Shown: piece by piece, positions 1 through 64,000 of the stretch
Numbering within the stretch: the first letter of the stretch is position 1
Layout: each line of letters starts with the position of its first letter
Source of the DNA: Candidatus Levybacteria bacterium RIFCSPHIGHO2_01_FULL_37_17
GTDB taxonomy: Bacteria; Patescibacteriota; Microgenomatia; Levybacterales; UBA12049
Reading direction: 5' to 3'
Length of the DNA: 64,000 nucleotides
NCBI GenBank assembly: GCA_001782035.1
Contig: MFNL01000002.1
Coordinates: forward strand, 60,865 to 124,864
Translations under genes and position numbers: made by a program
The notes under the pieces: generated by a model
The model's database searches: none
Seen by the model: the letters and a program-made list of their open reading frames with translations, nothing else
Told to the model about the DNA's origin: nothing

Positions 1-1795
1 AAGTTTTTTTGTCGTCAAAAGAAATTTTAGAAAAATCTATTTCTAATTTTTTATTAGTGCTAATAAAAAAGAGAGCTTCCTGAATAATCGTTAAATTTCT
101 CAAGCCCAAAAAGTCCATCTTTAAAAGTCCGACTCCGTTATAATCAGCTCCAATTGAATACATATCGTATTGGGTAATTATTTTTTCTCCATTGGTTTCA
201 CGCTGTAGCGGGCTGTATTCGGTTATATCTTTGTCGGCTATTACTACCCCTGCAGCATGAACTGAGGCGTGTCTTGCCACACCCTCAACTTTTCTTGCCA
301 AAGTCAAAATTTTTCTTGTATCTTCTTCCATGTTATAAGCAATTGAAAGCTCAGGACTTTGCTCCAAAGCTTTATCTATTGTCATTGCATGTCCCTGCCA
401 GCCAGGTGGAATCATTTTGGATATTCTGTCAGGAATTGAATATGGATACCCCAATACTCTTCCAATGTCTCGTACGGACCCTCTTGCTTCCATAGTTCCA
501 AAGGTTATTATTTGCGCAACCTTATCGCGTCCATATTTTTGCCTAACGTACTCTATAACCTCATCTCTTCTGTTATCTGCAAAATCTAAATCTATATCCG
601 GAGGCGAAGGACGCATGGGGTTGAGAAATCGTTCAAAGGGGAGTTTAAAAAACAGAGGGTCAATATCTGATATACCCAGCGCATATGATACTATAGAGCC
701 CGCATTAGACCCTCGGCCTGGGCCAACTGTTATACCTTTATCTTTGGCCCAGTTTACAAAGTCAGCGACTATAAGAATATAAGTTTCGTATCCTTTTTTT
801 AATATCACGGACAATTCGTACTGCGCTCTTTCTTTCATTTCTGCAGTAACTTTCCCGTATCTTCTTAGTAGGCCTTCGTCAACTTTTTCAACAATAAAGT
901 CCTTTGTAGTTTTGCCTTCGGGAACCTCAAAATTTGGGAGTATCCATTTATCCATTGGTATTTCAACATTACACATCTGTTCAATTTTTATTGTATTTTC
1001 TAATGCTTCCGGGTTTTGTATGAATAGGCCGGTCATTTCATCTGGAGATTTAATGTAAAAATCTGGAGAATCTATCATTGTAAGTTTTCTACCTCTTGTA
1101 TCTAACAGTGTTTGGGTTTGGATACACAAGAGTGCCTCTTGTGCTTGGGCGTCATCTGCTCTTATATAATGGTTGTCGTTTGTTGCAACCAATGGAATCC
1201 CTAACTCATCTGAAAGAGAAATTAATTTAGCATTAAGTATCTCTTGGTCAGGTATATTTGTATGTTTCTGAAGTTCCAAATAAAAATTATCTTCTCCAAA
1301 TATTTCTTCAAGCTTTAGCGCTCTTTCTTTAGCAGTTTTATTCTCATTCTTCATCAAGGGTTCCGAAACAAAACCATTCAAACAAGCACTTAGACATATC
1401 AGTCCTTGGGAGTATTTCTTTAAGAGGTCTAGGTCAGTTCTTGGTCTGTAGTAGTATCCCTCTAAATTCGCAATTGATATTATTTTCATTAAATTTTTAT
1501 ATCCTATTAAATCTTTTGCCAAAAGTATTAAATGGTTTGCGTCTGCGTCAATCCCTGCTTCTTTATCCAATCTTGTACGTTTTGCTACATAGATTTCCGC
1601 ACCAATTATCGGCTTTACCCCTTCGGCAATACATGCCTTATAAAATTGTATAGTCCCATACATGTTCCCATGATCTGTGATGGCAATTGCTTTCATGTTA
1701 AGCTCTTTAACTCTTTTTACCATCTCGGGAATTTTTGAGAGTCCGTCTAGAAGGGAATACTCACTGTGATTATGAAGGTGTACAAACTCAGCCAT
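1..1795 (-). CDS. dnaE: DNA polymerase III alpha subunit, N-terminal portion (PHP domain); the gene continues beyond the window start
   Basis: Reverse translation from ATG (rc of 1793-1795) reads MAEFVHLHNHSEYSLLDGLSKIPEMVKRVKELNMKAIAITDHGNMYG..., the classic PHP HxH / DnaE N-terminus. The frame stays open to position 1. It is absent from the ORF track because it is truncated by the window edge. Confidence 0.85.
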   Translation of the reverse strand, partial: MAEFVHLHNHSEYSLLDGLSKIPEMVKRVKELNMKAIAITDHGNMYGTIQFYKACIAEGVKPIIGAEIYVAKRTRLDKEAGIDADANHLILLAKDLIGYKNLMKIISIANLEGYYYRPRTDLDLLKKYSQGLICLSACLNGFVSEPLMKNENKTAKERALKLEEIFGEDNFYLELQKHTNIPDQEILNAKLISLSDELGIPLVATNDNHYIRADDAQAQEALLCIQTQTLLDTRGRKLTMIDSPDFYIKSPDEMTGLFIQNPEALENTIKIEQMCNVEIPMDKWILPNFEVPEGKTTKDFIVEKVDEGLLRRYGKVTAEMKERAQYELSVILKKGYETYILIVADFVNWAKDKGITVGPGRGSNAGSIVSYALGISDIDPLFFKLPFERFLNPMRPSPPDIDLDFADNRRDEVIEYVRQKYGRDKVAQIITFGTMEARGSVRDIGRVLGYPYSIPDRISKMIPPGWQGHAMTIDKALEQSPELSIAYNMEEDTRKILTLARKVEGVARHASVHAAGVVIADKDITEYSPLQRETNGEKIITQYDMYSIGADYNGVGLLKMDFLGLRNLTIIQEALFFISTNKKLEIDFSKISFDDKKT

Positions 1796-2498
1796 TTATT
1801 GCCTTCTTCCTTTCTTTTTTTTGTTCATACATTTCTCTGTCTGCTTGTTTTAGGGTTGCTTGAGGATTTATTAAGTCTACATCTTTAATTCCAGCCGACA
1901 TTCCAAGTTTTAGCCCTCGATTAGAGAGTCTCTTACTGAACGGTATTTTTCTAATTCCTTCGACAATGCGCTCAATAACTAATTTTGCCCCCTCATCCGT
2001 TGTATCTGGAAGTAGCAATACAAATTCATCTCCCCCATATCTTCCTGCAATGTCTGTTGGTCTTATACTAGCTCCAATCACTTTTCCTATCTGTGCTAAA
2101 ACTTCATTTCCGCTTTCGTGACCGAACATATCGTTTACTGATTTGAACCCATCCAAATCAGTAAAAATAAGTTTTAAATTACCTTTTTTCTCTCTGGATA
2201 TTCTTGCTTCAACTTTTAGTATTTCTTCGAATGTCCTTAAGGTATTAAGGCCCGTTAGTGGATCTTTCTTATATTCTTCGATTATGGGGTCTGTCTCTTG
2301 TTTAAGGCTGTCAGCTGCAATAAAAGCTGCATTTCTTTTCAGTTTTTTCTGTTCTGGATCAGTTACGCCAAACAAAGCTCTTCTTACATGATTTCGAACA
2401 GCAGCATATCTTTTTCTTAGTTCTCCAAAACTTAACCTTTCTTGAGGAGTAGCGGCTTCTGCTTGACCCCTTGTTTTTTCTACTGCATCTATCGCCAT
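1788..2498 (-). CDS. GGDEF-domain diguanylate cyclase with a short N-terminus and no obvious sensor domain
   Basis: RYGGDEFVLLLP motif with flanking GGDEF-domain conservation (FTDLDGFKSVNDMFGHESGNEVL). Its stop overlaps the dnaE start by 8 nt. Confidence 0.8.
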   Translation of the reverse strand: MAIDAVEKTRGQAEAATPQERLSFGELRKRYAAVRNHVRRALFGVTDPEQKKLKRNAAFIAADSLKQETDPIIEEYKKDPLTGLNTLRTFEEILKVEARISREKKGNLKLIFTDLDGFKSVNDMFGHESGNEVLAQIGKVIGASIRPTDIAGRYGGDEFVLLLPDTTDEGAKLVIERIVEGIRKIPFSKRLSNRGLKLGMSAGIKDVDLINPQATLKQADREMYEQKKERKKAING

Positions 2499-2499
2499 G

Positions 2500-3861
2500 T
2501 TATTTTATTTTCGCGAGTAAACTCGCCTTAACTTTTGATGCATCAATTTTTTGTGGGAAATTATGCATCACTTGTCCCACTAAAAACATTATAGCGTTTT
2601 CTTTCCCCCTTTTGTAGTCCGAAACCGCGGTTTCGTTTTCTCTTAGGACTAATTCTATGGCTTTATCCAACTCTTTGTCATCGATGTCGGCAGTTGTTGT
2701 AGAGCTTTTGAACTGGTTAATTAATTGCTTAGTAAGATTTGGAACAAGGTTTTGGTCAATTTTCTCTTCTGGCTTATTAGCAAGGAAGTTTCCGAATTTA
2801 CCCAATTGTTCTTTGGGTAGTATATTTTCTTTAATCACGGCCTCAAATACCTGGGTTCTGTACTTTGAAGCCGAAATAGACGCACCGGATGCATTTGATA
2901 CCCCTAGACCTACGTAAAAATTAGCTTTTTCTTTAGGAGAATTTTTTCTAGCCTCCTCCAATAAATTCTTGACTTCAGTTTTCCAATTATTTCTTTGTTC
3001 ATCAGTCCATCTAAATGGAGGAATATCTGGTTCTGGAAAATATCTGTAGTCAGATGCTTCTTCTTTTATTCTTTGAGAAACTGTTGATTGAGTTTTCTCG
3101 ATAAAACCCCTTGTTTCCTGCACAGGCGTTTCTCCTTTATCTAGTATTTCCCTCTGTCTTGCTAACTCAAATTCAATTGCCCTTTCAACAAATTTAAATG
3201 AATTAATATTCTTTACTTCGACTTTATAACTGGGCCGTTTTTCTCCTTCTTTCCTCAAGGATATGTTTGGTTCAAGTCTCATTTCACCTTTCTCCATATC
3301 TGCGTTTGAAATTCCCAGATATCGAACTATTTGCTTAAGAGACTTTAGGTACTCTGTTACTTCGAAGGGATTTACAAAATCTGGTTCAGTTACTATTTCA
3401 ACTAACGGAACCCCGGAGCGGTTAAAGTCAATGAGCGTTAAGTCACCTTCATGAATTAATTTTCCTGTATCCTCTTCCATATGAACTCTTCGAACATCTA
3501 TTTTTTTCTCCTTGTTTTGGCTATTTGGTTCTTGCTTGATAAAAACTTCACCATCAACTGCAAAGGGTTGGTCGTATTGGCTTATTTGATAGCCTTTGGG
3601 TAAATCTGGATAAAAGTAGTTTTTTCGATCAAACCTAGAGAATGGAGGAATCTCGCAATTCAATGCGTACCCGAGCATTATGCACCATTCGATAGCTTTT
3701 TTATTTGGAACAGGAAGTGCACCTGGAAGCCCTAAACATACTGGGCATGTATGCGTATTTGGTTTTTTACCAAAGTAGTCTGCAGAGCATCTGCAAAACA
3801 TCTTTGATTTTGTTTTCAGCTCTACGTGAACTTCTAAGCCGATAACAGGGGTATATTTCAT
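2500..3861 (-). CDS. gatB: Asp/Glu-tRNA(Asn/Gln) amidotransferase subunit B
   Basis: N-terminus VIGLEVHVELKTKSKMFCRC...CPVCLGLPGALPV is the GatB signature. Confidence 0.9.
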   Translation of the reverse strand: MKYTPVIGLEVHVELKTKSKMFCRCSADYFGKKPNTHTCPVCLGLPGALPVPNKKAIEWCIMLGYALNCEIPPFSRFDRKNYFYPDLPKGYQISQYDQPFAVDGEVFIKQEPNSQNKEKKIDVRRVHMEEDTGKLIHEGDLTLIDFNRSGVPLVEIVTEPDFVNPFEVTEYLKSLKQIVRYLGISNADMEKGEMRLEPNISLRKEGEKRPSYKVEVKNINSFKFVERAIEFELARQREILDKGETPVQETRGFIEKTQSTVSQRIKEEASDYRYFPEPDIPPFRWTDEQRNNWKTEVKNLLEEARKNSPKEKANFYVGLGVSNASGASISASKYRTQVFEAVIKENILPKEQLGKFGNFLANKPEEKIDQNLVPNLTKQLINQFKSSTTTADIDDKELDKAIELVLRENETAVSDYKRGKENAIMFLVGQVMHNFPQKIDASKVKASLLAKIK

Positions 3862-5294
3862 AAATTTGGTCTTTTCTTCCTCCAGTTCTCATTTGCAGTT
3901 GCCATTTCATATTGATGTGCGACTTGTAAAACCAAGTCTTCTGCAAATTGACGGCCTATTATTTGCATGCCAATAGGTAGCATGCTTTTAGAGAATCCTA
4001 TGGGAATATTTATTCCAGGCAATCCTGCGATAGATGAGGGTTCGACTAGTATGTCGGCTATTTCCCCAAACATTGCAGCATTTTCGCTAGCTCCTGCGTG
4101 AAGTGGAAGAGATGGGGAAGTTGGACCTAGTATCACATTAACTTTTTCAAATGCTTTTTCAAAGTCGTTTACTATTAAAGATCTTGCCTTAGCCGCTCTA
4201 TTGTAATACTGGTTATAATATCCGGATGACAACGAATAGGTTCCGAGCACAATTCTTCTTTTTGCTTCCTCACCGAACAATTTTCTGTCCTTTCCAAAGC
4301 GTACTCCATCGTAACGGGCAAGATTTGAAGATACCTCACTCCTTTGAATTATTGTATAGACAGAAGTGGCATATTTTGGTTTGACTAGATTAATTTTTAC
4401 AATCTTCGCACCCATTTTTTCGAGTTTTTCAATTGAGAGCCGAACAGCCGACTCAACTTCCTTGTCAATTCCATCAATAAAGTACTCGTCTGATATCCCT
4501 ATCTTGAGATTTTTTATTTTGTTATCTACTACAGGCAATGTATAATCCCCTACCGGTGGTAGGGAAGTAGTAGCATCAAATTCATCAGTTCCTGCTAAGA
4601 CCCGTAGCAATAAAGCAGAATCCTCAACTGTTTTTGTAATCGGCCCTGGGGAGTCCAACGAAGATGCCATTGCAATAACACCATACCTTGAAACTCTTCC
4701 ATAGGTTGGCTTAAGTCCAACAACTCCGCACCATGATGCAGGCTGTCTTATAGAACCGGCTGTCTCGCTTCCAATAGCTGCTATCGCCTCGTCGGCAGCC
4801 ACAGCCGCAGCAGAGCCCCCGGAAGAACCTCCGGGCAAATGTTTTGTATTCCAAGGGTTTTTTGTTGAACCGTAATCGGAAGTTTCAGTAGACGAACCAT
4901 GTGCCCATGCATCCATATTTGTTTTGCCAATTAGCACAGCTCCTGCGTCTTTCAGTTTCTTAACAACAGTTGCATCATACGGAGGGATATAATCGTCCAA
5001 AACTTTACTAGAAGCAGTAGTTCTAATACCCATAGTAGAGAAATTATCTTTCACCGCAATAGGTATTCCTAAAAGAGGCAAATCTTGATTACTGGAAAGA
5101 AGTTTATCTGCTTTTCTAGCTGCAGAGACTACATCATCGTAAGTTGGTGCAATTGGTTTTATAAATGCATTTATTTTTTTATCAACTTTTTCTATCTGAG
5201 CTAAACAGGCCTCGGTAAGGTCAAATGAGCTAAATTCTCTTTTTATTAATCCCTCTTTTGCTTGCTTAATGGTCAACGAGTTTAATTCAGTCAT
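3858..5294 (-). CDS. gatA: Glu-tRNA(Gln) amidotransferase subunit A (amidase signature family)
   Basis: GGSSGGSAAAVAA amidase signature. The start is probably the internal Met (MTELNSLTIKQ); the ORF could extend to 5327. Confidence 0.88.
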   Translation of the reverse strand: MTELNSLTIKQAKEGLIKREFSSFDLTEACLAQIEKVDKKINAFIKPIAPTYDDVVSAARKADKLLSSNQDLPLLGIPIAVKDNFSTMGIRTTASSKVLDDYIPPYDATVVKKLKDAGAVLIGKTNMDAWAHGSSTETSDYGSTKNPWNTKHLPGGSSGGSAAAVAADEAIAAIGSETAGSIRQPASWCGVVGLKPTYGRVSRYGVIAMASSLDSPGPITKTVEDSALLLRVLAGTDEFDATTSLPPVGDYTLPVVDNKIKNLKIGISDEYFIDGIDKEVESAVRLSIEKLEKMGAKIVKINLVKPKYATSVYTIIQRSEVSSNLARYDGVRFGKDRKLFGEEAKRRIVLGTYSLSSGYYNQYYNRAAKARSLIVNDFEKAFEKVNVILGPTSPSLPLHAGASENAAMFGEIADILVEPSSIAGLPGINIPIGFSKSMLPIGMQIIGRQFAEDLVLQVAHQYEMATANENWRKKRPNL

Positions 5295-5685
5295 TATTAA
5301 GAACTCCTTTAACTTTAAATAATCCATTTTGAGTAGCCTTAGCGTTTTTTAAAGCTTCATCTTGGGATAGCGATGGAGAGGGTTCATCTTCTCTCGAGAT
5401 ATTTTCAAGGCCAGTTATTTGAGAGCTTGGTTCAAGTTGGCTTACAAGATTGTCTAAGTCTTTGAGGTTATTAATATAAGCAAGGGTTTCGTCTAGCTGT
5501 TGAGAAAGTTTAACCCCTTCATCTTGCGTTATATCCAAAGCAGCTAATTCAGCTATGTGTTTGATACGTGTCTTGTCGTCCGAGAAATATGTAACGCTTG
5601 CGGAACTGATTTCAGATCTTGCTGTTGTACCAGTTGAGCTAATAATTAGGTCCTTAGACTTAGAGATTTCATGTTTTTTGACCAT
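5287..5685 (-). CDS. gatC: Asp/Glu-tRNA amidotransferase subunit C with an N-terminal extension
   Basis: C-terminal 90 aa (IKHIAELAALDITQDEGVKLSQQLDETLAYINNLKDLD) match the GatC pattern. It sits directly upstream of gatA-gatB. Confidence 0.6.
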   Translation of the reverse strand: MVKKHEISKSKDLIISSTGTTARSEISSASVTYFSDDKTRIKHIAELAALDITQDEGVKLSQQLDETLAYINNLKDLDNLVSQLEPSSQITGLENISREDEPSPSLSQDEALKNAKATQNGLFKVKGVLNND

Positions 5686-5688
5686 GTA

Positions 5689-6099
5689 TTAATTTGAAGG
5701 CTTATCAACAAAGAACGAGGCGGATGCCAAGTCCTTACCATTTACCTTAACAGCAATCTTATGCTCCCCATAGTTACTTAATTTAACTGAGTTCAATTGG
5801 TAAATAATGTTAAAGTTCCTTTTCCTATCGTTATATTTTGGCAAACTTACTTTTAAGGTAGGTATCTTATTCTCAACGATTGAATTCCCCTTACTATCTA
5901 AGATGTCCAAATCAACATTGGCTGATTGGATATCTTTATCGTCAACCATAACACTTCCTACTAGATAAAGAGTTTGATGCAATGCTGGGACAGATTGCGC
6001 GTAAATTGTTTCAAAAACACCGTTAATCATTAATTTTCCATCCCTATCGGTACTTGCGTAATCTGCTAGGAGGAAAAAGTTTTTATCAAATTTACTCAT
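5689..6099 (-). CDS. hypothetical protein
   Basis: 136-aa ORF in operon position; no recognisable motif. Confidence 0.4.
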   Translation of the reverse strand: MSKFDKNFFLLADYASTDRDGKLMINGVFETIYAQSVPALHQTLYLVGSVMVDDKDIQSANVDLDILDSKGNSIVENKIPTLKVSLPKYNDRKRNFNIIYQLNSVKLSNYGEHKIAVKVNGKDLASASFFVDKPSN

Positions 6100-6117
6100 A
6101 AAAGTATTATATCATTA

Positions 6118-6876
6118 TTATAAATTTACTCCGAGTCTTTTAGCAATTGCGATTCTGGCTTTTTCTTCCAAAGATTCGTCTAAGGGTTTTAACTCGATTT
6201 TAGAATTATATTTCCTTTCCAAGGCTTTTGTTATTAAATAATCTGCAAATTCAGGATTTTTAGGTAGAATAGGTCCATGAGCATATGTTCCAAAACTTTC
6301 TTTATAAATAGCGCCTTCAGTTTTATCCTCACCATTGTTTCCGAAACCAACAATTACCTCACCAAAAGGCTGAATGTTTTTCCCAAGATATGTTCTACCT
6401 CCATGATTTTCAAAGCCTACAACTGGTAGAGTTAATCCTTTCACCTTAGGTTTAAAAATCATGTTCCCAATTAGTCTTTCAGATTTCCCCCCCGGGTTTT
6501 CGGTATATAAATCAAATATTCCAATCCCATCAACAATTGTCCCATCGGATTCTTTATAATAATTGCCTAAAAACTGAAATCCGCCACAAACATATAAGCC
6601 CGGTGTTCCATCATCTATTTTGTTTTTAAGATATTTTTTAACTCTTTTTAGGTCGTTATTAACTATTGTTTGTTGTCTATCCTGGGCTCCTCCCATCAAC
6701 AATAAGTCACAATCATCAAGCTGTTTATAGTCAAAATCAGGGTTAAGCATTTTAACTTCAGCCCTAACATCTCTCCACTGACATCTTTTAACCAAAGCAA
6801 CGATATTACCTATATCCCCGTAAATATTCATGAGTTCCGGATATAGCCATCCAATAATTAAGGTTTTAATTTTCAT
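6118..6876 (-). CDS. gatD: lipid II isoglutaminyl synthase, glutaminase subunit GatD (CobQ-type GATase)
   Basis: CobB/CobQ-like GATase with the catalytic Cys in LYVCGGFQFLG. It is translationally coupled to the upstream MurT-like gene. Confidence 0.7.
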   Translation of the reverse strand: MKIKTLIIGWLYPELMNIYGDIGNIVALVKRCQWRDVRAEVKMLNPDFDYKQLDDCDLLLMGGAQDRQQTIVNNDLKRVKKYLKNKIDDGTPGLYVCGGFQFLGNYYKESDGTIVDGIGIFDLYTENPGGKSERLIGNMIFKPKVKGLTLPVVGFENHGGRTYLGKNIQPFGEVIVGFGNNGEDKTEGAIYKESFGTYAHGPILPKNPEFADYLITKALERKYNSKIELKPLDESLEEKARIAIAKRLGVNL

Positions 6877-8147
6877 AGTAATTTTCTTCCTAGTAAGATT
6901 TTTCTTACATCAAGCATTGCAGAGTAGTTTGGTAAAACATAAAGTTTTTCATCGCTATCCAGATTATCGACCATTGAATTAATTGCATTTTCCAGATTTT
7001 CTTCCGAATGGAAAAAAATTCCTGCATATTTTAGTCTTAGCGCCATATCATAGGTTCTATCCCCCGAGACCATAATATTTATATCTGAATCTAAAATTCT
7101 TTCAATTCCTATATCCCAGATCCAGGAAACGTCAAGTCCGTCTGGGATTCTGTCATTTAAAACAATTAAAATATTTTCTGCCCTAAGATCCATTATAGTT
7201 GCCAATGATTCGTTAAAACTGGTTGGATTTTTCGCAAGAAATAAATTAATTGCTTTCCCTTTATAGCTTATTTTTTCTTGTCTGCCAAAGGCAGGCTTGA
7301 ATTTTTTTAATCCCTCGACTATTTGGTCATTATTAAATCTCAATTTATTTAAAAGAAGGTTTGCCGCAATAGTATTGTATTTATTATAAATTCCATCGAG
7401 TGGATAAAAAGAGGCTCTTATGATAGTTGGCTTTGGTCTTTCAAATTGGCAGTTACCACATCTCCATATTCCCAAGTGAGAGAAATAAACTTTTTCAAAA
7501 GTAAGTCTTGTTGAACATTTTGGGCAAAAGATAGAATCAGCACCGTGTTTTAACCTTTTAAGGTTTTCTTTTCCATCCAGCCCAAAATAAAACTTATTCT
7601 TCCTGTTTTCTCCTAAGTAAGTGATTAACGGATCGTCTGCGTTAAGAATTAAAGTTATTGAGTCGTGTTTATCGATGGAATTCTTCCATCTTTTTGCAAT
7701 TGAGTCTAATTCTCCATATCTATCTAGTTGGTCTCTAAAAAGATTTAAACAGATTAAATAATCTGGATTGACATTTTCAAGGATCTGGGGTAAAGCAAAC
7801 TCGTCTGATTCAAAAATTAGATAATCTTTATCAATTCTACCGAAAAGGGTTGAGTTTTGAATTAGCTCAGACGCTAATCCGTTAAGCAAGTTTGCGCCTG
7901 CAACATTATGCGCATAGGTCTTCTGACTCGCTTTTAATACTGATGCGATTAATTTACCAGTCGTTGTCTTGCCATTGGTTCCAGCAACTACAATTTTTAT
8001 AGCCTTTGATTTTGACAGTATATTTCTGCAAAAATTTTGGTTTAGCTTTAAGGCAATGTGACCAGGCCAGGTCGATCCCGAGCCTAAATTGAAGGTTCTA
8101 CTGAACAATATTATTGTTTTACCAATAAGAATAGAGAGAAAGTCCAT
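6873..8147 (-). CDS. murT: lipid II isoglutaminyl synthase, Mur-ligase subunit MurT
   Basis: Mur ligase P-loop (VAGTNGKTTTGKLIASVL) plus a Cys4 ribbon (CPKCSTRL...CGNCQFERP). The domain order is typical of MurT. Confidence 0.7.
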   Translation of the reverse strand: MDFLSILIGKTIILFSRTFNLGSGSTWPGHIALKLNQNFCRNILSKSKAIKIVVAGTNGKTTTGKLIASVLKASQKTYAHNVAGANLLNGLASELIQNSTLFGRIDKDYLIFESDEFALPQILENVNPDYLICLNLFRDQLDRYGELDSIAKRWKNSIDKHDSITLILNADDPLITYLGENRKNKFYFGLDGKENLKRLKHGADSIFCPKCSTRLTFEKVYFSHLGIWRCGNCQFERPKPTIIRASFYPLDGIYNKYNTIAANLLLNKLRFNNDQIVEGLKKFKPAFGRQEKISYKGKAINLFLAKNPTSFNESLATIMDLRAENILIVLNDRIPDGLDVSWIWDIGIERILDSDINIMVSGDRTYDMALRLKYAGIFFHSEENLENAINSMVDNLDSDEKLYVLPNYSAMLDVRKILLGRKLL

Positions 8148-8153
8148 AATGAC

Positions 8154-9041
8154 CTACATTGAGCGCAAAATCTTTATCCTTTCCTCAAGAGGCGGATGTG
8201 TATTGAAAAGCCCGGTGAAAAAATTTTTTACTTTTTTATTATCAAATGGATTCTCAATAAACAAATGGGCAGTTGCGTTGCTTGCAACCCTTGGGGCCGT
8301 ATGGTCCTTGGCAAGCTTTTCCAATGCCTGTGCCAAGCCCTCCGGGTATCTTGTTAAAAGCACACCTGAAGCATCAGCTAAAAACTCTCTTTTTCGTGAA
8401 ACTGCAAGTTGAATTAACGTAGCTGCAATTGGAGATAGAATGGCAAAAATTATTGCGAGTACCAAAAATATCTGGCTTCCTCTGTTATCCCTGTCTCCTG
8501 AAAAAAAAGTCATTCTAATAAAGATATCTGAAAGTATTGCAACAAAACCAACAAGAATCGCCACTATTCCCATAAGCCTAATATCAAAATTTTTGATATG
8601 GGAAAGCTCATGGGCTATTACGCCTTCAAGCTCGGCCTCACTCATAATTGAAAGCAAGCCGGTTGTTGCACAAACTACAGCATGCTTAGGGTCTCTTCCG
8701 GTTGCGAAGGCATTAGGGGATGGGTCATCCATTATATATACATTCGGCATTGGCAGGCCAGATGCAATCGATAAGTTTTCAACTATTCGAAAATACTGTG
8801 GATAGTCTTGTTTTTTTATTTGCTTTGCGCCTGTTGTAGCTAGTACTAATTTATCGGAATAATAATAACTTCCTATACTCATTAATCCTGCTAAAACTAG
8901 TGCTAAGCCAGACATTCCAAGAGCGCTAAAACCAAGAGCTTTTGAAAATACATAAACCAAAGTTGAGACAACCAAAACAAACAATATCATAACTAACCAG
9001 GTTTTGGTTTTGTTGGAAGAAATAGCCGAATAAATGTTCAT
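8154..9041 (-). CDS. htpX: M48 zinc metalloprotease HtpX
   Basis: HELSHIKNFD HExxH motif, multiple TM helices, and the conserved LemA-HtpX pairing. Confidence 0.8.
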   Translation of the reverse strand: MNIYSAISSNKTKTWLVMILFVLVVSTLVYVFSKALGFSALGMSGLALVLAGLMSIGSYYYSDKLVLATTGAKQIKKQDYPQYFRIVENLSIASGLPMPNVYIMDDPSPNAFATGRDPKHAVVCATTGLLSIMSEAELEGVIAHELSHIKNFDIRLMGIVAILVGFVAILSDIFIRMTFFSGDRDNRGSQIFLVLAIIFAILSPIAATLIQLAVSRKREFLADASGVLLTRYPEGLAQALEKLAKDHTAPRVASNATAHLFIENPFDNKKVKNFFTGLFNTHPPLEERIKILRSM

Positions 9042-9043
9042 AA

Positions 9044-9592
9044 CTAAAACTTAACCTTAACTTCTTTTTTCTCTTGCTCTGTAGCAGCGAAGAATTCTTC
9101 TTCTTTAAAGTTAAATAAGTTAGCAATTATCATGTTTGGGAAAACTCTTAGCTTAGTGTTGTAATCCAAAACGTTTGAATTATAAAATTGCCTTGCATAT
9201 GCAATCTTGTTTTCTGTATCTGAAACCTCTTCTTGGAGTTCCAAAAAATTCTGGCTCGCCTTTAAGTCAGGATAAGCTTCAGCGACTGCGAAAATGGACT
9301 TTAAAGTATCCGAAAGCATGTTATTTGCTTCTGCTTTATCATGTGGGGTTTTGGCTGATACCAAGTTGGCCCTCTCCTTAGTTACTTTTTCAAAAAGTTC
9401 TTTCTCGTGTTTTGCATAACCTTTAACTGCTTCAACAAGGTTAGGAATTAAATCTGCTCTTCTTTTGAGTTGGACATCTATTTGGGAAAAGGCTTCAGAA
9501 ATCCTTATCTTTGCAACAATTATACTGTTATACAGCCACCAAACAAAACCTGCTAAAACAACTGCCGTTATCAATATTATCCAAATATTCAT
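9044..9592 (-). CDS. lemA: LemA family protein
   Basis: N-terminal TM then a LemA-like helical domain ([27 protein letters not shown]). Confidence 0.75.
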
Positions 9593-9604
9593 TCTCTCAC
9601 CTCC

Positions 9605-11374
9605 TTATTTTTTAAACCAATCTTCTATCTGATTATACGACATCGTGTTTATAATGTCACTGCTCTTACCCCACCCGCGTCTTGCTACAAATACTCCATA
9701 CTTTTGTAAATCCATTTGACTTGCTGCATGACTGTCACTATCAATCACAAGTTTTACCCCTCGTTGAACCGCTCGTTTAACTAATGCGTCAGATAAGTCA
9801 AGTCTTTGTGGCTGGCTGTTTATTTCAAGTGCAATGTTTTTTTCCTTGCAAAAACTGAATATTTTCTCAAAGTCCAAATCATAACCGCTCCTATTATTTA
9901 ACAGCCTTCCAGTGGGATGACCAAGAATTTTGACTTTCTTATGCGATAATCCCTTTAGTACTCTTTCTGTCATTGCATCTCTAGTCATATTAAAAACGCT
10001 ATGAATCGAGACTATTACAGCATCAAGTAACTCTAATGACTTATCATCAACTGCTAAGTCACCATTAGGCAAAATGTCAATTTCGAGCATTTTAAATATT
10101 CGAACACCAATTTTATTAGATTTAAGTTGTTCGATATATTTATCTCTTTTAGTAAGTATTTTGAAGATTTGGTCATTGGTATGTTTTGAAATACTCGGAT
10201 TATGTTCCGAAAATCCCAGATATTCATATCCTAGTGACTTTGCTCTTTTTAACATATCCTCCATTGTGTCTTTCCCTAAATCGTGGCTTGGCTCAATAGG
10301 GAAATTTGAATGTATATGAAAGTCGCCTTTTATCTCATCAAGCTCTAAGAGCTTCGGAAGTTTGTTTGCAATTGAAAGTTCTATCTCCCCATTGTCCTCC
10401 CTCATTTCAGGTGGAATCCATTGCATTCCAAGCGCTTTATAAAATTCTTCCTCACTTGAATATTTTTGTAGTCTTTTATCTTTTGTTTTTAACTTCTTTA
10501 TTCCATACTCTGATAAGGATAAGCCCTTGCTTAGCGCATACTCACGTAAATGAACGTTGTGGTTTTTGCTGCCCGTAAAATGCTGCAAAAGTGAACCAAA
10601 AGCGTCTTTTGGCTGAATTAATAAGTCAATTTGCTTTCCGCCAGAGACCAAAATTGAGGAGGAAACATCACCTTTTTCTATTACTCGTTCTTTAAATGGA
10701 TAATTTACAAAATGATCAATTACTGCTTTAGGATTTGAGGTTGAGACCGCAAAATCTATGTCTCCAATAGTTGAAGTTCTTCTTCTAAGGCTTCCTAAGG
10801 CCTCAACTCTTTCAACGTTCTTTGTTTTAAGTAAATAGTTTTTAATCTTCTCCGCAATTTCAAAGGCATATGGCAACACCATTCTTGACGTCTTTCCCTT
10901 TCCAGCTCTAAATTCATCAATTGCTCTGAGTATATCTTTTTCACTCTTTTCGCCAAAGCCCTCAAGATGTGCTATTTTACCTCGTTTTGCAATTTTTTCG
11001 AGCTGGTCTATCACAGTTTTCTCGTTATTCAACTTAAATTCCATTACAAGCCTAAAAGCTTTTTTAGGTCCGAAGGTGGGAATATCGGTTAACACAAAAA
11101 CTGATTTAGGGATTCCATTTAAGACCCAATCAAAATGTTTAACTTTGCCCTTTTTAAACAGTTCTTCTAAGTGAGATTTAATAGTGGGACCCACTCCGGG
11201 TAAAAGTTCCAGTGAGTCTTCTTTAATGTATTCAGACAATTCACCGTTTAAATTAGCAATGGACTCAGACGCTTTTTGATACGCAATAATTTGGAATCTG
11301 AATTTTTTCTCGTTTTTTATGGTATAAGCAGTTGCAATATTTTGAAGAAGTTTTGCTACTTCTATGTTGCTCAT
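9605..11374 (-). CDS. polX: DNA polymerase X family protein with a C-terminal PHP phosphoesterase domain
   Basis: N-terminal HhH/Pol-beta-like region and C-terminal PHP motifs (GDFHIHSNFP..., HPTGRLL, DSDSH). Confidence 0.8.
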   Translation of the reverse strand: MSNIEVAKLLQNIATAYTIKNEKKFRFQIIAYQKASESIANLNGELSEYIKEDSLELLPGVGPTIKSHLEELFKKGKVKHFDWVLNGIPKSVFVLTDIPTFGPKKAFRLVMEFKLNNEKTVIDQLEKIAKRGKIAHLEGFGEKSEKDILRAIDEFRAGKGKTSRMVLPYAFEIAEKIKNYLLKTKNVERVEALGSLRRRTSTIGDIDFAVSTSNPKAVIDHFVNYPFKERVIEKGDVSSSILVSGGKQIDLLIQPKDAFGSLLQHFTGSKNHNVHLREYALSKGLSLSEYGIKKLKTKDKRLQKYSSEEEFYKALGMQWIPPEMREDNGEIELSIANKLPKLLELDEIKGDFHIHSNFPIEPSHDLGKDTMEDMLKRAKSLGYEYLGFSEHNPSISKHTNDQIFKILTKRDKYIEQLKSNKIGVRIFKMLEIDILPNGDLAVDDKSLELLDAVIVSIHSVFNMTRDAMTERVLKGLSHKKVKILGHPTGRLLNNRSGYDLDFEKIFSFCKEKNIALEINSQPQRLDLSDALVKRAVQRGVKLVIDSDSHAASQMDLQKYGVFVARRGWGKSSDIINTMSYNQIEDWFKK

Positions 11375-11445
11375 ACAATCGAAATCTTATCACACAGATT
11401 GATAATTCGACAAGCTCATTATCAAGCTTAAGCCTGTAGGATGGA

Positions 11446-11473
11446 TTGACGTAAGTTCAATTACTGATATAAT
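11446..11473 (+). promoter_or_regulatory. sigma70-like promoter for tRNA-Asp (TTGACG-N16-TATAAT)
   Basis: TTGACG at 11446-11451 and TATAAT at 11468-11473; the tRNA starts at 11483. Confidence 0.55.
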
Positions 11474-11482
11474 AGACTCCAC

Positions 11483-11558
11483 GGGCTCGTAGTGAAGAGG
11501 CCTATCACGCCTCCCTGTCACGGAGGAGATCACCGGTTCGAATCCGGCCGAGCCCGCA
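11483..11558 (+). tRNA. tRNA-Asp (GTC)
   Basis: Cloverleaf folded by eye: acceptor GGGCTCG/CGAGCCC, anticodon loop CTGTCAC, T-arm ACCGG-TTCGAAT-CCGGC. Confidence 0.85.
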
Positions 11559-11595
11559 ACTGCCCCATATCTTTCTGTCCGAAAGGAGGGAATAA

Positions 11596-12126
11596 ATGGC
11601 AAAATCAAATAACAACTTCTTATCGCAAATTAAGTGGGGAGAATCCTACACAAGTCTTATCTTAGGAGTAGTCGTAGTGCTTGTTGCCGTTGCTTTGCTT
11701 TTTTTAATTTTTAAAAACAGTACAAATCAAAAGAAAGAAACAGGTTCTGCTTCAACAAATGAAGAAAAAACTTATACCGTAAAAGAAGGAGATGATTTGT
11801 GGCACATATCAGAAGGATTATACGGCTCCGGATATAACTGGCAAGATTTAGCAAAAGCAAATAAAATCTCTAACCCAAACATAATAGTGCCTGGCACTAA
11901 ATTATCGGTTCCAAAAGTTGAAGTTAAAGAAAGAACCATTACAGAGGCAGTAAGAGATAATACAATTACCGGCAACTCCTATAGCGTGATTGAAGGAGAT
12001 AATCTTTGGAGCATATCTATCAGAGCTTATGGGGATGGATATAAATGGCCGGAGGTTGCAAAAGCTAATAACTTACAGAATCCTGATAGGATATATGTTG
12101 GGATAGTGCTAAAGCTTCCTAGGTAG
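11596..12126 (+). CDS. LysM-domain protein with an N-terminal TM helix and two LysM repeats
   Basis: Two copies of the ...EGDDLWHISEGLYGSGYNWQDLAKAN...LSVP pattern. Confidence 0.7.
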   Translation: MAKSNNNFLSQIKWGESYTSLILGVVVVLVAVALLFLIFKNSTNQKKETGSASTNEEKTYTVKEGDDLWHISEGLYGSGYNWQDLAKANKISNPNIIVPGTKLSVPKVEVKERTITEAVRDNTITGNSYSVIEGDNLWSISIRAYGDGYKWPEVAKANNLQNPDRIYVGIVLKLPR

Positions 12127-12157
12127 AGTATTTTTTTGTATAATTGTTTTGTCACTA

Positions 12158-12228
12158 GCGGGATTGGTTCAGTGGCAGAATATTTCCTTCCCAAGGAAGA
12201 GACGCGAGTCCGATTCTCGTATCCCGCT
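12158..12228 (+). tRNA. tRNA-Gly (CCC)
   Basis: Acceptor GCGGGAT/ATCCCGC; anticodon stem TTTCC/GGAAG with loop TTCCCAA; T-loop reads TCCGATT (C at position 55). Confidence 0.8.
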
Positions 12229-12283
12229 CAGAGTAATGGGAAACAATTGTTGACGATCGTTTTATCTTTTGATATAGTAAATT

Positions 12284-13951
12284 GTGCCCGGCAGAATTAG
12301 CACTAAATACATTTTTGTTTCAGGTGGCGTAATATCAGGGATAGGAAAAGGTACCACCGCGTCCTCTATCGCACTGCTTTTGAAATCCTCTGGTTACAAA
12401 GTTTCGCCCATAAAATTTGAAAACTATTTAAACGTTGACGCGGGAACTATTAACCCCATAGAACACGGTGACCCTTTTTTGTGCGAAGACGGAACCGAAG
12501 GAGATATGGATCTAGGTAGTTATGAGAAATATCTTGATGAAAACATGAGCGCCGATAACTTTGTAACAATGGGAAGAATATATAAAACTGTAATAGATAA
12601 AGAAAGAAGATTTGAGTATAACGGCGAGGATGTTGAGGCTATTCCAAATATAACAGATGAGATTTTAAGAAGGTTAAGTGTCTTAGAACAAAAAGATAAA
12701 CCCGATATTATAATCATAGAGCTTGGAGGAACAGCAGGCGAATATCAAAACGTACTTTTCTATGAAGCCTCTAGAATGCTAACGCTTAAAAAGCCCAAAG
12801 ATGTTATACATATTCATGTAAGTTATGTTCCTACTCCGGGGCATCTTGGAGAGCCTAAAACTAAGCCCACCCAGTTGTCCGTTAGAACCCTAAACACAAT
12901 GGGTATACAGCCCGATTTCCTTGTTACAAGGGGAGAGAAGTATTTAGATCAACGAAGAAAGGATAGGCTCGCTTTATTTTGCAATATGCACAAAGAAGAT
13001 GTTATATCCAGTCCCGATCTTGATTCTGTTTATGAGATTCCATTTGTTCTGCATTTGCAGAATTTGGATATTCGAATACAAAAAAGATTAGGACTTATAG
13101 TAAGACAACCAAAGTTAAAATTATGGAAAGAGTTTGTTAAGAGTACGAAAAAATTCAGTAAAAATATAAAAATTGCCATTGTAGGAAAGTATTTTGCTGC
13201 TGGTGATTATCAGCTAAAAGACTCGTACGCAGCGTTATTTGATGCAATTGATCATGCTAGCTATAAGCTTGGTGTAAAACCTGAAACCGAATGGATAGAC
13301 GCAGAAAGAATAGAGAAACATGGAACCAAGGCTGTATTTAACGAGATTGGAACAATAAATGGAATTATAGTTCCCATCGGCTGGGGAGAGCGAGGTGCGG
13401 AAGGCATGATTAGTACCGCTGGTTATGCACGGGATAATAAAATTCCCTACCTTGGCCTTTGTTACGGAATGCAACTTGCATCAATTTCCTTTGCGAGAGA
13501 TATCTTAGGTATAAAAGATGCAAACTCCCAAGAAAATAGTAAAACAAAAAATCCAATCATCTGTTTTATCCCAACCCAGCAAGATATTATAAGAAAAAAG
13601 GAGTACGGAGGGACTATGAGGCTTGGGGGCTGGAATGCTATTGTTAAAAAAGGGACTGTAGCCTACGAAATCTATGACAAATATAATGGTTTTATAAATA
13701 AATCTAAAGGTTTAACCAGCGAAAGACATAGACACAGATATGAGTTTAATAATAAGTATGCTAAAGATTTTGAAAGAAACGGTATGGTGATTTCGGCAAG
13801 AAGTGTGAAAGAAAACTTAGTTGAAATAATTGAGCTTCCTAAAAAAACACACCCTTTTTATCTCGGTACTCAAGGGCATCCTGAATATAAAAGCAGACCC
13901 TTAAAACCACATCCGATTTTTCTTGAATTTATAGCTGCGTGTTCTTCTTGA
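12284..13951 (+). CDS. pyrG: CTP synthase (GTG start)
   Basis: YIFVSGGVISGIGKGTTASSIALLL N-terminus and a GATase C-domain (GLCYGMQ). TTGACG-N17-TATAGT promoter at 12257-12284. Confidence 0.9.
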   Translation: MPGRISTKYIFVSGGVISGIGKGTTASSIALLLKSSGYKVSPIKFENYLNVDAGTINPIEHGDPFLCEDGTEGDMDLGSYEKYLDENMSADNFVTMGRIYKTVIDKERRFEYNGEDVEAIPNITDEILRRLSVLEQKDKPDIIIIELGGTAGEYQNVLFYEASRMLTLKKPKDVIHIHVSYVPTPGHLGEPKTKPTQLSVRTLNTMGIQPDFLVTRGEKYLDQRRKDRLALFCNMHKEDVISSPDLDSVYEIPFVLHLQNLDIRIQKRLGLIVRQPKLKLWKEFVKSTKKFSKNIKIAIVGKYFAAGDYQLKDSYAALFDAIDHASYKLGVKPETEWIDAERIEKHGTKAVFNEIGTINGIIVPIGWGERGAEGMISTAGYARDNKIPYLGLCYGMQLASISFARDILGIKDANSQENSKTKNPIICFIPTQQDIIRKKEYGGTMRLGGWNAIVKKGTVAYEIYDKYNGFINKSKGLTSERHRHRYEFNNKYAKDFERNGMVISARSVKENLVEIIELPKKTHPFYLGTQGHPEYKSRPLKPHPIFLEFIAACSS

Positions 13952-13982
13952 GCTTATTTTGTAACTATTGTATAATTAGCGC

Positions 13983-14267
13983 ATGAATAGAGAGCTAAAT
14001 TTTAAAGTGGGGGACATAATTAAAGTTCACCAGAGAATTTCCGAAGGGGATAAAACAAGAATTCAGATTTTTGAAGGCGCTGTTTTATCAATTCGCGGAA
14101 GAGGCGAAAACAAAATGTTTACCGTTAGAAAATTGGTTGGAGACATTGCAGTCGAGCGAATATTTCCTCTTAATTCTCCAAATATTGAAAAGATTTTAAT
14201 TAAAGGACAGATTAAGCAAAAAGTTACAAGATCAAAATTATACTTTTTAAGGCATTCCCTGCAATAG
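13983..14267 (+). CDS. rplS: 50S ribosomal protein L19
   Basis: KVGDIIKVHQRISEGDKTRIQIFEGAVLSIRGRGENKMFTVRK matches the L19 consensus. Confidence 0.85.
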   Translation: MNRELNFKVGDIIKVHQRISEGDKTRIQIFEGAVLSIRGRGENKMFTVRKLVGDIAVERIFPLNSPNIEKILIKGQIKQKVTRSKLYFLRHSLQ

Positions 14268-14627
14268 ATGTATATTCCCAATCCAACTGCCAGGCTTGGA
14301 GAAAAATTGGCTGCTGAATACCTCGAGAAACAAGGGTATAAAATAATTGAGAGAAATTTCCGCAAAGGTTGGGGAGAAATAGATATTATCGCGCTTGATG
14401 ACAAAACCCTTGTTTTTGTAGAGGTAAAAACTAAAACTTCTAATAAATTTGGTACGCCATTTGAAGCAATGACTCCTTTCAAAATAAAAGCCCTAGAAAG
14501 AACTGCAATGTTTTATAAAAAACTTCATCCTGAGCTGCCGGAAGCACTACGAATAGATGCGGTAGGCGTTGTATTAAGTAAAGACAAAAATGCTAAAATA
14601 GATTTAATCAAAAACATTTATGGATAA
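14268..14627 (+). CDS. YraN/UPF0102 family endonuclease
   Basis: RKGWGEIDIIALDDKTLVFVEVKT is the YraN core. Confidence 0.7.
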   Translation: MYIPNPTARLGEKLAAEYLEKQGYKIIERNFRKGWGEIDIIALDDKTLVFVEVKTKTSNKFGTPFEAMTPFKIKALERTAMFYKKLHPELPEALRIDAVGVVLSKDKNAKIDLIKNIYG

Positions 14628-14629
14628 CT

Positions 14630-14863
14630 ATGATTAAAATTGGTGGGGTGTATAAACATTTTAAAGGACATATTGTTAAGGTAATTGCCTTGGGAAGACA
14701 TTCTGAAACTCGCGAGTGGTATGTGGTATATGAAAAGACTGATGATGGCGATGGATACAAAAAGGGTGACGTTTGGATAAGAACAAAAGAAATGTTTTTG
14801 GAAATTGTCGAACGTGATGGCAAAAAGTTTCCTCGTTTTGAGCTTATTTCTTCAGAAACTTGA
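14630..14863 (+). CDS. DUF1653-like small protein
   Basis: GVYKHFKGHIVKV...REWYVVYEK pattern. Confidence 0.45.
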   Translation: MIKIGGVYKHFKGHIVKVIALGRHSETREWYVVYEKTDDGDGYKKGDVWIRTKEMFLEIVERDGKKFPRFELISSET

Positions 14864-16832
14864 TTTGATCGCGCAAGATTGCTGCGGTTTCAAAGTCCAA
14901 CTCTTTTGCAGCGTTTCGCATCTCAATAGATAATCTTTTTATTAACTTTTCTTTTTCATCGGGAAGCAATACTTCTTTCTTTTGCAAAGTTAAAAGGTAA
15001 TTTGCTTGTTTTTCATCATCTATTGTTTCTTCAACCAATTTTGCCCTTATTGCTTTTTCAATAGATTTAGGGGTAATTTTATGCTTTTTATTATATTCAA
15101 GCTGGATATCTCTTCTTCTACCAACTTCTTTGATAGCCTCGCGCATAGAACCAGTAATTTCATCTGCATACATAATTACTAGGCTGTCTACGTTTCTTGC
15201 TGCTCTCCCCATTGTTTGGATTAAAGAAGTCTTACTTCTCAAAAAACCTTCTTTATCCGCGTCCAAGATTGCAACCAAAGCGACTTCCGGAAGATCCAAG
15301 CCTTCTCTTAGCAGGTTAATTCCGACTAGCACATCATATTCACCACCTCTTAGTCTGTCTAAAACATCTTGCCGTTGTAGGGTCTCAATATCTGCATGGA
15401 GATAGGATACCTTAATATCTCTTTCCTGAAGGTATGATGAAAGATCTTCAGCCATCCTTTTAGTTAGAGTTGTAACTAAAACTCGCTGTTTACTGGATAT
15501 TCTTTTCTCAATCTCCTTAATTAAGTCTTCAATCTGTCCTTTTGTTTTTTTTACGACTACTTCTGGATCTACAAGTCCCGTCGGCCTAATTAACTGTTCA
15601 GTGACATCACCACTTCCTTTAGCTAAGGAGATTTCGTAGTCATTTGGAGTAGCGCTTACATAAACTGCTTCATTTATTCTTCTTGCAAATTCCTCATACC
15701 TTAAAGGCCTGTTGTCTAATGCAGAAGGCAGCCTGAATCCGTAATCGATTAAAGTTTCTTTTCTTGCCCTATCTCCGTTGTACATTCCTCTAAGCTGGGG
15801 AAGTGTCATGTGCGATTCATCAATTATGGTAAGAAAGTCATCACTACATGCACTCATATAATCAAGTAGCGTAAATGGTGGCTCTCCCGGTTTTCTTCCA
15901 TCAAAATATCTTGAGTAATTTTCGATTCCATTTACGTAACCAAGCTCCTGTATCATGTCTAAGTCAAAATTAGTTCGTTGCTCAATTCTTTGTGCTTCCA
16001 AAAGCTTTTCTTTGCTTCTGAAAAACTTAACTCTTTCCTGCATCTCGGCTCGAATCTTAGGAAAAACATCTCTATAAACACTGGGGTCAGTCATATAATG
16101 TTTTGCGGGGTAAATTACATATTTTTCAAGCTTTCGGATAATGTCACCAGTTAAGGGGCTAAACTCATATAATTTTTTAAGAATCGAATTTTTCATCTCA
16201 ATTCGCAATGCTTGATCCGAGTATGCCGGAAACAGATCTATATCTTCTCCTCTTACCCTAAAAGTTCCTCTTTTAAAACCGTAGTCATTTCTTTCATATT
16301 GAAGGTCAGTTAGCTTCGATAAAACATCATTTTGGTCAATCATTGTACCAGCAGATAAATCCATTACAAATTTTCCATATTCTGTAGGGGATCCAAGATT
16401 ATATATGCATGAGACAGATGCAACAACTATTACGTCTTTACGTGTAAGTAAATTTGCAGTCGCGGAAAGTCTTAACTTATCTATTTCCTCATTAATTTCT
16501 ACCTCTTTTTCAATATAGGTATCGCTCTGTGGAACATATGCTTCGGGCTGATAAAAATCATAGTATGAGACAAAATAGGAGACAGCATTATCTGGAAAAA
16601 AATCCCTAAATTCTTGATATAGCTGTCCTGCAAGTGTTTTATTATGAGAAACAACAAGCGTTGGCCTTTGAATGTTTTGAATAACATTAGCCATGGTAAA
16701 AGTTTTACCGCTTCCTGTAACACCTAAGAGTACTTGATGTTTAGCGCTTTTTTGAAGCCCGTGAGAGATTTTTTTAATGGCATCTGGTTGATCTCCCGTT
16801 GGCTTAAAGCCGGATTTTAATTTAAATTCCAT
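14844..16832 (-). CDS. uvrB: excinuclease ABC subunit B; the true start is probably the internal Met MEFKLKSGFKPTGDQP
   Basis: UvrB N-terminus (F.L.S.FKP.GDQP.AI), Walker A VTGSGKTFT, helicase motifs, and a C-terminal UvrB/UvrC interaction helix. Confidence 0.9.
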   Translation of the reverse strand: MEFKLKSGFKPTGDQPDAIKKISHGLQKSAKHQVLLGVTGSGKTFTMANVIQNIQRPTLVVSHNKTLAGQLYQEFRDFFPDNAVSYFVSYYDFYQPEAYVPQSDTYIEKEVEINEEIDKLRLSATANLLTRKDVIVVASVSCIYNLGSPTEYGKFVMDLSAGTMIDQNDVLSKLTDLQYERNDYGFKRGTFRVRGEDIDLFPAYSDQALRIEMKNSILKKLYEFSPLTGDIIRKLEKYVIYPAKHYMTDPSVYRDVFPKIRAEMQERVKFFRSKEKLLEAQRIEQRTNFDLDMIQELGYVNGIENYSRYFDGRKPGEPPFTLLDYMSACSDDFLTIIDESHMTLPQLRGMYNGDRARKETLIDYGFRLPSALDNRPLRYEEFARRINEAVYVSATPNDYEISLAKGSGDVTEQLIRPTGLVDPEVVVKKTKGQIEDLIKEIEKRISSKQRVLVTTLTKRMAEDLSSYLQERDIKVSYLHADIETLQRQDVLDRLRGGEYDVLVGINLLREGLDLPEVALVAILDADKEGFLRSKTSLIQTMGRAARNVDSLVIMYADEITGSMREAIKEVGRRRDIQLEYNKKHKITPKSIEKAIRAKLVEETIDDEKQANYLLTLQKKEVLLPDEKEKLIKRLSIEMRNAAKELDFETAAILRDQIKFLKK

Positions 16833-16911
16833 AAAACACTTTATTTTAACACAGTTTGACTGTATTTGACTTCTTGACAAAGTTCTACTTTTTTTCGTAT
16901 ATTTTATTCAT
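16833..16911. promoter_or_regulatory. divergent uvrB/lexA control region with candidate LexA operator(s)
   Basis: TTGAC occurs three times at about 10-11 nt spacing. There is an imperfect palindrome ACACAG-N5-CTGTAT. TTGACA-N18-TATATT precedes lexA. Confidence 0.35.
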
Positions 16912-17541
16912 ATGCCAGGAGTCCTATACAGAAAAGAAAGAGAAGTATTAGAGTTTCTTGCCCAATTCCAGAGGCAATATGGATATTCACCTACGCTGTC
17001 TGAAATTGCCCAAGGAACAGGACACAGAAGCAATTCTACTGTACATACTTTGATACGCTCCTTGGTTGAGAAGGGATACGTACAAAAAGTAGATGGAAAT
17101 ACCAGGGTTTTAAAGATAGTTGATGAGAAAGTTCAATTTTCCCTATTAGGAAGCAAGCCAGCAATAGAGCTTCCACTAATGGGTTTTATTGCAGCCGGTG
17201 CGCCTCTTGAGCCCTACACAGATCCCAATGCTACATTTTATGTATCAGCATCGCTTCTTTCAGGCAAAAATACCGCGTATGTTTTACAAGTCAAGGGAAG
17301 ATCCATGATTGAAGAAGGTATTTTGGAAGGTGATTTTGTTGTAATAGAAAAAGTCAGTGAAGCTATTAACGGAGATATAGTTGTTGCAATAGTAGATGAT
17401 AATCTGGCTACTCTCAAAAAATTTTACAAAGAGGATGGTAGAGTAGTCCTGCGACCGGCAAACTCTGAAATGGCTCCAATTTATCCTACAAAATTAACCA
17501 TTCAAGGGAAGGTTGTAGGCCTAGTACGTAGATTCGATTAA
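16912..17541 (+). CDS. lexA: LexA repressor (wHTH plus S24 peptidase)
   Basis: C-terminal VKGRSMIEEGILEGDFVVIEK ... VVLRPANSEM with the Ser/Lys dyad context. Divergent from uvrB. Confidence 0.8.
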   Translation: MPGVLYRKEREVLEFLAQFQRQYGYSPTLSEIAQGTGHRSNSTVHTLIRSLVEKGYVQKVDGNTRVLKIVDEKVQFSLLGSKPAIELPLMGFIAAGAPLEPYTDPNATFYVSASLLSGKNTAYVLQVKGRSMIEEGILEGDFVVIEKVSEAINGDIVVAIVDDNLATLKKFYKEDGRVVLRPANSEMAPIYPTKLTIQGKVVGLVRRFD

Positions 17542-18173
17542 CTCCTAAGTTTAATAATCTTTAGCTTGTGATTGATGTACCAAATTCCCCCGAGAACTAA
17601 AACAACGGCGATTACTATTTCAAATTTCCTAAAATAGGGTTCTAAAACGTGCCATTCTTTGCCAAAAGTAACACCCACATAGGTTAAAAAAGCGGACCAT
17701 ATAAACGATCCTAAAAATGTTAGAATAGAAAATTTCCAAATGTTCATTTCCGCTAGTCCCGCAGGAAGAGAAATGAATGTACGGATTGCGGGAATAATTC
17801 TTGAGAAAAACGCAACAAAATCCCCATACTTATTAAGCCACTTTACGCTGCGCAAATATTCGTGCTCTGTTATAAGAAAAAACTTTCCGTATTTCTTAAC
17901 TAGCTTTAGAATAACGTGTTCTTCTAAATAGAACCCAATTCCATAAGCAATTAATGAGCCGACCAAATTTGCAAAAGCACCTACTAAAACCACTAGCCAG
18001 AAATCGAGCTTTCCTTGACTAACCAAAAATCCTGCGAATGGCATTGTAACTTCGGATGGAATAGGTATTAGCGCTGACTCAAGTGTCATTAAAATAAAAA
18101 TTCCCAAGTAGCCTGTGGTTTCAATTGTCTGTATAATAGTGGCTGTTAGTGTATGAAGGATGGTTTCAATCAT
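17538..18173 (-). CDS. DedA/SNARE-associated family membrane protein
   Basis: DedA signature region (AGFLVSQGKLDFWLVVLVGAFANLVGSLIAYGIGF) and several TM helices. Confidence 0.7.
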   Translation of the reverse strand: MIETILHTLTATIIQTIETTGYLGIFILMTLESALIPIPSEVTMPFAGFLVSQGKLDFWLVVLVGAFANLVGSLIAYGIGFYLEEHVILKLVKKYGKFFLITEHEYLRSVKWLNKYGDFVAFFSRIIPAIRTFISLPAGLAEMNIWKFSILTFLGSFIWSAFLTYVGVTFGKEWHVLEPYFRKFEIVIAVVLVLGGIWYINHKLKIIKLRS

Positions 18174-18878
18174 AATAAAGTGGGCACGTTATTTATTGTA
18201 GCAACACCTATCGGAAATTTACAAGATATAACATTTAGGGCTTTAAAAACTCTTGAGAGTGTCGACTTTATTGCAGCCGAAGACACTAGGATAACTTCAA
18301 TTTTACTTAAGAAATACTTTCCTGAAAACTATAAGCAAATGAATTTAAAGTTATTCCCGTTTTTTGAAAAAAACGAACAGCTTAAGGCAGAACAAATATT
18401 AAATATACTAAAAAACGGTAAAAACGTTGCTTTGGTATCTGACGCAGGAACACCAACTGTTTCGGATCCAGGGTTTAAGCTAGTTAGGGAATGTAAGGCC
18501 CAAGGGATTGATGTAGTTTCAATCCCTGGCCCAACAGGCGTGATATCAGCCTTAGTCTCGAGCGGTTTGCCAACTGATAAGTTTACATTTTTGGGTTTCC
18601 CCCCTTTAAAACCCGGGCATAGGCTCGAATTGTTCAAAAAGGTACAAGAAAGCCATAAATATGTAGAGGCGACGATCATTTTCTATGAATCGCCGCATAA
18701 GATTTTAAAAACGTTGCAGGATCTGAAAAGTGTTTTTGGAAATATTCAAATTGTCGTAGCAAGAGAACTAACAAAGATACATGAAAAGGTAGAAAGGGGT
18801 AGTATTCAGCAATTTATAGATTCTTATTCTAAAAAGGGCGTAAGAGGGGAATTAACTGTGCTTTTTAGCCTAAAGTGA
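18153..18878 (+). CDS. rsmI: 16S rRNA (cytidine1402-2'-O)-methyltransferase
   Basis: FIVATPIGNLQDITFRALKTL...AAEDTR tetrapyrrole-methylase-like N-terminus. Confidence 0.8.
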   Translation: MKDGFNHNKVGTLFIVATPIGNLQDITFRALKTLESVDFIAAEDTRITSILLKKYFPENYKQMNLKLFPFFEKNEQLKAEQILNILKNGKNVALVSDAGTPTVSDPGFKLVRECKAQGIDVVSIPGPTGVISALVSSGLPTDKFTFLGFPPLKPGHRLELFKKVQESHKYVEATIIFYESPHKILKTLQDLKSVFGNIQIVVARELTKIHEKVERGSIQQFIDSYSKKGVRGELTVLFSLK

Positions 18879-20126
18879 AGCGAGTTGAGATTCAATTGAC
18901 AAGAGCCTATTATACTTAGAAACTCTTTCTCCCCGCACAGGAGCCCCAAATTTTACATAGTCAGCTCCTACGGCAACGGCAAAATCAGCTATAAAATCAT
19001 CTGTTGTTTCTCCGCTTCGGTGTGATACTGCAATTTTTAATCCAGCTTGTTTTGCCATTTCCGCAACCGCAATAGATTCAATTACAGTCCCTATTTGATT
19101 TGGCTTTACAATAATTCCCCCAACTGCGCTCTTTTGCAGCGCTTCCTGAAGCCTAAAAGGGTTGGAGGATATTAAATCATCTCCGACAATCAACGTAACC
19201 TTGGATAGCGTAGTATATAACTCTTGCCAACCATTCCAATCGTCCTCTGCCATACCATCTTCCAAATACAAAAGATGATATTGAGAGTTAAGCATTGTAT
19301 AAAAATCTATCAACTCCCTTGAGGTAAGTCCAGTTGCTTTATCTTTAATGCGGTAATTTCCTTCGTTATAAAAATCATTTGAAGCTGGGTCAAGGCCAAT
19401 AAAAATATCAAATCCAAGCCTTAAATTGATAGCTTCGATTGCCTGCTTAATTAAAAGAAGTCCGTCTTGATTTGAACCAAGCTTTGGTGAAAATCCTCCC
19501 TCAAGACCAGTTAGGGTAGATAAATTATTTGTTTGCAAAACTTTTTTAAGCGAGGTGTAAACATTTGTTCCTAACATTAAATCTTCGGAATATGTTTTAG
19601 AAGATGCTGGTATAACTAAAAATTCCTGGAAATCTATGTTTCCGTCGCCATGTTTTCCGCCGTTTAAGATATTGAAAGATGGGGTAGGGATTCTTAAAGA
19701 AGCTTCTTTTTTTGTAAACTCTCTTAAATAAAGAAACGTTGGGAGGACAGCGCTTTTAGCAGCCGCTTTTGCAACGGCGATTGATACTGCAAGAATTGCA
19801 TTTGCTCCCAGTCTTTGTTTATTTGGAGTACCATCAAGCTCAATCATTTTCTTGTCCACTGCGGAAATATTACTTGCTTCCATTCCAGAAATCGCTGGAA
19901 ATAATTGTTTTGTTATATTATTTACTGCAGTAAGAACTCCTAAACCGTTATACCTTTTCTCATCATTATCTCGTAGTTCTAGCGCTTCGTATTTTCCTAT
20001 GGATGTACCACTTGGTACAGAAGAAATTCCAATTGCTCCATCTGAAAGTATCACAGTTGCTTCAATAGTAGGTTCTCCTTTTGAATTTAAAATTTCTCTA
20101 GCCGAAATATTTTTAATTTTGGCCAT
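18870..20126 (-). CDS. eno: enolase
   Basis: MAKIKNISAREILNSKGEPTIEATVILSDGAIG N-terminus and overall enolase conservation. Confidence 0.9.
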   Translation of the reverse strand: MAKIKNISAREILNSKGEPTIEATVILSDGAIGISSVPSGTSIGKYEALELRDNDEKRYNGLGVLTAVNNITKQLFPAISGMEASNISAVDKKMIELDGTPNKQRLGANAILAVSIAVAKAAAKSAVLPTFLYLREFTKKEASLRIPTPSFNILNGGKHGDGNIDFQEFLVIPASSKTYSEDLMLGTNVYTSLKKVLQTNNLSTLTGLEGGFSPKLGSNQDGLLLIKQAIEAINLRLGFDIFIGLDPASNDFYNEGNYRIKDKATGLTSRELIDFYTMLNSQYHLLYLEDGMAEDDWNGWQELYTTLSKVTLIVGDDLISSNPFRLQEALQKSAVGGIIVKPNQIGTVIESIAVAEMAKQAGLKIAVSHRSGETTDDFIADFAVAVGADYVKFGAPVRGERVSKYNRLLSIESQLASL

Positions 20127-22380
20127 TTCTTAATACCTCTTTCTCAAGCTGTAATATTAACTTTCTTGTGGAATCAATAACATCAGGAGATACAGAAACA
20201 CTTGTAATGCCTAATTTTATTAATCTTTTAACAAGTTCTGAATAAGATGATACCGCTTGCCCGCAAATAGATGATGTAATGCCTCTTTTATGAGCAGTTC
20301 GTACAACGTGTTCAAACGCCCATAAAACTGCCGGGTTCATCTCATTAAATTCATGAGCCAATTCCGAATTGTCTCTATCGGTTCCTAGAATTAACATGGT
20401 CAAGTCGTTTGAGCCAATAGAAACGCCATCTATTCCAACGTCGATAAACCTATCAAGCATTATTACATTCGAAGGAATTTCAACCATCATCCAAAGTTTA
20501 AAGTTGTGAGATCGCTTAAGCCCTGTGTTATCAATTATTTTTTTAACTTTTATCATCTCCTCAACTGTTCTTACAAATGGTAGCATTACCCACAAATTGG
20601 TAAATCCCTTTTCTCTAACTTTCTTTATCGCTTTTAACTCTAGCTCAAACACTTCTTTATCTTGAATATATCTATAAACTCCCCTAAACCCAAGCATTGG
20701 GTTTTCTTCGATTGGCTCATAATCTCTTCCGCCTACAAGATTTCGGTATTCATTTGTTTTAAAATCCGAAGTCCTATAAACAACTGGCCTTGTGTCAAAT
20801 GCTTGACAAAATTTGGTAAGCCCTTCCGATAACTTTTCTACAAATAAATGTGATTTTCCGTCCTTTATCATTTTCTTTGGATGAGTACCAATTTCTGCCA
20901 TCATAAATTCTGCTCGAAGTAAGCCAACGCCATCAACATTTAAATTTGAGATTCTATCAACAGCCTCAGGCTCTGCCAGGTTTACATAAACTTTTGTTGC
21001 AGTTTTAATTTGAGTAAACTCAGTTATGTCTTTGTGTTGTTGAGTAAATCCACCTCTAAATATTTCCCCACTGCCTCCGTTAACTGTGATTATTTTTTCA
21101 TGCCTTAGAAGAGAAGTAGCATTCTCAGCGCCAACGACTGCTGGGATTCCTAGCTCTCTTGATACAATAGCCGCATGCGATGTCCTTCCTCCCGAGTCGG
21201 TTACTATTGCGCTTGCTCGCTTCATTGCCGGAACAAAGTCCGGGTTTGTCTGCGGAGCAACTAATATATCGCCTGATTGAATTTTATCCATTTCAGATGC
21301 AGCATGAATTACTTTTGCAAGACCTGATGATATACCGGGGCTTGCTGGATCTCCAATAAGTATCAATTTTCCTAATTTGTTATTCTGTGAATTTATGTTC
21401 TGAACTTTTACGTTGTTAACTGTTGTTACAGCCCTTGTTTGAACTATATAAGTCTTTCCTTTTTCAATAGCCCATTCAATATCTTGTGGAAAGTAATAAT
21501 GTTTTTCTATCAACTTTCCAACTCTTGCCAACCCAACAATTTCATTTTCGGATAACTTCTGGCTTTGACCTTTTGATTTGCTCACTTTGATTTTCTTATT
21601 CGTACTGCCTTTTCTCTCCAAAAGAAAGTTTTGCAGCGAAACATTTTTGCTTAAGACTTGCAGGGTTTCCTTGTTAACCTCGTATCTATCTGGCTTTTCC
21701 TCGCCTTGAACAATCATTTCACCAAGCCCTAGTATTGCCTCTATAACAATCATTTTCTTGTCATTAGTTAGCGGATCAATAGTAAACATAACACCCGACT
21801 TTTCTGATTCAATCATTTTCTGCACAACTAATGCAATTCCAATTGTTTTATTTTCAAAGCCTTGGCTGTGTCTGTAAAATATTGCTCTTGCCCCGTAAAG
21901 TGACGCCCATGCTTCTTTCACCTTTTCAATTAACACAGCGTCTCCTTGTACATTTAAAAACGTCTCCTGTTGCCCAGCAAAGGACGCGGATTTTAAGTCC
22001 TCTGTTGTGGCTGAAGACCTAACAGCAACTAAAGGTTCATTAATCGAACCGCCGAGCTTTCTATAATTTTTTACTATCTCAGAAGCTAATTCTTGGGGCA
22101 CGGGTGAGTCAGAAATTATTTTTTTAATATTTTTGGATACCTGCTCAAGAGATTTTTGATTATCAAAGTTAACGGTAGAGAGAAGATGTTTAATTTTTGC
22201 TTCTAAATTATTTTCTTTGACTAATTTAAAATAAGCTTTTGAGGTAATTATAAAACCCGGAGGAACATTGAAACCGGCATTTGATATTTCTCCTAAATTC
22301 GCTCCTTTTCCTCCGACAAGCGGGATATCTTCTTTGCCAACTTGCTTAAACCATACTAAAAACTGGGCAGCGTTCGCCAT
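20113..22380 (-). CDS. ppsA: phosphoenolpyruvate synthase / pyruvate, water dikinase
   Basis: ATP-grasp N-terminus (VGGKGANLGE), phosphohistidine domain GGRTSHAAIVSRELGIPAVVG, and a PEP-utilising C-domain. Confidence 0.8.
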   Translation of the reverse strand: MANAAQFLVWFKQVGKEDIPLVGGKGANLGEISNAGFNVPPGFIITSKAYFKLVKENNLEAKIKHLLSTVNFDNQKSLEQVSKNIKKIISDSPVPQELASEIVKNYRKLGGSINEPLVAVRSSATTEDLKSASFAGQQETFLNVQGDAVLIEKVKEAWASLYGARAIFYRHSQGFENKTIGIALVVQKMIESEKSGVMFTIDPLTNDKKMIVIEAILGLGEMIVQGEEKPDRYEVNKETLQVLSKNVSLQNFLLERKGSTNKKIKVSKSKGQSQKLSENEIVGLARVGKLIEKHYYFPQDIEWAIEKGKTYIVQTRAVTTVNNVKVQNINSQNNKLGKLILIGDPASPGISSGLAKVIHAASEMDKIQSGDILVAPQTNPDFVPAMKRASAIVTDSGGRTSHAAIVSRELGIPAVVGAENATSLLRHEKIITVNGGSGEIFRGGFTQQHKDITEFTQIKTATKVYVNLAEPEAVDRISNLNVDGVGLLRAEFMMAEIGTHPKKMIKDGKSHLFVEKLSEGLTKFCQAFDTRPVVYRTSDFKTNEYRNLVGGRDYEPIEENPMLGFRGVYRYIQDKEVFELELKAIKKVREKGFTNLWVMLPFVRTVEEMIKVKKIIDNTGLKRSHNFKLWMMVEIPSNVIMLDRFIDVGIDGVSIGSNDLTMLILGTDRDNSELAHEFNEMNPAVLWAFEHVVRTAHKRGITSSICGQAVSSYSELVKRLIKLGITSVSVSPDVIDSTRKLILQLEKEVLRNGQN

Positions 22381-22419
22381 AGCTTAATTATGAGTAGAAT
22401 TGGTTAAATTTTCAAGGAG

Positions 22420-23463
22420 TCAACTTTTGAGCTTTTCCTTAAAATAATCTACCCAAGGGATAGGAGACGGATCGATTCCGTACAATATTGCAAGGTAAAA
22501 CGATAAAAGTCCTCCAAAAGACACGGTTTCCAACGCCTGCGAAATATTGCTTGTTGATCTTGGAGCATAAGAAACATATAAGATTTTGTTTTTATTTACT
22601 ACATCTTTTGTAATGTTCATTCTCTTGGTATTTTTCTCCGAATATAAGTTAGATTCTATAAAAATAAATTTTAATTTTTTATCTTGAGGGTTCTTAAGCC
22701 CTTCCATAAGATGGTGATTTAATTCCGGGATAGGGAAATTAAAAGCAAGAGACTTTGAGCACTCATTTATTTGGTTTCTCATTACATGAGAACAACCATT
22801 TAAAAATTCTGAGGCAACTATTACAGGAACATAGCCAACAATATTTTTTGCAATTTCTATAGCATTGCTTCTTGAGTTGTCAAAATTATTTTTTGCAGCA
22901 TATATGTCTTCTAAAACTTCACTCGGGTCTAATTTTAATAACCCTGAAGCGGAGAGAATAATTAACGTTCCAAGAATAGTGTATCCGGATCCAAGACGCG
23001 GTTGATTGCTTGGATTGTTTCTTGGGTCAAACTGGATAAATGGTTTATTATTTTTGCTCATTACCTCTGCAAGAGCTCCACTTGTTGTTAATGCCGTTAC
23101 TTTGCAACCCCTTTTAAGAGCATCTTGTGCAGATGCCAATATTTCTTCAGTTGTGCCTGAATAGCTAGAAAGAATGACTAAAGTATTTTCGTTAGCAAAA
23201 TTAGGCAGGGTATAGTCGTTGTTGACATAAAAGGGTAAGCTTAGTGTATTCTTATACAAGTGGTATACAATCTGCGCGCCTAAAGCTGATCCTCCCATTC
23301 CTGAGAAGACTATATTTTCAACTTCAGAATATTCGGCAGGCAAGGTAAAGTCTTTGAAGTCTTCTAGTACTTGAATTCCTTGATCCAGGAAAAGCTCTGT
23401 AGACCTCAAAACGTTTTTAGGGTCCAGATGTTTAAATGTAGACGAATCGTTTAAATCAATCAT
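22420..23463 (-). CDS. bifunctional phosphoglucose/phosphomannose isomerase (SIS domains)
   Basis: SGMGGSALGAQIV and SYSGTTEE SIS motifs. Confidence 0.65.
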   Translation of the reverse strand: MIDLNDSSTFKHLDPKNVLRSTELFLDQGIQVLEDFKDFTLPAEYSEVENIVFSGMGGSALGAQIVYHLYKNTLSLPFYVNNDYTLPNFANENTLVILSSYSGTTEEILASAQDALKRGCKVTALTTSGALAEVMSKNNKPFIQFDPRNNPSNQPRLGSGYTILGTLIILSASGLLKLDPSEVLEDIYAAKNNFDNSRSNAIEIAKNIVGYVPVIVASEFLNGCSHVMRNQINECSKSLAFNFPIPELNHHLMEGLKNPQDKKLKFIFIESNLYSEKNTKRMNITKDVVNKNKILYVSYAPRSTSNISQALETVSFGGLLSFYLAILYGIDPSPIPWVDYFKEKLKS

Positions 23464-24836
23464 TTTGCAACACTTTCTATAAAAGATTTTAGTTCACTAT
23501 ATTTTTGCAGAACTTCATCCTTATTATACCCTTCAACGTTGAGTCTTAACAAAGGTTCGGTGTTAGATGTGCGAACATTAAATCTCCAACCGTCGTAAGA
23601 AATAGAGACTCCATCAATATCCCAAAATTTTCCATCCTTATATTTTTCTTTTAAAGCTGCAAGGATTTCTTTAGCATTACTTACCTCAAAATTTAATTCA
23701 GGAACTTCGAAACTTCTTCTAACTTCTTCAATTATTTCTGAAAGAGGCTTATTTTCGTCAGATAATACTTTTAAAATGATCAAAATTACTGGTAGGTTCC
23801 ATTCCGCGTTTCCATTAGTCCTAAAGAACATGTGGCCTGATGATTCACCAGCGAAAATGCCCCCTGTTTTATTCATTGCTTCGGTGATATATGCGTGACC
23901 GACTCTTACAATTTCTGATTTCCCTCCATACTCCTCTATAAGCTTTAGTGGACCTAAGATATCCCGAATATCAAAATAAATTAACTCTCCAGGATATTTT
24001 TTAAGAAGTTCTCGTGCAACTATGGCTGTGATGCTTGTTGAGGGAACAATTTCACCTTTTTCGTCTATGAAAAATAATCTGTCCGCATCTCCGTCTGTGG
24101 CAATTCCTAAATCTGCTTTTTCTTCAACAACTTTCTTCTGTAAGTCAACAAGCGTTTCAAATTTTAATGGATTTGGTTCATGAGCTGGGAAGTTTCCATC
24201 CAACTCGAAATTTATTTTAATTAAATATGCAGGTACCTTATTAAACAGAGCCTGGATATATTGAGCTCCCATCGCGTTAGCAGGGTCTGCAACTATTTTT
24301 AATTTTTTAAACAAAGATGAATTAAATGTTTTTTGTGCTTCAATAACTTCCTCCTCAAGTATTCCAGTCTTTTCAGTAGTTGCACCTTTTAAGCCAGTTG
24401 GTTTTAGCTCTTGGGTAGATAGTTTTTGTACCTCCTCCATTCCAGTTGGTTTTCCTATCTTTATAAGTCCGGTTGGGCCATTCATTACAAATTTCATACC
24501 GTTCCATTCTTTTGGGTTATGGGAAGCAGTGACTTGTATTCCAGCGTCATATTTGTAATGAAAAACTGCAAAATAAAATGATGGGGTAGATAGTTGTCCT
24601 GCGTCTACTACGCTTGCGCCCATTTCAACTAAAGCTTCTTTTACTGATTTAAAAAGTGACGGACCTGATAATCGCATATCGTATGCAAGAAGAATTGTAG
24701 GCTGGTCTTTATCTAGCTTATTTTGAAAAAAAACAAAGATTGCTTTAGCTATTTGGGAAATTTTTTCTTCATCTATTTGCGTTGGGTATATTCCTCGTAT
24801 GTCGTAGGATTTAAAGATTGAAGGATCAATCGCCAT
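23460..24836 (-). CDS. phosphoglucomutase/phosphomannomutase
   Basis: Active-site TASHNPKEWNGMKF; metal loop DGDADR. Confidence 0.8.
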   Translation of the reverse strand: MAIDPSIFKSYDIRGIYPTQIDEEKISQIAKAIFVFFQNKLDKDQPTILLAYDMRLSGPSLFKSVKEALVEMGASVVDAGQLSTPSFYFAVFHYKYDAGIQVTASHNPKEWNGMKFVMNGPTGLIKIGKPTGMEEVQKLSTQELKPTGLKGATTEKTGILEEEVIEAQKTFNSSLFKKLKIVADPANAMGAQYIQALFNKVPAYLIKINFELDGNFPAHEPNPLKFETLVDLQKKVVEEKADLGIATDGDADRLFFIDEKGEIVPSTSITAIVARELLKKYPGELIYFDIRDILGPLKLIEEYGGKSEIVRVGHAYITEAMNKTGGIFAGESSGHMFFRTNGNAEWNLPVILIILKVLSDENKPLSEIIEEVRRSFEVPELNFEVSNAKEILAALKEKYKDGKFWDIDGVSISYDGWRFNVRTSNTEPLLRLNVEGYNKDEVLQKYSELKSFIESVAK

Positions 24837-24845
24837 TAGATTATC

Positions 24846-25526
24846 TTATAAATCCGCAAGGAAAATGTCAATTGAGGCAGACAGTTTAAAAGGAGTTAGG
24901 CCAAACTTTGTTTGATAATCAATCTCATATAATTTCTTGTGTAAATTTTTTAGCTTCTCGCTTCCAAATATATTAGCTTGTCGTTGTAGTTTTAATTTTT
25001 GCCATGCTTGCAACCTTTTTGCCTCATCAATTAAAGAACTTGAATCCTGGGTTGATAAAAGTAATCTAAATTGTCGTACTAACATATAAAAAATTAACTC
25101 TGTCTCCATATTTTTTTCAAGCTGCTTAAATAAATAGAGAGAATTAGAATTCCTAGGCTTTAGTGAATCGAGAAAAGTAAATAGGCTCGCGGGGTAGTTA
25201 AATGTCTTAAGCTGTGCATTCTTGAAAGCGTATTGTTGTGGCTTGGAAAGCTCCTTTTCCTCCCATAGAAAGAAATCGTTTTTATTATTTGAGCTTATAT
25301 ACTCAACAATTTTTTTATATTCATTTGAATTTCCTTTTACATTTGAAAAGAAATTTTCAATAAAAATTATTTCACTTTCATTAAAAAGGGAATCACCTTC
25401 AGCCGACTGAAATATTGTATCGTAGTTTGCGTTTTCAATTAAAACGTACGAGGGAAAGCTTTCTTTCTGTTCTATGTAGTATTTTCTAGACGATGCAGTA
25501 TCGCTACCATGAATTATCGTAATCAT
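24846..25526 (-). CDS. DNA polymerase III delta subunit-like (HolA-like)
   Basis: Size, position and an N-terminal ITIIHGSDTASSRKYYIE pattern resembling short delta subunits. Weak. Confidence 0.4.
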   Translation of the reverse strand: MITIIHGSDTASSRKYYIEQKESFPSYVLIENANYDTIFQSAEGDSLFNESEIIFIENFFSNVKGNSNEYKKIVEYISSNNKNDFFLWEEKELSKPQQYAFKNAQLKTFNYPASLFTFLDSLKPRNSNSLYLFKQLEKNMETELIFYMLVRQFRLLLSTQDSSSLIDEAKRLQAWQKLKLQRQANIFGSEKLKNLHKKLYEIDYQTKFGLTPFKLSASIDIFLADL

Positions 25527-25915
25527 TTTATTTTAGCCTTAAATTCGTCAAACAATCTGTTAGCAGTTTGTCCCAAGTGTCGCGAGCGATTTCTATGTGG
25601 AACCAAGGCTCCTGAAAAATTTTGAGGGATATGTAAAAGTTCATGTATTAAAACTTTGGATTTTTCATCTTCGTTTAATCTGTCGTAATACTTAGACAAG
25701 ACTTCTATAACATAATTCGGTTCTAGGTTAAGCGCATGCTGAAAAATTTTTGGCATCGACCATATTCTTGCATAGGCTCTTGATTTGGACCCTTGCGTTC
25801 TGTAGCTGTGTATATTAGATAGTTTAATATGGGGCATATCGAGCACAGCAAGAATGTTCTTTATTTTTTTCTTTACGTCGGGGGCGTTCTCCCATTCCAA
25901 CTTCTGACTTTTCAT
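25523..25915 (-). CDS. HExxH metallopeptidase-like small protein (SprT/DUF45-like)
   Basis: HELLH motif near the C-terminus. Confidence 0.35.
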   Translation of the reverse strand: MKSQKLEWENAPDVKKKIKNILAVLDMPHIKLSNIHSYRTQGSKSRAYARIWSMPKIFQHALNLEPNYVIEVLSKYYDRLNEDEKSKVLIHELLHIPQNFSGALVPHRNRSRHLGQTANRLFDEFKAKIK

Positions 25916-26434
25916 CTAGGTATGTTTATCAGCAACGTATGAAGCAGCGTAGGCATCGGGCTTTGTTTTTGCCACATAGCCATTTCCTGTTACCATACCT
26001 ACTACTTCTTTGATCATTTCTCTTGTATCACCATGTTCACCAACGTCAACATGAATTTCAAGATTGTATTTCGGAGCAGAACCGTTTAGAGTTTTTTTAA
26101 ATAATGGGACAAAAATAGAAGCAAAAGTCAGGGAGGTAAGTGTTTCTCTATAAATCTTATCTCTTAAAGTATGAATATTTTTTTGCTGCTCTTTCCTCCA
26201 GAAATATTTTCCACCAAATCCTTTTCGATGTATTAGAATTGCAGTAACCAAATTAATACTGCTTCCTCCGTTTCCTAGTATTTTCTTTTCATGGGAATCC
26301 GTACCTATAACAAGGCTGTATTCAGCATCTGGATTTTCTTCTAAAAAGGACTTTATTCTGTCGATGATCCCTGATATTGAAAGAAGTCCGTGGGTTTTAC
26401 TTTGGAAAATCTCGTCTGTTAGCTCGCCATTCAT
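25916..26434 (-). CDS. DUF458/YkuK-like RNase H-fold protein
   Basis: YSLVIGTDSH core typical of YkuK-like proteins. Confidence 0.45.
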   Translation of the reverse strand: MNGELTDEIFQSKTHGLLSISGIIDRIKSFLEENPDAEYSLVIGTDSHEKKILGNGGSSINLVTAILIHRKGFGGKYFWRKEQQKNIHTLRDKIYRETLTSLTFASIFVPLFKKTLNGSAPKYNLEIHVDVGEHGDTREMIKEVVGMVTGNGYVAKTKPDAYAASYVADKHT

Positions 26435-26460
26435 TTATGGTCTAAATTATACCATATGAG

Positions 26461-27600
26461 CTAAAGGTTAAGCAGCCATTTGAAGAAAATTTTTGCATTA
26501 TTATCCAAAATTCTAATTGAGTTTCTAAAACTTTCGGAAAAATCTTTTATTTTGAAAATATCAACACTTGATGTTGAGTAGTGTTTGCTCATTTCTAATT
26601 TGGGCTCTCCTTTTGTTTTGGAAAAGTTTTGGTACGCTTGATACAATTCTGCTTTATTTCCATTTCTAATAAAAGAAAATTGATCAAATGGCACAGAGTT
26701 TGCTCGAAGCAAAAAAGGGGTAACTGCTACAATATTTGGGTCACTCCAAGCATTTTCAAATGCAGTTTTATAATAAAGCGCCTGTGTAGGCTCTAGGGTA
26801 GAATGAATTGTCCATCCTGTTTCGGTAATAAAAATTGGTATTTTCTTACCCGTAATCGCGCTAAATTCTTCTTCCAAGTAATAATGGGAGTAAATGCCGT
26901 TTTGACCCCTGTAGCTTGGCGGAGAAGAAAATGCCGGATTTGGATAAGAATGAGCCGCTAAGCCATCTATCTTTGATAAAACACCGGGAATCGCTTCCTC
27001 TGTTTGTCTTAGATAATTAAGCTGACTAATATATTCACCGGCAACGTTTGGAGCAGCGTTGTCCAAGCCCCCAAATATTATAAAAAACTTATCGCTTCTT
27101 GTTTTAAATATATTCACCGCGTAATTTAATATATCCGCATATGCTACTGGATCAGGTACTCCTCCCCACTCATCTCCTCTGTTTTGTTCGTTAAAAATGA
27201 CAACATATCTATTTTCCGTTGGCCAGATTAAGGAATTAAGAAAATTTGCAAAATCTATAACGTAATATTTATTAGGAATCTCCCACGATCCTTCAACAAA
27301 GTAGTCACCCTCTGTAGCTATGCGTAAAATTGGAATCAGATGAAGTCTTCTACATTCATCCATAAATTTTTGCCACTTTTCCAGATCTTTATCGGACGCT
27401 CTTATTGGAATCGTTACATAACCCCAATCGCCTCCCGATGAGTTAACTAAGGCTGCTGCTTCTGAGACTTCCTCTGGAAATAAAATGTGAATTCCATATT
27501 TATTATTAGGTAAAGAAGTAGGATCATAGGTAGCGTAAGATGCACTAGTCGATGCAATTAATAGCATTAACAGCAAAATTAAAAAGAAAAATTTTTTCAT
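26461..27600 (-). CDS. secreted glycoside hydrolase-like protein (clan GH-A-like)
   Basis: Signal peptide; FNEQN and FITETGW motifs resemble the acid/base and nucleophile strands of GH-A enzymes. Confidence 0.4.
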   Translation of the reverse strand: MKKFFFLILLLMLLIASTSASYATYDPTSLPNNKYGIHILFPEEVSEAAALVNSSGGDWGYVTIPIRASDKDLEKWQKFMDECRRLHLIPILRIATEGDYFVEGSWEIPNKYYVIDFANFLNSLIWPTENRYVVIFNEQNRGDEWGGVPDPVAYADILNYAVNIFKTRSDKFFIIFGGLDNAAPNVAGEYISQLNYLRQTEEAIPGVLSKIDGLAAHSYPNPAFSSPPSYRGQNGIYSHYYLEEEFSAITGKKIPIFITETGWTIHSTLEPTQALYYKTAFENAWSDPNIVAVTPFLLRANSVPFDQFSFIRNGNKAELYQAYQNFSKTKGEPKLEMSKHYSTSSVDIFKIKDFSESFRNSIRILDNNAKIFFKWLLNL

Positions 27601-27646
27601 GGGTATTATTTTACATCAAAGACATGCAAAATGGTAAAATTAGACT

Positions 27647-28606
27647 ATGTTAATAGACGAAGTAGTAGTAACAATTAAAGCCGGTAATGGCGGAAACGGC
27701 GCAATTAGTTTTAAACGGAATGCCCAAACTGCAAAAGGAGGTCCAGATGGTGGAAATGGAGGCAAAGGGGGAGATGTTTACATTGTTGGCGCACGTGATA
27801 TAGATACTCTTACTACTTTTAGATATCAAAAAGTAGTAAGGGCAGAAGACGGAATAAATGGAGGGAAATATAACCTGTACGGCAAAAATGCAGAAGACAA
27901 GATTATTAAGGTTCCACTTGGAACGATTACTACTAATCTAGAAAGCGGTAACTCTTTCGAAATCAATAGTGAAGAAGATAAATTCCTTATCGCAAAAGGT
28001 GGTAAGGGTGGAAGGGGTAATAATGAATTTAAATCATCAACTACGCAAGCTCCAAGATATAGAGAGTTAGGGGGGATTGGTGAAGAAAAGAAAATTAAGT
28101 TAGAACTTAAAATAATTGCCGACATAGGATTAATAGGGCTTCCCAATGCCGGAAAAAGCAGCTTGCTCTCAGTTCTTACAAATGCTCACCCTAAAATAGC
28201 AGATTATCCCTTCACGACCCTTGAACCAAATTTAGGAGTTTTTGATTCGAAAATAATCGCCGATATTCCAGGTCTTATAGAAGGAGCCTCTCGCGGTAAG
28301 GGATTGGGAGATAAATTTTTAAAACACATAGAAAGAACAAGACTTTTAGTCCATTGCATAGACTCTAGCTCTCAGACTCCAACAGCCGATTATAAAACAA
28401 TTAGAAAAGAATTGGAGGAGTTTAATTCAGAATTACTAGATAAAAAAGAGATGGTTGTTTTGACAAAGCAAGATTTAATTGATGAAAAAAAACAAAAAGA
28501 ATTGGAAGCTACCTTTAAAAGAATGAAAAAGGAGATTGTTTTTTTATCTTTATATAATGACAATAGTTTAGACGAGCTAAAAAAAGTACTTCATGAAGCA
28601 ATTTAG
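27647..28606 (+). CDS. obg: GTPase Obg/CgtA
   Basis: Gly-rich Obg fold (GGNGGNGAISF...GGPDGGNGGKGGDVY) and G-domain GLIGLPNAGKSSLL. Confidence 0.9.
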   Translation: MLIDEVVVTIKAGNGGNGAISFKRNAQTAKGGPDGGNGGKGGDVYIVGARDIDTLTTFRYQKVVRAEDGINGGKYNLYGKNAEDKIIKVPLGTITTNLESGNSFEINSEEDKFLIAKGGKGGRGNNEFKSSTTQAPRYRELGGIGEEKKIKLELKIIADIGLIGLPNAGKSSLLSVLTNAHPKIADYPFTTLEPNLGVFDSKIIADIPGLIEGASRGKGLGDKFLKHIERTRLLVHCIDSSSQTPTADYKTIRKELEEFNSELLDKKEMVVLTKQDLIDEKKQKELEATFKRMKKEIVFLSLYNDNSLDELKKVLHEAI

Positions 28607-28612
28607 CCGCAA

Positions 28613-28640
28613 AAAAACCCCTTGCGGGGTCTTTTCGGGG
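28613..28640 (+). terminator. rho-independent terminator after obg
   Basis: aaaaaaCCCCttgcGGGGtcttttcgg: a GC stem followed by a T-tract. Confidence 0.6.
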
Positions 28641-28759
28641 CGATTAATATTGCTATTAATCTCCTGCCTTTTTATACTTACGTATTGAAGGTAAAAAACA
28701 TTATATATAGCAATTTATGCATTGTCAATAGGGTAAAAATAGGTCAAACTAGACCAATA

Positions 28760-29104
28760 TTAGAATACATCAACCTTTGGACTCCTTGGATATACTTCTC
28801 TTACTTCTGCAAGTGTCTTTTTGCCAATTCCATGTACCTGTCCGTTTCCCGTTACCCTCCACATCACCTCCGTATCGGATAACTCACTTATCTGCTCGGG
28901 AGTTGTAAGTCGTTCATCTCTAATAGCAAGCCTAATACATCTTCTTGCTCTTGATGATAAATCAGAAAAACGTTCGTACATAACCGCATTGTACTCCAAA
29001 TGTTTCAGAATTGGGATTATTGAAGATCTCTCGGAAGAAACGAATCGGGCATTGGCTCCGTGTAGGATACGGTTGCTTGAGATAGTATTTTCCACTTCAT
29101 ACAA
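28760..29104 (-). CDS. RNA polymerase alpha-CTD-like HhH domain protein (possibly the 3' half of a frameshifted gene)
   Basis: LSSRARRCIRLAIRDERLTTPEQISELSDTEVMWRVTGNGQVHGIGKKTLAEVREV resembles the alphaCTD HhH. The frame is only open from a TTG. It overlaps ORF 29017..29421 by 88 nt in another frame. Confidence 0.35.
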   Translation of the reverse strand: MYEVENTISSNRILHGANARFVSSERSSIIPILKHLEYNAVMYERFSDLSSRARRCIRLAIRDERLTTPEQISELSDTEVMWRVTGNGQVHGIGKKTLAEVREVYPRSPKVDVF

Positions 29105-29421
29105 TTGTCTCGTACTACTGACCTTGCTCTATTTTTTGCCATCTCTATAGCATCGTCAGACGTTTCTCCTCTGCCCGACAAATGTTCCCTTAGTGGACAT
29201 GAATCGCAATTTAATAGCCCGACAGCATTATAAAGATATAAGAGATTATTTGTTGTTGGCTTGCTGGCGACTGTTACTTCTGCCTCACAAATAACATCTG
29301 GCTGTAATTCGGGCTTGTGCGGCTCCCTTTCTGGACTATGTCTACTTTCAAATGATTCAAAACTTGGTCCTCTTTCTCCCATAATGTAGGGGATAATACC
29401 AAATACAAGATAGAATGTCAA
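29017..29421 (-). CDS. hypothetical protein (possibly the 5' half of a frameshifted gene), Arg/Glu/Pro-rich
   Basis: ORF in a GC-rich island; contains the NCDSCP motif; no confident family. Confidence 0.3.
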   Translation of the reverse strand: MTFYLVFGIIPYIMGERGPSFESFESRHSPEREPHKPELQPDVICEAEVTVASKPTTNNLLYLYNAVGLLNCDSCPLREHLSGRGETSDDAIEMAKNRARSVVRDNCMKWKILSQATVSYTEPMPDSFLPRDLQ

Positions 29422-29621
29422 ACTATGGGATTACGAGTACCCCAAGTGTTTAAGAATTGTCATGATCCTGAGTTTTTTCGGAGGAGAACCAGATTCGTGG
29501 CTCTTTAGAGAAGTGGAAAAACATACTTCAACCTGAGGCTAATCCTGCTCTGTTTATTAACCGTCATTAGAGAGTGGAATTAATAAGCAACTCAACCTAT
29601 AGTTGATATATTTATTTTCAT

Positions 29622-30566
29622 TTGCTATACTCCACCATTATGAATGAACGATCAAATGCAGAAAGGGCTGAAGCAGTAACAAAATATACCGTAGAAATTC
29701 GTTCCATAAATGAGGATGGTGCTATTAGATTAAGAGACGAAGGATTGGCAGTTGCCCGAGAAATGGGTGTTCCAGGCTTTTTAGCAGTTTATAGTAGAAC
29801 TGGCATGGAAGAGACTACGCAAGTTCAAGGTGCAGCAACACTTCTTAACGTTGAAGTTGCAAGGGCAAAAATAAAAACAGTTTTAGCAGTTAGGCGATCT
29901 TCAAGACTTCAACGGGAAAGAATGGCAGAAAAAGGTCAAACAAGAGAAGACTTCGGTGGTCAGTTGGGAAGTCTTTTTGGTGGAGGGATTGCTTTGTTCG
30001 CCGATGAAGCAAGAACACAATTTATTGGAGCCATGGCATTTAGTGGAGGGACTCAAGAAGAAGACGAGGAAATTTGTAGAAGAGCTGTGGAGAGAATAGG
30101 TCTATATACAGATGTAGATCCAGTCTTAACCCAAAGCGTCAATGAAGAACAAGCTAATGACCGACTACAAACTTTTACATTTGATGGAGAACCTCTCAGG
30201 GTATCATACCAGGATACTGAGCACGTTGCTGAAGGTGTAGAATGTGACGTCTACCGATTTGAGGGAGACGATACCAAGGACTTAGGAATAATTAAGGTTA
30301 AGCCAGGTTTTAGTACACCACGACAAAGAGTTTTAGATGGAGATAGAACAATTGAGGGATACATGTCGGGCAAGGGTAAGCTTATTATTACCAAACCCGA
30401 TGGGACAATTGATAGTTATTCGTTTGATCAAGACACGCTAAATTTTACATTAAATGTGAGGATTGGCGAAATAATGCAGTGGCAAGCAGATACAGAATTT
30501 CCCTTAGTTGCATCTGAAGTGTGTTTTCCTCCCTACAATAATGATAGATACGAGAGAGTTGCTTAG
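29622..30566 (+). CDS. two-domain protein: N-terminal GlcG/HbpS-like (DUF336) domain plus an unknown C-terminal domain
   Basis: N-terminal 150 aa carry GlcG hallmarks (GVPGFLAVY..., FGGGIALF, FIGAMAFSGGTQEEDEEICRRAVERIG). The C-terminal 160 aa have no recognisable motif. Confidence 0.55.
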   Translation: MLYSTIMNERSNAERAEAVTKYTVEIRSINEDGAIRLRDEGLAVAREMGVPGFLAVYSRTGMEETTQVQGAATLLNVEVARAKIKTVLAVRRSSRLQRERMAEKGQTREDFGGQLGSLFGGGIALFADEARTQFIGAMAFSGGTQEEDEEICRRAVERIGLYTDVDPVLTQSVNEEQANDRLQTFTFDGEPLRVSYQDTEHVAEGVECDVYRFEGDDTKDLGIIKVKPGFSTPRQRVLDGDRTIEGYMSGKGKLIITKPDGTIDSYSFDQDTLNFTLNVRIGEIMQWQADTEFPLVASEVCFPPYNNDRYERVA

Positions 30567-30729
30567 CTTGTTGTATTAATCTAACTTCACAAGATCTATG
30601 TACTCCAAATGTTTAGGAATTGGAACCAGATACGAGCTTCAATCAGACATGGGATCGTATATTGAATCCTAGCCTCAGTTCAGCATTACAGCTTAGCTAC
30701 CAATAGGGAGTGGAAATAGTTGATTAGAT

Positions 30730-31035
30730 TTACCTTCTTCCGTCTAACATTGGAGTTGGTGCAATTTTTTCAACCATTCTTTCAATAGCTTCTGTAGGAA
30801 TATCACCCGTATCGTATGTAACAAAAGCTGCACCTTTCGGAACTCTGGCATTTCCATCAGGATATGGAGCTCCTTCATCAGCAACTATTCTAAATGGAAG
30901 ATCAAAACGACCAAGTACTTCTCTAAGAGCGAAAGCTCTTTCAAGACTTACAGTACTTGTATGTGGCAAAATTTCATTTGGATTTCTTTCAGGCAATCTT
31001 TCTGGCATGATTGAGGAATTATAATACTTGAACAA
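30730..31035 (-). CDS. hypothetical small Arg/Pro-rich protein
   Basis: 101-aa ORF in the GC-rich island; no family recognised. Confidence 0.3.
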   Translation of the reverse strand: MFKYYNSSIMPERLPERNPNEILPHTSTVSLERAFALREVLGRFDLPFRIVADEGAPYPDGNARVPKGAAFVTYDTGDIPTEAIERMVEKIAPTPMLDGRR

Positions 31036-31061
31036 GCGAATGTCAATACTATGAGCTCTTG

Positions 31062-31134
31062 TACCGCGTAGGGGAGTCGAACCCCTGATTCCCTGGCTGA
31101 AAACCAGGTGTCCTAGGCCACTAGACGAACGCGG
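31062..31134 (-). tRNA. tRNA-Glu (TTC)
   Basis: rc reads GCCGCGTTCGTCTAGTGGCCTAGGACACCTGGTTTTCAGCCAGGGAATCAGGGGTTCGACTCCCCTACGCGGTA; anticodon loop TTTTCAG. Confidence 0.85.
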
Positions 31135-31179
31135 CAGGACAGATATTATACCTTAAAATTAACTTTTAAGGCAAACTAT

Positions 31180-31833
31180 CTATTTTAACCTTCGCCTAAG
31201 ACCCTCTACTACGTCTTTTGCGCTATCTTGTCCGCCGAGTCCAAATGCGATACCTCCTGCAATTGCAAACATTGCAACCAGACCAGTAAACAATATTCTT
31301 ATTAAATCTGTTGCAACTCCAAGTTGGCTTAACACAGCCAAAATGACAAATATGTTTATTGCCCATTTTGTTACAGAGGCAACGGTGTTTGCTGCTTGAG
31401 CATCTACTCCTTTAACAGACGCCAAAACTAAATCGTGGGCTATTCTTGCAAATACAAACCCTACTATTGCAATAACAGCAGCCACAAATACATTTGGCAT
31501 GTAAAGTAAAAACTGGTTTAAAACCGTAATTATCCTTGGCATATTCCATACTTCTGCAGTTGGAATAAGAAAAACGACTATTACAAACCACCTTACAATT
31601 TCAGCCAAAATATTCGTCCAGCTATATTCGCCCAATTCGGGTACTCCATACCTTCGAAGGTAAGCCTCTACTTTTAAAGATTTAGAAACACTTACAATAA
31701 CCTGTTTAACTAATGATCCAATAATGACACCAATAAGTAAGATTATTGCTCCTGTTAGAAATCTTGGAATGAAGTTTACCGTGGCATAGAAGGCGCTGTT
31801 GAACGAGGCAGATAATGTTGCTCCAATATCCAT
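31180..31833 (-). CDS. membrane protein with repeated conserved TM helices (MscS N-terminal-like TM_helix repeats)
   Basis: Five or six hydrophobic helices with repeated IxxAxxIIxGxxIxR-like segments. Confidence 0.5.
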   Translation of the reverse strand: MDIGATLSASFNSAFYATVNFIPRFLTGAIILLIGVIIGSLVKQVIVSVSKSLKVEAYLRRYGVPELGEYSWTNILAEIVRWFVIVVFLIPTAEVWNMPRIITVLNQFLLYMPNVFVAAVIAIVGFVFARIAHDLVLASVKGVDAQAANTVASVTKWAINIFVILAVLSQLGVATDLIRILFTGLVAMFAIAGGIAFGLGGQDSAKDVVEGLRRRLK

Positions 31834-31887
31834 TATGTTTTCACCTCCTTTCGCGATTTTAATCAGTCTATATTCTTTTAAGCTGGC

Positions 31888-31917
31888 TTGTCAAGTGCTA
31901 AGGTTGCTTGATATAAT
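31888..31917 (+). promoter_or_regulatory. promoter for tRNA-Lys(TTT): TTGTCA-N18-TATAAT
   Basis: Consensus hexamers 9 nt upstream of the tRNA 5' end. Confidence 0.5.
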
Positions 31918-31925
31918 TTGCGGGC

Positions 31926-31997
31926 GGGCCGTTAGCTCAGCGGTAGAGCAGGAGCCTTTTAAGCTCTTGGTCGCAGGTTCGAATCCTGCACGGCTCA
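31926..31997 (+). tRNA. tRNA-Lys (TTT)
   Basis: GGGCCGTTAGCTCAGCGGTAGAGCAGGAGCCTTTTAAGCTCTTGGTCGCAGGTTCGAATCCTGCACGGCTCA. Confidence 0.85.
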
Positions 31998-32990
31998 CTT
32001 TTCAAAATAGTTGTAGACTTCTTGGGAGATATTCGCAATCGTTTCATCTGCGTTATTTTTAGAATTCGTCTCGCTTAACACGACAATTATATAAGGGCCA
32101 TTATTTGCATAAACAATACCAGCGTCATGACTAAACTTACCTAACTCTCCTGTCTTATGAGAAATATCCAACGAATCCGGTAGATATTTGGGGAGTTTTT
32201 GATTTATAACTTGTTTTTTTAAAATAGATAACATTTCGTCTGTGTATTCTTGATTTGCAAGCTCGCCGTAATACAATTTGTATAAAAATTGAAAAGTATC
32301 GTAAACGGTTGTTGTCGGATTAGAATCTTTAGTTCCGATATTAGAATTACTTAGACCATACTCGTTTAAGTATATTTTCACATTAGAAAGCCCAAGCTTA
32401 GAGGATAAAAGAAGAGCTGAATAATTGTCGGACCTTGAAATCATTTGGTCTAAAGCATTTTTCACAGTTAAAGATATGCCGCCTATGTTTTTTTCTGCAG
32501 ATTCAGAAGCAATGTTAAATATTCTATTTAAATTTTCAATGCTATCGGAGATAAGTAAATTTTTGTCCAACAAACCGTTTTCGATTTTTTTGTATGCGTA
32601 ACCCATTATCCAGAGTTTATACAAACTGGCGCTATCGAAAACCCGATGTTTATTTAAATAATATTCTTCTCCTGTTTTTAAATTTAGTACTGCGACAGCA
32701 TAAGTTCCATTTTTTCCTTTTACGCTTTCCGCAACTATTGCAGTAAGTTGCTGATTTTCTCTTGGTTCTGTATTTACACTTACAACTTCAAAGTTAACAT
32801 TTTCTGCCAAAGGAGAAATAATACTCAAACTTTTGCTATTGCTAGGAATAAACAAGTTAAGAATAAATAATGCAATTAAGGAAACAATAATTAAAGCCGC
32901 TGCCCAAAAAATAAATTTCTTAAAAGTAGTCTTTCTTGTAGATCTATATCCAACATGATAATTGGAATAATAATTTGCTTCTCCAAGCAT
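31995..32990 (-). CDS. membrane-anchored class A beta-lactamase-like serine hydrolase
   Basis: SxxK (SASLYK), SxN (SRSDN) and KTG-like (HKTGE) motifs in class A order; N-terminal TM. Confidence 0.6.
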   Translation of the reverse strand: MLGEANYYSNYHVGYRSTRKTTFKKFIFWAAALIIVSLIALFILNLFIPSNSKSLSIISPLAENVNFEVVSVNTEPRENQQLTAIVAESVKGKNGTYAVAVLNLKTGEEYYLNKHRVFDSASLYKLWIMGYAYKKIENGLLDKNLLISDSIENLNRIFNIASESAEKNIGGISLTVKNALDQMISRSDNYSALLLSSKLGLSNVKIYLNEYGLSNSNIGTKDSNPTTTVYDTFQFLYKLYYGELANQEYTDEMLSILKKQVINQKLPKYLPDSLDISHKTGELGKFSHDAGIVYANNGPYIIVVLSETNSKNNADETIANISQEVYNYFEK

Positions 32991-33060
32991 TGTAAAAAGA
33001 CTATATCATACTAACTCTTTTATTTGAAGCTAAATTAGACTATAATTTTAGTTTAGCAAA

Positions 33061-35937
33061 ATGGATAAAATTATCGTAAAAGGGGCGCGGGAAAATAATT
33101 TAAAGAACATAGATTTAGAAATTCCGAAGGGAAAACTAGTTGTTTTCACCGGACTTTCTGGTAGCGGCAAGTCTTCGCTTGCTTTCGACACCATATACGC
33201 AGAGGGTCAAAGAAGGTATGTTGAAAGCCTTTCATCATATGCCAGGCAATTTCTTGGAGTTATGAAAAAACCGGACGCAGACTTAATTGAAGGCTTATCT
33301 CCGGCAATATCAATAGACCAAAAATCCACTACACATAATCCTAGGTCTACTGTTGGAACTGTCACCGAAATTTATGACTATCTAAGATTACTTTTTGCAA
33401 GAATAGGACACCCTCACTGCCCAAAGTGCGGGAGAGAAATAACGAGAATGAGTAAAGAGCAGATTACAACAGCAGTAATGGAATTGTTGCAAAAGAAAAA
33501 CTCAAAAAATTTAAAACTATTAATTCTTGCACCAATTGTTAAAGACAGAAAAGGAGAATATAGTCAGCTTTTTTCAGATTTAAAAAAAAGAGGATACAAA
33601 AAGGTCAGGGTTGATGGACAAATTTTTAGTATTGACGATGATTTTGTATTAATTAAAACAAACAAGCATACAATAGAAGCAGTTATTGACTCTGTTGTAT
33701 TAACAAAAGATTCAGATAAAAGCAGAATTTATTCAGATATTGAACAAGGGTTAAAGCTTGGTAATGGGGAAATAATTGTATCCGAGATAAAAGATGCGGG
33801 TTTTTCAATCCCTGATAAGCCAAAGAAAATGAATGACGAACTTTTCTCGGAAAAATTTGCATGTCCGGTTGATAATATATTTATTCCAGAAGTTGAACCA
33901 AGAATTTTTTCATTCAATACTCCACATGGGGCTTGCCCCGTGTGCAACGGGTTAGGGACTATTTTAAACGTAGATAGAGACCTCGTATTTAATTTAAATC
34001 TAACAATTGCAGAGGGGGGAATAACTCCATTTTTTAATCTATTATCACACGATACCTGGTTTTCTCGAACATTTAAAACATTTTGTGAAGACAACGAAAT
34101 ACCCCTTAATATAAAAATGTCAGATTTAAACAAGCAAAAAAAAGAGCTACTCCTTTATGGGACCGGAGAAAAATTATATGAAGTTTATGGAGAAAATAGA
34201 TGGGGCAGAAATACATTGATTGAGGAGCCATTTGAGGGAATAATTCATGAGCTAAAGAAAAGATACTCATCTACAGAATCAATGTTTGTCAGAGCACAAA
34301 TTGAAAAATTTATGAGGTATGAAATATGTAATGAGTGCAACGGGGCAAGATTAAAAAAGGAAGCATTATCCGTTACTATTCAGGGAAAGTCTATAGTTGA
34401 TATCAGTGAAATGTCAATTGAGGATTCGATTGATTTTGTTTTGGAACTTTTTGGCAATCCAAATTCAAGAGAGCTTCAGATTTCAAAAATGATTTTAAAA
34501 GAGATAAAACAAAGGCTTTCTTTTTTAATGGATGTAGGACTTGAATATTTAACGCTTTCAAGAAGTGCGCAAACTCTTGCGGGAGGGGAGGCTCAAAGAA
34601 TTAGGTTAGCGTCTCAAATTGGCAGTGGTTTAACAGGTGTTTTATATGTTTTGGATGAGCCATCAATTGGATTGCACCAGCGTGATAATCAAAAGCTAAT
34701 AGATACTCTTAAGGCTCTTAAAAGCCTAGGGAATACGGTTTTGGTCGTTGAACATGATGAGGAAATGATGAAACAGGCGGATTATATATTTGATTTCGGC
34801 CCAGCAGCCGGAGAACACGGTGGCAACATTATCTCTTATGGAACGCCAAAGGAAATAATGAATGACCCAAATTCATTAACCGGGCAATATTTATCGGGTA
34901 AGAAAAAAATTAAATCGGTTCAGGCTACAGAACCATCCGGAGAAACAAAAAAACTTATTATAGAGGAAGCTAGTGAACACAATTTAAAAAACATAACCGT
35001 AGAGTTTCCGTTAAATAAGCTAATCGTTGTAACCGGAGTTTCAGGGAGCGGAAAATCTACTTTAATAAATGACATTTTATATCATGCACTAATGCAAAAA
35101 AACAATCCATATCACAGACAAAAAGCGGGAAAATACAAAAGCATGTCTGGACATGAAAATATTAAAAACGTATTTATGATTGATCAATCTCCAATTGGAA
35201 GGACTCCACGAAGTAATCCTGCTACATACATAGGGGCGTTTAATTACATAAGAGATTTATTTGCAAAAACAAAAGAATCCAAAATTAGAGGCTATGGGCC
35301 AGGAAGATTCTCATTTAACGTAAAAGGTGGACGTTGCGAGGCATGTGAGGGTGAAGGGAAAATAAAGATCGAAATGCAATTTTTACCCGATGTGTATGTC
35401 ACTTGCGAGGTTTGCAATGGACTACAGTATAACGAAGAAGCTTTAAAGGTACAATTTAATGGAAAAAATATTGCAGAGATCTTACGAATGAGCGTTGAAC
35501 AAGCATTGGATTTTTTCAAGAATGTATCAGGGCTTTCACATAAGCTCCAGACTTTAAATGATGTAGGACTTTCGTACATTAAAATGGGACAAAGTGCTCC
35601 GACTTTATCTGGCGGAGAGGCTCAAAGGGTAAAGCTGGCCGCTGAACTTTCTAAACGGGGCTCCAATGCATTATATTTGTTGGACGAGCCAACAACTGGA
35701 CTCCACTTTGCCGATTTGGAAAAGCTTTTATCAGTACTTAGAAAGCTTGTAAATATAGGAAATACTGTAATTGTAATAGAGCATAATATCGAAGTTATAA
35801 AAAACGCAGACTACATTATTGATTTGGGACCGGAAGGCGGTGAAAAGGGCGGCTTGGTGGTTGCAACAGGAACGCCACAAGACATAACTAACGCTAAAAA
35901 CTCATACACAGGACAGTTTTTAAAGAAAAGCCTCTAG
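33061..35937 (+). CDS. uvrA: excinuclease ABC subunit A
   Basis: Two ABC ATPase modules ([10 protein letters not shown]; [10 protein letters not shown]), zinc fingers ([13 protein letters not shown]) and LSGGE signature motifs. Confidence 0.9.
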
Positions 35938-35956
35938 GATAATATATAATAAGCTA

Positions 35957-37843
35957 ATGAAGAAAATTTTGCTTTTTTTAGTTTTAACTATTATATTCTT
36001 CATTTTTACACCAAGCACTTTTGCGTCTGATAACTTCAGCACCGATTACAAAGTCAAATACGATATTGGCTCAAACGCAGATACCCTTACTACAATTGAA
36101 GTAACGCTCACAAACTTATCGGACAATTATTATGCATCCTCATATGATATTGAAGTTGGGTTTAACGACTTAAGAAATTTAAGCGCAACAGAGTCAAATG
36201 GAAAAATAGAACCCCAAATAACTAAAACTGAAAAAGGTTCCAAAATACATATCCCCTTTAATGAAAGAGTCGTTGGGAGAGGAAATAAGCTCAATTTTGC
36301 TGTTACTTTTTATACCAACCAAATAGCACAGAATCTTCAAAATGTTTGGGATGTTAATATTCCGGGGATTTCAAAAAAAGCAGACCTTGATAATTTTAGC
36401 GTCTCACTTAGTTATCCTTCATTTTTAGGAAATCCTGTTTATATAAAACCATCTCCATCAAGGAAACTAGATATAAATGGTAGTTCTATAAATTTTACAG
36501 GAGCGGATTTAGGAGAATCAGGAATTTCTCTTGCTTTCGGAGAATTTCAAGTTTACAACTTTAACCTCACATATCATTTAAGGAATGAGAATTTATATAA
36601 AGCAAGAACAGAGATAGCCCTACCACCAACTACCAACTATCAAGATGTAAGGCTGGATAAAATAATTCCCAATCCCCAAAATGTATACATTGACAAAGAT
36701 GGTAATTGGCTTGCTGAATTTACATTAAATCCGTCACAGAAAATCGACGTAACAGTAATAGGTGGCGCGAAGGTGTACATTACTCCTAAAAAAGAGCAGC
36801 AAAGCAAATCCGAACTAGAGCCCTATCTAAAAGAGACGACTTACTGGGAGGTAAATAATGCCAAGATAAAAGATCTGGCTAAGGTTTTAAAGACTCCTAG
36901 GCAGATATACGATTATGTTGTTAAAACTTTAAGTTATGATTTTTCAAGAGTTGAATCGCAAAGTCCAAGGCTGGGTGCCTTAGGATCCGTAAACAAGCCG
37001 GATTCTGCGGTATGTCTTGAGTTTGCAGACTTATTCATTGCAATAGCAAGAGCAGCGGGGATTCCTGCAAGATCAGTAAATGGGTACGCTTATACAGAAA
37101 ATAGTAATCAGAGACCTTTATCTTTTGTTCAAGATATATTACATGCTTGGCCGGAATATTATGACTACGAAAAATCTTCATGGATAATGGTAGATCCAAC
37201 GTGGGGAAATACTACAAACGGCGTTGATTACTTCGACACTTTAGATTTTGACCACTTCACATTCGTAAAAAATGGAATCAAGAGCTCATACCCTGTACCT
37301 GCAGGTGGATATAAGTTTTCGGATAACATAAACGCTAAAGATGTAAAAGTCTCAATAGGAGAAAAATTCACTCAATCAAATAGTGATTTAAATGTCAAAA
37401 TTGATATTATGCAAAACCATATAAGCGGGTTTCCAATAACCGGCGGTGTTGAAATTAAAAACGCATCAGGCGTGCTTTCAAGCTCTGAAAAACTTTATAT
37501 ATTCTCAGAAAAACTAAAGCCAAGCTATCAGGAGCTATTAGTCTCCCCTATTCCTCCGTTTGGAAAAAACACAATTTCTTTCAAATTCACGTCGACTGAT
37601 ATTTTGACAAATGAGTCAGATGTAATTAGAATAAGCCTTGACAAAAAATCGTCATATAAAAATATTTACATTTCTCCATTTTTCTTTAATAAATGGTTTT
37701 TGACTGGAGGTGTTTTAGTTGTCATATTCATTGTCCTCATACCAGTCGCTTTCATCGGATTGCGGCGTTTATATATTCGAAGACTCAAAAGGCAAGATAA
37801 TATACGTGGGGAAAGCAATAAACCTACGCAAGAGAGTTTCTAG
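35957..37843 (+). CDS. secreted transglutaminase-like cysteine protease-fold protein with a C-terminal TM anchor
   Basis: Signal peptide; transglutaminase-like core (CLEFADLFIAIARAAGIPARSVNGYAY ... HAWPEYYD ... WIMVDPTW) consistent with a Cys-His-Asp triad. Confidence 0.7.
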   Translation: MKKILLFLVLTIIFFIFTPSTFASDNFSTDYKVKYDIGSNADTLTTIEVTLTNLSDNYYASSYDIEVGFNDLRNLSATESNGKIEPQITKTEKGSKIHIPFNERVVGRGNKLNFAVTFYTNQIAQNLQNVWDVNIPGISKKADLDNFSVSLSYPSFLGNPVYIKPSPSRKLDINGSSINFTGADLGESGISLAFGEFQVYNFNLTYHLRNENLYKARTEIALPPTTNYQDVRLDKIIPNPQNVYIDKDGNWLAEFTLNPSQKIDVTVIGGAKVYITPKKEQQSKSELEPYLKETTYWEVNNAKIKDLAKVLKTPRQIYDYVVKTLSYDFSRVESQSPRLGALGSVNKPDSAVCLEFADLFIAIARAAGIPARSVNGYAYTENSNQRPLSFVQDILHAWPEYYDYEKSSWIMVDPTWGNTTNGVDYFDTLDFDHFTFVKNGIKSSYPVPAGGYKFSDNINAKDVKVSIGEKFTQSNSDLNVKIDIMQNHISGFPITGGVEIKNASGVLSSSEKLYIFSEKLKPSYQELLVSPIPPFGKNTISFKFTSTDILTNESDVIRISLDKKSSYKNIYISPFFFNKWFLTGGVLVVIFIVLIPVAFIGLRRLYIRRLKRQDNIRGESNKPTQESF

Positions 37844-38987
37844 TTATTTTCAAGATAAAAACCTCGGAGAAAAAACAAGGCAACTAGTTTCTAAAATTGC
37901 AGATATAAAGACAATTAGAGTTAGGTCTGAAGTTGAAGCATTTCTTTTAGAAGAAAGATTAATAAAAAAACACAGTCCCAAATTTAACATTAGCTTAAAA
38001 GATGCTAAAACTTATCCTTTTGTTAAAATTAATATAAAAGATAAATACCCGTCTGTTATTTTAACAAGAAAAATTGAAGACAACTCTTTATATTTCGGTC
38101 CTTATATAAGTATTAATTCATTAAGGTCTGTTCTTAAAATGCTCCGAAGAATATTTCCATATGTTTCGGTTAGAAATCATCCCAATTATTTATGTCTCTA
38201 TTACCATTTAGGCCTTTGCCCTTGTCCAAATGTTACCAAAGATCCAAATTATAAAAAAACAGTAAAACATATAGTAGATTTTTTAAGTGGAAAAACTAAA
38301 AAGGTAGTAAGGGATCTTGAAAAGGAAAGAAACAGTTATAGCAGAATAGAAATCTTCGAAAAAGCCGAAAATGCACAAAAACAGATTGAATATATAAAGC
38401 TTATAACCAGTCCTTTTTATAAACCATTCGAATATGAGACAAATCCTAATTTAAGATTGGATATAGTAGAAAATGAAATCCAGCAGCTTAAGGATATCTT
38501 AAATAGCAACAACGTGGCAGTTATAAAACTAGACAGAATAGAGTGTTATGATATTTCAAATACTTCGGGCAAGAATTCCACCGCTTCTATGGTGGTCTTT
38601 GCTAATGGTGAGAAGGATTCAGGTGCTTATAGAAGGTTTAGAATCAAGGGCCTCTATAATAACAAGGCAAACGATTTTGAAATGCTAAAAGAAGTATTAA
38701 AAAGAAGATTTAACCATGCTGATTGGCCGAATCCAGATTTGGTGATTGTGGATGGAGGAAAAGGACAAGTTTCTTCAGCATCAATAGCTCTTTCGGATAT
38801 AAATATATCAATCCCACTTATCGGTCTTGCAAAAAGGGAGGAAGTAATTATAAATCAAGGTTTAAAAGAAATTGTACTTCCAAAAGACTCTAAGGCTTTG
38901 CAGCTTGTTATGAGAATCAGAGATGAAGCACACAGATTTGCTATAGCCTATCACAGAAAGCTTAGGGAAAAGTTTATTTTCGACTGA
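37719..38987 (+). CDS. uvrC: excinuclease ABC subunit C, short form lacking the C-terminal HhH
   Basis: GIY-YIG N-domain (GVYIFEDSKGKIIYVGKAINLRKRVSSYF ... EAFLLEERLIKKHSPKFNI), UvrBC-interaction region and RNase H-like endonuclease domain. It overlaps the upstream gene by about 125 nt. Confidence 0.7.
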   Translation: MSYSLSSYQSLSSDCGVYIFEDSKGKIIYVGKAINLRKRVSSYFQDKNLGEKTRQLVSKIADIKTIRVRSEVEAFLLEERLIKKHSPKFNISLKDAKTYPFVKINIKDKYPSVILTRKIEDNSLYFGPYISINSLRSVLKMLRRIFPYVSVRNHPNYLCLYYHLGLCPCPNVTKDPNYKKTVKHIVDFLSGKTKKVVRDLEKERNSYSRIEIFEKAENAQKQIEYIKLITSPFYKPFEYETNPNLRLDIVENEIQQLKDILNSNNVAVIKLDRIECYDISNTSGKNSTASMVVFANGEKDSGAYRRFRIKGLYNNKANDFEMLKEVLKRRFNHADWPNPDLVIVDGGKGQVSSASIALSDINISIPLIGLAKREEVIINQGLKEIVLPKDSKALQLVMRIRDEAHRFAIAYHRKLREKFIFD

Positions 38988-40335
38988 TTGTAAATTGGTA
39001 AGGGAAATATAAGAATATTGCCGGTGGATCATCAAGTAGATATTTCTGAAAATCTGCATAAATTTTTTTCCTCTCGCTGACGCTTAATTCTTGTCTTCCA
39101 TCTTCCAAAAGCTTGTCTATTCTTAAATTTCTATAATTTGAAATATTGTTTGATTGCTCGGAATGCCACAGGATATATTGATCTGGATCCTTGGATACGC
39201 TGTAGTCTCCAAGAAACATCTGAAATTCAGTTGGAAAAGACTCAACAGACTTAATATTAATTTTAATTCCTATTTTTCCCCATTCTTTTTGCAACTTTTG
39301 AGCAGTATCTTCGTATTTTTGTAGGGTTTTTAATTCTAATACTATATTCTTACTACTCTTGTAAGAATCGGACTCTTTTAAGAGTAAATTAGCATGCTCA
39401 AAATCTTGGTTATAGTTTGTTAAGTTTGTTTCATTTACCCATAGATTTGGAGAAAATGGGCCATAATTCCTTTTTCCTTCAGAAAAAACATCCGGGGTGG
39501 CATAGGATAATGCTTCACGAAGTCTTTTGTCCGAAAGCACTTTATCTTTAGTATTTAAAAAGACAGTTACCAAAAGTCTATCATTTAAATTTTTATCAAT
39601 TTTTATATTATTAAAGCTTCCAAAATTTTTATCTTGAAAATTTGTTTCATTTACGCCGATTGCCTTATCAACCTCACCCAAAACGAAAGCGCTTTTTAAA
39701 GCATCTTGCGTTGGGTAAAAATAATAACTTATTATGTTTTTTTCTTGACTTAAAGAGCGAAGACTTATTGACTGAACAAAGTTTCCGTTTAGGCTTATAG
39801 ACTGAACTTTATACGCTCCAAGTCCAGTCAAACCATTTTTAAAAATTGGCCTAGATACGGTAACTAAAAAAGGAGAGTACTTATTTTTTAACCTAAACAC
39901 AATTACGTTTTTATTTGGAGTCTGTGCTTTAACGTCAATAAAATTATAATTTATGTCCGATGAGGTAAGTAGTGTTGTATCGCTAAATTTAACATTATCT
40001 TTTAAGTAAAATATATAGGTTTTACCATCGTCTTTAATTTCCCACTTGTTAGCTGCTCCGGGTTTTACATTATAATTTGCATCAAGCGTGGTTAATCCGG
40101 TAGATATTTTGGAAGTAATAAAGCTTGGAAGTTCCGAAACAGTGTAGGCGCCTTCGACTCCAATTTTTTCTTCTTGAGTAAAAGGAAGCAGGGGAATGAA
40201 GTAATTCAGTCCATATCTAAGTAGAAAAAAGCCTAAAATTCCAATAATAAAAGACGCGAGTATCGTGCGTCTCCATCTTTTTACATATGCCCGCAAAAGC
40301 CAGAAAATTAATCTTTTTCGCTTCAAAAAAATCAT
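38974..40335 (-). CDS. extracellular solute-binding protein family 5 (Opp/Dpp-like), membrane-anchored
   Basis: N-terminal TM then an SBP_bac_5-like fold (NVKPGAANKWEIKDDGKTYIFYLKDNVKFSD). Confidence 0.5.
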   Translation of the reverse strand: MIFLKRKRLIFWLLRAYVKRWRRTILASFIIGILGFFLLRYGLNYFIPLLPFTQEEKIGVEGAYTVSELPSFITSKISTGLTTLDANYNVKPGAANKWEIKDDGKTYIFYLKDNVKFSDTTLLTSSDINYNFIDVKAQTPNKNVIVFRLKNKYSPFLVTVSRPIFKNGLTGLGAYKVQSISLNGNFVQSISLRSLSQEKNIISYYFYPTQDALKSAFVLGEVDKAIGVNETNFQDKNFGSFNNIKIDKNLNDRLLVTVFLNTKDKVLSDKRLREALSYATPDVFSEGKRNYGPFSPNLWVNETNLTNYNQDFEHANLLLKESDSYKSSKNIVLELKTLQKYEDTAQKLQKEWGKIGIKINIKSVESFPTEFQMFLGDYSVSKDPDQYILWHSEQSNNISNYRNLRIDKLLEDGRQELSVSERKKIYADFQKYLLDDPPAIFLYFPYQFTISRK

Positions 40336-40339
40336 AAAT

Positions 40340-40552
40340 TCAGGGGACTAGAAGAAGCAATGAAATAGTAGCAAAAGCAATAGTTGTTACAACCGTTGCC
40401 CCGATCAGAAACTTTTCAATGCTTCTTTTGCTTCTATAAAACTCTCCAACGCCTCCGAAAGCAGATGAGAGCCCACTCCCTTGCATTTGCAGGAGAATTA
40501 AAATAATAAGAAGTGAGGCAACAACTACTTCCAGGATTGTGAGAATAGGCAT
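40340..40552 (-). CDS. secG: preprotein translocase subunit SecG
   Basis: 70 aa with two TM helices and LLQMQGSGLSSAFGG, the SecG hallmark. Confidence 0.75.
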   Translation of the reverse strand: MPILTILEVVVASLLIILILLQMQGSGLSSAFGGVGEFYRSKRSIEKFLIGATVVTTIAFATISLLLLVP

Positions 40553-40587
40553 GGAACAATTATATATTTATAGAGGACTCATTTCAA

Positions 40588-40989
40588 CTATTCAATTAAC
40601 CAGTTAAGAAAGGAAACGCAAAGAGATTGAAGGAATGAAACCAAAACAAAAGCAAATAAGGTGTTAAAATAGATGGAAGGTATTACAAAGCCCGAGTAGG
40701 ACACTCCTGAAAAAGTAAAAGAGGTTATGCTTATCCCTATAACTAAAACTGTAAGAAGGTAAAAAATAATTACGTTGGTAAGAAAGGAGAAAAAACCAAG
40801 TGTAATAAGGTTAAGCGGCATGGAGAGAATATTTAAAACCGGCTTAAGCAATATAAATAGTATCGTAAGTGCAAATCCGCCGAATAAATAAGTAGCGATT
40901 CCACCATCTACCTTCACACCAGGAAGTATTTGTGACAAGAAAAAAATAGAAAATGCGTTAAACAAACTATTTCTTACAAAAGGTTTCAC
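40588..40989 (-). CDS. Phage_holin_4_2 / YvlD-family 4-TM membrane protein
   Basis: LPGVKVDGGIATYLFGGFALTILFILLKPVLNILSMPLNLITLGFFSFLTNVIIFYL matches the YvlD/holin-4 core (PG..VDG ... LP....TLG). Confidence 0.55.
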   Translation of the reverse strand: MKPFVRNSLFNAFSIFFLSQILPGVKVDGGIATYLFGGFALTILFILLKPVLNILSMPLNLITLGFFSFLTNVIIFYLLTVLVIGISITSFTFSGVSYSGFVIPSIYFNTLFAFVLVSFLQSLCVSFLNWLIE

Positions 40990-41029
40990 TAATTTATGCT
41001 AACAAGAAACGTTTTCTTCGTCAACCAAG

Positions 41030-42148
41030 TTGAAAAAAAAGCCTTTACACAGTATCATAAATTGGATGAATAATATTGTATGTCCCCATTGCGGCAAAAA
41101 CGTAGAATTAAACGAGGCTATTATCCACCAGTTATCCGCTCAGGTTCGAGAAGAAGAGGGACAAAAACTGAAAGCGGAGTTTGAGAAAGAAAGAGCAGAG
41201 TACATTGCAATGCAGGAAAAAAAATTAAGAGAAGAATTTGAAAAAGAAAGTAAGGCAAAAGAAAAAGAACTTTTAGAACTAGAAAAATTGCTTCAGAAAA
41301 AGGAGGAAGAAGCAGAAAATACTGCAGCAAAAATAAAGACTGAAGCAATTGAACAAGCCCAAAAGCAGACAAGACTTGAAAAATTGGAGCTTGAAAAAAA
41401 ACTTAATGATACCCAAAAAGCTTTAGAAAATGCTCAAAGAAAAGCAAAACAAGGCTCTCAGCAACTACAGGGTGAGGTATTAGAACTTGACTTAGAAGAA
41501 AAACTCAAAACAACTTTCACAGCCGATGAATTCTTGCCGGTTCCTAAGGGCGTTGAAGGTGGAGATTTGTGGCAAAAAATTATTCTAAAAGGCGAACTTG
41601 TCGGCTCGATTTTATGGGAAACAAAAAGAACAAAACAGTGGAGTAATTTATGGACAAGTAAGCTTAAAGAAGACGCGGGGAAAATAAACGCTTCTGAAGC
41701 TATTATTGTTTCCATAAGTTTACCCAACGGAGTAGGAAGCTTTGATAGGAAAGACGGTGTATGGATTACCACCTTCGAACATGCAATAAACATTGCAAGA
41801 TATGTAAGATTCTTAATAAGTACAGTCCATTCTGTTAAATCCTCTACTTCTCAAACAGATGAGGAATGGGGACAAATTAGGGATTACATGCTAAGTGATT
41901 CATTTAAGCACCGAATGCAAGCACATTTTGATGGAATAAAATCATTAAAGGATAGTTTGGATGCGGAAAAAAGAGCAACGATTTTACGATGGAAAAAACA
42001 GGAATCTCAAATTCAAAAATTAGACACTAACACTCTAAACTTTTATGGGGAACTAAAGGCAATAGCGCCTGATTTACCGGAGCTAAAGGGAGTTTCCACT
42101 CCACTTTTAGACAATGAGGCAGATGAAAACACAGAAACCCTCTTTTGA
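41030..42148 (+). CDS. DUF2130-family protein: N-terminal zinc ribbon, long Lys/Glu coiled coil, C-terminal DUF2130 core
   Basis: CPHCGKNVEL; coiled coil; QGEVLELDLEEKLKTTF...VPKGVEGGDLWQKI...GSILWETKRTKQWSNLWTSKLKED matches DUF2130. Confidence 0.55.
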   Translation: MKKKPLHSIINWMNNIVCPHCGKNVELNEAIIHQLSAQVREEEGQKLKAEFEKERAEYIAMQEKKLREEFEKESKAKEKELLELEKLLQKKEEEAENTAAKIKTEAIEQAQKQTRLEKLELEKKLNDTQKALENAQRKAKQGSQQLQGEVLELDLEEKLKTTFTADEFLPVPKGVEGGDLWQKIILKGELVGSILWETKRTKQWSNLWTSKLKEDAGKINASEAIIVSISLPNGVGSFDRKDGVWITTFEHAINIARYVRFLISTVHSVKSSTSQTDEEWGQIRDYMLSDSFKHRMQAHFDGIKSLKDSLDAEKRATILRWKKQESQIQKLDTNTLNFYGELKAIAPDLPELKGVSTPLLDNEADENTETLF

Positions 42149-42773
42149 GTTTGAGAAAAAGTATTGGGGTAACCACATAGATTATGTTATTGGAATTGAC
42201 GAGGTAGGACGTGGGGCCTTTGCGGGTCCAATTGTAGCAGCCGCAGTTGTTTTCTCTTCAAATATAAAAATAGGAGCTCTTGCTGAAATCAACGATTCAA
42301 AGCTTTTAAATTTCACTCAAAGAGCAAAATTAGCAAAACTCATTAAAGAATATGCATTATTTTGGGCAGTTGAGCAAATTGATATTGCCTATATAAATAA
42401 ATACGGGATAGGAAAAGCAAACTCGGCTGTATTTAGAAAGGTTTTGAAAAAATTACTAAAAAATATCAAAAGTTCAAATTACTCTATTTTAATTGACGGA
42501 TTTCATAGAAAATATTTACCGGGAGGACTAAGCAAGCAGCAAGGAATAGTAAAAGGTGACCAAAAAAGTTTATCAATCGCAGCAGCATCAATTCTTGCAA
42601 AAGTTTATAGAGATAACTTAATGAAAAAAGAGTCTAAACTATTTCCTAACTATAAATTTGCTAAAAACAAAGGTTATGGAACAAAGGAACACCGAGCGGC
42701 AATAATAAACTTCGGTACAACTCAAATTCATAGATCTTCCTACATTACTACCTGGCAAAATAATACAACCTAA
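42114..42773 (+). CDS. rnhB: ribonuclease HII
   Basis: VIGIDEVGRGAFAGPIVAAAVVF catalytic N-terminus. Confidence 0.85.
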   Translation: MRQMKTQKPSFEFEKKYWGNHIDYVIGIDEVGRGAFAGPIVAAAVVFSSNIKIGALAEINDSKLLNFTQRAKLAKLIKEYALFWAVEQIDIAYINKYGIGKANSAVFRKVLKKLLKNIKSSNYSILIDGFHRKYLPGGLSKQQGIVKGDQKSLSIAAASILAKVYRDNLMKKESKLFPNYKFAKNKGYGTKEHRAAIINFGTTQIHRSSYITTWQNNTT

Positions 42774-43528
42774 TGAGAGAAAATAAAGTAAAAATAAAAA
42801 ACAAAATGGGGGAAGAATTGGTAGGGATTGAAGTTCTACCTAATGAAGAAAGTAAATTCCCAGTCGTTATCCTAGTTCATGGATTTCACTATTTTAAGGA
42901 GGAAGATGGAATGTTTATTGAGATTAGTAAAAGACTGACAGATATTGGAATAGGATCGTATCTATTTGATTTTTCTGGTTGTGGAGAAAGCGAAGGGGAC
43001 TATTCAAATACAAGTCTTAGCAAACTGAGAAACGATCTAGAATCGATCATGGAATTTGTGAAAAGCAAAAGGTCAACGGACATTTTAAGACTTGGTATTC
43101 TTGCTCAATCTTTTGGGACGACAGTAACCGTAGCGCTTTCTCCACATATAAAATCCTTAGTACTAATGGGGGCTTTCATAAACCCAAAGCAAGTCTTTAA
43201 AAAATACTTCGGCACTAAATACAATCCGGACGGAATAACAATTAAACATCACGATGATGGCAGGATAACAACTATAAATGCCCAATTTTGGCAAGATTTT
43301 AAAAATTACGATATGGTTTCTTTACTAAAAAATATGCATTCCCCATTACTTTTAATTTACGGTTCGAATGATGAAACTGTTCCAATATCTTCTATTGAAG
43401 ACGTATACAAGAATGCTAACGACCCGAAAGAAAAAATCATAATAGGGGGAGCGGATCACGGCCTGCAACCTAAAAGAGATGAGGTTTACACTATCGTAAC
43501 AAAGTGGTTTAAAAAAACTCTTTTCTAG
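42773..43528 (+). CDS. alpha/beta-fold hydrolase
   Basis: VVILVHGF...; nucleophile elbow AQSFG; C-terminal GADHG. Confidence 0.6.
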   Translation: MRENKVKIKNKMGEELVGIEVLPNEESKFPVVILVHGFHYFKEEDGMFIEISKRLTDIGIGSYLFDFSGCGESEGDYSNTSLSKLRNDLESIMEFVKSKRSTDILRLGILAQSFGTTVTVALSPHIKSLVLMGAFINPKQVFKKYFGTKYNPDGITIKHHDDGRITTINAQFWQDFKNYDMVSLLKNMHSPLLLIYGSNDETVPISSIEDVYKNANDPKEKIIIGGADHGLQPKRDEVYTIVTKWFKKTLF

Positions 43529-43592
43529 GCTTCAACCACATACCTCGAGAAATGTTTTATTAAGTACGCTTATCTGATAAAATATCACTTAG

Positions 43593-43665
43593 GCGCCTGT
43601 AGCTCAATGGATAGAGCACTTCGCTTCGGACGAAGGGGTTGGGGGTTCGACTCCCTTCAGGCGCG
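43593..43665 (+). tRNA. tRNA-Arg (TCG)
   Basis: GCGCCTGTAGCTCAATGGATAGAGCACTTCGCTTCGGACGAAGGGGTTGGGGGTTCGACTCCCTTCAGGCGCG. Confidence 0.8.
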
Positions 43666-43689
43666 CTTCGCTTCGCTCAGCGTAAACGC

Positions 43690-43968
43690 ATGAAATGGTA
43701 TGTTTATATTCTCAAATGTAAAGATAGTAGTTTATATACCGGTATAACTACCAATGTAAATAGAAGAATAAATGAGCACAACTCAAAAAAGGGAGCGAAG
43801 TCTTTATTGGGAAAATTACCGGTAAAATTATTGTATAATGAGGTGTTCGACAATCAAATTAAAGCAGCTAAACGTGAAAGAGAAATCAAAGGATGGCGAA
43901 GGGAAAGAAAATTGGAATTAGTTAAACGGGTTTACCCTGAAAAGGTAAAACCTTTGAAGGGCCGCTAG
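43690..43968 (+). CDS. GIY-YIG nuclease superfamily protein (UPF0213/YhbQ-like)
   Basis: MKWYVYILKCKDSSLYTGITTNVNRRINEHNS..GAK...REREIKGW. Its stop TAG lies inside the 5' end of the downstream tRNA-Lys. Confidence 0.7.
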   Translation: MKWYVYILKCKDSSLYTGITTNVNRRINEHNSKKGAKSLLGKLPVKLLYNEVFDNQIKAAKREREIKGWRRERKLELVKRVYPEKVKPLKGR

Positions 43969-44031
43969 CTCAACTGGCAGAGCATCTCCCTCTTAAGGAG
44001 ACGGTTCGGCGTTCGACTCGCCGGCGGCTCA
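43959..44031 (+). tRNA. tRNA-Lys (CTT)
   Basis: GGGCCGCTAGCTCAACTGGCAGAGCATCTCCCTCTTAAGGAGACGGTTCGGCGTTCGACTCGCCGGCGGCTCA. Confidence 0.85.
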
Positions 44032-44051
44032 CAATTTCGCTTTGTAGAAAT

Positions 44052-45089
44052 ATGTTTAAAAAAATTCGTAAATTTGCACTTGCCCACAAGAGATTACTGG
44101 TGCCAGTAATAATTGTAATACTTGTTACAACCTTTCTACTTTTACCTAAAAACGGACAAGAAATTTTAACCGAACAGGTTTCAAAAAAAGATATTGCTAA
44201 AACAGTGTCTGTGACAGGCGATGTTGATGCTGATACAAGTGTAAACCTCACTTTTAAAACTGCCGGGAAATTAGTTTATTTGGGAGCCAAGGAAGGTGAT
44301 TTTATCGAGGCCTATCAAACAATTGCCACATTAGACCAACAAACTGCACTAAAAAGCTTAAAAGGATCACTGCTCGACTATTCAATTCAGAGAAATACAT
44401 TTGAATCGACACAAGATACATACCAAGACAGGAAGCCATATCAAGCTCTTAATGATGAGATGAAAAGAATTCTTGAAAATAATCAATACAATTTAGATAA
44501 AGCTATAAATTCCGTGGAATTACAAGAGCTCTCAAGAAGGGAGTCGATATTGACAACTCCTATTGCCGGAATCGTAACTAGAGCGGATGTAAAAGTTGCC
44601 GGAGTAAACATAACAACAGCCACCACTTATACTGTTACCGATCCATCTTCTCTTAATTTCAAAATGGAAGTTGACGAAGCAGATATTGGAAAAGTGGTAG
44701 ATGGACAAGAGGTTAAGATAACTTTTGACTCCTTTCCGGATTCTGAAATTAACTTAGCTATAGATAGCATTGATTTCGTAAGCCACAAGACCTTATCAGG
44801 TGGCAACGCATTTTACGTAAAAGCTCAAATCCAAGATCCATCTAAATATCGAGTCGGAATGAGCGGAAATGCCGACATTATCATAGATAAAAGAAGTAGC
44901 GTCTTAACGGTTAATATTTCAAGTATATTCGATGATAACTTTGTGTATGTAGAAAAAAATGGAAAATTTGAAAAAAGAAAAATAAAACTAGGACTGGAAA
45001 GCGACATAGACGCAGAAGTTTTATCTGGGCTGAGCTTAGGTGAGAAAGTAGCGCTTGATCCAAATACTGTTCCTCAAAATGCCAAATAA
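44052..45089 (+). CDS. efflux transporter periplasmic adaptor subunit (HlyD/MacA-like)
   Basis: N-terminal TM, coiled coil, and a beta-barrel region (TPIAGIVTRADVKVAGVNI). Confidence 0.7.
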   Translation: MFKKIRKFALAHKRLLVPVIIVILVTTFLLLPKNGQEILTEQVSKKDIAKTVSVTGDVDADTSVNLTFKTAGKLVYLGAKEGDFIEAYQTIATLDQQTALKSLKGSLLDYSIQRNTFESTQDTYQDRKPYQALNDEMKRILENNQYNLDKAINSVELQELSRRESILTTPIAGIVTRADVKVAGVNITTATTYTVTDPSSLNFKMEVDEADIGKVVDGQEVKITFDSFPDSEINLAIDSIDFVSHKTLSGGNAFYVKAQIQDPSKYRVGMSGNADIIIDKRSSVLTVNISSIFDDNFVYVEKNGKFEKRKIKLGLESDIDAEVLSGLSLGEKVALDPNTVPQNAK

Positions 45090-45756
45090 CGACTACATTA
45101 TAGAAATTAAAGACGTTACTAAGATATATAAAGCCGATGGGGTAGAAACAATTGCTTTAAATGGTATAAATCTTAAATTAAAAAGGGGTGATTTTTTGGC
45201 TATAACCGGAAGATCGGGTAGTGGAAAATCAACTCTAATGCATATTATTGGACTCCTAGATAAACCGACTTCAGGCGTATATTTTTTAAATGGAACAGAC
45301 GTTTCTAAATTTGATGAAGATAAGCTGGCTCTTTTAAGAAACAAATCATTAGGCTTTGTATTTCAATCTTTTAATTTACTCCAAAGAACAACTGCTGTTG
45401 AAAACGTTTGTCTTCCGGCGGTATATGCTGGAATACCCGAAAATGAAAGAATGCAAAAGGCAAGAGTACTTTTAGACGAATTAGGGCTTTTGGAACAATC
45501 AAACAAAAAGCCAAATCAAATGTCTGGAGGGCAGCAACAAAGAGTTGCCATTGCAAGAGCTTTAATAAATGATCCATCAATAATTCTTGCAGATGAGCCT
45601 ACTGGAAATTTGGACACAAAATCAGGTAAAGATGTAATGAAGATTTTAAAAAGTTTGAATAAAAACGGAAAGACAATAATTCTTATAACTCACGAACAAG
45701 ATATAGCTATGCAAGCAAAAAAAATCCTCCATCTTGAGGATGGAAAAATAAACTAA
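45055..45756 (+). CDS. ABC transporter ATP-binding protein (MacB/LolD type)
   Basis: Walker [11 protein letters not shown], signature [15 protein letters not shown], Walker [12 protein letters not shown]. Confidence 0.85.
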
Positions 45757-46946
45757 TGGATATAAAAGAACTATTAAAACTTTCACTTCGAGCTATAACG
45801 GCGAATAAGCTAAGAAGTTTTTTAACTACTCTTGGAATTGTTATTGGAGTTTTCTCCATAATTGTTTTGGTCTCAATAGGCTCGGGAATTAACAGCTATG
45901 TTACAACTCAAATATCATCACTTGGTTCAAATATATTTGAAGTTCTACCAGGTGGTGAGGGAAACGTATTTGGTGGTATTCTTTCTGCTAATTTAAAACT
46001 CCAGGACTCCGAGAATGTGCAAAGGAACTTAACTGGAATTGGAAAAGTAACGCCTCTTCTGCAACAAGCAGCAATTATTAAATATAAAAATATAAAAATA
46101 AAGGATGCTTTTGTTGGAGGAGTCAGTTATCAATACCCGGAGGTTGTGACCAGTTTAAAAATGAAATACGGAATTTTTTTTACAAAAAGCCAACAGCTTT
46201 CTGGAGCCCCAACTGTTGTGCTGGGATATAAAATTAATGAGAAATTTTTTAAAAATCAAAATTCGGTAGGTAATAAAATATATGTGGGAGAAAAACAGTA
46301 CAGAATTGTTGGCGTAGCAGATAAAACCGGTACTGCTTTAGGCACTTTTGATAGGGATAATATTGTTTATATACCTGTTGAACAAGCCCAATCCCAGTTT
46401 GGTACTTCATACATTAGACAAATAGTGGTGTCTGCAAACAGCAAGGAATTAATGCCACTTGCTATTAAAAGAGTGGAGGCTACTCTTTTAAAAAGACTTA
46501 CTAAAGACGATTTTTCTATAGAAACTGCAGAATCTATTTCGGAGACTATTACAAACGTTACAAATGTTTTATCTTTAGCTTTGGGCGGAATTGCTGCGAT
46601 ATCGCTTCTGGTCGGAGGAATAGGGGTTGCAAATATAATGCTCGTATCAGTAACCGAAAGAACTCGAGAAATTGGATTACGCAAAGCTTTGGGAGCAAAA
46701 AGGTCAGATATACTTAAACAATTTTTGTTGGAATCAGTACTAATATCTGTAACGGGTGGATTAATAGGTATAGCTTTAGGAATAGCTGCGTCGTTAATAA
46801 TTGCGCGCTTGCTGGTTTCAACCGTAACTCCATGGTCGGTATTTATCGCTTTTGGATTCTCTGTACTTGTTGGAGTAATTTTTGGAATGGCACCTGCAAT
46901 AAGAGCATCAAAGCTAAATCCAATAGAAGCTTTAAGATATGAATAA
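45756..46946 (+). CDS. ABC transporter permease, FtsX-like (MacB type)
   Basis: MacB periplasmic domain plus four-TM FtsX C-terminus (ERTREIGLRKALGA). Confidence 0.8.
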   Translation: MDIKELLKLSLRAITANKLRSFLTTLGIVIGVFSIIVLVSIGSGINSYVTTQISSLGSNIFEVLPGGEGNVFGGILSANLKLQDSENVQRNLTGIGKVTPLLQQAAIIKYKNIKIKDAFVGGVSYQYPEVVTSLKMKYGIFFTKSQQLSGAPTVVLGYKINEKFFKNQNSVGNKIYVGEKQYRIVGVADKTGTALGTFDRDNIVYIPVEQAQSQFGTSYIRQIVVSANSKELMPLAIKRVEATLLKRLTKDDFSIETAESISETITNVTNVLSLALGGIAAISLLVGGIGVANIMLVSVTERTREIGLRKALGAKRSDILKQFLLESVLISVTGGLIGIALGIAASLIIARLLVSTVTPWSVFIAFGFSVLVGVIFGMAPAIRASKLNPIEALRYE

Positions 46947-47853
46947 ATATTACTCTCTAGTTAAATATCTAATCGGCTGGCCGTTATCTCTGGTTGCCCT
47001 TGTTTTTGTCGCAAGAATTATTTATTCAAATTCAAGCGTAGCTTTTAAATCAATTGAACAAGTAAATTATTTTTTACTGGCAATAGGCATACTTTTATTC
47101 GTATTCTTTTTCTTTTTAAAAGCTTATACATGGAAGCTTTTACTTGGGGAGAAGGGGAAAACTTTGTCCTTTAGGAAAAATGCTTTTTACTTGGCTACCG
47201 CAGAGTTAAAAAGGTATATTCCCGGAAACATTTGGGGTTTTGCAGCAAGAGCTACAATTTTTGAAAATAATAATTTATCAAAAAGAGAAGTTTTCTCTTA
47301 TATTATTAAGGAATCTGTGCTTTTTTCTTTATCCTCTCTTATCATATCTTTAGTTTATATATTAAGCTCCGAGTCTACTCCGGGCATTAAGTTAACGGTT
47401 CTTTCCTTTACTACAATAGCTACTATTCTTTTTTTGTTAGGGAAGCATATTTACTATGCGCTGAACTTTAATTTACTCAAGAAAATAATTCATCTTCTGA
47501 TCCCTACTTATTCATTTTTAGAAAACTTTAAAATTCTATCTTGGAGTATTTTATCCTTCATTTTATTCGGAATTGGAACTTATTTTTCTATTATTTCTAT
47601 TTTCTCTCTAGATTTTAGTAAAATTTTAATCTTTGTTGGTATTTTTAACTTGTCTTTTTTTATCGGATATATTAGCTTAATCACCCCTATGGGTCTTGGG
47701 GTAAGAGAGGGAGCTATGACACTTTTACTTTCTTCTTTCTTAAGTGCTACTTCGGCTGCGGTGGCGTCTATTTTTTCAAGAGTTATTTTTATCGTTTCCG
47801 AATTATTAACTCTTTTTATTATTTATATTTGGAATAAAGTAAGTCCTAAATAA
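46939..47853 (+). CDS. flippase-like / LPG_synthase_TM (UPF0104) membrane protein
   Basis: Multi-TM protein with ITPMGLGVREGAMTLLL motif. Confidence 0.55.
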   Translation: MNKYYSLVKYLIGWPLSLVALVFVARIIYSNSSVAFKSIEQVNYFLLAIGILLFVFFFFLKAYTWKLLLGEKGKTLSFRKNAFYLATAELKRYIPGNIWGFAARATIFENNNLSKREVFSYIIKESVLFSLSSLIISLVYILSSESTPGIKLTVLSFTTIATILFLLGKHIYYALNFNLLKKIIHLLIPTYSFLENFKILSWSILSFILFGIGTYFSIISIFSLDFSKILIFVGIFNLSFFIGYISLITPMGLGVREGAMTLLLSSFLSATSAAVASIFSRVIFIVSELLTLFIIYIWNKVSPK

Positions 47854-49108
47854 AACTAGACCTCGTAGTATCGGCAAGTTTTGTGCGCTCGAACTTGTCA
47901 GCCATGTATCCATTGGGAACAGTTGTAAGCTTATCTGCATATAGAAGAAAACCATTTCTTATAGTATGATCTCCAAATTTATCATTAAGCCTATCAATTG
48001 CTTTTAATAGATTATGGGTTTTCTTTTCATTCTCAAAGAGAGTTAGAGTTGTATTTGAAGAATTTATTAAGCTTGACGCCCCTATGCTTATTCTTCTTAT
48101 ATAATCTTCTGAGTCTAAAATAAAATTGTGTTCGGAAAGAATAAGATTGCAGATATTAAATAAGTCTTTTCCGCTTTCAAAATACTCCGTAACTGTTTTG
48201 CGGGCGTGTACATTTTTTGTCCCTCCAAGATAAATAAATGCGGTTTTGGCTTGTTTGTTTAGCCTTCTGAGCTTTAGGGCTATTTCTTCACAAAGTTCAT
48301 AAACGTTTTGAAAAATAACTCGCTTGTCGTATTCGTTATGAGGCAGGCAATAATTCCTTCCAATAGATTTAACTTCTTCCTCAAGAAAGTATGGAATAAC
48401 GCTTCTTTCATCAATTCCAAAAGCTAACATTTGCAAAAAGTCTGCTTCAACATTTCCAAACTCCTTTTTAAGTGTGTTCGTTGGCATGTCTCGAAGCTGT
48501 AGAAAATTATATATACCTAATTTATTAAGCCTTATTGCTATTCGATCTCCTATCCCACAAACATCTGTGAGTTTTATTTTACTGTAAACCTCATCTAGGT
48601 TTTCTTTTTCAATTTCAAAAACTCCATTTGGCTTATTTATTCCAGATCCAAGTTTTGCCAAAAGTTTATTGTAAGAAATTCCAATAGAAACGGTTATATA
48701 TTCTCCGATTTCATTTTTTATTCTTTCTTTAATTGCTTTAACAATTCCTTCTTTTCCTCCAAATAAATGCTCTGAATTGGTAATGTCGATAAAAACCTCA
48801 TCCAGTGAAAAAAGCTCAACATATGGGGAATAATCTTTGCATATATTTAAAAATTTTTGGGTTATTTCCCAGTATTTTGTAAAATGGGCTGGGACGAAAG
48901 TCATATTGGGAACAATTTGCAATGCTTCCCATGTAACGCTAGGGGATTTGATGCCTAGTTTTTTAGCCTCTTTTGAAGCTGCAATTATGCAGGTACGACC
49001 ATTTGTTGCAGTAACGCCAATAGGAATTCCACGCAAATTTGGATTAAATTGCTGTTCGCAGGATGCAAAGTATGAATCAAAATCGATATGAAGGATTAAA
49101 CGGTTCAT
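47846..49108 (-). CDS. dinB: DNA polymerase IV (Y-family); the start is probably the Met of MNRLILHIDFDSYFASCEQ
   Basis: Y-family N-terminus (ILHIDFDSYFASCE) and palm/fingers conservation (SIGISYNKLLAKL). Confidence 0.8.
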   Translation of the reverse strand: MNRLILHIDFDSYFASCEQQFNPNLRGIPIGVTATNGRTCIIAASKEAKKLGIKSPSVTWEALQIVPNMTFVPAHFTKYWEITQKFLNICKDYSPYVELFSLDEVFIDITNSEHLFGGKEGIVKAIKERIKNEIGEYITVSIGISYNKLLAKLGSGINKPNGVFEIEKENLDEVYSKIKLTDVCGIGDRIAIRLNKLGIYNFLQLRDMPTNTLKKEFGNVEADFLQMLAFGIDERSVIPYFLEEEVKSIGRNYCLPHNEYDKRVIFQNVYELCEEIALKLRRLNKQAKTAFIYLGGTKNVHARKTVTEYFESGKDLFNICNLILSEHNFILDSEDYIRRISIGASSLINSSNTTLTLFENEKKTHNLLKAIDRLNDKFGDHTIRNGFLLYADKLTTVPNGYMADKFERTKLADTTRSSFI

Positions 49109-49246
49109 AATTATAAAAGTAACCAATAAATATAAGTTCTGAGGATCTTTCTTAGAATTCTAACGGGCAGCATAAGTTAAGAATAGTAGAACTTTATACG
49201 AAAATCAATAGAATTAAATACAACAATCTAGGTCAATATTTAAATC

Positions 49247-51223
49247 GTGTATAATGGTGACATGGAAAGTGCGGAAAGACAAAAAATTAATCAACAAGCG
49301 GAATTTGTAACAGATACTTTTGAAATTAAATTTCTTTCCCGGAGCGCAGATGGGCTAGAGATAGTAACGGACCAAAAACTTTTAAGACACGCACCAAATA
49401 CTCCTTTGCCTTTTGCCGAAAGGATTGCAAAAGAAAGAGCTAGGGAGAAAAAACAATTCAGAACAGGTACTGATTTTGCTCCAAAAGTGGGAATAAGAAA
49501 CCCAAGATTAGAAGGAAACCAACTTATTGTTGATGTAATGCCTGTAACCTTCCCTACTTTTAAGGCGATAAGTGAGGCAGATATATCAACAAACGAAAGA
49601 GAAATTGCTAATCCATCAGCCACTTCATTAATTTTAGTTACTACAGAACCAGACGGATCGCATAAATTTATACTTCAACACAGGAGCCCTAAAAACTTCT
49701 TCTACGGAGACATTCCAGGGGCAAGTGCTGCAGGATACCTTGATGCAAAATTACATACTACCGGAAATGATAAGGGGAAAATAGACGCTGTTACAACAGA
49801 TTCCATCAAAGCAAATGGGGCAAAAGAAATGAGAGAAGAAATTGGACTTTACCCAAGAGATATAGAAGATCTAAAAATTACGGGGCTTGCATCAGATAAG
49901 GTTAGGGTCCACGATGAATTCCTACTTTCTGCCAAAACTAAACTCAGTGCACGGGAGATTTTATTTAGATCAGGGTTAGGCGACACACATAGATTTGTCG
50001 AACAAGCACTTATAATTGATGCTGATAAGGAAACAGTAAATAAATTGTTGACCGAAGTTAAATGTCCATTGCCTCCTACGCATTTAGCTGCTTTTATTGC
50101 TGCCGAATACGCAATTATTCTCGAGGAAGAAGGGTTAGAAGTTGCTGAAGAATGGAAAAGGGAAATACAAGGAGGCGTAAAAAGAAATTATAGAGAAATA
50201 GATGAAATGGTCCAAAGATTCTACTTATATAATTTCCAGGTGGTAGATGATGTTCCAGAAGGGAAACCAGCTAGGAATACTCGTGGTTATGATCCGGCTT
50301 ATTTACCATCGCAACAAGGTCTTCCAGATATTGATTCAGAATTAGAGCGAGTGGGAATAAAAACAAAAGAGTTACAGAGAACAGTTGATGAAGTTATGGT
50401 TTTTGATGTCGATGGAGTCTTAACCATACCGGATGAAAGATTGTTCGATAGAGAAGTAATGGAGCACATTGCCCAAGTTTTAAAAAGAGGCGAGCCTGTA
50501 ATCCTTAATACGGGCAGGTCAATTTCCTGGCTCCAAGAAAAGATAGTAGCAAGGCTATACCACGCGCACAACCTTACAGATGTCACAGCCTTGCAAAACC
50601 TGTTTATGATTGCAGAAAAAGGTGGAGCTTGGATGGGTTTTAACGAACGGGGGCTTATGGATCCAGTACCGCATAGAGATGCAAGCGTATCGGTTCCCGA
50701 AAGTTTACAAAAAAAAGTAAGAGAAATTGTATCTGATGAATTTGCAAATACTATGTTTTTTGATGAAACCAAAGTATCGATGATTTCTGTTGAAATGAAC
50801 GAGGGAATTGATCTGAAAAATCCAGAACAAGAAGAAATGTTTAGAGAAGGTCAAAAAAGATTGGTGGAAAGATTAAAGCAGCTCTTAAAAAGTGAAGGGT
50901 TGGATACAGATTTAAAAATTGATCCAACAACAATCGCAACCGATATACAAAACAAGCATGTGGGCAAAGACTTTGCTATGCAAAGAGCTGTCGCTTGGTT
51001 AAAACAAAGACATATTTTTCCAAAAAAATATATTACGTTCGGCGATAGCGAGTCGGATTTTGCTATGGCCCAGCACTTGCATCAAGCAGGCTCAGATGTT
51101 GAGCATGTTCATGTAGGAAAATCTGCCATTCCAGAAGGAGTTTCTTTTCCTGTGGTTATAACAGAAGGAAAGTATAACAAGGGCACGAACGAGTACTTGA
51201 AAAGTAAGGAACCAATCAGTTAA
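49247..51223 (+). CDS. fusion protein: N-terminal NUDIX-like domain plus C-terminal HAD-IIB phosphatase-like domain
   Basis: Nudix-box-like GAKEMREEIGLYP preceded by ILVTTEPDGSHKFILQHR...YGDIPGASAAGYLD. HAD motif I MVFDVDGVLT and motif IV FGDSESD in the C-terminal half. Confidence 0.5.
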   Translation: MYNGDMESAERQKINQQAEFVTDTFEIKFLSRSADGLEIVTDQKLLRHAPNTPLPFAERIAKERAREKKQFRTGTDFAPKVGIRNPRLEGNQLIVDVMPVTFPTFKAISEADISTNEREIANPSATSLILVTTEPDGSHKFILQHRSPKNFFYGDIPGASAAGYLDAKLHTTGNDKGKIDAVTTDSIKANGAKEMREEIGLYPRDIEDLKITGLASDKVRVHDEFLLSAKTKLSAREILFRSGLGDTHRFVEQALIIDADKETVNKLLTEVKCPLPPTHLAAFIAAEYAIILEEEGLEVAEEWKREIQGGVKRNYREIDEMVQRFYLYNFQVVDDVPEGKPARNTRGYDPAYLPSQQGLPDIDSELERVGIKTKELQRTVDEVMVFDVDGVLTIPDERLFDREVMEHIAQVLKRGEPVILNTGRSISWLQEKIVARLYHAHNLTDVTALQNLFMIAEKGGAWMGFNERGLMDPVPHRDASVSVPESLQKKVREIVSDEFANTMFFDETKVSMISVEMNEGIDLKNPEQEEMFREGQKRLVERLKQLLKSEGLDTDLKIDPTTIATDIQNKHVGKDFAMQRAVAWLKQRHIFPKKYITFGDSESDFAMAQHLHQAGSDVEHVHVGKSAIPEGVSFPVVITEGKYNKGTNEYLKSKEPIS

Positions 51224-51770
51224 TTTGGGGCTCAAGCAGTGTCCAATTATGAGATACATAAGGCTCACTGCATAGGTTACGATTAAAACAGCATGGCCTT
51301 CTCTCTCCAGAATTGAGCTTAGAAAGGGCAACTTCTATATGTTTTTGGCGAGTTTCAGATGTTTTGACAGCTCGTATCCAACGAACCCAATCCCAACGTG
51401 CATTTGGAGTAATATCTTTCCATAAAGCCTCGGCTTTGGGTGAAGACAACAACGCTTTCTTTAAATCGTCTGGGACTTCCGGCTCAATCCATTCTTTAGT
51501 CGGTTCAAGCGTAACCTGTACTGTATCGCCAGCAGCTGCACTAGCATCATCAAGCAACTTTTTGTCAAGCCTAAACCAGTGGCTTGGTTGTTTTCCTACT
51601 CCATACTTTCCATCCGGCTCAAGCAAGGTTTTAAAAAGAACCCCGTTGATAGTTCCCGAAACCATGGTCATACCTCTTGAGGGAAGTTTCGCGCTTGCAT
51701 CCTCAGGAAGTCTTAAAATGGTCCATGTGTTGATCTTAAACAACTTAGCTTCAAAACTTATTGCGGACAT
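51216..51770 (-). CDS. DUF1905 plus YdeI/OmdA (bacteriocin-protection-like) two-domain protein
   Basis: N-terminus LPEDASAKLPSRGMTMVSGTINGVLFKTLLEPDG (DUF1905-like). C-terminus ARWDWVRWIRAVKTSETRQKHIEV (OmdA-like). The ATG lies 2 nt downstream of the tRNA-His CCA on the same strand. Confidence 0.55.
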   Translation of the reverse strand: MSAISFEAKLFKINTWTILRLPEDASAKLPSRGMTMVSGTINGVLFKTLLEPDGKYGVGKQPSHWFRLDKKLLDDASAAAGDTVQVTLEPTKEWIEPEVPDDLKKALLSSPKAEALWKDITPNARWDWVRWIRAVKTSETRQKHIEVALSKLNSGERRPCCFNRNLCSEPYVSHNWTLLEPQIN

Positions 51771-51772
51771 CG

Positions 51773-51847
51773 TGGGTGGATGACGGGTAACGCTCCCGCT
51801 GCCTCCTGGACCACAACCAGGCGTTCTGCTTTTGAACTACATCCACC
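51773..51847 (-). tRNA. tRNA-His (GTG) with encoded G-1 and CCA; non-canonical D- and T-loops
   Basis: rc reads G-GTGGATG TA GTTC AAAAGCA GAAC G CCTGG TTGTGGT CCAGG AGGCA GCGGG AGCGTTA CCCGT CATCCAC C CCA. The D-loop lacks GG and the T-loop lacks the TTC. Confidence 0.6.
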
Positions 51848-51873
51848 ATGCTTACACTGAGTAAATCGAAGTG

Positions 51874-51946
51874 CGACCCTGGAGGGAATCGAACCCCCAA
51901 CCTGGTGCTTAGAACGCACTCGCTCTATCCGTTGAGCTACAGGGCC
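51874..51946 (-). tRNA. tRNA-Arg (TCT)
   Basis: rc reads GGCCCTGTAGCTCAACGGATAGAGCGAGTGCGTTCTAAGCACCAGGTTGGGGGTTCGATTCCCTCCAGGGTCG. Confidence 0.8.
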
Positions 51947-52005
51947 ATGCTCATATTTTATCAAAAATACCCTCGAAACAAAAGACTCGCTAGTGTATAA
52001 TCGAG

Positions 52006-52860
52006 TTGAATTTATTGATGAAAAAAATATTTATTCAACAAATCGTTCCCGTTGCTCTCACAATTTTAACTTTCCTCGTACTTTCTACATGTCTTTATGG
52101 TTTGCTTCTTTTATTAAATTTATTGCCATTATCTGAAAAAATTCTACTAGATTTTAATAAACGGGACGTATTAATCGGAATAGCTATTTATTTAAAAACA
52201 GCGATTGACTTCGCAATATTTATAGGTAACTTAATGCACACAAACCCCGGATGGAAGAAGCGTATTGCAATAGAGCTGGGAACGGCTGTGGGTAATGCAT
52301 TTGGTACATTTGCAGTCCTTATTGTGTGGGTTTTATTTAAGGAAGTGCCAATCTTAATGATGCTTATGATATTTGTAGCATCGATTGTGTTATTAAGAAT
52401 GGCTCAAGAAAGTCTTGAGGAATTTCTAAAACAGAAAAAAAGTTTTATCGATATAAAAATGCCCGTTTATCTTCTTCAGTCTCAACTGAATTTCGTAAAT
52501 AAATTATTTCGTCCAATTCTTAAATTTGTAGTGCCGCATTTGAACTTAACGAGGGTTAAAAAACTGTCATTTGTTAATTTAGCAGTTTTTTCATTTACGA
52601 TACCTTTTATTTTGGGTTTGGACGATTTTGCTGGTTATGTTCCGTTATTCAATGTGATTAATCTATTTGGATTTGCCCTTGGAGTAATGCTTGGGCACAT
52701 GATTTTAAATATAGGATTATTTATCTGGCCAACTAAAACTGTACAAATAGTAAGGCACCCATTTGTACTAATAATAGGTGGATTGGCTTTTGTCGGTCTT
52801 GCTTTGTGGGGTTTTTACGAAGTCTTCAAGCTATTTACATTTAATATAATGAGCGGGTGA
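52006..52860 (+). CDS. hypothetical multi-pass membrane protein
   Basis: 284 aa with about 7 hydrophobic helices. Its 3' end overlaps the convergent tRNA-Gly(TCC) by about 8 nt. Confidence 0.4.
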   Translation: MNLLMKKIFIQQIVPVALTILTFLVLSTCLYGLLLLLNLLPLSEKILLDFNKRDVLIGIAIYLKTAIDFAIFIGNLMHTNPGWKKRIAIELGTAVGNAFGTFAVLIVWVLFKEVPILMMLMIFVASIVLLRMAQESLEEFLKQKKSFIDIKMPVYLLQSQLNFVNKLFRPILKFVVPHLNLTRVKKLSFVNLAVFSFTIPFILGLDDFAGYVPLFNVINLFGFALGVMLGHMILNIGLFIWPTKTVQIVRHPFVLIIGGLAFVGLALWGFYEVFKLFTFNIMSG

Positions 52861-52922
52861 AGGGAATCGAACCCTCGTATCAACTTTGGAAAAGTTGTGT
52901 TCTGCCATTGAACTACACCCGC
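52852..52922 (-). tRNA. tRNA-Gly (TCC)
   Basis: rc reads GCGGGTGTAGTTCAATGGCAGAACACAACTTTTCCAAAGTTGATACGAGGGTTCGATTCCCTTCACCCGCT. Confidence 0.85.
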
Positions 52923-53071
52923 CAAATGGGACAAACCTCGCGGTTTTCCCCAACGATTTCCATTTAAGGATAGCAAAATCGGAACTCTTAATCCAGCGAT
53001 TTTGCTTAATCGTAGATAAATTATTATACAAAACATTTGAAGTTTGCTCAAGAATTCGCTACGATATTTTT

Positions 53072-53377
53072 ATGTCACAAGGGATTAATCATTTTCACGG
53101 ACATAAAAAACCAGTTACTCCTTTTGATCATTTAATGTATGCTGTAGCTTTAATAGCACCACTTCTTACTGTTCCTCAATTCCTAGATGTGTGGATAAGA
53201 AAGGATGCATCGGGCCTTTCACTTTTTACATGGAGCGCCTATACAGTTATGTCTTTTCTTTGGCTCTTATATTGGAAAGAGCACCATAAAACGTGGATCC
53301 TTCTTGGGCATATTATTATTCTTTTACTTAATGCTGGGATTGTACTTGGAATCTTGATTTACGGTAAGTCGGGGTGA
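53072..53377 (+). CDS. SemiSWEET/PQ-loop-like small 3-TM membrane protein
   Basis: About 100 aa with three TM helices and a PQ motif in TM1 (TVPQFLDVW). The start is placed at the Met downstream of the overlapping tRNA. Confidence 0.4.
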   Translation: MSQGINHFHGHKKPVTPFDHLMYAVALIAPLLTVPQFLDVWIRKDASGLSLFTWSAYTVMSFLWLLYWKEHHKTWILLGHIIILLLNAGIVLGILIYGKSG

Positions 53378-53440
53378 GAGGAATTGGACCTCTTACTTCT
53401 CGGTCCCAAACCGAGCGTTCTACCGATGAACTACACCCCG
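53369..53440 (-). tRNA. tRNA-Pro (TGG)
   Basis: rc reads CGGGGTGTAGTTCATCGGTAGAACGCTCGGTTTGGGACCGAGAAGTAAGAGGTCCAATTCCTCTCACCCCGA. C1-G72 is typical of bacterial tRNA-Pro. The T-loop reads TCCAATT. Confidence 0.8.
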
Positions 53441-53442
53441 TG

Positions 53443-53513
53443 CTGCCGAGCTTGGATTCGAACCAAAATAAACGGATCCAAAGTCCGTTGTCCTACCATT
53501 AGACGACTCGGCA
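53443..53513 (-). tRNA. tRNA-Gln (TTG)
   Basis: rc reads TGCCGAGTCGTCTAATGGTAGGACAACGGACTTTGGATCCGTTTATTTTGGTTCGAATCCAAGCTCGGCAG. U1-A72 is typical of bacterial tRNA-Gln. Confidence 0.8.
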
Positions 53514-53627
53514 ATGCTTCAATTCTATCAATTTTTTGCTCAGTTGAAAAGCGAAGCACATTGCCGTAAAATTGTTTTACGTCATATTTTGTCCGCTTGC
53601 CTCGCTTTGCGGGACAAGAACTGACGA

Positions 53628-53712
53628 GCCGTGGTGGTGGAATGGCAGACACGAGGGCCTTAAGAGCCTTTGTCCCTAAACGGACGTGAGAGTTCGACTC
53701 TCTCCCGCGGCA
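53628..53712 (+). tRNA. tRNA-Leu (TAA), class II with a long variable arm
   Basis: GCCGTGGTGGTGGAATGGCAGACACGAGGGCCTTAAGAGCCTTTGTCCCTAAACGGACGTGAGAGTTCGACTCTCTCCCGCGGCA. Confidence 0.85.
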
Positions 53713-53715
53713 CAA

Positions 53716-54822
53716 TTAAAGCATGTCGGGATTAATTTTAATGATTTTATCATCTCCTGATTTCGAAACCCCTCTTCCATCCAAATTACTTGTAGTTATA
53801 TATAGAAAATTATCCGGCCCCAAAACTACATCTCTTAATCTTCCATATTCATTCTTAAAATACTCCGTTAATTGTTGCGTTGAAATATTATACTTGTAGA
53901 AAGCCTCTCCTTTTAGACCGCCAAAATATAATGAGCCATTGTGATATGCAAGACCGGCAGGTGCCCAAACATTTCTATCTGATTGCAATACGGGCCCCAC
54001 AGTTCCTGATCTAACGCTCTGGCCGACGCTTTCCGGCCAGCCGTAGTTTTTGCCTTCTTCTATTTTATTTATTTCGTCTTGGCAACAATTAGGCCAAATT
54101 CCAGAAGGACCATGCTCTGTTTCCCAAAGTTGTCCTGACTCATCCCAAGCAATTCCTTGTGGATTCCTGTGTCCGTATGAATAAATCGCAACTTTTCCAT
54201 CTCTTTCAACCCGCAATATTTTTCCAGCAAATGAATCCCTATCTTGTGCCAAAGAGGACTGCGTCGCATCACCGGTTGTAATATAAAGCAGGCCATCTGG
54301 CCCAAACTTAATTCTGCCTCCGTTGTGATAAATTCCGCCAGGAATTTCGTCAACTATGATTTTTTCTTCAGATAAAGAGCCATTCTTATAAGTTAATCTA
54401 ACCACTCGATTAAGAGTATTATTTCCGTTTCCGCTATATGTGTAGTAAAAATAAATAAAATTGTTTGAAGAAAAATTTGGGTCCAAGGCCATTCCCATAA
54501 GACCGCCTTCTCCGTATTCTTTTACATTTCCAAGCTTCGTAATCTCACTTTTTTCTTTTTTTCTTATCAGAGCAACTGTTCCATTTCTCTCGGTAATAAG
54601 CATTGAGTTATCAGGAAGAAAAGCAATTGACCAAGGAGTGTCTAATTGTTCCGCGATTACCGTTATATTCTTAGAAGGAGTTTCACTTTTAGGTTTTAAC
54701 GTGTTAAGACTTGGGAATACGGAGTCTTTATTAATAAATATGACAAAGAATGCTAATCCGACCAAAATCAAGATTATTAATAAAACTATTCTCATAACAA
54801 TAATATAACGTATTTTAAACAA
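53716..54822 (-). CDS. PQQ-dependent soluble sugar (glucose/sorbosone) dehydrogenase-like beta-propeller, membrane-anchored
   Basis: GSDH-family motifs (HNGGRIKFGPDGLLYITTGDATQSSLAQD...GKILRV, YSYGHRNPQGIAWD). Confidence 0.7.
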   Translation of the reverse strand: MFKIRYIIVMRIVLLIILILVGLAFFVIFINKDSVFPSLNTLKPKSETPSKNITVIAEQLDTPWSIAFLPDNSMLITERNGTVALIRKKEKSEITKLGNVKEYGEGGLMGMALDPNFSSNNFIYFYYTYSGNGNNTLNRVVRLTYKNGSLSEEKIIVDEIPGGIYHNGGRIKFGPDGLLYITTGDATQSSLAQDRDSFAGKILRVERDGKVAIYSYGHRNPQGIAWDESGQLWETEHGPSGIWPNCCQDEINKIEEGKNYGWPESVGQSVRSGTVGPVLQSDRNVWAPAGLAYHNGSLYFGGLKGEAFYKYNISTQQLTEYFKNEYGRLRDVVLGPDNFLYITTSNLDGRGVSKSGDDKIIKINPDML

Positions 54823-54847
54823 AATATCTTACAGAGCTATAAATTTT

Positions 54848-55816
54848 TTGTATAATATTCGAATTATGCGTGAAACTGTCCTAAAGTTTTTTAGCCTTCT
54901 TATTAGCAAATTTGCTTTCGCTTTTATAATCACCACTCTACTTACAGGAATAATTTTAATACCATTTGTTATTAAAAACACTTATAAAATAAACCAAGCA
55001 CCTAAGCCTCTGCTCGATATAGTCCCCACTAAAATTATTACCAAAACGCCTACCGCAACACCTAGCCCTACATTAAAACCTATTCCGTCCAATATCATTG
55101 CGCCAACGAGTCCTCCTGTTGTAATAAATAATGTAGCTCCAGGATCTGGCTACAACAGGCAAACTGTTGCAATATCAGAAGGAAATTTTATCGTGGATAT
55201 TATAGCTGCGGATTTAAATACAACCAGAGTAATCGTTGACACTGCATCTGATTCTGATTGCTTCGATAATTGCCCAGTACTTCCGCTTTCAGATTATGTA
55301 TCAAGGAGTGGAGGATTTGCGGGTATCAATGGTACGTATTTCTGTCCGGCTTCATATCCATCATGTGCCGGCAAAGTTAATTCGTTCGATTTATTGGTTA
55401 TGAATAAAAACAAATATTATTTTAATTCCTCCAATAATGTTTACAGCACAAACCCTGCAGTAATCTTTTATGGCAACTCTGTAAGGTTTGTCGGGCAAGC
55501 GCTTGAATGGGGAAGGGACACTGGTGTAGATGCTGTAATCTCAAACTTTCCATTATACGTAAGCGGCGGAAATGCTGTAGCACAAGGGGGAGTGAGGGGA
55601 TTTAAATCATTTATCGGAAATAAAGGGAGCACGGTTTATATTGGATTCGTACGAAATGCAACCGCAGGAGAAACTGCAAAGGTTTTGCAAGCCTTAGGTT
55701 TGGAAAATGCGATGGGCTTGGACCAAGGAGGTTCCACTGCTTTAATGTATAACAGCTCCTATATTCTTGGCCCTGGTCGCGGGATACCAAATGCTGTCCT
55801 ATTTGTGCGTAAATAG
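54848..55816 (+). CDS. phosphodiester glycosidase (NAGPA/DUF2233) family protein, N-terminal TM
   Basis: GGFAGINGTYF... and LDQGGSTALMYN motifs typical of DUF2233. Confidence 0.6.
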   Translation: MYNIRIMRETVLKFFSLLISKFAFAFIITTLLTGIILIPFVIKNTYKINQAPKPLLDIVPTKIITKTPTATPSPTLKPIPSNIIAPTSPPVVINNVAPGSGYNRQTVAISEGNFIVDIIAADLNTTRVIVDTASDSDCFDNCPVLPLSDYVSRSGGFAGINGTYFCPASYPSCAGKVNSFDLLVMNKNKYYFNSSNNVYSTNPAVIFYGNSVRFVGQALEWGRDTGVDAVISNFPLYVSGGNAVAQGGVRGFKSFIGNKGSTVYIGFVRNATAGETAKVLQALGLENAMGLDQGGSTALMYNSSYILGPGRGIPNAVLFVRK

Positions 55817-55900
55817 TGCCCAAGGGGAGATTCGAACTCCCAAGTCCTTGCGGACACAGCGTTCTGAACGCTGCGCGTCTGCCAGTTTCGCCACCTGGGC
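55817..55900 (-). tRNA. tRNA-Leu (CAG), class II
   Basis: rc reads GCCCAGGTGGCGAAACTGGCAGACGCGCAGCGTTCAGAACGCTGTGTCCGCAAGGACTTGGGAGTTCGAATCTCCCCTTGGGCA. Confidence 0.85.
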
Positions 55901-55905
55901 ATTTG

Positions 55906-55977
55906 TGGGCCCTGAGGGACTTGAACCCCCGACACCTGCGATGTAAACGCAGTGCTCTACCACTGAGCTAAGAGCCC
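55906..55977 (-). tRNA. tRNA-Val (TAC)
   Basis: rc reads GGGCTCTTAGCTCAGTGGTAGAGCACTGCGTTTACATCGCAGGTGTCGGGGGTTCAAGTCCCTCAGGGCCCA. Confidence 0.85.
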
Positions 55978-55980
55978 TGG

Positions 55981-56064
55981 TGCGGATGAGAGGACTCGAA
56001 CCTCCACGCTTTTTACGGCACAGCCACCTCAAGGCTGCGTGTATACCAGTTTCACCACATCCGC
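55981..56064 (-). tRNA. tRNA-Leu (GAG), class II
   Basis: rc reads GCGGATGTGGTGAAACTGGTATACACGCAGCCTTGAGGTGGCTGTGCCGTAAAAAGCGTGGAGGTTCGAGTCCTCTCATCCGCA. Confidence 0.8.
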
Positions 56065-56067
56065 GTG

Positions 56068-56140
56068 TGCTGAGGGCGTGAGTCGAACACGCATAGCCTG
56101 TTCTTCAGACAGGTGCCTTGACCACCTTGGCTACCTCAGC
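56068..56140 (-). tRNA. tRNA-Phe (GAA)
   Basis: rc reads GCTGAGGTAGCCAAGGTGGTCAAGGCACCTGTCTGAAGAACAGGCTATGCGTGTTCGACTCACGCCCTCAGCA. The D-stem is 3 bp with a long D-loop. Confidence 0.7.
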
Positions 56141-56165
56141 TTGGATTAATATTATACAAGAGCTC

Positions 56166-56193
56166 TTGACTCTTGACAAATTTAGTGTAGAAT
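56166..56193 (+). promoter_or_regulatory. promoter TTGACT-N16-TAGAAT driving a near-leaderless ORF at 56208
   Basis: Consensus hexamers; the ATG lies about 8 nt after the predicted TSS. Confidence 0.45.
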
Positions 56194-56207
56194 ATCATCC
56201 TTATATT

Positions 56208-56495
56208 ATGCCAGTATCGCAATTCGAGAGAGAAAGAACAACTAGAGTAAACTTTGATGAGCTTGCCGGCAAAGTCGGAGGGGAAGTTGTTAGAACAAAG
56301 AGCGGGGAGAAAACAAGCGAGAAATTACTCGTAGGTGATAAAAGAGGAGTCTTTAACTGGAGCTTAATAAGAGAGATTATCCCGCAAAGACTTTCTCGAG
56401 TGTTTTTTCAAGATGAATTCGGCAGAGCAGATGTTACCGACTTAAGTATTTCAGTTAATGGAAGTAGAATAGTATTCGAAGTTTCTGAAGCCTAA
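56208..56495 (+). CDS. hypothetical protein
   Basis: ORF trimmed to the first Met downstream of tRNA-Phe and the promoter. No family recognised. Confidence 0.4.
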   Translation: MPVSQFERERTTRVNFDELAGKVGGEVVRTKSGEKTSEKLLVGDKRGVFNWSLIREIIPQRLSRVFFQDEFGRADVTDLSISVNGSRIVFEVSEA

Positions 56496-56686
56496 CTTTT
56501 CTTCTTTGGTACTTTTGCCCCTGCTTTTCTAGCTTCAGATAGTCCAATTGCGATAGCCTGTTTTCTACTCTTAACCTTTCCACCCCTTCCACTCTTTAAC
56601 GCACCACGTTTATACTCGTGGATAGCTTTTTCAACTTTTTGCTGAGCTTTCTTACCATATCTAACCATATTTATACTCCTCACCAA
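56492..56686 (-). CDS. small basic hypothetical protein
   Basis: 64 aa, Lys/Arg-rich with the segment SRKQAIAIGLSEARKAG. Convergent with the 56208 gene. Confidence 0.4.
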   Translation of the reverse strand: MVRSINMVRYGKKAQQKVEKAIHEYKRGALKSGRGGKVKSRKQAIAIGLSEARKAGAKVPKKKS

Positions 56687-56714
56687 TAAAACGCGTAAAT
56701 GCCCTTGTTGTTAT

Positions 56715-56743
56715 CTTGAGCCTGGGGTACATTTTTGCTATAC
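56715..56743 (+). promoter_or_regulatory. promoter for tRNA-Gly(GCC): TTGAGC-N17-TATACT
   Basis: Hexamers at 56715-56720 and 56738-56743; the tRNA starts at 56755. Confidence 0.5.
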
Positions 56744-56754
56744 TCCAATAGTTC

Positions 56755-56826
56755 GCGGGAGTAGTTCATCGGTAGAATGTTTCCTTGCCAAGGAAAAGGC
56801 AGCGGGTTCGATTCCCGTCTCCCGCT
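56755..56826 (+). tRNA. tRNA-Gly (GCC)
   Basis: GCGGGAGTAGTTCATCGGTAGAATGTTTCCTTGCCAAGGAAAAGGCAGCGGGTTCGATTCCCGTCTCCCGCT. Confidence 0.85.
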
Positions 56827-56880
56827 CATAGCCCCAAATTTCTTGACAAAAACATCTGAATTTGTCATTCTAAGGGATAC

Positions 56881-57456
56881 ATGAGAAAGATACTTATTTC
56901 TGCCTGCTTCTTCTTTCTTACTCCGGCACTTTTAATAGTTTCCATTCTATTTTTCGGCTATCTCAGCTCATATTCAGAACGCTCTTTTCTATCATTCCAA
57001 AAATCGCCCAAAGTAGCATACGCTGCTGTTCCAAATTCAAATCAAGCCTACTTATTAGATAATGCAGAAAAAGATGCCCGGGTAGAAAGAATAAGAGATT
57101 TTCTGACAAAATACGACTCTGACCTTGCTCCATATGCAGAATTTATTGTTGAAACAGCAGATAAATATAGCCTGGACTGGAGACTGGTCCCTGTAATTGC
57201 GATGCAGGAATCAACTCTTTGTAAAAAGGCGCCCAAAGATTCTTTTAACTGCTGGGGATTTGGGATTTACGGCAAGAAAGTTACAAAATTCTCAAACTAT
57301 AAAGAAGCAATTGAAACTGTTACAAAGACCCTTGCCAAGAATTACATAGACCAAGGACTAGTTGAGCCTGACGAAATAATGAGTAAGTATACGCCTTCAA
57401 ACGACGGAACTTGGGCCAAAAACGTAGCAAGTCTTATGAATGGTCTACAAATCTAG
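56881..57456 (+). CDS. secreted glucosaminidase-like (GH73/FlgJ-like) peptidoglycan hydrolase, paralogue 1
   Basis: Signal peptide; LDWRLVPVIAMQEST...NCWGFGIYG resembles the GH73 catalytic region. Confidence 0.45.
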   Translation: MRKILISACFFFLTPALLIVSILFFGYLSSYSERSFLSFQKSPKVAYAAVPNSNQAYLLDNAEKDARVERIRDFLTKYDSDLAPYAEFIVETADKYSLDWRLVPVIAMQESTLCKKAPKDSFNCWGFGIYGKKVTKFSNYKEAIETVTKTLAKNYIDQGLVEPDEIMSKYTPSNDGTWAKNVASLMNGLQI

Positions 57457-57471
57457 CCCATAGTACACCCC

Positions 57472-57500
57472 TTGACAAACCTATAGTTGTGTGATACAAT
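57472..57500 (+). promoter_or_regulatory. extended -10 promoter: TTGACA-N17-(TGa)TACAAT
   Basis: TTGACA at 57472-57477, TG at 57492-57493, TACAAT at 57495-57500. Confidence 0.5.
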
Positions 57501-57510
57501 GCCTCCTAGA

Positions 57511-57554
57511 TCCTAAGGTATGTCCTTCCAAATACATACGTTAGGATTTTTTTT
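57511..57554 (+). terminator. intrinsic terminator-like hairpin plus U-tract at the 5' end of the leader
   Basis: tcctaaggtatgt-ccttccaaat-acatacgttagga (13-bp stem with one G.G mismatch) followed by tttttttt. Confidence 0.5.
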
Positions 57555-57576
57555 GGGCAAAAACGCCCTCATTAAT

Positions 57577-58128
57577 ATGAAAAGAATACTGCTCGCATTT
57601 CTTGCGGCAATAATCTTAACATTTCCAAATACAACCTTTGCGCAGGAAAAGGCTTCTGCCTCATCTGCAAAGATTGTTTCAAAAATTGAAGTAAGCTCCG
57701 TATTTGATAACCGTGTTCAAATACTTAGAGCATATCTTTTACAAAGAAATTCTCCGCTTGCCTATAACGCTTCTGATTTTATAAATTACGCAGACGAACA
57801 CAGCCTGGACTGGAGATTAGTTGCCGCAATTGCAGGAGTAGAATCTTCTTATGGTCTGGCTATTCCATACAATTCCTATAATGCATGGGGATGGGGAGTT
57901 TATGGAGATAATGTAATTAGATTTGCTTCTTGGAAAGAAGGAATATACACCATTTCCGAAGGTCTTAGAAATAAGTACATGAATAAATGGGGCGCTTCAA
58001 ATGTATACGAGATTGGAAGAATGTACGCTTCTTCGGCAGCGTGGCCAAACAGCGTAAATATACACTTAAATGAGATACAAAAATTTACACTTAGGGACAC
58101 CAAAAGCTCACTTCCGCTTTCTTTCTAA
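57577..58128 (+). CDS. secreted glucosaminidase-like (GH73/FlgJ-like) peptidoglycan hydrolase, paralogue 2
   Basis: Signal peptide MKRILLAFLAAIILTF; LDWRLVAAIAGVESSYG...NAWGWGVYG is paralogous to 56881..57456. Confidence 0.45.
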   Translation: MKRILLAFLAAIILTFPNTTFAQEKASASSAKIVSKIEVSSVFDNRVQILRAYLLQRNSPLAYNASDFINYADEHSLDWRLVAAIAGVESSYGLAIPYNSYNAWGWGVYGDNVIRFASWKEGIYTISEGLRNKYMNKWGASNVYEIGRMYASSAAWPNSVNIHLNEIQKFTLRDTKSSLPLSF

Positions 58129-58161
58129 TTGAGCTATAATGTACGCATCTCTTCGCGATGC

Positions 58162-58247
58162 GCGGACGTGGTGAAACGGCAGACACGCAAGGTTTAGGAC
58201 CTTGTGCCCGCAAGGGCGTGGGGGTTCAACTCCCTTCGTCCGCACCA
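58162..58247 (+). tRNA. tRNA-Leu (TAG), class II, CCA encoded
   Basis: GCGGACGTGGTGAAACGGCAGACACGCAAGGTTTAGGACCTTGTGCCCGCAAGGGCGTGGGGGTTCAACTCCCTTCGTCCGCACCA. Confidence 0.85.
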
Positions 58248-58252
58248 AAACT

Positions 58253-59086
58253 ATGAAGACAACATCACAAATAAAAAGAGAGCAAGATGGAACAATTGAA
58301 CTTACAATAGTTGTCCCTTGGCTTGGAATAAAACAAACAAAAGATGAAGTTATTGCTGATCACGCAAAGGAAGCTGATCTTGCAGGCTTTAGGAAAGGCA
58401 TGGCGCCATTGGATTTAGTTGAAAAAAGTCTAGACAAAGGACACATTAGAGAAGACATTCTTCGCAAAATCCTTCCTGCCGCATATGCTGATGCAGTAAA
58501 GACAAACGCAATTAATCCGATAGTTTCTCCAAGAGTCCGTGTCCAAAAAATCGAAGACGAGAAGGACTGGGAAATCGTAGCTCTTACTTGTGAGATGCCT
58601 AAAATTGAGTTGGGCAACTACAAAGAAGAAGTTGAAAAAGTTACCGCTAAATCAAAAATTTTAATCCCAGGAAAGGAAAGAGAAACAGTTAGTTTTGATG
58701 AAATATCAAAAGCACTTCTTGAAAGCGTAAGGCTTACTGTGCCAAAAGTAATTCTTGAGCAAGAAACAGAGAGACTTCTTGCTCAAACCTTAGATGAGAT
58801 AAAAAGACTGGGTCTAACCCTTGATCAATACCTTGCTTCAACCGGAAAAAACATAGAGGCACTAAAAGCAGACTATGCTAAAAAAGCTGAATCGGATATA
58901 AAAATAGAGTTTACTTTGCAACAAATCGCAAGCGAGCAAAACATTAAAGTCGAGGAAAGCGAAATTGAGGAAGCAATTAAGGCTGCAAAAACAGATGAAG
59001 AAAGAAAAAATCTTACAAATAATAAATATCTCGTAGCAAGTATTATAAGGCAACAAAAAACGCTTGATTTCCTACGTAACTTGTGA
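58253..59086 (+). CDS. tig: trigger factor, short form (N-terminal ribosome-binding plus C-terminal arm domains; no PPIase domain evident)
   Basis: GFRKGMAPLDLVEKSL matches the TF N-domain hallmark (GFRKGK.P). About 278 aa. The ATG lies 5 nt after the tRNA-Leu CCA. Confidence 0.6.
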   Translation: MKTTSQIKREQDGTIELTIVVPWLGIKQTKDEVIADHAKEADLAGFRKGMAPLDLVEKSLDKGHIREDILRKILPAAYADAVKTNAINPIVSPRVRVQKIEDEKDWEIVALTCEMPKIELGNYKEEVEKVTAKSKILIPGKERETVSFDEISKALLESVRLTVPKVILEQETERLLAQTLDEIKRLGLTLDQYLASTGKNIEALKADYAKKAESDIKIEFTLQQIASEQNIKVEESEIEEAIKAAKTDEERKNLTNNKYLVASIIRQQKTLDFLRNL

Positions 59087-59096
59087 TATATAAGAC

Positions 59097-59756
59097 TTGC
59101 ATATGGCATTAAAAAATCCTTTAAAAACAGTCAGAGAAAAAAACCTAGATGAAATCGGCACAGAGCTGTTGACAAGTGCTGCTAAAACTACAACCAACGA
59201 GTTAAATGAAGAATGGAAGACATTTATGAGGCAGGCTTTAGGACAAGCTGAGCAGGCTCAAAAACAAGCTCATGATGCGGAAAAACTGACCGGGGAACTA
59301 CAAGAGGGAGAAGAAATCTCTTTTGCTTCAAAGAAGGTCGAAATAAAAGAAATGAGAGTTGAGGGCGATCCGGATATGAAATACGTGGATAAAATTCTCC
59401 ATGCGGAAACAATAAGAGTAAATGCAGACAATCAGGAAATTAAGCAAAGACTTACAGAAATTCAGGTAGAACTCAAAAAAATCACCGAAAAATCCAAAGA
59501 ACTGGAAGTTCAATTTAGACAGGTTGCAGCTGAAACTATTCAAGAAAACATTAAACCAGGAAACTATCACCTGAATTTTGTAGAGTGGATGTTGTCTACT
59601 ATTCAGGCTGCACGAGTTAGAATCGAAAGTTCTGCAAACTGGATGTCAGCTTTGGCTGGAAAAAAATCAAAGAAAGACTTTTGGAGCCTTGCTAAAAAAC
59701 ACGGAACTAGCTTTAGTCTTTCTGCCGAGCGCTACATGGTTCAACAAACAGGCTAA
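59097..59756 (+). CDS. hypothetical coiled-coil protein
   Basis: 219-aa ORF, Gln/Glu/Lys-rich helical; no motif recognised. Confidence 0.35.
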   Translation: MHMALKNPLKTVREKNLDEIGTELLTSAAKTTTNELNEEWKTFMRQALGQAEQAQKQAHDAEKLTGELQEGEEISFASKKVEIKEMRVEGDPDMKYVDKILHAETIRVNADNQEIKQRLTEIQVELKKITEKSKELEVQFRQVAAETIQENIKPGNYHLNFVEWMLSTIQAARVRIESSANWMSALAGKKSKKDFWSLAKKHGTSFSLSAERYMVQQTG

Positions 59757-59826
59757 TTTACCTCTTGATATAAAATACAAACGTTGTTGTTTGAACACAC
59801 TTATTTTGCTAAAATAAACGAGTCGC

Positions 59827-59900
59827 GGGCTCGTAGCTCAGTTGGTTAGAGCGTTGCATTGACATTGCAAAGGTCAGAAGTTCGACTCTTCTCGGGCCCA
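59827..59900 (+). tRNA. tRNA-Val (GAC)
   Basis: GGGCTCGTAGCTCAGTTGGTTAGAGCGTTGCATTGACATTGCAAAGGTCAGAAGTTCGACTCTTCTCGGGCCCA. Confidence 0.85.
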
Positions 59901-59905
59901 CACAA

Positions 59906-60133
59906 ATGAAAAAAATATTTTTGACCTGGAATCTACCTGAATATAAAGAATGGGCCACTCCTACAGATGGTGGTTATGAACTTTACATTATCCGAAAAGA
60001 ACCAGATAATTTCCTCGTGGTAAAAGCAAAACTAATAATTGAAGCGAGGGGCTTACCAGGTTTTAAAGTTTTAGAAGAACACAATCTTTCTGATGAAAAA
60101 TCCGCTTTAAGAAAAGTGCAGGAATGGAGATAG
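59906..60133 (+). CDS. hypothetical small protein
   Basis: 75-aa ORF whose ATG lies 5 nt after the tRNA-Val 3' end. Confidence 0.3.
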   Translation: MKKIFLTWNLPEYKEWATPTDGGYELYIIRKEPDNFLVVKAKLIIEARGLPGFKVLEEHNLSDEKSALRKVQEWR

Positions 60134-60168
60134 TTGTAACCCTTACTAAAGTAGGGTAATGTGATTAT

Positions 60169-60786
60169 ATGGCAATTGAAACGATTAATGCAGAAGAAGA
60201 AAAAAGGAAACTGCTTTGGCTCAAGGATTTAAGCGAGTTTATTGTCGAAGCTAACCTGGCGACATGGGCGGGAGAAGGAAAAGAAGTTGAGCAACCCCAA
60301 AGACCAGGTTATAAAGAGCTTGAATATCCTCCCCAAAAAGAACCTGGAATAATTCCGCAAAAGGGATTTTACCTTAGAGACAGTTATACAAAATACTTCA
60401 GAGCTCCAGGTATGACGACCATTTACTATAATGGAGAACCTGCATGGGCAATGTCATATGGGGGAACCGGAATGGTGCCTGGATATGAGCTTAGGGCACA
60501 AGAAGTTTTTACTTTTCTAAAACACGCCTTGAAAGCCGTTTCTCCTCAGCTTCCATTCAGAGGACCTACTGAGTTTGGAGAAGGACGTTTAATTTACAGG
60601 TTTAATCTACTACCGAATACTGATGGAAATCTAGGTAATCTCGAAGATGCTTTATGGCAGGAAAAAATATTTGAACAAGGAATAGGAGATCGTCCTGACA
60701 TCCTTTTATTTACACAAACGGGAATTGCGGGAGTTGCAATAGGCAAGGGCGAGCATACAACAGCAATAAAACCTTGGAATTTATGA
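60169..60786 (+). CDS. hypothetical protein (possibly DUF5680-like)
   Basis: WAGEGKEV...YFRAPGMTTIYYNGEPAWAMSYGGTGM segment; family assignment from memory only. Confidence 0.3.
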   Translation: MAIETINAEEEKRKLLWLKDLSEFIVEANLATWAGEGKEVEQPQRPGYKELEYPPQKEPGIIPQKGFYLRDSYTKYFRAPGMTTIYYNGEPAWAMSYGGTGMVPGYELRAQEVFTFLKHALKAVSPQLPFRGPTEFGEGRLIYRFNLLPNTDGNLGNLEDALWQEKIFEQGIGDRPDILLFTQTGIAGVAIGKGEHTTAIKPWNL

Positions 60787-61352
60787 CAAGAGACGAGGCC
60801 TACAATTTGCTTTCGCAGCACATAGTCAATCAAAATTTAATAAAGCATATGCTTGCTACGGAGGCTGTCATGCGGGCGCTTTGCAAAAGGCTGCTGCAAA
60901 ATCCCAGCGTACAAGTTTTGGATAATTGGGGATTAGTTGGGTTACTGCATGACTTGGATTATGAAATGGCTAAGGAAGCTCCGGAAAAACACGGACTAAT
61001 TTCTAAAGATTTATTAACTGGTAAAATTAGCGAACCACAAATTTATGCGATTATGGCTCACAATTCAAAGTATACAAAAGTGGAGCCTAAATCAGCACTT
61101 GATTGGAGCATCGCATGTTGTGACGAGCTCACTGGCTTAATCGTTGCATCTGCTCTTATTCATCCAGATAAAAAACTTTCTTCCATAAATGCGGAATTCG
61201 TTATGAAAAGATTTAGAGAAAAAAATTTTGCAAAAGGGGCAAACAGAAAATCTATCGAGAGATGCAAAGAAAAACTCGGAATTGAGCTTGAGGAATTTAT
61301 TGAAATTAACCTTGAGGCGATGCAGGAAATTGCACCAATTCTTGGACTCTGA
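60774..61352 (+). CDS. HD-domain phosphohydrolase
   Basis: H...HD motif (VGLLHDLDYE) and later metal-binding His (IMAHNSKY). Confidence 0.6.
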   Translation: MEFMTRDEAYNLLSQHIVNQNLIKHMLATEAVMRALCKRLLQNPSVQVLDNWGLVGLLHDLDYEMAKEAPEKHGLISKDLLTGKISEPQIYAIMAHNSKYTKVEPKSALDWSIACCDELTGLIVASALIHPDKKLSSINAEFVMKRFREKNFAKGANRKSIERCKEKLGIELEEFIEINLEAMQEIAPILGL

Positions 61353-61364
61353 TAAGCTTAATAT

Positions 61365-61586
61365 ATGGAAAAACACGAAGGACTTCATAAAAACAAAAAA
61401 GAAATTTTTATAAATAATTTTATCGGCGGAATATCCTGGGGACTGGGAGCAACAGTCGGACTTGCAGTTGTTTTGACTACCTTAGGAATAATTATAAAAA
61501 ATGTTAATCTAGTGCCGTTTGTTGGAAGTTTTGTTGCAGATGTAATAAAATTCGTTCTTTCTAAAAACCCCGAGCTTCTCAGATAA
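61365..61586 (+). CDS. small membrane protein, hypothetical
   Basis: 73 aa with one or two TM helices (GGISWGLGATVGLAVVLTTLGII). Confidence 0.3.
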   Translation: MEKHEGLHKNKKEIFINNFIGGISWGLGATVGLAVVLTTLGIIIKNVNLVPFVGSFVADVIKFVLSKNPELLR

Positions 61587-61607
61587 ATTTTGTGATAAAA
61601 TACGCTC

Positions 61608-62804
61608 ATGCCTAACTTAAAAGATCATAGACAAATAGGAGCTGAACTTGATTTATACTCATTCCACGATACTGCCCCGGGAGCAGTTTTTTGGCACCAC
61701 AAAGGATATTTAATCTACCGCAGCCTTCAGGATTATCTTCGCAGTGAACTTTTGTCCAACGGCTATGATGAAGTATTCACTCCCGTTATGGTAAAAAGCG
61801 ATTTATTTAAAAAGTCTGGTCACTGGGATTTTTACAGTGAGAATATATTTAAGCTGGAGCAAGAGAAAGAAATATATGCACTCAAGCCCATGAATTGCCC
61901 AGAGGCTTGTTTGATTTATGGCTCTAAAGTTAGAAGCTATCAAGAGCTCCCTATAAGGCTTGCCGACTTTGGCATTCTTCATAGAAACGAACTTTCCGGA
62001 GTATTGGGAGGCCTATTTAGAGTCAGACAATTTACAATTGATGATGCACATCACTTTGTCAGACCGGACCAAATACAAAAAGAGATAGAGGATCTTTTGG
62101 TTTTTGTAGAAAAATTTTATAAGTTATTTGGCTTTAGGTCTGAATTCATGTTGGCTACAAAACCTGATAAAGCAATGGGTGATTCAAAGCTTTGGGAAGA
62201 GGCTGAAAAGGATTTGGAGCAAGCGCTTAAAGCAGCAAAAGTAAAATATGGCATTAAAGAAAAAGACGGCGCTTTCTATGGACCTAAAATAGATATTCAT
62301 ATAAAAGATTCACAAGAAAGAGATTGGCAGCTAGCTACTATTCAGCTCGATTTCCAGATTCCTGAAAAAATGGAGCTTGAATACATAGGTAAAGATGGTA
62401 GACCAAAAAGACCGGTTATTATACATAGGGCAATTACAGGCTCTCTCGAGCGGTTTATGGGAATTTTAGTCGAGCATTATCAGGGAGGTTTTCCTTTGTG
62501 GCTTTCTCCGGTTCAGGTTGCGATACTTCCAATCACAGACGAACAATTAGGATACGCCAAAGTTGTCAAGGAAAAGCTGGAGGCGGAGAACATTAGGGCT
62601 GAAGTGGACGAACGGTCGGAAAGGCTTCAAGCTAAAATAAGAGACGCTGCTTTGCAAAAAATTCCGTATTTGGCTATAATAGGCAAGTCTGAATTTGAGT
62701 CAAAGAGTGTTTCGATAAGAACACGCGAGGGAAAAGACTTGGGTAAGCTTGAATTGACTAAATTTATTCAAAAAATAAAAGAGGAAATTGATAAAAAGGT
62801 ATAA
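61608..62804 (+). CDS. thrS: threonine--tRNA ligase, catalytic core plus anticodon-binding domain only (no TGS/N2 editing domains)
   Basis: Begins at the position equivalent to E. coli ThrRS residue ~240 (KDHRQIGAELDLY). Class II motifs (FRVRQFTIDDAHHF, GPKIDI, HRAITGSLERF) and a C-terminal anticodon-binding domain. Confidence 0.85.
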   Translation: MPNLKDHRQIGAELDLYSFHDTAPGAVFWHHKGYLIYRSLQDYLRSELLSNGYDEVFTPVMVKSDLFKKSGHWDFYSENIFKLEQEKEIYALKPMNCPEACLIYGSKVRSYQELPIRLADFGILHRNELSGVLGGLFRVRQFTIDDAHHFVRPDQIQKEIEDLLVFVEKFYKLFGFRSEFMLATKPDKAMGDSKLWEEAEKDLEQALKAAKVKYGIKEKDGAFYGPKIDIHIKDSQERDWQLATIQLDFQIPEKMELEYIGKDGRPKRPVIIHRAITGSLERFMGILVEHYQGGFPLWLSPVQVAILPITDEQLGYAKVVKEKLEAENIRAEVDERSERLQAKIRDAALQKIPYLAIIGKSEFESKSVSIRTREGKDLGKLELTKFIQKIKEEIDKKV

Positions 62805-63363
62805 TCAAAAGAAGGATAGTAAGTTCTATAGAGTTAACGAGCGTATATTTGCCAATTCCTTAAGGGTGATTGACGCGCAAGGAAAGCAAATCGGCGTAAT
62901 GACAAAAGTCGCCGCGCTTGCACTCGCAAAGCAAAATTTATCGGACTTAGTTGAAATCGCACCAAGGGCTAATCCTCCGGTTGCAAAAATAATAAATTAT
63001 AAAAAGTTTTTGTATCAGGAGGAAAAGAAAAAACGGGAGGAAAAACGAAAGACAAAGTCAACTGAAACTAAAGAGGTCCGCTTAGGCCCGTTTATGAGCG
63101 AGAACGACCTTGCGGTGATGACAAAAAGAACCCGAGACTTTTTACAAGATGGTAACAAGGTGAGGCTGGTGGTCTATTTCAGCGGTCGTCAAATTACGCA
63201 TCCTGAATTTGGACACAAAGTTTTGGACGGGGTAATTGAAAAATTAAGCGATACATCAAAAGTGGACAGAGAGAAAAGACTTGAAGGAAGAAAGTTGATT
63301 ACAGTACTTTCCCCTGAAAAGCAAAAATCAAATGAAAAAGAAAATAAAAAAATCAGTAGCTAG
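62788..63363 (+). CDS. infC: translation initiation factor IF-3
   Basis: INERIFANSLRVIDAQGKQIGVM...EVRLGPFMSENDL...VRLVVYFSGRQITHPEFG; conserved thrS-infC-rpmI-rplT order. Confidence 0.8.
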   Translation: MIKRYNQKKDSKFYRVNERIFANSLRVIDAQGKQIGVMTKVAALALAKQNLSDLVEIAPRANPPVAKIINYKKFLYQEEKKKREEKRKTKSTETKEVRLGPFMSENDLAVMTKRTRDFLQDGNKVRLVVYFSGRQITHPEFGHKVLDGVIEKLSDTSKVDREKRLEGRKLITVLSPEKQKSNEKENKKISS

Positions 63364-63526
63364 AAGATTTAAGGTCACCAAAACAGGTAAGGTTTTGTTC
63401 GGTCACCAATACGGAAGTCATAAGAAACTTAACAAAAGAAAATCGCGAATTAGAAGACAAAAAGAACCGGGAGTTTTAAAAGGAACGTTTGCAAAAAAAA
63501 TTAAAAAAATGTTAGGAGAAGCATGA
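63332..63526 (+). CDS. rpmI: 50S ribosomal protein L35
   Basis: MKKKIKKSVARRFKVTKTGKVLFGHQYGSHKKLNKRKSRIRRQ. Confidence 0.85.
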   Translation: MKKKIKKSVARRFKVTKTGKVLFGHQYGSHKKLNKRKSRIRRQKEPGVLKGTFAKKIKKMLGEA

Positions 63527-63864
63527 GAGTTAAAAGAGGAATAGTTTCGAGAAGAAAACACAATAAACTAGCTGAACAAACCCGCGGGTATAGGGGCACC
63601 AAACACAGACTTGTTAAAACAGCCAAGGAGGCTCTTTTGCATGCAGGTGCATATGCGTATCATGGACGAAAGATTAAAAAGCGGGACATTAGAGCTTTGT
63701 GGATTACAAGAATCGGAGAAGCGGCAAAATTGCAAGGGATTTCTTACAGTGCTCTAATAAACAAGCTTAAAAATGACAAGATTGAGCTCGACAGAAAAAT
63801 TTTGGCAGATTTAGTAGTTAATGATCCGGAAACTTTCAAAAAAATAGTCACCTCTGTAAAATAG
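63523..63864 (+). CDS. rplT: 50S ribosomal protein L20
   Basis: MRVKRGIVSRRKHNKLAEQTRGYRGTKHRLVKTAKEALLHAGAYAYHGRKIKKRDIRALWITRI. Confidence 0.9.
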   Translation: MRVKRGIVSRRKHNKLAEQTRGYRGTKHRLVKTAKEALLHAGAYAYHGRKIKKRDIRALWITRIGEAAKLQGISYSALINKLKNDKIELDRKILADLVVNDPETFKKIVTSVK

Positions 63865-63924
63865 CTCTCCCATGAGTAAAAGTTAGTAATGAAATATAGC
63901 CTCTAATTTGATATCCTTATCTAA

Positions 63925-64000
63925 TGGAAGAAGAACTAATAGGAATTAAGAATGCCGCGCTGTCCTTTATCCTAGAGGCTGAGTCGCTTGAGAGCATTGA
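63925..64000 (+). CDS. possible 5' end of the phenylalanine--tRNA ligase alpha subunit (partial)
   Basis: MEEELIGIKNAALSFILEAESLESI is helical like the PheS N-terminus; pheS classically follows rplT. Only 25 codons lie in the window. Confidence 0.3.

Follow-up and report, generated by a model that had tools for sequence, protein, structure and literature searches.

A decaying array of small gene units at a tRNA-Glu 3' end in a Candidatus Levybacteria genome, very probably laid down by elements of a large serine recombinase clade

We analyzed a 64-kb stretch of DNA (the window) from Candidatus Levybacteria bacterium RIFCSPHIGHO2_01_FULL_37_17, in which a first-pass annotation had marked positions 28641-31061 as a GC-rich island and a single cassette lying between obg and tRNA-Glu(TTC). 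Both landmarks are real. The Pfam assignment of obg (GTP1_OBG/MMR_HSR1) is recorded for L001, a contig of the same genome, and the gene shares 63-66% amino acid identity with the obg genes of three comparison loci (L165, L131 and L136). The last bases of the tRNA-Glu(TTC) gene are GGTAC, which on the plus strand read GTACC at 31061-31065. Four ORFs, as had been reported, are present between the two anchors according to gene calls on L001. The coordinates of all features are given in Table 1.

Table 1. Features of the obg to tRNA-Glu(TTC) interval, in window coordinates.
Feature	Position	Strand	Remarks
obg (GTPase)	27647-28606	+	conserved left anchor, outside the island; ORF call
Structured-RNA-like small unit	28608-28738	-	native conserved flank; promoter, three hairpins, terminator
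Distal remainder of the array	28739-28990	-	contains the 73-aa ORF; no module on its left
73-aa ORF	28760-28981	-	gene call on L001; motif GIGKKTLAEV, helix-hairpin-helix-like
Unit 3	28991-29436		module C and 121-aa gene
Module C	28991-29033	+	core GTAC 28991-28994; truncated orphan recombinase 3' end
121-aa ORF	29017-29382	-	cargo of unit 3; gene call on L001
Promoter-type arm beside core	29393-29421	-	TTGACA-17-TATTAT with TG; predicted to drive the 121-aa gene
Unit 2	29437-30599		module A and 308-aa gene
Module A	29437-29582	+	core GTAC 29437-29440; orphan recombinase 3' end
308-aa gene	29640-30566	+	cargo of unit 2; gene call on L001
Unit 1	30600-31060		module B and 92-aa gene; tRNA-proximal
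Module B	30600-30718	+	core GTAC 30600-30603; orphan recombinase 3' end
92-aa ORF	30730-31008	-	cargo of unit 1; gene call on L001
Promoter-type arm beside tRNA core	31018-31046	-	TTGACA-17-TATAAT, 12/12; predicted to drive the 92-aa gene
tRNA-Glu(TTC)	31061-31135	-	right anchor of the island

The left edge of the island had been placed too far to the left. Next to obg lies a small structured-RNA-like unit with a predicted promoter (28728->28700, 12/12 consensus positions matched) and a terminator, i.e., a hairpin followed by U7, which stands back-to-back with obg and is common to both. This unit is kept in the relatives L136, L131, L037 and L166 with 72-81% nucleotide identity. RNAalifold yielded a value of -19.8 kcal/mol for it, with both-side changes in 9 of 29 pairs, and it had no Rfam match; Rfam searches over the whole window at gathering thresholds, and over the island at E<=10, returned only tRNAs. 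Since 28608-28738 is a conserved native flank, the variable island begins at ~28739 and not at 28641, a shift of ~100 nt to the right. The comparison with relatives proposed at the first pass showed the locus to be conserved, with the anchors obg ... tRNA-Glu-mscS-tRNA-Lys retained and different content between them.

The base composition of the island is far less unusual than had been estimated. The 45-50% GC claimed for it was measured as 39.4% over 28641-31061, as compared with 36.8% for the whole window, i.e., ~1.25 SD (SD of equal-size windows, 2.1%), and sliding 300-nt windows over the island reached a maximum of 0.43. On recount, the two 60-nt lines that had been counted by hand gave 46.7% and 50%, both of them local peaks. 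With 10% of equal-size windows at least as GC-rich, the question of whether the shift falls within ordinary variation is a borderline one, and the GC argument is weak. Coding GC of the island is raised (0.41, z ~2) while GC3 of its genes is not (0.26 vs 0.288 in the background), so the rise in GC stems from amino acid composition. The encoded proteins are indeed compositional outliers: their R+E+A+P fraction is 0.30-0.42 (background, 0.21 +/- 0.04) and their K+I+N fraction ~0.11 (background, 0.224 +/- 0.028), and 0 of 41 background ORFs match them in extremity.

Instead of one cassette, the interval from ~28739 to 31060 contains three small units arrayed in tandem, together with a distal remnant. 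The remnant is either the oldest remainder of the array or displaced original flank, and its 73-aa protein had no homologue in the fetched comparison loci. The 308-aa protein of unit 2 has an N-terminal HbpS-like/GlcG domain (Pfam PF03928, E=2e-16) and a C-terminal domain that, in other proteins, is fused to GNAT acetyltransferases; an orthologue in L002, 77% identical, lies directly at the tRNA. It is the only one of the four island proteins that family searches could assign, the 73-, 121- and 92-aa proteins having no match in Pfam, NCBIfam, PADLOC or PHROG. The 92-aa protein belongs to a rare family: a search of 1.84 billion representatives yielded no more than 2 strong relatives. The contig that encodes one relative of this protein is 502 nt long. 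Two of the units possess a strong predicted promoter that faces outward beside the core, and the arm at 29393-29421 belongs to the conserved motif CATAGTTTGACATTC. Only 5 strong sigma70-type promoters were found in the 64 kb, and the ATAG signature upstream of them is restricted to the island arms, on which ground we rejected the idea that the promoter-type arm is the generic promoter consensus of the lineage.

The internal repeats of the island were confirmed: three copies in the same orientation lie at 28991, 29437 and 30600, whereas 0 would be expected by chance, and the rest of the 64-kb window is free of them. The full module comprises ~125 nt and starts at a core, TGTAC(C), that is common to the last bases of tRNA genes. 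The repeats had been described as non-coding, which is not the case: they are the orphaned 3' ends of recombinase genes. The module carries a conserved 35-codon frame (VPQMFxNWNQIR...NYH) that opens exactly at the core. Across 16 indel-free copies, this frame contained 2 stops, compared with 33-45 in each of the five other frames, and the synonymous fraction among module copies was 28.5% in frame +0 versus 10-12% in the other two plus-strand frames. No conserved secondary structure was detected by RNAalifold in 25 modules with their flanks (consensus -1.4 kcal/mol, four invariant pairs, 0 covarying pairs). In the window, all three modules are disrupted. The frame of module C reads VLQMFQNWDY and stops after 10 codons; that of module A is interrupted by a 26-nt insertion (29460-29485), past which it reads NQIRGSLEKWKNILQPEANPALFINRH and then stops; and in module B a 1-nt deletion cuts the frame to VLQMFRNWNQIRASIRHGIVY, again followed by a stop.

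A profile search of 5.8 billion proteins, with the module peptide duplicated in tandem as the query, gave no more than five matches, all of them short ORFs (48-62 aa). Several other origins of the module were rejected. Carriage by phages or viruses was dismissed on 0 matches in IMG/VR contigs, and descent from a disrupted larger host gene on the finding that, in all copies, the frame closes immediately upstream. Polymorphic-toxin C-terminal cassettes were discarded as well, the cargo consisting of separate ORFs in either orientation and not of C-terminal extensions.

All comparison loci were found via the module, and the set holds module-bearing loci only; it contains 109 modules in 79 loci, which form arrays with a spacing of 0.5-1.7 kb. 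The modules are 70-95% identical to one another. Wherever the flank suffices, the arrays adjoin the 3' ends of tRNA genes (Glu-TTC, Glu-CTC, Lys-CTT and Arg-TCT) in the same relative orientation, and their cargo includes HAD, GNAT, SDR, methyltransferase, Zeta toxin, RpiB and DUF805 genes. In three pairwise comparisons, in which the differences fit insertion or deletion alike, the unit junctions fall at the core. The unit made up of module B and the 92-aa gene is present in the window and absent from L002, with junctions at TGTAC(C), and L056 has one tRNA-proximal unit more than L019, with its junction at the same sequence. Likewise, a unit of a module and a 224-aa gene, which stands third in L002 and tRNA-proximal in L059, ends at TGTAC(C) in both; the two copies are 94.7% identical over 899 nt, L002 being a contig of just 2.9 kb, with a host that may stand near to or far from that of L059. 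The cores of the window itself lie at 28991, 29437, 30600 and 31061.

The core was found to co-vary with the tRNA gene that it adjoins. When the initial 7 nt of the modules were compared with the tRNA terminus, 126 of 147 positions agreed; permutations gave 106.5, and none of the 20000 attained the observed value. The tRNA sequence shared at the core amounts to 5-7 nt (5-6 nt, TGTAC(C), in the window). The first-pass annotation had seen no duplicated tRNA 3' end; there is no long duplicate, but the core TGTAC(C) is shared. Serine recombinases require only a very short shared core, and hence a long tRNA duplicate is not expected. GTACC at 31061-31065 is the predicted recombination core and the putative attB half-site. 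To the left of the cores the arms vary, 78 distinct ones of three or more types being counted, and no universal second half-site, such as a dedicated satellite family would require, was found among these 78.

No recombinase gene or pseudogene was found in the 64-kb window, in agreement with the first-pass annotation. When large serine recombinase (LSR) proteins were compared with the window by tblastn, only the tRNA antisense and module B were matched; recombinase tails that are antisense to tRNA-Glu in relatives match the 31061-31135 region. Neither the window nor any of the array loci showed the box II signature of tyrosine recombinases in regex scans, which also detected no HUH transposase near the arrays (an HUH-like match in L065 was rejected as a HIT-family protein). 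The enzyme is instead found in relatives. An ORF at 3736-5310 of L137 has Resolvase (PF00239, E=3e-35) and Recombinase (PF07508, E=3e-17) domains and a weak Zn ribbon. It spans the core in frame, its last 31 codons being antisense tRNA-Glu, and when joined to the module of its own element it gives a 528-aa protein ending ...TTLVPQMFRNWNQIR...NYQ. The LSR ORF also spans the core in frame in L164-L168, and LSR domains are carried by L163-L168 as well. The ~36 clade members, at 49-100% identity, have either tRNA-antisense tails (GFEP/GVEP...) or native tails of the VPQM... type.

Full elements, i.e., those of L137 and L165-L168, end in an LSR gene, and the layout module ... cargo ... LSR -> tRNA was seen in L165 (Glu-TTC), L166 (Lys-TTT) and L167/L168 (Glu-CTC). 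In L165 a full element has taken the tRNA-Glu hot spot at the same locus as the window island, in the order obg ... module ... Piwi+SIR2 ... LSR -> tRNA-Glu(TTC)-mscS-tRNA-Lys. L163 is a 12.1-kb contig that, given its 29-nt terminal overlap and native-tail LSR, probably represents a circular form. When attL and attR were joined on paper, a continuous attP resulted, a result that applies to the relatives only and not to the window's own units. L164 carries a recombinase-less unit tRNA-proximal to a full LSR element, after which the unit probably arrived. Measured against such elements, the window island shares their short-core ends and lacks an encoded recombinase; because none is present in the window, the island is a recombinase-less derivative and not an autonomous member.

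Taken together, these comparisons of sequence indicate that the island is very probably an array deposited at the tRNA-Glu(TTC) 3' end by integrative elements of the LSR clade. The horizontal acquisition proposed at the first pass is thereby supported, as the anchors are kept, the content differs and the junctions lie at a shared core. The suggestion of an old, decayed or non-canonical insertion is borne out too, given that the modules are broken and that the enzyme class in relatives is the large serine recombinase. We propose that this clade, from Levyibacteriota/Patescibacteria, would carry attP within the 3' end of the recombinase gene, which in the excised circle would finish with the ~35 conserved codons VPQMFxNWNQIR...NYH. 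Crossover would take place at a short core, GT(A/G)NNCC, common to the last bases of the tRNA. Integration would then detach the 35 codons together with the 3' UTR, leaving them at the far end of the element as the module, and the integrated recombinase ORF would continue into the antisense strand of the tRNA. Newcomers would enter at the tRNA-proximal core and displace older units outward. The units of the window are non-autonomous: they may have descended from full elements by reduction, or they may be small cassettes that were mobilized in trans.

Module homology and the common locus suggest that the LSR clade moved these particular units. They would have been inserted in the order implied by their distance from the tRNA, and the occupied site would have to accept further insertion. 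Canonical serine integrases recombine attP with attB and not with an occupied (attR-like) site, and serial tRNA-proximal insertion sits uneasily with this rule. As to the mechanism, the data support an uncommon variant, i.e., a tRNA-targeting serine integrase with attP in its own gene.

It is possible, if on the whole unlikely, that the units are dedicated non-autonomous cassettes (satellites) which a resident serine recombinase moves in trans, making the tRNA end an integron-like capture platform. In such a model the unit is defined as a conserved promoter arm, the core and the module, with one variable cargo gene. The unit with the 224-aa gene, which occupies different places in the L002 and L059 arrays and ends precisely at the core in both, would be readily accommodated, as would the recombinase-less unit tRNA-proximal to the full element of L164, the diverse, integron-like cargo and the lack of LSR pseudogene debris in the window island. 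A promoter-type arm (YATAGTTTGAC...TATAAT) also stands beside cores with many cargo genes and is not the generic promoter of the window. This arm, however, does not look like the half-site on the LSR side of full elements; the left arms vary, many being unique, and the palindrome-type arms resemble deletion remnants of the LSR codons F-N-L-I. Moreover, the modules of the window are all broken and no circular cassette was seen. Improbable, too, in our view, is the notion that exchange of the C-terminal tail acts as a switch. The recombinase would integrate while it bears the native 35-residue tail, the tRNA-antisense tail of the integrated copy would alter its activity or site preference, orphan modules would serve as "tail donors" for recombinase genes that land next to them (cf. 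L164), and the tRNA end would form a serine-recombinase gene-capture platform with promoter-arm cassettes moved in trans.

Deposition by LSR elements was also weighed against processes that need no serine recombinase. Homologous recombination (e.g., after DNA uptake) between the ~125-nt modules and conserved flanks, with no site-specific recombinase acting on the units, could draw on the 70-95% identity of the modules and on the conservation of obg, tRNA-Glu and mscS, but it is very improbable: the 5-7 nt shared with the module at the tRNA-side junctions are far too few, core and tRNA terminus co-vary over four tRNA species, and the recombinase gene, which spans the same core in frame, has the module as its 3' end. 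We consider it extremely improbable that the module represents a stand-alone gene for a small protein (32 aa, MFxNWNQIR...) or a repeated regulatory element in a vertically inherited region. Its frame starts exactly at the core and continues LSR genes in frame, and all three copies in the window are disrupted, which outweighs the strong coding signature of the mini-ORF and the return of nothing but short ORFs (48-62 aa) by the profile search. Vertical inheritance would agree with the non-significant bulk GC shift; against it stand the presence/absence differences of units at the core and the differing content of a conserved locus among relatives. Finally, an integron-type array (CALIN), with attC sites and an IntI tyrosine recombinase encoded elsewhere, has next to no probability and is refuted on its defining features, the likeness being superficial (mostly single-gene units, ~125-nt repeats close in length to Vibrio attC repeats, diverse cargo and additions at one end), whereas here the repeats have no conserved hairpin or inverted repeat (-1.4 kcal/mol, 0 covarying pairs) and hold a reading frame that continues a serine recombinase gene, no tyrosine recombinase signature occurs in any array locus, insertion is at a tRNA 3' end and not at attI, and the cargo lies in both orientations, some of it with its own predicted promoters (the two minus-strand units of the window).

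Deposition by the LSR clade has parallels among known systems. SCCmec and its relatives use the large serine recombinases CcrAB/CcrC and insert at the 3' end of rlmH; SCC elements form tandem/composite arrays, in which pseudo-elements that lack a recombinase survive and can be mobilized in trans. The elements described here resemble them in having an LSR, in inserting at the very 3' terminus of a housekeeping gene that is conserved and stays active, and in their very short shared core, tandem/composite arrays, recombinase-less elements and accessory cargo. They are not SCC in the sense of a Ccr-type LSR at the rlmH 3' end, as their targets are tRNA genes (Glu, Lys, Arg). They also differ in that attP would lie inside the recombinase coding sequence, integration exchanging the C-terminal ~35 residues, in the much smaller size of the units (0.45-7 kb) and in their host, a CPR bacterium. 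The phage large serine integrases Bxb1, phiC31 and A118/LI have protein-coding or intergenic targets, with attP outside the gene. The clade shares with phage LSRs the Resolvase, Recombinase and zinc ribbon architecture and short att sites, and directional integration would be expected of it, but unlike these three it targets tRNA genes and appears to have attP inside the gene. Targeting of tRNA genes by serine integrases has been described as not previously reported or as awaiting proof (PMC4383910; PMC7192596, with 14/297 candidates in this context).

In SSV1-type archaeal integrases, int contains attP and is split when the element integrates into a tRNA gene (reviewed in PMC8371274). Both systems embed the att site in the integrase gene and target a tRNA gene, and in both the integrated gene copy is altered, a fragment being left behind at the opposite end of the element. 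Theirs, however, is a tyrosine recombinase with a core of tens of bases identical to the tRNA, whereas here a serine recombinase is paired with a 5-7-nt core, and only the last ~35 codons are exchanged, so that the catalytic and DNA-binding domains stay intact. Although an attP inside the integrase ORF unites the two, the enzyme class differs, which makes the relation one of analogy and not of membership. Among Prochlorococcus tycheposons, 910 of 937 elements use tyrosine recombinases, leaving partial-tRNA repeats (bioRxiv 10.1101/2020.12.28.424599). Tycheposons and the present arrays are alike in their tRNA-proximal hot spots, repeated integration, displacement of older elements by newcomers, degenerate remnants and a cargo that takes in defense and metabolic genes; they are unlike in that the repeats here are recombinase-gene 3' ends, with just 5-7 nt shared with the tRNA. 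The Islander signature, i.e., a tRNA fragment (taken as tens of bases) at the far end together with a tyrosine integrase, does not describe the island, in which 5-7 nt are shared and for which relatives carry a serine recombinase.

What had appeared as a puzzling "GC island with repeats" is best understood as a decaying array of cassettes inserted site-specifically, with corrected borders, and the locus reveals an LSR clade aimed at the last bases of tRNA genes. Integration would replace the conserved C-terminal ~35 residues of the enzyme by residues encoded antisense to the tRNA, and this tail exchange offers a testable handle on directionality control in serine integrases. The attP-in-gene layout breeds mis-annotation, in the form of chimeric recombinase C-termini and uncalled mini-ORFs. 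The clade could also provide new integrases with natural, highly conserved landing sites. Were the tRNA end to act as a capture platform, it would parallel an integron in function while being unrelated to one in mechanism, and in reduced CPR genomes it would stock defense genes (pAgo-SIR2 in L165) and metabolic genes. More broadly, the findings point to what may be a main route for the gain and shuffling of accessory and defense genes in CPR bacteria, whose genomes are very small.

The landmarks of the interval, i.e., obg, a minus-strand tRNA-Glu(TTC) gene and four ORFs between them, were as described in the first-pass annotation, with gene calls on the same-genome contig L001 giving products of 73, 121, 308 and 92 aa. 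The 45-50% GC that it had reported across 28641-31061 was overstated: we measured 39.4% vs 36.8% for the window, an excess of ~1.25 SD among equal-size windows, 10% of which were at least as GC-rich, and the maximum GC over 300-nt windows was 0.43. The two 60-nt lines counted by hand were indeed GC-rich (46.7% and 50%), but are local maxima. The island proteins did prove atypical, none of 41 background ORFs being as extreme (R+E+A+P 0.30-0.42 vs background 0.21 +/- 0.04; K+I+N ~0.11 vs 0.224 +/- 0.028). Since island GC3 was not raised (0.26 vs 0.288), the modest GC rise reflects amino-acid usage and not foreign mutational bias.

Features of the obg to tRNA-Glu(TTC) interval
Feature	Position	Strand	Content
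obg	27647-28606	+	ORF; Pfam match on same-genome contig L001
Small structured-RNA-like unit	28608-28738	-	conserved, between obg and island
Distal remainder	28739-28990		73-aa ORF
Unit 3	28991-29436		truncated module C, 121-aa gene, promoter arm
Unit 2	29437-30599		module A, 308-aa HbpS-like gene
Unit 1 (tRNA-proximal)	30600-31060		module B, 92-aa gene, promoter arm
tRNA-Glu(TTC)	31061-31135	-	

The left edge of the island, initially placed at 28641, was moved to ~28739, because 28600-28738 is conserved in relatives (72-81% identity) and is thus native flank, the variable region beginning near 28739. The small RNA-like unit in this flank has a conserved promoter (TTGACA-17-TATAAT, 28728->28700), three hairpins and a strong terminator with U7. 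Its first and third hairpins close on GNRA tetraloops (GUAA, GCAA), and the middle one shows compensatory changes in four relatives. RNAalifold gave -19.8 kcal/mol with compensatory changes at 9 pairs, the single-stranded stretches AAGGCAGGAG and ACCCCGAAAAG are conserved, and no Rfam family matched.

The motif GTAC[CT]CCAAATGTTTNNGAATTGG occurs in three copies, all in one orientation, at 28991, 29437 and 30600; the 64 kb contain no further copy. The internal repeats reported earlier are therefore present, but their supposed non-coding nature did not hold: in L002, a locus from a relative, as in many further loci, the ~125-nt module is exactly 35 codons followed by a stop (VPQMFxNWNQ[IL]RxSLExWKxLLxPSFxPxLxxNYH), with the frame closed just upstream. 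Across 16 indel-free copies, frame +0 contained 2 stops and every other frame of the six 33-45. Of the codon differences, 28.5% were synonymous in frame +0 vs 10-12% in the other two plus-strand frames, and variability by codon position ran 3 > 1 > 2. The modules showed no conserved secondary structure (-1.4 kcal/mol, 0 covarying pairs) and no Rfam match, and no non-recombinase protein was found to end in the peptide.

At the related locus L137, a 524-aa ORF carries Resolvase (E=3e-35) and Recombinase (E=3e-17) domains and is therefore a large serine recombinase (LSR). It reads toward the tRNA and crosses in frame the core TGTAC(C), with which the module begins and the tRNA gene ends; the core GTA is the codon for Val494, and the last 31 codons are the antisense of tRNA-Glu (VPPRGFEPLILWLKTRCPGPLDDGG...). 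The module at the far end of this 4.06-kb element is in frame with the LSR across the core, and joining the two on paper yields a 528-aa protein ending ...EVEKTTLVPQMFRNWNQIRASLEMWRSILNPEVRPILSPNYQ. The clade (~36 members, 49-100% identity, common ...LGLPFxLI...KTxLV) has ends of two types, i.e., tRNA-antisense tails, marked by GFEP/GVEP (the T-arm read backwards), and rarer native-type tails (P0026, P0043, P0060, P0061). Long contigs revealed the layout [module ... cargo ... LSR -> tRNA] in three further elements, at Glu-TTC (L165, ~6.7 kb), Lys-TTT (L166, ~5.3 kb, core GTGAGCC) and Glu-CTC (L167/L168, ~7.3 kb, core GTGACCC). At L164, the LSR of a full element situated distal to another unit reads into that neighbour's module. 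Comparison of the loci shows that in this clade attP, the attachment site of the element, is embedded in the LSR gene, whose tail is exchanged on integration.

Modules were surveyed first by scanning representative genomes and metagenomes for the pattern and then by a profile search, yielding 109 modules in 79 partly redundant loci, mainly from Candidatus Levyibacteriota plus other Patescibacteria; all comparison loci were ascertained through the module itself, and several are short contigs binned from metagenomes, with taxonomic labels that cannot be relied on. Array contigs L009, L010, L013, L036, L041, L042, L060, L062 and L065 come from bins titled 'uncultured Gammaproteobacteria', probably a placeholder or mis-assigned label for these Levyibacteriota-type arrays. 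Within arrays, all modules share one orientation with about one gene per interval, and wherever the flank suffices the array terminates at the 3' end of a tRNA gene (Glu-TTC, Glu-CTC, Lys-CTT or Arg-TCT) antisense to the modules. The cargo is diverse, with HAD hydrolase, AIR-synthase-like, GNAT, MUG113/T5orf172, Zeta toxin, methyltransferase, SDR, RpiB and DUF805 genes.

Junctions were nucleotide-precise at the core in three pairwise comparisons, each compatible with either insertion or deletion. The [module B + 92-aa gene] unit of the window is absent from L002, in which the 308-aa gene lies directly at the tRNA, and L056 has one extra tRNA-proximal unit relative to L019. A [module + 224-aa gene] unit, 94.7% identical over 899 nt in two genomes, lies third in line from the tRNA in L002, and in L059 it is the first. 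Moreover, the module's first 7 nt co-vary with the tRNA terminus (126/147 positions match vs 106.5 in permutations, 0/20000 of which reached the observed count), with starts of GTGAGCC at tRNA-Lys, GTGACCC at some tRNA-Glu genes and GTAGCCC at a tRNA-Glu(CTC). By these computational comparisons, the integration site is the 3'-terminal bases of the tRNA gene, with a core of 5-7 nt, and units accumulate in tandem. Insertion at the tRNA-Glu 3' end, as proposed initially, is borne out by core-precise unit gain or loss vs L002 and by a full LSR element at the same locus in L165. Newcomers would insert tRNA-proximally and push older units outward, an order consistent with the window/L002, L056/L019, L137 and L165 comparisons. 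Such insertion at an occupied site would depart from canonical serine integrases, which pair attP with attB, the chromosomal site.

The window island is itself a recombinase-less array; as previously noted it has no recombinase, and tblastn of the clade LSRs against the window gave matches at two places alone, the tRNA antisense (31058-31153) and module B (30600-30647). None of the three modules is intact: B has a 1-nt deletion, A a 26-nt insertion (29460-29485), and C is cut after 10 codons; elsewhere the open frame is kept in 14/16 indel-free modules, a set that excludes copies with indels. The damage fits orphans no longer under selection. We infer that the window units were moved by this LSR clade.

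Near-perfect sigma70-type promoters facing the minus-strand cargo genes adjoin the cores (31046->31018, 29421->29393). Their upstream part lies in a conserved arm, CATAGT(T/A)TTGACATTC (29413-29427 and 31037-31052), which recurs beside cores in other genomes and also serves as the -35 region of the near-consensus promoter directed at the cargo gene. The arm is specific to the cassettes and does not typify the window's promoters in general. Arms left of cores are heterogeneous, including promoter-type arms, palindromes, intact LSR ends and many unique sequences, and the palindromes resemble remnants of the LSR's F-N-L-I codons. For the recombinase-less units we favour a mixture, arising mostly by reduction and decay, in which promoter-arm cassettes are candidate satellites moved in trans.

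Family searches assigned none of the three small cargo proteins (73, 121 and 92 aa), and clear relatives of the 92-aa protein numbered only two among 1.84 billion representatives. The 308-aa protein (29640-30566; homologues P0003-P0018) is modular. The N-terminal, HbpS-like half is found either on its own or joined to an RNA-polymerase-alpha-CTD-like domain (P0004), and the uncharacterised C-terminal half is elsewhere fused to GNAT acetyltransferases or alpha/beta hydrolases. The 73-aa ORF contains a helix-hairpin-helix-like motif reminiscent of that P0004 domain.

The system resembles SCC elements in its serine recombinase, its use of a conserved gene's 3' end, its tandem arrays and its recombinase-less units, and at the island level it is like tycheposons. 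In SSV-type archaeal elements, too, attP lies within the integrase gene and the target is a tRNA gene (PMC8371274). Unlike integrons, the array has no attC hairpin and no IntI, and integron identity was ruled out as neither was found; the Islander signature, which combines a long displaced piece of the tRNA with a tyrosine integrase, is absent as well. Two papers describe tRNA targeting by serine integrases as not known or as limited to a few unverified cases (PMC4383910; PMC7192596), with 14/297 candidates in the latter study. Literature searchable without subscription yielded no prior description of this LSR clade, nor of a serine integrase with attP in its own 3' coding end, and earlier descriptions may exist.

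L163 (Logan SRR22000240_7499, 1-12166), a 12.1-kb contig, is very likely a circular form, because it has a 29-nt non-repetitive terminal overlap and a native-tail LSR; it may be a plasmid, a phage-like replicon or an excised element. It also encodes SRAP, a Y-family DNA polymerase (IMS), a weak reverse-transcriptase-like ORF and HTH regulators.

L165 (GCA_964521295.1) corresponds to the window's chromosomal locus, with the order obg ... module ... Piwi + SIR2 ... LSR -> tRNA-Glu(TTC) - mscS - tRNA-Lys. At 5031-8266, its full-length LSR element encodes a 684-aa Piwi-domain protein and then a 392-aa SIR2_2 protein, which are a prokaryotic Argonaute-SIR2-type pair; the obg...tRNA-Glu hot spot thus imports defence genes. 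Database proteins P0024-P0058, annotated recombinases of this clade, have chimeric C-termini, 16-45 residues of which derive from the antisense strand of a tRNA gene. Such termini reflect the integrated state and, as artefacts, would mislead any alignment or structure prediction of the LSR C-terminal tail.

Follow-up and report, generated by a model that had tools for sequence, protein, structure and literature searches.

Why does a short imperfect palindrome recur three times on the same strand of the window, by which we mean the whole 64-kb stretch of DNA that was analysed, and to what kind of sequence does it belong? The original prediction read it mainly as a transcription-factor operator controlling the genes of a small island, or else as the terminal motif of a small repeated element, and this interpretation was partly supported. 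We found that the "operator-like" motif is the first 25-28 nt of a unit of ~119 nt, which we call U. It is very likely that the motif represents the P' half-site in the attachment site of a family of integrative elements that are driven by a large serine recombinase (LSR) and insert at the 3' extremity of tRNA genes, here tRNA-Glu(UUC).

Motif copies and array anatomy in the window

The repeat search of the window returned a 25-nt family, TGTACYCCAARTGTTTnnGAATTGK, with starts at 28990, 29436 and 30599 on the + strand and 80-92% identity to the reference copy. All three predicted copies are therefore present, and all are on the + strand. The coordinates of the first (28990-29016) were correct; the second starts at 29436 and not at 29441, the third at 30599 and not at 30598. 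Copies 1 and 3 have an exact 16-mer in common, as had been noted, and differ at 3 of 27 positions rather than at 2 of 29. The 6-7-6 palindrome turned out to be weak: CCAAAT and AATTGG are complementary at 5 of 6 positions and the predicted pairing is limited to CCAA/TTGG. A chance test allowing up to 3 mismatches was weak as well, with 0.58 matches expected and three matches in 3 of 100 shuffles. The three copies are genuine and far above chance expectation because of the shared 16-mer and the E-values of the full-unit profile listed below, not because of the shuffle test. Across the whole 64-kb window the profile gave no further significant match outside the three sites. We also considered an inverted match (29077-29098 / 29510-29531) as an inverted piece of U1, and the unit profile lent it no support.

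Copies 2 and 3 are full units of ~119 nt (29437-29581 and 30600-30716) and copy 1 consists of the first 28 nt only. The array is arranged as follows:

28607-28990, no strand: flank distal to the array, from obg to U1; 28602-28808 is conserved backbone after obg in relatives
28991-29018, + strand: U1, truncated unit with the P' half-site only (positions 1-28), C5>T; profile E = 1.8e-4
29019-29436, no strand: remnant of cassette 1, with an orphan ORF at 29017-29421 (- strand) only; boundaries from the unit map
29437-29581, + strand: U2, full unit, A10>G; profile positions 1-119, E = 2.3e-17
29582-30599, + strand: cassette 2, with a GlcG/HbpS-like gene (Pfam HbpS-like, 2e-16)
30600-30716, + strand: U3, full unit, C5>T and a 1-nt deletion; profile positions 1-118, E = 5.8e-23
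30717-31060, - strand: cassette 3, nearest to the tRNA, with a 101-aa ORF at 30730-31035 (- strand)
31061-31135, - strand: tRNA-Glu(UUC) (ARAGORN and Rfam, 57 bits)

Three decayed, LSR-less cassettes thus stand at the 3' end of tRNA-Glu(UUC) in the window, one of them with a GlcG/HbpS-like gene, and for this reason the motif occurs three times on one strand. In a tblastx comparison the stretch 28602-28808 matched the regions downstream of the obg genes of four related loci (L044, L059, L041 and L051). U1 matches the 25-nt consensus exactly and shows no alignment to the unit past position 28; its 28 nt are an old junction that was subsequently truncated, and the order of insertions that we infer would make it the oldest, tRNA-distal scar. 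The right end of cassette 1 abuts the GTAC of U2. This second unit has a 26-nt insertion (29460-29485) after GAATTG, which it has in common with L010, and its GTA-codon frame is broken. The GlcG/HbpS-like gene encodes 314 aa (29622-30566, + strand), and the counterpart of its cassette in L002 (77% aa identity) directly adjoins tRNA-Glu. In U3 the reading frame reaches a stop after 18 codons, and the 101-aa ORF of cassette 3 has no Pfam match. When we aligned the window with L002, U3 and cassette 3 formed a 461-bp block that is missing from L002; its limits are exactly the U3 GTAC on one side and the tRNA GTACC on the other. Read along the + strand, the tRNA appears as its reverse complement, beginning GTACCGCGTAGGGGAGTCGAACC; tRNA-Glu(UUC) is the integration target and this reverse complement serves as the B' half-site.

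Copy 1 had been placed inside the overlap of two ORFs, where a repeat was thought to have been inserted into a gene and to have split it. It lies just outside that overlap (29017-29104) and within ORF 28760-29104 only. The idea of a split gene did not hold up either: Pfam gave no match for ORFs 28760-29104 and 29017-29421, both on the - strand, and a search of 5.8 billion proteins returned no homologue of either.

The unit in related loci and the recombinase gene

U is present in 72 loci including the window, mostly in CPR/Microgenomates genomes and in metagenomes. Within each locus every copy lies on one strand, and wherever a tRNA could be seen, in 29 loci out of 29, the first one downstream has its 3' end turned to the array (Glu-UUC in 16 cases, Glu-CUC in 6, Lys-CUU in 4 and Arg-UCU in 3). 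The surroundings of the arrays form a backbone that is syntenic between loci. Genes neighbouring U are found on the same strand in 49 cases and on the opposite strand in 27. The cassettes between the units are short (68 intervals, median 746 nt), mostly contain one gene and carry a highly varied cargo that includes TA genes. One cassette that occurs in two arrays stops in both at the next GTAC, which is the start of another U in L002 and the start of the tRNA in L007. The homology of this pair ends 3-8 nt short of GTAC and hence the crossover cannot be located with single-base precision. In LSR-less cassettes the right ends (P arms) are degenerate and their spacing is variable. Many units, including all three copies in the window, show frame-breaking indels or substitutions at otherwise invariant positions. 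Several metagenome loci (for example L014, L048, L023, L040, L055, L058 and L060) contain a 19-nt pattern alone or no unit, and these matches are probably due to chance. The motif was not found in 2.9 million viral contigs, and a phage origin was set aside on this basis.

As tblastn detected no LSR gene anywhere in the 64-kb window, the recombinase has to be deduced from the relatives. For L052 and L067 we observed a 524-aa protein with the Pfam domains Resolvase (3e-35) and Recombinase (3e-17) and a weak Zn-ribbon match; its gene is the last one before tRNA-Glu and its frame crosses GTA CCG into the tRNA. LSRs with this Resolvase, Recombinase and Zn-ribbon architecture are associated with the arrays in L052/L067, L086, L087 and L088. 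Among the best 120 LSR homologues the C-terminus is a translated tRNA T-arm (GFEP-like) in 92, and at least 6 have a U-type tail, for example P0003 (...TTLVPQMFKNWNQ) and P0020 (...NLVPQMILHWNQLLSNLRAW). The contig of P0020 (L086) is 12,166 nt long, has a 29-nt terminal overlap and contains no tRNA, and this 12.1-kb contig is probably circular, i.e. a free element. Its LSR ORF (3075-4634) crosses GTAC into U (4527-4655). The tandem arrays of L087 and L088 contain intact LSR elements and the distal LSR terminates in U. Remnants of the LSR C-terminus stand just ahead of U in L030, L078, L085 and L007.

At the core the LSR frame reads ...K-T-T-L up to the junction and V-P-Q-M-F-x-N-W-N-Q-I-R-x-S-L-x-x-W-R-...-N-Y-H-stop from there on, where the codon GTA (V) falls on the core GTAC(C). 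Across GTAC the frame enters the tRNA reverse complement if the element is integrated and enters U, as far as the stop of U, if it is free or in tandem; attP therefore lies inside the LSR gene. U is the native C-terminal coding tail of the LSR (its final ~35 codons and about 10 nt more) together with the P' half-site. In the full-text literature searched we found no account of serine integrases that target tRNA genes and have attP inside their own gene, though earlier work may exist. The mechanism is of a known kind, and the tRNA target and the location of attP within the integrase gene appear to be undescribed.

The core, its half-sites and the proposed order of events

GTAC(C) begins every unit as well as the tRNA reverse complement, and the junctions are located there. 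In the window the P' half of attP would correspond to an attL-type junction. A straight alignment of the unit with tRNA-Glu, made on the assumption that the att site had been copied from the tRNA, returned a 10-nt T-loop-like match only. The relationship between unit and tRNA emerged with the units in the opposite orientation and a 5-nt gap. We compared U positions 17-33 with the tRNA end at different shifts and detected an identity of 0.53 at a shift of 5 bp, 0.48 at 4 bp and 0.12-0.39 at the others tested, the tRNA motif being moved 4-5 bp towards the core in the best match to U. The T-loop-like part ATTGGAACC thus sits ~4-5 bp further out in U than in the tRNA end, and even the unit of L088, which has diverged, retains it at positions 20-28. 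The domain-shift model pairs ATTGGAACC in P' with ATTCGAACC in the tRNA. For the LI integrase the distance between the motif of the zinc-ribbon domain and the centre is 5 bp greater in attP than in attB (PMC3783163), and the shift of 4-5 bp is consistent with this published displacement.

Closer to the core, U positions 3-7 vary together with the tRNA end of their own locus: we counted 96 matches out of 120 compared to 77.5 in shuffled pairings, and none of 20,000 shuffles reached 96, in both cases ignoring the relatedness among loci. The dyad of attP is weak, with at best 7 of 12 positions matching, and is centred on TA or AC of GTAC in 2 of 4 sites. This symmetry does not pinpoint the crossover, whose dinucleotide would fall within GTAC.

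We propose the following order of events. In the free element attP lies within the 3' end of the LSR gene. Integration would fuse the body of the gene to the tRNA reverse complement, and the 119-nt U would end up on the opposite side of the element. New elements would enter at the tRNA end again and displace the older ones outward, and serial insertion would build up an array with the order U-cargo, U-cargo, ..., tRNA, in which ageing elements would lose the LSR gene and retain the cargo. Several points speak against this explanation: the window itself has no LSR gene, the P arms of LSR-less cassettes are degenerate, the dyad of attP is weak, the cassette homology of L002 and L007 stops short of GTAC, and the reuse of an occupied site is atypical, as serine integrases normally require a true attB and such reuse is not their textbook behaviour.

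Alternative explanations

The same array could be an integron-like capture platform, in which LSR-less single-gene cassettes, each consisting of U and its cargo, are still mobile and are moved in trans by an LSR encoded elsewhere, U being attC-like and the tRNA end attI-like. Short and mostly single-gene cassettes with diverse cargo, TA genes among them, would fit this explanation, and so would the occurrence of the same cassettes at differing ranks between arrays with clean GTAC junctions and the LSR-less 461-bp cassette of the window, which sits exactly at the core and is not found in L002. However, the degenerate right ends of the LSR-less cassettes resemble deletion remnants of the LSR 3' end, the units are frame-broken or altered at invariant positions in many cases and in all three copies of the window, and no circular LSR-less cassette was seen. 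The complete LSR elements in tandem in L088 demonstrate that accretion of whole elements occurs. We consider trans-mobilised cassettes unlikely on balance. A further reading, which we regard as very unlikely, is that U is an independent small gene for a 32-aa peptide (MFxNWNQIRxSLxxWR...NYH) repeated beside the cargo genes. About half of the units keep the exact 32-codon frame from ATG to stop, the stop is kept as TAG/TAA and the mean entropy per codon position is 0.93, 0.68 and 1.08. This coding signal is sufficiently explained by the LSR alone, because in the free and tandem forms the frame of U continues the upstream LSR ORF across GTAC. Moreover, the aligned upstream flanks have no conserved ribosome-binding sequence ahead of the ATG, and many units are frame-broken.

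The operator reading draws on the invariant short dyad CCAA-N11-TTGG and on the proximity of the copies to gene boundaries; indeed the units stand at the boundaries of cassettes. It is nevertheless extremely improbable, as the conservation extends over 119 nt and coincides with the 3'-terminal coding sequence of an integrase, the units keep a fixed polarity relative to the tRNA, they occur irrespective of how the adjacent gene is oriented (the 49 to 27 ratio given above) and promoter-like placement is absent. The putative HhH ORF, whose product had been suggested as a binding partner, has zero homologues in the protein database and we found no evidence tying the HhH protein to the motif. Equally little credence can be given to the idea that an integron attC site, or else a repeat of the MITE type, had entered a gene. 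Repeats with single genes between them do form an array and 119 nt is within the length range of attC/VCR sites, but RNAalifold detected no consensus hairpin for 11 units (4 invariant pairs, -1.5 kcal/mol, zero covariation), the H-x-L-R-H motif of tyrosine recombinases is absent from all 987 ORFs of 86 loci, and the recombinase that is present is a serine recombinase. Neither terminal inverted repeats nor target-site duplications are visible around the units, which speaks against MITE-like units; the copies are confined to tRNA-facing arrays, with no extra copy in the 64-kb window, and the supposedly split gene has no homologues. A structured RNA was rejected on the same 4 pairs and on the Rfam search, which at the gathering threshold or E <= 10 matched tRNAs only and not the unit. 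The suggestion of a terminal motif of a small repeated element was right in spirit, in that mobile cassettes are bounded by a 119-nt unit of which the motif forms the conserved end.

Comparison with known systems and meaning

We return to the preferred explanation, the P' half-site of LSR-driven elements. The large serine integrases (phiC31, Bxb1, A118/LI integrase) have the same Resolvase, Recombinase and Zn-ribbon layout and likewise a short common core, and the P' motif here is ~4-5 bp further out than the B' motif. To our knowledge the characterised members target protein-coding or intergenic sites, whereas the enzymes described here are directed at the 3' terminus and T-arm of tRNA genes. 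Unlike in those integrases, attP lies inside the coding sequence of the enzyme, integration exchanges its last ~35 residues and occupied sites are reused, giving arrays. SCCmec and composite SCC elements (CcrAB, rlmH 3' end) also accumulate in tandem at one site, some members are without recombinase genes and the attachment site recurs between the elements as short direct repeats. The arrays described here share the tandem arrangement of serine-recombinase elements, the recombinase-less members and the separating repeats, but the SCC target is protein-coding, the SCC repeats of about 15-20 bp are outside the recombinase gene and the elements are much larger. With integrons and CALINs the arrays share mostly single-gene cassettes, a diverse accessory cargo and a bounding repeat of ~60-140 nt. 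In integrons the newest cassette is beside the insertion point, and the comparison of the window with L002/L007 is consistent with the same order. In contrast to integrons we observed no IntI and no hairpin-forming attC, the genes point either way, insertion takes place at the 3' end of a tRNA, and the cassettes look like decayed autonomous elements and not like promoterless mobile units.

A parallel in gene organisation is found in the SSV-type 'suicidal' integrases (SSV1, pTN3, pT26-2) of archaeal viruses and plasmids, for which attP is located in the integrase gene, a tRNA gene serves as target and integration partitions the integrase gene; the integrated elements are trapped and decay beside tRNA genes (PMC8371274). 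Those enzymes are tyrosine recombinases and, according to a 2021 review, known in Archaea only (PMC8371274). The elements in our arrays resemble them in the attP within the integrase ORF, the splitting of the gene and the tRNA target, and differ in being bacterial (CPR and others), in using a serine recombinase (Pfam Resolvase and Recombinase) and in that only the C-terminal ~7% of the protein is detached, a tail encoded by the tRNA taking its place. That the system is an equivalent, in bacteria and with a serine recombinase, of the archaeal 'suicidal' integrases and acts as gene capture at tRNA genes is a tentative reading, which we think possible though doubtful.

If it is true, the zinc-ribbon domain of the LSR would read T-loop DNA, which is universally conserved, and related enzymes could switch between tRNA species; T-loop-reading serine integrases may be of interest to builders of integration tools. 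On integration the native amphipathic tail (WNQIRxxLxxWR) would be swapped for a tRNA-encoded one, and this exchange might switch the activity, stability or directionality of the enzyme upon integration. Should the swap alter the behaviour of the enzyme, it would constitute a new directionality control. More widely, the 92 of 120 best homologues that read into a tRNA point to a large clade of serine integrases aimed at tRNA 3' ends with attP in their own gene. For small-genome CPR bacteria the arrays of single-gene cassettes would provide an integron-like store of accessory genes, from which LSR-less cassettes might stay mobilisable in trans. The island in the window is a dated stack of captured genes and marks a variable hotspot in CPR/Microgenomates genomes.

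Motif copies and the array in the window

A repeat search of the window confirmed the three motif copies of the original prediction and placed them, all on the plus strand, in a single 25-nt repeat family. A profile of the full repeat recovered copies 1, 2 and 3 at E = 1.8e-4, 2.3e-17 and 5.8e-23, respectively, and gave no further significant match in the 64 kb. Copy 1 lies at 28990-29016 as predicted; copy 2 starts at 29436 instead of 29441 and copy 3 at 30599 instead of 30598. Of the proposed palindrome only a weak dyad was left, with pairing possible for CCAA/TTGG only. We rejected the reading as an operator. The other suggestion, that the motif terminates a repeated element, was upheld and can now be made precise.

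The window is low in GC and rich in tRNA genes, as is typical of CPR/Microgenomates; several of its 19 tRNA genes are tightly clustered (51774-56140). The copies fall within a 2.4-kb segment from obg (27647-28606) to tRNA-Glu(UUC), the 3' end of which points towards them. In the following, U1 to U3 are the three copies of the repeat unit and a cassette is the stretch from one unit to the next unit or tRNA.

Array in the window, from distal to proximal relative to tRNA-Glu
28991-29018, plus strand: U1, shortened to unit positions 1-28, then a 418-bp remnant
29437-29581, plus strand: U2, full unit with a 26-nt insertion, then the GlcG/HbpS-like gene
29622-30566: GlcG/HbpS-like gene, in the cassette after U2
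30600-30716, plus strand: U3, full unit, then a 101-aa ORF
31061-31135, minus strand: tRNA-Glu(UUC), proximal end of the array

The HbpS/GlcG-like domain is confined to residues 30-156 of the 314-aa cassette protein, and the C-terminal half is without a Pfam match. The insertion in U2 (29460-29485) includes an AGGAG-like stretch and is homologous to a 25/26-nt insertion, after GAATTG, in a unit from Daviesbacteria (L010, about 224-248, minus strand); an A10>G change is common to both units. The two overlapping ORFs around U1 (28760-29421, minus strand), originally predicted to be a split HhH gene, had neither a Pfam match nor a homologue in a collection of 5.8 billion proteins and may not be genes.

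Units, cassettes and tRNA genes

When one genome per species was scanned, the motif occurred in 11 loci from Levyibacteriota, Daviesbacteria and Gammaproteobacteria-labelled MAGs with CPR-type genes. The MAGs of L001, L002, L008 and L009 are titled 'uncultured Gammaproteobacteria'; their units, cassettes and tRNA context match the Levyibacteriota loci, and these bins are probably mislabelled. The alignment showed conservation over about 119 nt, opening with GTACCCCAAATGTTTnnGAATTGGAAYCAG and closing with TAACTACCATTAGGGATTAGAA, and unrelated flanks on either side. We found no consensus fold and no Rfam match for the unit. About half of the copies read as a 32-codon frame, MFxNWNQIRxSLxxWR...NYH-stop, and the stop codon is kept as TAG or TAA.

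A metagenome scan contributed 74 further loci and no motif was found in viral contigs. Using the profile together with ARAGORN we obtained 72 loci with a strong unit, carrying up to four units each and always on one strand. The first tRNA after the array turns its 3' end to the array in all 29 loci that have a tRNA in view (Glu-UUC 16, Glu-CUC 6, Lys-CUU 4, Arg-UCU 3), and the backbone flanking the arrays is syntenic with the window. The intervals between units (n = 68, median 746 nt) mostly hold one gene each. These genes are unrelated, may face either way and include HAD hydrolases, GNAT acetyltransferases, SDR, epimerase, beta-lactamase fold, peptidase S51, zeta toxin, CopG and RpiB.

Below, the core is the GTAC(C) at the unit start. 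L002 and L007 have one cassette in common (about 97% identical) that ends at the next GTAC in both, and this GTAC opens another unit in L002 and the tRNA-Glu reverse complement in L007. The GlcG-like cassette of the window directly abuts tRNA-Glu in L002. Compared to L002 the window has an extra 461-bp block, U3 plus the 101-aa ORF, whose limits are precisely the U3 GTAC on one side and the tRNA GTACC on the other, which fits insertion at the tRNA-nearest end.

One motif, GCTTGATTTARCAAYCTAAYC, recurs at the end of many cassettes, anywhere between 0 and 15 nt away from GTAC (for example L003 1882-1910, L006 2611-2640 and window 30570-30599). It resembles the codons for GLPFNLI in the large serine recombinase (LSR) described below and is probably a deletion remnant at the cassette right ends, but one and the same junction, AATCGT|GTAC, recurs there.

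A recombinase gene that continues through the core

The final gene ahead of tRNA-Glu in L052 and L067 codes for a protein of 524 aa that matches Resolvase, Recombinase and, weakly, Zn-ribbon, by its domains an LSR. The ORF stays open through the core, ending ...TTL-V-P-P-R-G-F-E-P (GTA CCG, then the tRNA T-arm in translation). The unit shares this frame (GTA CCC CAA ATG = V P Q M) and therefore the protein of an excised circle should end ...TTLVPQMFxNWNQ...NYH. A search with this predicted form returned 852 homologues. Among the best 120 the translated T-arm forms the C-terminus in 92 and the predicted unit-type tail occurs in at least six, including P0003, P0020, P0037 and P0043. Remnants of the LSR C-terminus were also found ahead of units in several arrays.

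We propose that the unit consists of the 3' end of the LSR gene, now detached, plus P', one half of the element's attachment site (attP), and consider the attachment-site explanation as a whole highly probable. This would explain why the unit is conserved like coding sequence and also why its first 28 nt hardly vary, being constrained twice, as coding sequence and as DNA site. The tRNA-Glu reverse complement begins GTACCGCGTAGGGGAGTCGAACC and the unit begins GTACCCCAAATGTTTnnGAATTGGAACC. The best match of unit positions 17-33 to the tRNA ends is obtained with the tRNA motif shifted coreward by 4-5 bp (identity 0.53 at 5 bp and 0.48 at 4 bp, compared to 0.12-0.39 at other shifts). In serine integrases the distance of the zinc-ribbon-domain motif from the centre is 5 bp shorter in attB, the chromosomal target, than in attP (PMC3783163), a geometry with which the observed shift agrees. 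Unit positions 3-7 co-vary with the local tRNA terminal bases (96/120 matches, reached by 0/20,000 shuffles, in a test that ignores locus relatedness). In attP the dyad symmetry is weak, with its best centre on GTAC in two of the four attP examined. The crossover can be placed within a few bases of GTAC and no finer.

Probably decayed, candidate free and tandem elements

Every unit in the window carries a frame-breaking indel or departs from the consensus where the unit is otherwise invariant, the LSR-type P arm is not kept at the cassette right ends and there is no LSR gene within the 64 kb; for these reasons we interpret all three cassettes as elements that have decayed. A candidate free form is the contig encoding P0020 (L086, 1-12166, Logan contig SRR22000240_7499), with 12,166 nt, a GC content of 31% and no tRNA, which is probably circular because of its 29-nt terminal overlap. 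It carries an HTH repressor-like gene, SRAP, a Y-family polymerase, an RVT_1 reverse transcriptase and an LSR with intact attP, the ORF of which (3075-4634) crosses GTAC into the unit (4527-4655). P0003 (L087) and P0037 (L088) are LSRs of array-distal elements and their ORFs continue into the unit belonging to the adjoining element. L088 (positions 10001-21566; 243-kb contig, GCA_964597145.1) holds a tandem pair of complete LSR elements, each ~10 kb long and alike in gene content (IMS, SRAP, HTH). They are separated by a diverged unit, which opens with GTGAGCC (Lys-type core) but keeps ATTGGAACC at positions 20-28. The tail of P0041, on the same contig, runs into a tRNA.

Serine-integrase integration with tandem accretion is a known mechanism, and composite SCC islands are the nearest bacterial analogue. 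We found no published description of serine integrases with a tRNA target and an internal attP, though our coverage of the literature is incomplete and novelty unproven. Two features are notable: the target is the 3' end of a tRNA gene, and the integrase gene itself contains attP, so that integration would exchange the C-terminal ~35 residues. The called ORFs of the LSR homologues P0044-P0120 (36-41% identity), which include records named Acidobacteriia and Myxococcales, likewise end in the translated tRNA T-arm (GFEP, GIEP). An attP within the gene, combined with tRNA targeting, thus seems to extend well beyond CPR bacteria.

Follow-up and report, generated by a model that had tools for sequence, protein, structure and literature searches.

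A candidate two-step nucleotide-sugar hydrolase in Candidatus Levybacteria: a NUDT22-like Nudix region fused to a HAD-IIB domain

Organization of the locus

The window analyzed here, which is the whole 64-kb stretch of Candidatus Levybacteria DNA, carries a gene for a two-domain protein between dinB and two tRNA genes. The locus includes the following features.

47846..49126, minus strand: dinB, coding for a Y-family DNA polymerase IV (Pfam IMS, E 2e-41; IMS_C, E 2e-8)
49127..49261, no strand assigned: dinB/fusion intergenic region, a conserved divergent-promoter region (alignment with a related Levybacteria contig, L001)
49262..51223, plus strand: fusion gene, 653 aa plus stop (GenBank match; AF2 model)
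49262..49606, plus strand: N-terminal beta-rich subdomain, aa 1-115 (Foldseek; hhalign against NUDT22)
49607..50056, plus strand: Nudix-fold subdomain, aa 116-265 (Foldseek; residues invariant across 65 homologs)
49718..49849, plus strand: extended Nudix box, G153 to L196 (hhalign against NUDT22; glutamate conservation)
50057..50377, plus strand: helical extension and linker, aa 266-372 (AF2 helices; conserved residues)
50378..51220, plus strand: predicted HAD-IIB phosphatase domain, aa 373-653 (PF08282, TIGR01484, conservation, structure matches)
50405..50419, plus strand: HAD motif I, DVDGV
51041..51058, plus strand: HAD motif IV, GDSESD
51216..51770, minus strand: DUF1905 plus OmdA/YdeI-family gene, 184 aa (Pfam)
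51774..51846, minus strand: tRNA-His (GTG) (ARAGORN; Rfam, 48.9 bits; sequence)
51873..51946, minus strand: tRNA-Arg (TCT), upstream of tRNA-His on the same strand (ARAGORN and Rfam)

ORF, Pfam and ARAGORN searches agree with the preliminary description on the positions of both genes, the motifs it quoted, dinB and tRNA-His. The ORF at 49247..51223 (plus strand) codes for 658 aa when read from its GTG and includes GAKEMREEIGLYP, DVDGVLT and GDSESD. However, the true start is probably the ATG at 49262, yielding 653 aa, rather than the mechanically called GTG at 49247. At this length it matches a GenBank protein of 653 aa (locus tag A2798_02590, Candidatus Levybacteria RIFCSPHIGHO2_01_FULL) with 100% identity across 99% of the query, and 7 nt upstream of the ATG is the conserved sequence TGTATAAT. 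The latter is an extended -10 element at 49248..49255, and only 7 nt separate its end from the ATG, so the fusion-gene mRNA is probably leaderless.

When the intergenic region is aligned with L001 and read by eye, it shows roughly 60 consecutive bases with one mismatch, as well as the conserved -10 element. It is visibly more conserved than the adjacent coding DNA, where the flanking proteins are 66-76% identical. An Rfam search of this region returned no family, and folding gave no stable structure (z = -0.01). The dinB gene is the left syntenic neighbor and is separate from the fusion enzyme.

The fusion gene and the DUF1905/OmdA gene are convergent and overlap by 8 bp. The identity of the second gene product is as initially proposed, with hits to DUF1905 (E 1.6e-13) and OmdA (E 6.6e-17); PF08922 scores 51 bits (cut-off 24) and PF13376 scores 61.7 bits (cut-off 25.6). 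On the same minus strand, 3 nt separate the ATG of this gene from the upstream 3' end of tRNA-His; in L001 the arrangement is the same, with a gap of 0 nt. The DUF1905/OmdA gene is probably expressed via read-through of the tRNA-Arg/tRNA-His transcript. It appears functionally unrelated to the fusion enzyme.

Base composition and synteny

The preliminary description regarded the whole 2.5 kb as one module acquired horizontally through integration at the tRNA-His 3' end, and gave its GC content as 42-47% against a background of about 35%. This contrast is overstated. GC content is 39.9% in the segment and 36.8% in the window (z = 1.5); of windows of the same size, 8% reach as high a value. Only the 555-bp DUF1905/OmdA gene (43.4%) and the tRNAs (56.6%) attain the 42-47% range. 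The fusion gene has 38.8% GC and a GC3 of 0.288, equal to the mean for the window's ORFs (0.287 +/- 0.027 for the 43 that reach 200 aa). Its third-codon-position composition is ordinary, and the modest rise in GC is due to amino-acid composition.

The region from 41 to 53 kb of the window is collinear with L001, including the order of the tRNAs. Both share the series dinB, fusion gene, OmdA-family gene, tRNA-His, tRNA-Arg and membrane protein, and the fusion ortholog of L001 sits between dinB and the block formed by these tRNAs and the membrane-protein gene. Orthologs of dinB adjoin or lie near the fusion gene in both L001 and a second relative, L002. The fusion orthologs are 66% identical, which is as diverged as those of the neighbors (54-76%). 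No recombinase or integrase was found between 45.7 and 55.8 kb, where most ORFs are explained by Pfam or by syntenic orthologs in L001. Likewise, no att-like repeat of the tRNA 3' end (51774-51800) is present among the 20 largest direct-repeat families of the surrounding 5.6 kb (46500-52100). Although the segment does end at a tRNA 3' end, the window holds 19 tRNA genes and several of these abut ORFs, and therefore chance adjacency is expected and is weak evidence for an island.

The points that speak for acquisition, aside from the slightly raised GC of the segment and its end at a tRNA, concern the DUF1905/OmdA gene. Its GC3 (0.368) is an outlier by about 3 standard deviations, and its GC content is 43-50% in all four hosts compared, even in those with low GC. 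The protein has 4146 homologs, the best 120 of which are 79-85% identical except for one truncated copy that is 100% identical. Named sources among these 120 are Levybacteria, Roizmanbacteria, Patescibacteria, Methylomirabilota and Anaerolineaceae, so such identities extend to other phyla. The protein belongs to a very widely shared and highly conserved subfamily, and its gene has probably spread horizontally. In the same position, L001 has an OmdA paralog that is distinct and shorter (49% identity), which is compatible with replacement of the OmdA gene alone.

Taken at its full extent, acquisition of the 2.5-kb segment is therefore very improbable, and the proposal is largely refuted for the fusion gene. 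Typical GC3, conserved synteny and the same locus in relatives together indicate that the fusion gene is an inherited part of the Levybacteria (Patescibacteria/CPR) chromosome rather than a sequence acquired from elsewhere beside a tRNA. Foreign origin, if any, is limited to the 555-bp DUF1905/OmdA gene.

The N-terminal half is predicted to resemble human NUDT22

No Pfam or NCBIfam family covers the N-terminal half. The Nudix model PF00293 has no match in the window protein, and 4 of 19 homologs match it weakly (best E 0.035). A negative profile search, which the preliminary description held would count against a Nudix fold, is misleading in this case. Human NUDT22 also receives no Pfam hit, and the missing PF00293 match is therefore uninformative.

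Structure prediction bears out the proposed division into an N-terminal alpha/beta/alpha Nudix fold and a C-terminal HAD domain, the latter also recognized by profiles and motifs. The AF2 model of the N-terminal half has a pLDDT of 88.7 and a pTM of 0.90 (92.5 and 0.81, respectively, for the full-length model). In a Foldseek search of this half against the PDB, the top six matches are all human NUDT22 (E 2.3e-12 to 2.5e-10), with target TM-scores of 0.63-0.69 over 299-318 alignment columns and chains of 282-301 residues. The first match other than NUDT22 has an E value of 1e-5 and a TM-score of 0.45, and all remaining matches listed are Nudix-fold proteins or domains. Residues 1-370 thus appear nearest to human NUDT22, well ahead of other Nudix enzymes.

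Sequence similarity is marginal, with identities of 14-17%. A profile-profile alignment (hhalign) with vertebrate NUDT22 spans 203 columns and both subdomains with an E value of 1.4e-4 but a probability of only 53%. It covers residues 19-95 of the N-terminal beta subdomain and ends at residue 240. An HMM search against the PDB gave no match. For this reason the proposed link to NUDT22 leans mainly on predicted structure, and the alternative would be convergence on an extended Nudix box.

This box does not conform to the canonical 23-residue pattern GX5EX7REUXEEXGU, in that its two half-boxes are about 30 residues apart and not 7. It reads PGASAAG, then about 30 aa, then K-E-M-R-E-E-I-G-L. The second half-box is intact, with E189 (97%), E192 (92%), E193 (100%) and G195 conserved, and Q139, R141, N145, G153, S155, G158 and E193 are invariant across 65 homologs. 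The hhalign alignment pairs DIPGASAAG with DVPGGHPEP of NUDT22 and KEMREEIGL with QEICDEVNL, such that PG...(insert)...xExxEExGL is in register and the spacing from PG to EE is 40 residues here and 39 in NUDT22.

Human NUDT22 (PDB 5lf9, 5lor, 5lou, 5r50) shares an N-terminal beta domain and a Nudix fold that superpose as a unit. It has been described as a protein that 'lacks a conventional NUDIX box' (PMC5688067), and both proteins have a non-canonical box with an insert of about 20 residues, differing in length by one, between the PG(G/A) turn and the xExxEExGU helix. Acidic residues E189/E192/E193 correspond to E189/D192/E193 of NUDT22; RS, PG, G-[IL]-A and EF positions also align. Besides their low identity and their hosts, a vertebrate and a candidate-phylum bacterium, the proteins differ in that NUDT22 is without the C-terminal HAD-IIB domain. 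In addition, the fusion has a helical segment of about 100 residues between its two domains. This extension carries the VKCPLPPTHxAAF signature, a long hairpin of two helices that AF2 places at 272-290 and 292-323, and GYDPAYxPxxQGLP, wherein P269 and Q352 are invariant and C268 and H274 are at least 90% conserved. Because NUDT22 chains have 282-301 residues and the hhalign alignment ends at residue 240, most of residues 266-372 have no NUDT22 counterpart.

The C-terminal half is a predicted HAD-IIB domain

The C-terminal half matches PF08282 with 28.2 bits (cut-off 20.9). It also matches TIGR01484 over nearly the entire model (aa 384-613 against model positions 2-217 of 221; E 1.2e-9), although its score of 38.5 bits is below the cut-off of 41.8, and the best PDB profile match of this half has an E value of 3.6e-6. 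D382, D384, G385, G418, R419, K569, G594, D595 and D599 are conserved in all of 50 full-length homologs, and T417 is conserved in 92% of them. Structural matches (Foldseek) include PH1421, trehalose-6-phosphate phosphatase (T6PP), phosphomannomutase (PMM) and alpha-phosphoglucomutase (alpha-PGM), with target TM-scores of 0.58-0.72. Hence, residues 373-653 are predicted to form a HAD-IIB phosphatase of the Cof, T6PP or PMM-like type with every catalytic motif intact. The HAD-IIB fold cannot tell a phosphatase from a phosphomutase or nucleotidase, and PMM, alpha-PGM and the nucleotidase ISN1 are all among the structural matches.

With known members of this group (the PH1421/TA0175 'phosphoglycolate phosphatase', Cof/YidA, trehalose-6-P phosphatase, PfHAD1, eukaryotic PMM and lactococcal alpha-PGM), the domain shares a Rossmann-like core, motifs I-IV in the form DxDG(V/T), (T/S)GR, K and GDxxxD, and a C2B cap inserted between motifs II and III. 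It differs from them in its strong divergence, in family-specific cap residues (GEKGGxW; K504, T506, M507, E511) and in being joined to a Nudix enzyme.

Family distribution and gene context

The N-domain family is rare, with 246 representatives in 1.84 billion proteins, and most of its named sources are Patescibacteria. The N-domain is found fused to HAD, as one of two adjacent genes, or standalone. Most loci have the fusion, whereas the two domains are encoded by separate overlapping or abutting genes in L023, L051 and L056. Homologs carry only the labels 'hypothetical', a HAD label or a generic 'MutT', and no description of this architecture was found in the literature searched, as the preliminary description had supposed.

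Gene context varies by clade. The window's orthologs are associated with dinB, BipA and tRNAs, those of clade B with glycan genes, and those of clade C with two-component and ComEC/ComEA genes. Six of the roughly 30 distinct loci have the gene inside a Wzm/Wzt and GT4 glycan cluster. In L005 and L007 it is located within about 600 bp downstream of a gene for GDP-mannose 4,6-dehydratase (TIGR01472, 424 and 438 bits, respectively; cut-off 415); the two genes adjoin directly in L007 and are separated by one small Nudix gene in L005. The 18-kb clusters of clade B include a PMI-like cupin, Gmd, a second SDR and, beside the fusion, a small canonical Nudix gene of their own; no ManB- or ManC-type gene is visible in them. 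A parallel is provided by Gmm/WcaH from the gmd-fcl-gmm cluster for colanic acid, a Nudix GDP-mannose hydrolase that lowers the GDP-mannose pool and is likewise encoded beside gmd. However, Gmm is a canonical Nudix enzyme of small size and cleaves at sugar C1. One standalone copy is found about 2-5.5 kb from genes for a UshA-type 5'-nucleotidase, an NTP_transferase-family (nucleotidyltransferase) protein and a PfkB-family kinase. The nucleotide-sugar context of clade B is not directly applicable to the window's gene.

Proposed function and alternatives

On balance, and with moderate confidence, we favor the interpretation that the gene codes for an inherited enzyme composed of NUDT22-type Nudix and HAD-IIB domains, whose most likely activity is two-step hydrolysis of a nucleotide sugar, with the OmdA gene being unrelated. 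The protein would be a cytoplasmic bifunctional hydrolase of a rare family found mainly in Patescibacteria. Its Nudix half would first cleave the pyrophosphate bond of an NDP-sugar to yield NMP and sugar-1-phosphate. The HAD half would then dephosphorylate one phosphomonoester product, most likely the sugar phosphate, which would make disposal irreversible and release free sugar, phosphate and a salvageable nucleotide. Such an enzyme might serve to control nucleotide-sugar pools or to salvage nucleotides.

Human NUDT22 hydrolyzes UDP-glucose to UMP and glucose-1-phosphate, and this activity on UDP-glucose and UDP-galactose, yielding UMP and hexose-1-phosphate, is known for the human enzyme only (PMC10101856). 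By analogy a UDP-hexose might be the substrate, whereas the gene context of one clade suggests a GDP-hexose. The preliminary idea of pyrophosphohydrolysis followed by dephosphorylation appears strengthened for a nucleotide sugar, given that the nearest structure is that of a UDP-glucose hydrolase.

Known enzymes in which a domain that uses an NDP-sugar is fused to a HAD-IIB phosphatase include TPS-TPP, SPS-SPP and bifunctional MPGS-MPGP. The protein described here may be comparable in uniting, on one polypeptide, a nucleotide-sugar-binding domain with a HAD-IIB domain that takes the phosphate off the resulting sugar phosphate. The known fusions pair HAD-IIB with a glycosyltransferase, which makes a phosphorylated disaccharide or glycoside, whereas this one pairs it with a predicted Nudix pyrophosphatase, and therefore its pathway would be degradative or regulatory and not biosynthetic.

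A different outcome for the second step, which we consider unlikely, is that the HAD-IIB half works as a phosphohexomutase like eukaryotic PMM or lactococcal alpha-PGM, converting sugar-1-phosphate to sugar-6-phosphate. The Nudix chemistry would be the same, but the fusion would channel NDP-hexose into glycolysis and salvage NMP while the phosphate is kept. PMM1, PMM2, Aspergillus PMM and the atypical alpha-PGM 4bnd match structurally (target TM 0.58-0.66), PMM2 appears in the profile search (E 0.004), and both catalytic Asp residues of DxD are invariant. The PMI-like cupin and Gmd of clade B also point to mannose-phosphate metabolism. Against this, the domain has no match to the PMM Pfam family, and its best relatives by sequence and structure are the phosphatases PH1421, PfHAD1, T6PP, YidA and BT4131. 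The family is too divergent for PMM-typical distal-phosphate-binding residues to be judged.

It is rather unlikely that the Nudix half takes something other than a nucleotide sugar, such as ADP-ribose, NAD(H), a dinucleotide cofactor or a nucleotide-metabolite RNA cap, with HAD processing the product. The substrate range of Nudix enzymes is unpredictable from the fold alone, the next-best structures include NudC, NUDT12 and NUDT5 (NAD(H), RNA caps or ADP-ribose), and the neighbors in the window are dinB and tRNAs with no sugar genes. However, NUDT22 outscores every other Nudix structure by a wide margin across both subdomains, one clade is found in a glycan and GDP-mannose context, and HAD-IIB enzymes act predominantly on sugar phosphates.

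We view as quite improbable a role as a cytoplasmic, non-orthologous analog of UshA, wherein NMP from the Nudix step is dephosphorylated to a nucleoside by the HAD half. This net reaction is known from E. coli UshA, a UDP-sugar hydrolase and 5'-nucleotidase that breaks down a UDP-sugar in two steps within one protein, although UshA is a periplasmic metallophosphoesterase whose fold is unrelated to that of the fusion. The top structural matches include ISN1, an IMP nucleotidase of the HAD family (E 4.6e-11), but its TM-scores are low (0.35-0.44) and its rmsd values are mostly 12-20 A. The standalone N-domain gene lies about 5.5 kb from the UshA-type gene, which has Metallophos and 5_nucleotid_C domains. 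Patescibacteria are thought to depend on salvaged nucleotides and sugars, and if so the loss of NMP in the cytoplasm looks wasteful.

Finally, it is extremely doubtful that the clade B fusion supplies both missing steps of GDP-mannose synthesis, as a eukaryote-type HAD-IIB phosphomannomutase and a NUDT22-like nucleotidyl-transferase or pyrophosphorylase that would run NTP + sugar-1-P -> NDP-sugar + PPi, although human NUDT5 reportedly makes ATP from ADP-ribose and pyrophosphate in a reverse-type reaction on a Nudix scaffold; a Nudix-fold nucleotide-sugar synthase, if true, would be a new kind of enzyme.

Implications

For automated scans, this locus serves as a caution that a modest rise in GC beside a tRNA does not equate to an island in a compact, tRNA-dense genome, and that a negative Pfam result does not rule out a Nudix fold. 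NUDT22 is the outlier of the human Nudix family, and in the literature searched we found neither relatives from prokaryotes nor a wider family described. A bacterial family, though rare, that has this odd box would place NUDT22-type enzymes in an evolutionary context and would offer a tractable model protein for them. The fused and split-gene versions predict a two-step reaction in which an NDP-sugar is converted to NMP, sugar and phosphate. Such an enzyme could bear on how Patescibacteria control or recycle activated sugars.

The NUDT22-like–HAD-IIB fusion gene and its neighbors

Between dinB and tRNA-His, the window (36.8% GC, from a low-GC Patescibacteria genome) carries two convergent ORFs that overlap by 8 bp. 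ORF, Pfam and tRNA calls place these ORFs, the motifs quoted for the larger one, dinB and tRNA-His where the preliminary description had located them.

Features of the dinB to tRNA-His region
47846-49126, minus strand: dinB (Pfam)
49247-51223, plus strand: fusion ORF, 658 aa, containing GAKEMREEIGLYP, DVDGVLT and GDSESD
51216-51770, minus strand: DUF1905/OmdA ORF, 184 aa (Pfam; DUF1905 E = 1.6e-13, OmdA E = 6.6e-17)
51774-51846, minus strand: tRNA-His, then tRNA-Arg(TCT)

At 100% identity, the large ORF's product matches hypothetical protein A2798_02590 (Candidatus Levybacteria bacterium RIFCSPHIGHO2_01_FULL). The GTG at 49247 was rejected as the start of this gene, since the GenBank model of 653 aa, the point at which homolog alignments begin and a conserved -10 element all favor the ATG at 49262. 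The latter is probably the true start (653 aa), and residues of the fusion protein are counted from its Met.

The predicted N-terminal fold resembles human NUDT22

Pfam and NCBIfam searches assign no family to the N-terminal half (aa 1-370), and among homologs the Pfam NUDIX family gives weak matches in 4 of 19. When the PDB was searched by sequence and by profile, using either the whole protein or its N-terminal half, the outcome was a marginal match to YidA, located in the HAD part, or nothing. Only structure prediction revealed a relationship to NUDT22, the human UDP-glucose/galactose hydrolase. Human NUDT22 ranks first in Foldseek searches of the PDB with AlphaFold2 models both of the full-length protein (pLDDT 92.5, pTM 0.81) and of the N-terminal half (pLDDT 88.7, pTM 0.90). 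For the N-terminal half, NUDT22 chains take the first six places (E = 2.3e-12 to 2.5e-10, target TM 0.63-0.69), aligned over about 300 columns that include essentially the whole chain of 282-301 residues. The first match after NUDT22 has an E value of 1e-5 and a TM of 0.45, and all further matches listed are Nudix-fold proteins or domains.

By sequence, the similarity to NUDT22 is marginal, as profile comparison with hhalign shows. The family profile aligns with the single human NUDT22 sequence, verified against 5lf9_A, at E = 0.005, and with 15 vertebrate NUDT22 orthologs at E = 1.4e-4 (probability 53%, 203 columns). Both subdomains are in register with NUDT22, pairing QHRS with LRRS, DIPGASAAG with DVPGGHPEP and KEMREEIGL with QEICDEVNL (fusion protein first), as well as GLASD with GIARN and DEFLL with AEFYV. 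Residues E189, E192 and E193, which are 92-100% conserved in homologs, lie opposite E189, D192 and E193 of NUDT22, whose roles are presumed from the alignment. The PG turn is separated from the EE pair by 40 residues in the fusion protein and by 39 in NUDT22, compared with about 19 in a canonical Nudix box. Among human Nudix proteins, NUDT22 is described as the outlier; it 'lacks a conventional NUDIX box' (PMC5688067), and its hydrolysis of UDP-glucose yields UMP and glucose-1-phosphate (PMC10101856).

The preliminary description had proposed that failure of a profile search to recognize a Nudix fold would count against the fusion. Pfam finds no match for NUDT22 itself, and we therefore regard this negative outcome as a false negative. 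The Nudix-HAD reading is supported, mainly by predicted structures, and can be refined to a NUDT22-like–HAD-IIB fusion. Specific to the family is the stretch of residues 266-372, where a VKCPLPPTH signature and a long hairpin of helices are joined by a linker with the conserved sequence GYDPAYxPxxQGLP.

The C-terminal half is a HAD-IIB hydrolase

Residues 373-653 are a HAD-IIB hydrolase. The PF08282 match is above threshold, and TIGR01484 aligns over aa 384-613 (E = 1.2e-9) with a score just below its cut-off. Structural neighbors include PH1421, TA0175, trehalose-6-P phosphatases, PMMs and an atypical alpha-PGM (target TM 0.58-0.72), and a profile of 17 C-terminal domains recovers PH1421, PfHAD1, PMM2, T6PP, YidA and BT4131 from the PDB (E = 3.6e-6 to 8e-3). 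All 50 full-length homologs share the nucleophile Asp, Asp+2, the Lys of motif III and the residues of GDxxxD.

Occurrence of the two halves and their linkage

The N-terminal family is rare, with 246 members at E <= 1e-3 when 1.84 billion representative proteins were searched exhaustively by profile. Scanning 185,579 species genomes with a single pattern yielded 11 loci, six labeled Patescibacteria or Levybacteria, two Gammaproteobacteria, one Verrucomicrobiia and two just bacterium, and a scan of metagenome contigs added 27 loci. At most loci the N-terminal half is fused to a HAD domain. At three (L023, L051, L056) it is a gene of its own that overlaps or abuts a separate HAD gene, and at three others (L013, L027, L031) it stands alone. 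The existence of fused and split versions argues that the two activities work together, and the solitary copies show that the Nudix half, a predicted enzyme, can stand on its own. In one split pair, the stop and start codons share a base. The gene is broken into pieces in L002, L015 and L021, which may reflect frameshifts or assembly errors.

Regions with split NUDT22-like and HAD genes or a broken gene, by contig
L023, 7935-10116
L051, 12-1360
L056, 76-1213
L002, 8001-9933

Several taxonomic labels of MAG contigs that carry the fusion-family or DUF1905/OmdA genes look doubtful, namely those of L025/L026 (one contig, Methylomirabilota), L013 and L018 (Gammaproteobacteria) and L020 (Verrucomicrobiia); for example, one contig labeled Methylomirabilota has 35.7% GC and CPR-like genes. 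Part of the apparent spread across phyla may be due to binning errors. An Anaerolineaceae case looks sound, coming from a 239-kb contig with 50% GC over the 10.6-kb stretch compared.

The fusion gene belongs to the inherited chromosome

The preliminary description had interpreted 49247-51770 as a GC-elevated, tRNA-adjacent acquired module. Its hand count of 42-47% GC was too high. The computed value is 39.9% (z = 1.5), which is equaled or exceeded by 8% of equal-sized windows. The fusion gene has 38.8% GC and a GC3 (GC at third codon positions) of 0.288, against a mean of 0.287 +/- 0.027 for the 43 window ORFs that reach 200 aa. The slight surplus of GC in the gene thus sits in codon positions 1 and 2 and reflects amino-acid content. 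The 20 largest direct-repeat families in 46500-52100 are short chance repeats, none of them att-like at the 3' end of tRNA-His, and none of the neighboring ORFs checked encodes a recombinase. Adjacency to a tRNA carries little weight, because the window holds 19 tRNA genes in 64 kb, several of them touching ORFs. Their density is very high in 43593-59901, with 14 of the 19 between 43.5 and 60 kb. Examples of overlap or contact are tRNA-Gly at 52851 with an ORF ending at 52860, and tRNA-Leu at 55816 with an ORF ending at 55816.

A 29.5-kb metagenomic contig from a relative (L001) carries a fusion ortholog with 66% identity and is collinear with 41-53 kb of the window. The shared order is DUF2130, RNase HII, tRNA-Arg/Lys, a membrane protein, dinB, the fusion gene, an OmdA-family gene abutting tRNA-His, tRNA-Arg(TCT), a 278-aa membrane protein and tRNA-Gly/Pro/Gln/Leu, so that the tRNA order is kept as well. 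A BipA gene in L001 is the sole difference inside the segment. Syntenic protein pairs are 54-76% identical, which puts the fusion protein in mid-range. In a second relative (L002, fusion ortholog 64% identical), dinB and the membrane protein are kept nearby. In L001, dinB (6608-7847) is divided between two ORFs, IMS and IMS_C, probably through a sequencing error or because the gene is a frameshifted pseudogene. Synteny, mid-range identity and ordinary GC3 indicate that the fusion gene is part of the inherited chromosome, and with ordinary GC3, no att repeat and synteny with L001, the acquired module is not borne out.

The intergenic region between dinB and the fusion gene (window 49127-49261; L001 7848-8000) is visibly better conserved than the flanking coding DNA, including some 60 consecutive bases where the window and L001 differ at a single position. 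This region probably holds a shared operator or promoter for the two divergent genes. It matches no Rfam family and has no stable RNA fold (z = -0.01). An extended -10 element, TGTATAAT, is conserved in L001 and ends 7 nt before the ATG at 49262 in the window and 6 nt before it in L001, suggesting that the fusion mRNA is probably leaderless. A scan for sigma-70 and terminator consensus sequences did no better than with shuffles, and it failed to pick up the extended -10, for which there is no -35.

The DUF1905/OmdA gene

Only the DUF1905/OmdA gene deviates in composition within the segment (43.4% GC; GC3 0.368, about +3 sd). The protein has 4146 homologs, and the best 120 of these are 79-85% identical, except for one truncated copy with 100% identity. 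Named sources among these 120 are Levybacteria, Roizmanbacteria, other Patescibacteria, 'Methylomirabilota' and Anaerolineaceae. Across four hosts the gene keeps 43-50% GC on backgrounds of 36-50%, even where the host is at 36-38%, with DNA identities of 73-82%. In the other hosts of this comparison it occurs singly in variable regions, twice beside toxin-antitoxin genes. The simplest reading is that the gene has spread horizontally under strong purifying selection. The corresponding position in L001 is occupied by another OmdA paralog, which is shorter and 49% identical. Given this paralog, the composition and the identity across phyla, the label 'acquired' may be right for these 555 bp only. 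The subfamily spans contigs labeled CPR, Methylomirabilota and Chloroflexi (Anaerolineaceae), with members at about 5001-5640 in L011, L024 and L025, and the protein ends in a conserved RRPCCFNRNLCSEPYVSHNW motif. Comparison with the PDB gave chance matches only, and a literature search on DUF1905/YdeI found nothing relevant.

Encoded on the same strand as tRNA-His, this gene has its ATG 3 nt beyond the tRNA 3' end (window 51768-51946, minus). In L001 (11830-12288), the OmdA gene starts 0 nt after tRNA-His, with tRNA-Arg just upstream. Gaps this short cannot accommodate a promoter or a ribosome-binding site. The gene is probably co-transcribed with tRNA-Arg and tRNA-His, and tRNA 3'-end processing would release its mRNA as a leaderless or near-leaderless message, comparable to mitochondrial tRNA punctuation. 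As a reason for gene and tRNA to abut so exactly, processing of a co-transcript is preferable to an attachment site.

Gene context and proposed reaction

In the clade of the window, the fusion gene is found among dinB, BipA and tRNAs, and in a second clade it is flanked by two-component genes and ComEC/ComEA. In a third clade (36-38% identical; six of about 30 distinct loci), it belongs to a glycan cluster that encodes glycosyltransferases of types GT4 and GT2, GtrA, a Wzm/Wzt exporter, a PMI-like cupin, two SDRs and a small canonical Nudix. Of the SDRs, the upstream one is a true GDP-mannose 4,6-dehydratase, Gmd (TIGR01472, 424 and 438 bits; cut-off 415), and no ManB- or ManC-type gene is visible in the 18 kb of cluster covered. 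This clade hints at a GDP-hexose rather than a UDP-hexose substrate. The small Nudix gene is of the NDPSase_N + NUDIX type, FkbM-type methyltransferases are also present, and the cluster is near dnaA/rnpA/yidC/jag (L005, L006, L007, L020, L039; gene at about 8001 in L005-L007). Transposase fragments flank one solitary copy, and a UshA-type 5'-nucleotidase, a nucleotidyltransferase of the NTP_transferase family and a PfkB-family kinase are encoded about 2-5.5 kb away from it. Context is clade-specific and was rejected as a family-wide pointer to substrate. It supports a role in nucleotide-sugar metabolism for part of the N-terminal family, without direct bearing on the gene in the window.

The NUDT22-like Nudix and HAD-IIB domains have intact catalytic residues and are genetically coupled. 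We lean toward a model where the Nudix half cleaves an NDP-sugar and the HAD half dephosphorylates one of the products. PMMs and an alpha-PGM are neighbors of the C-terminal half, as are trehalose-6-P phosphatases, and we consider it unlikely that the HAD half is a PMM or alpha-PGM-type mutase feeding sugar-6-phosphate to glycolysis. It is quite improbable that the Nudix half, with its match to a UDP-glucose hydrolase, acts on some other NDP-X. A UshA-type gene does accompany one solitary copy, and we regard a HAD half that is a nucleotidase, for a UshA-like net reaction, as about equally improbable.

In the favored two-step reaction, the Nudix half would split an NDP-sugar to yield NMP together with sugar-1-phosphate. 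One phosphomonoester product, most likely the sugar phosphate, would then be hydrolyzed by the HAD half, which would make the reaction irreversible and return sugar, phosphate and a reusable nucleotide. The architecture of the fusion has no description in the literature searched, and the protein gives an unusual member of the human Nudix family a predicted counterpart in bacteria.
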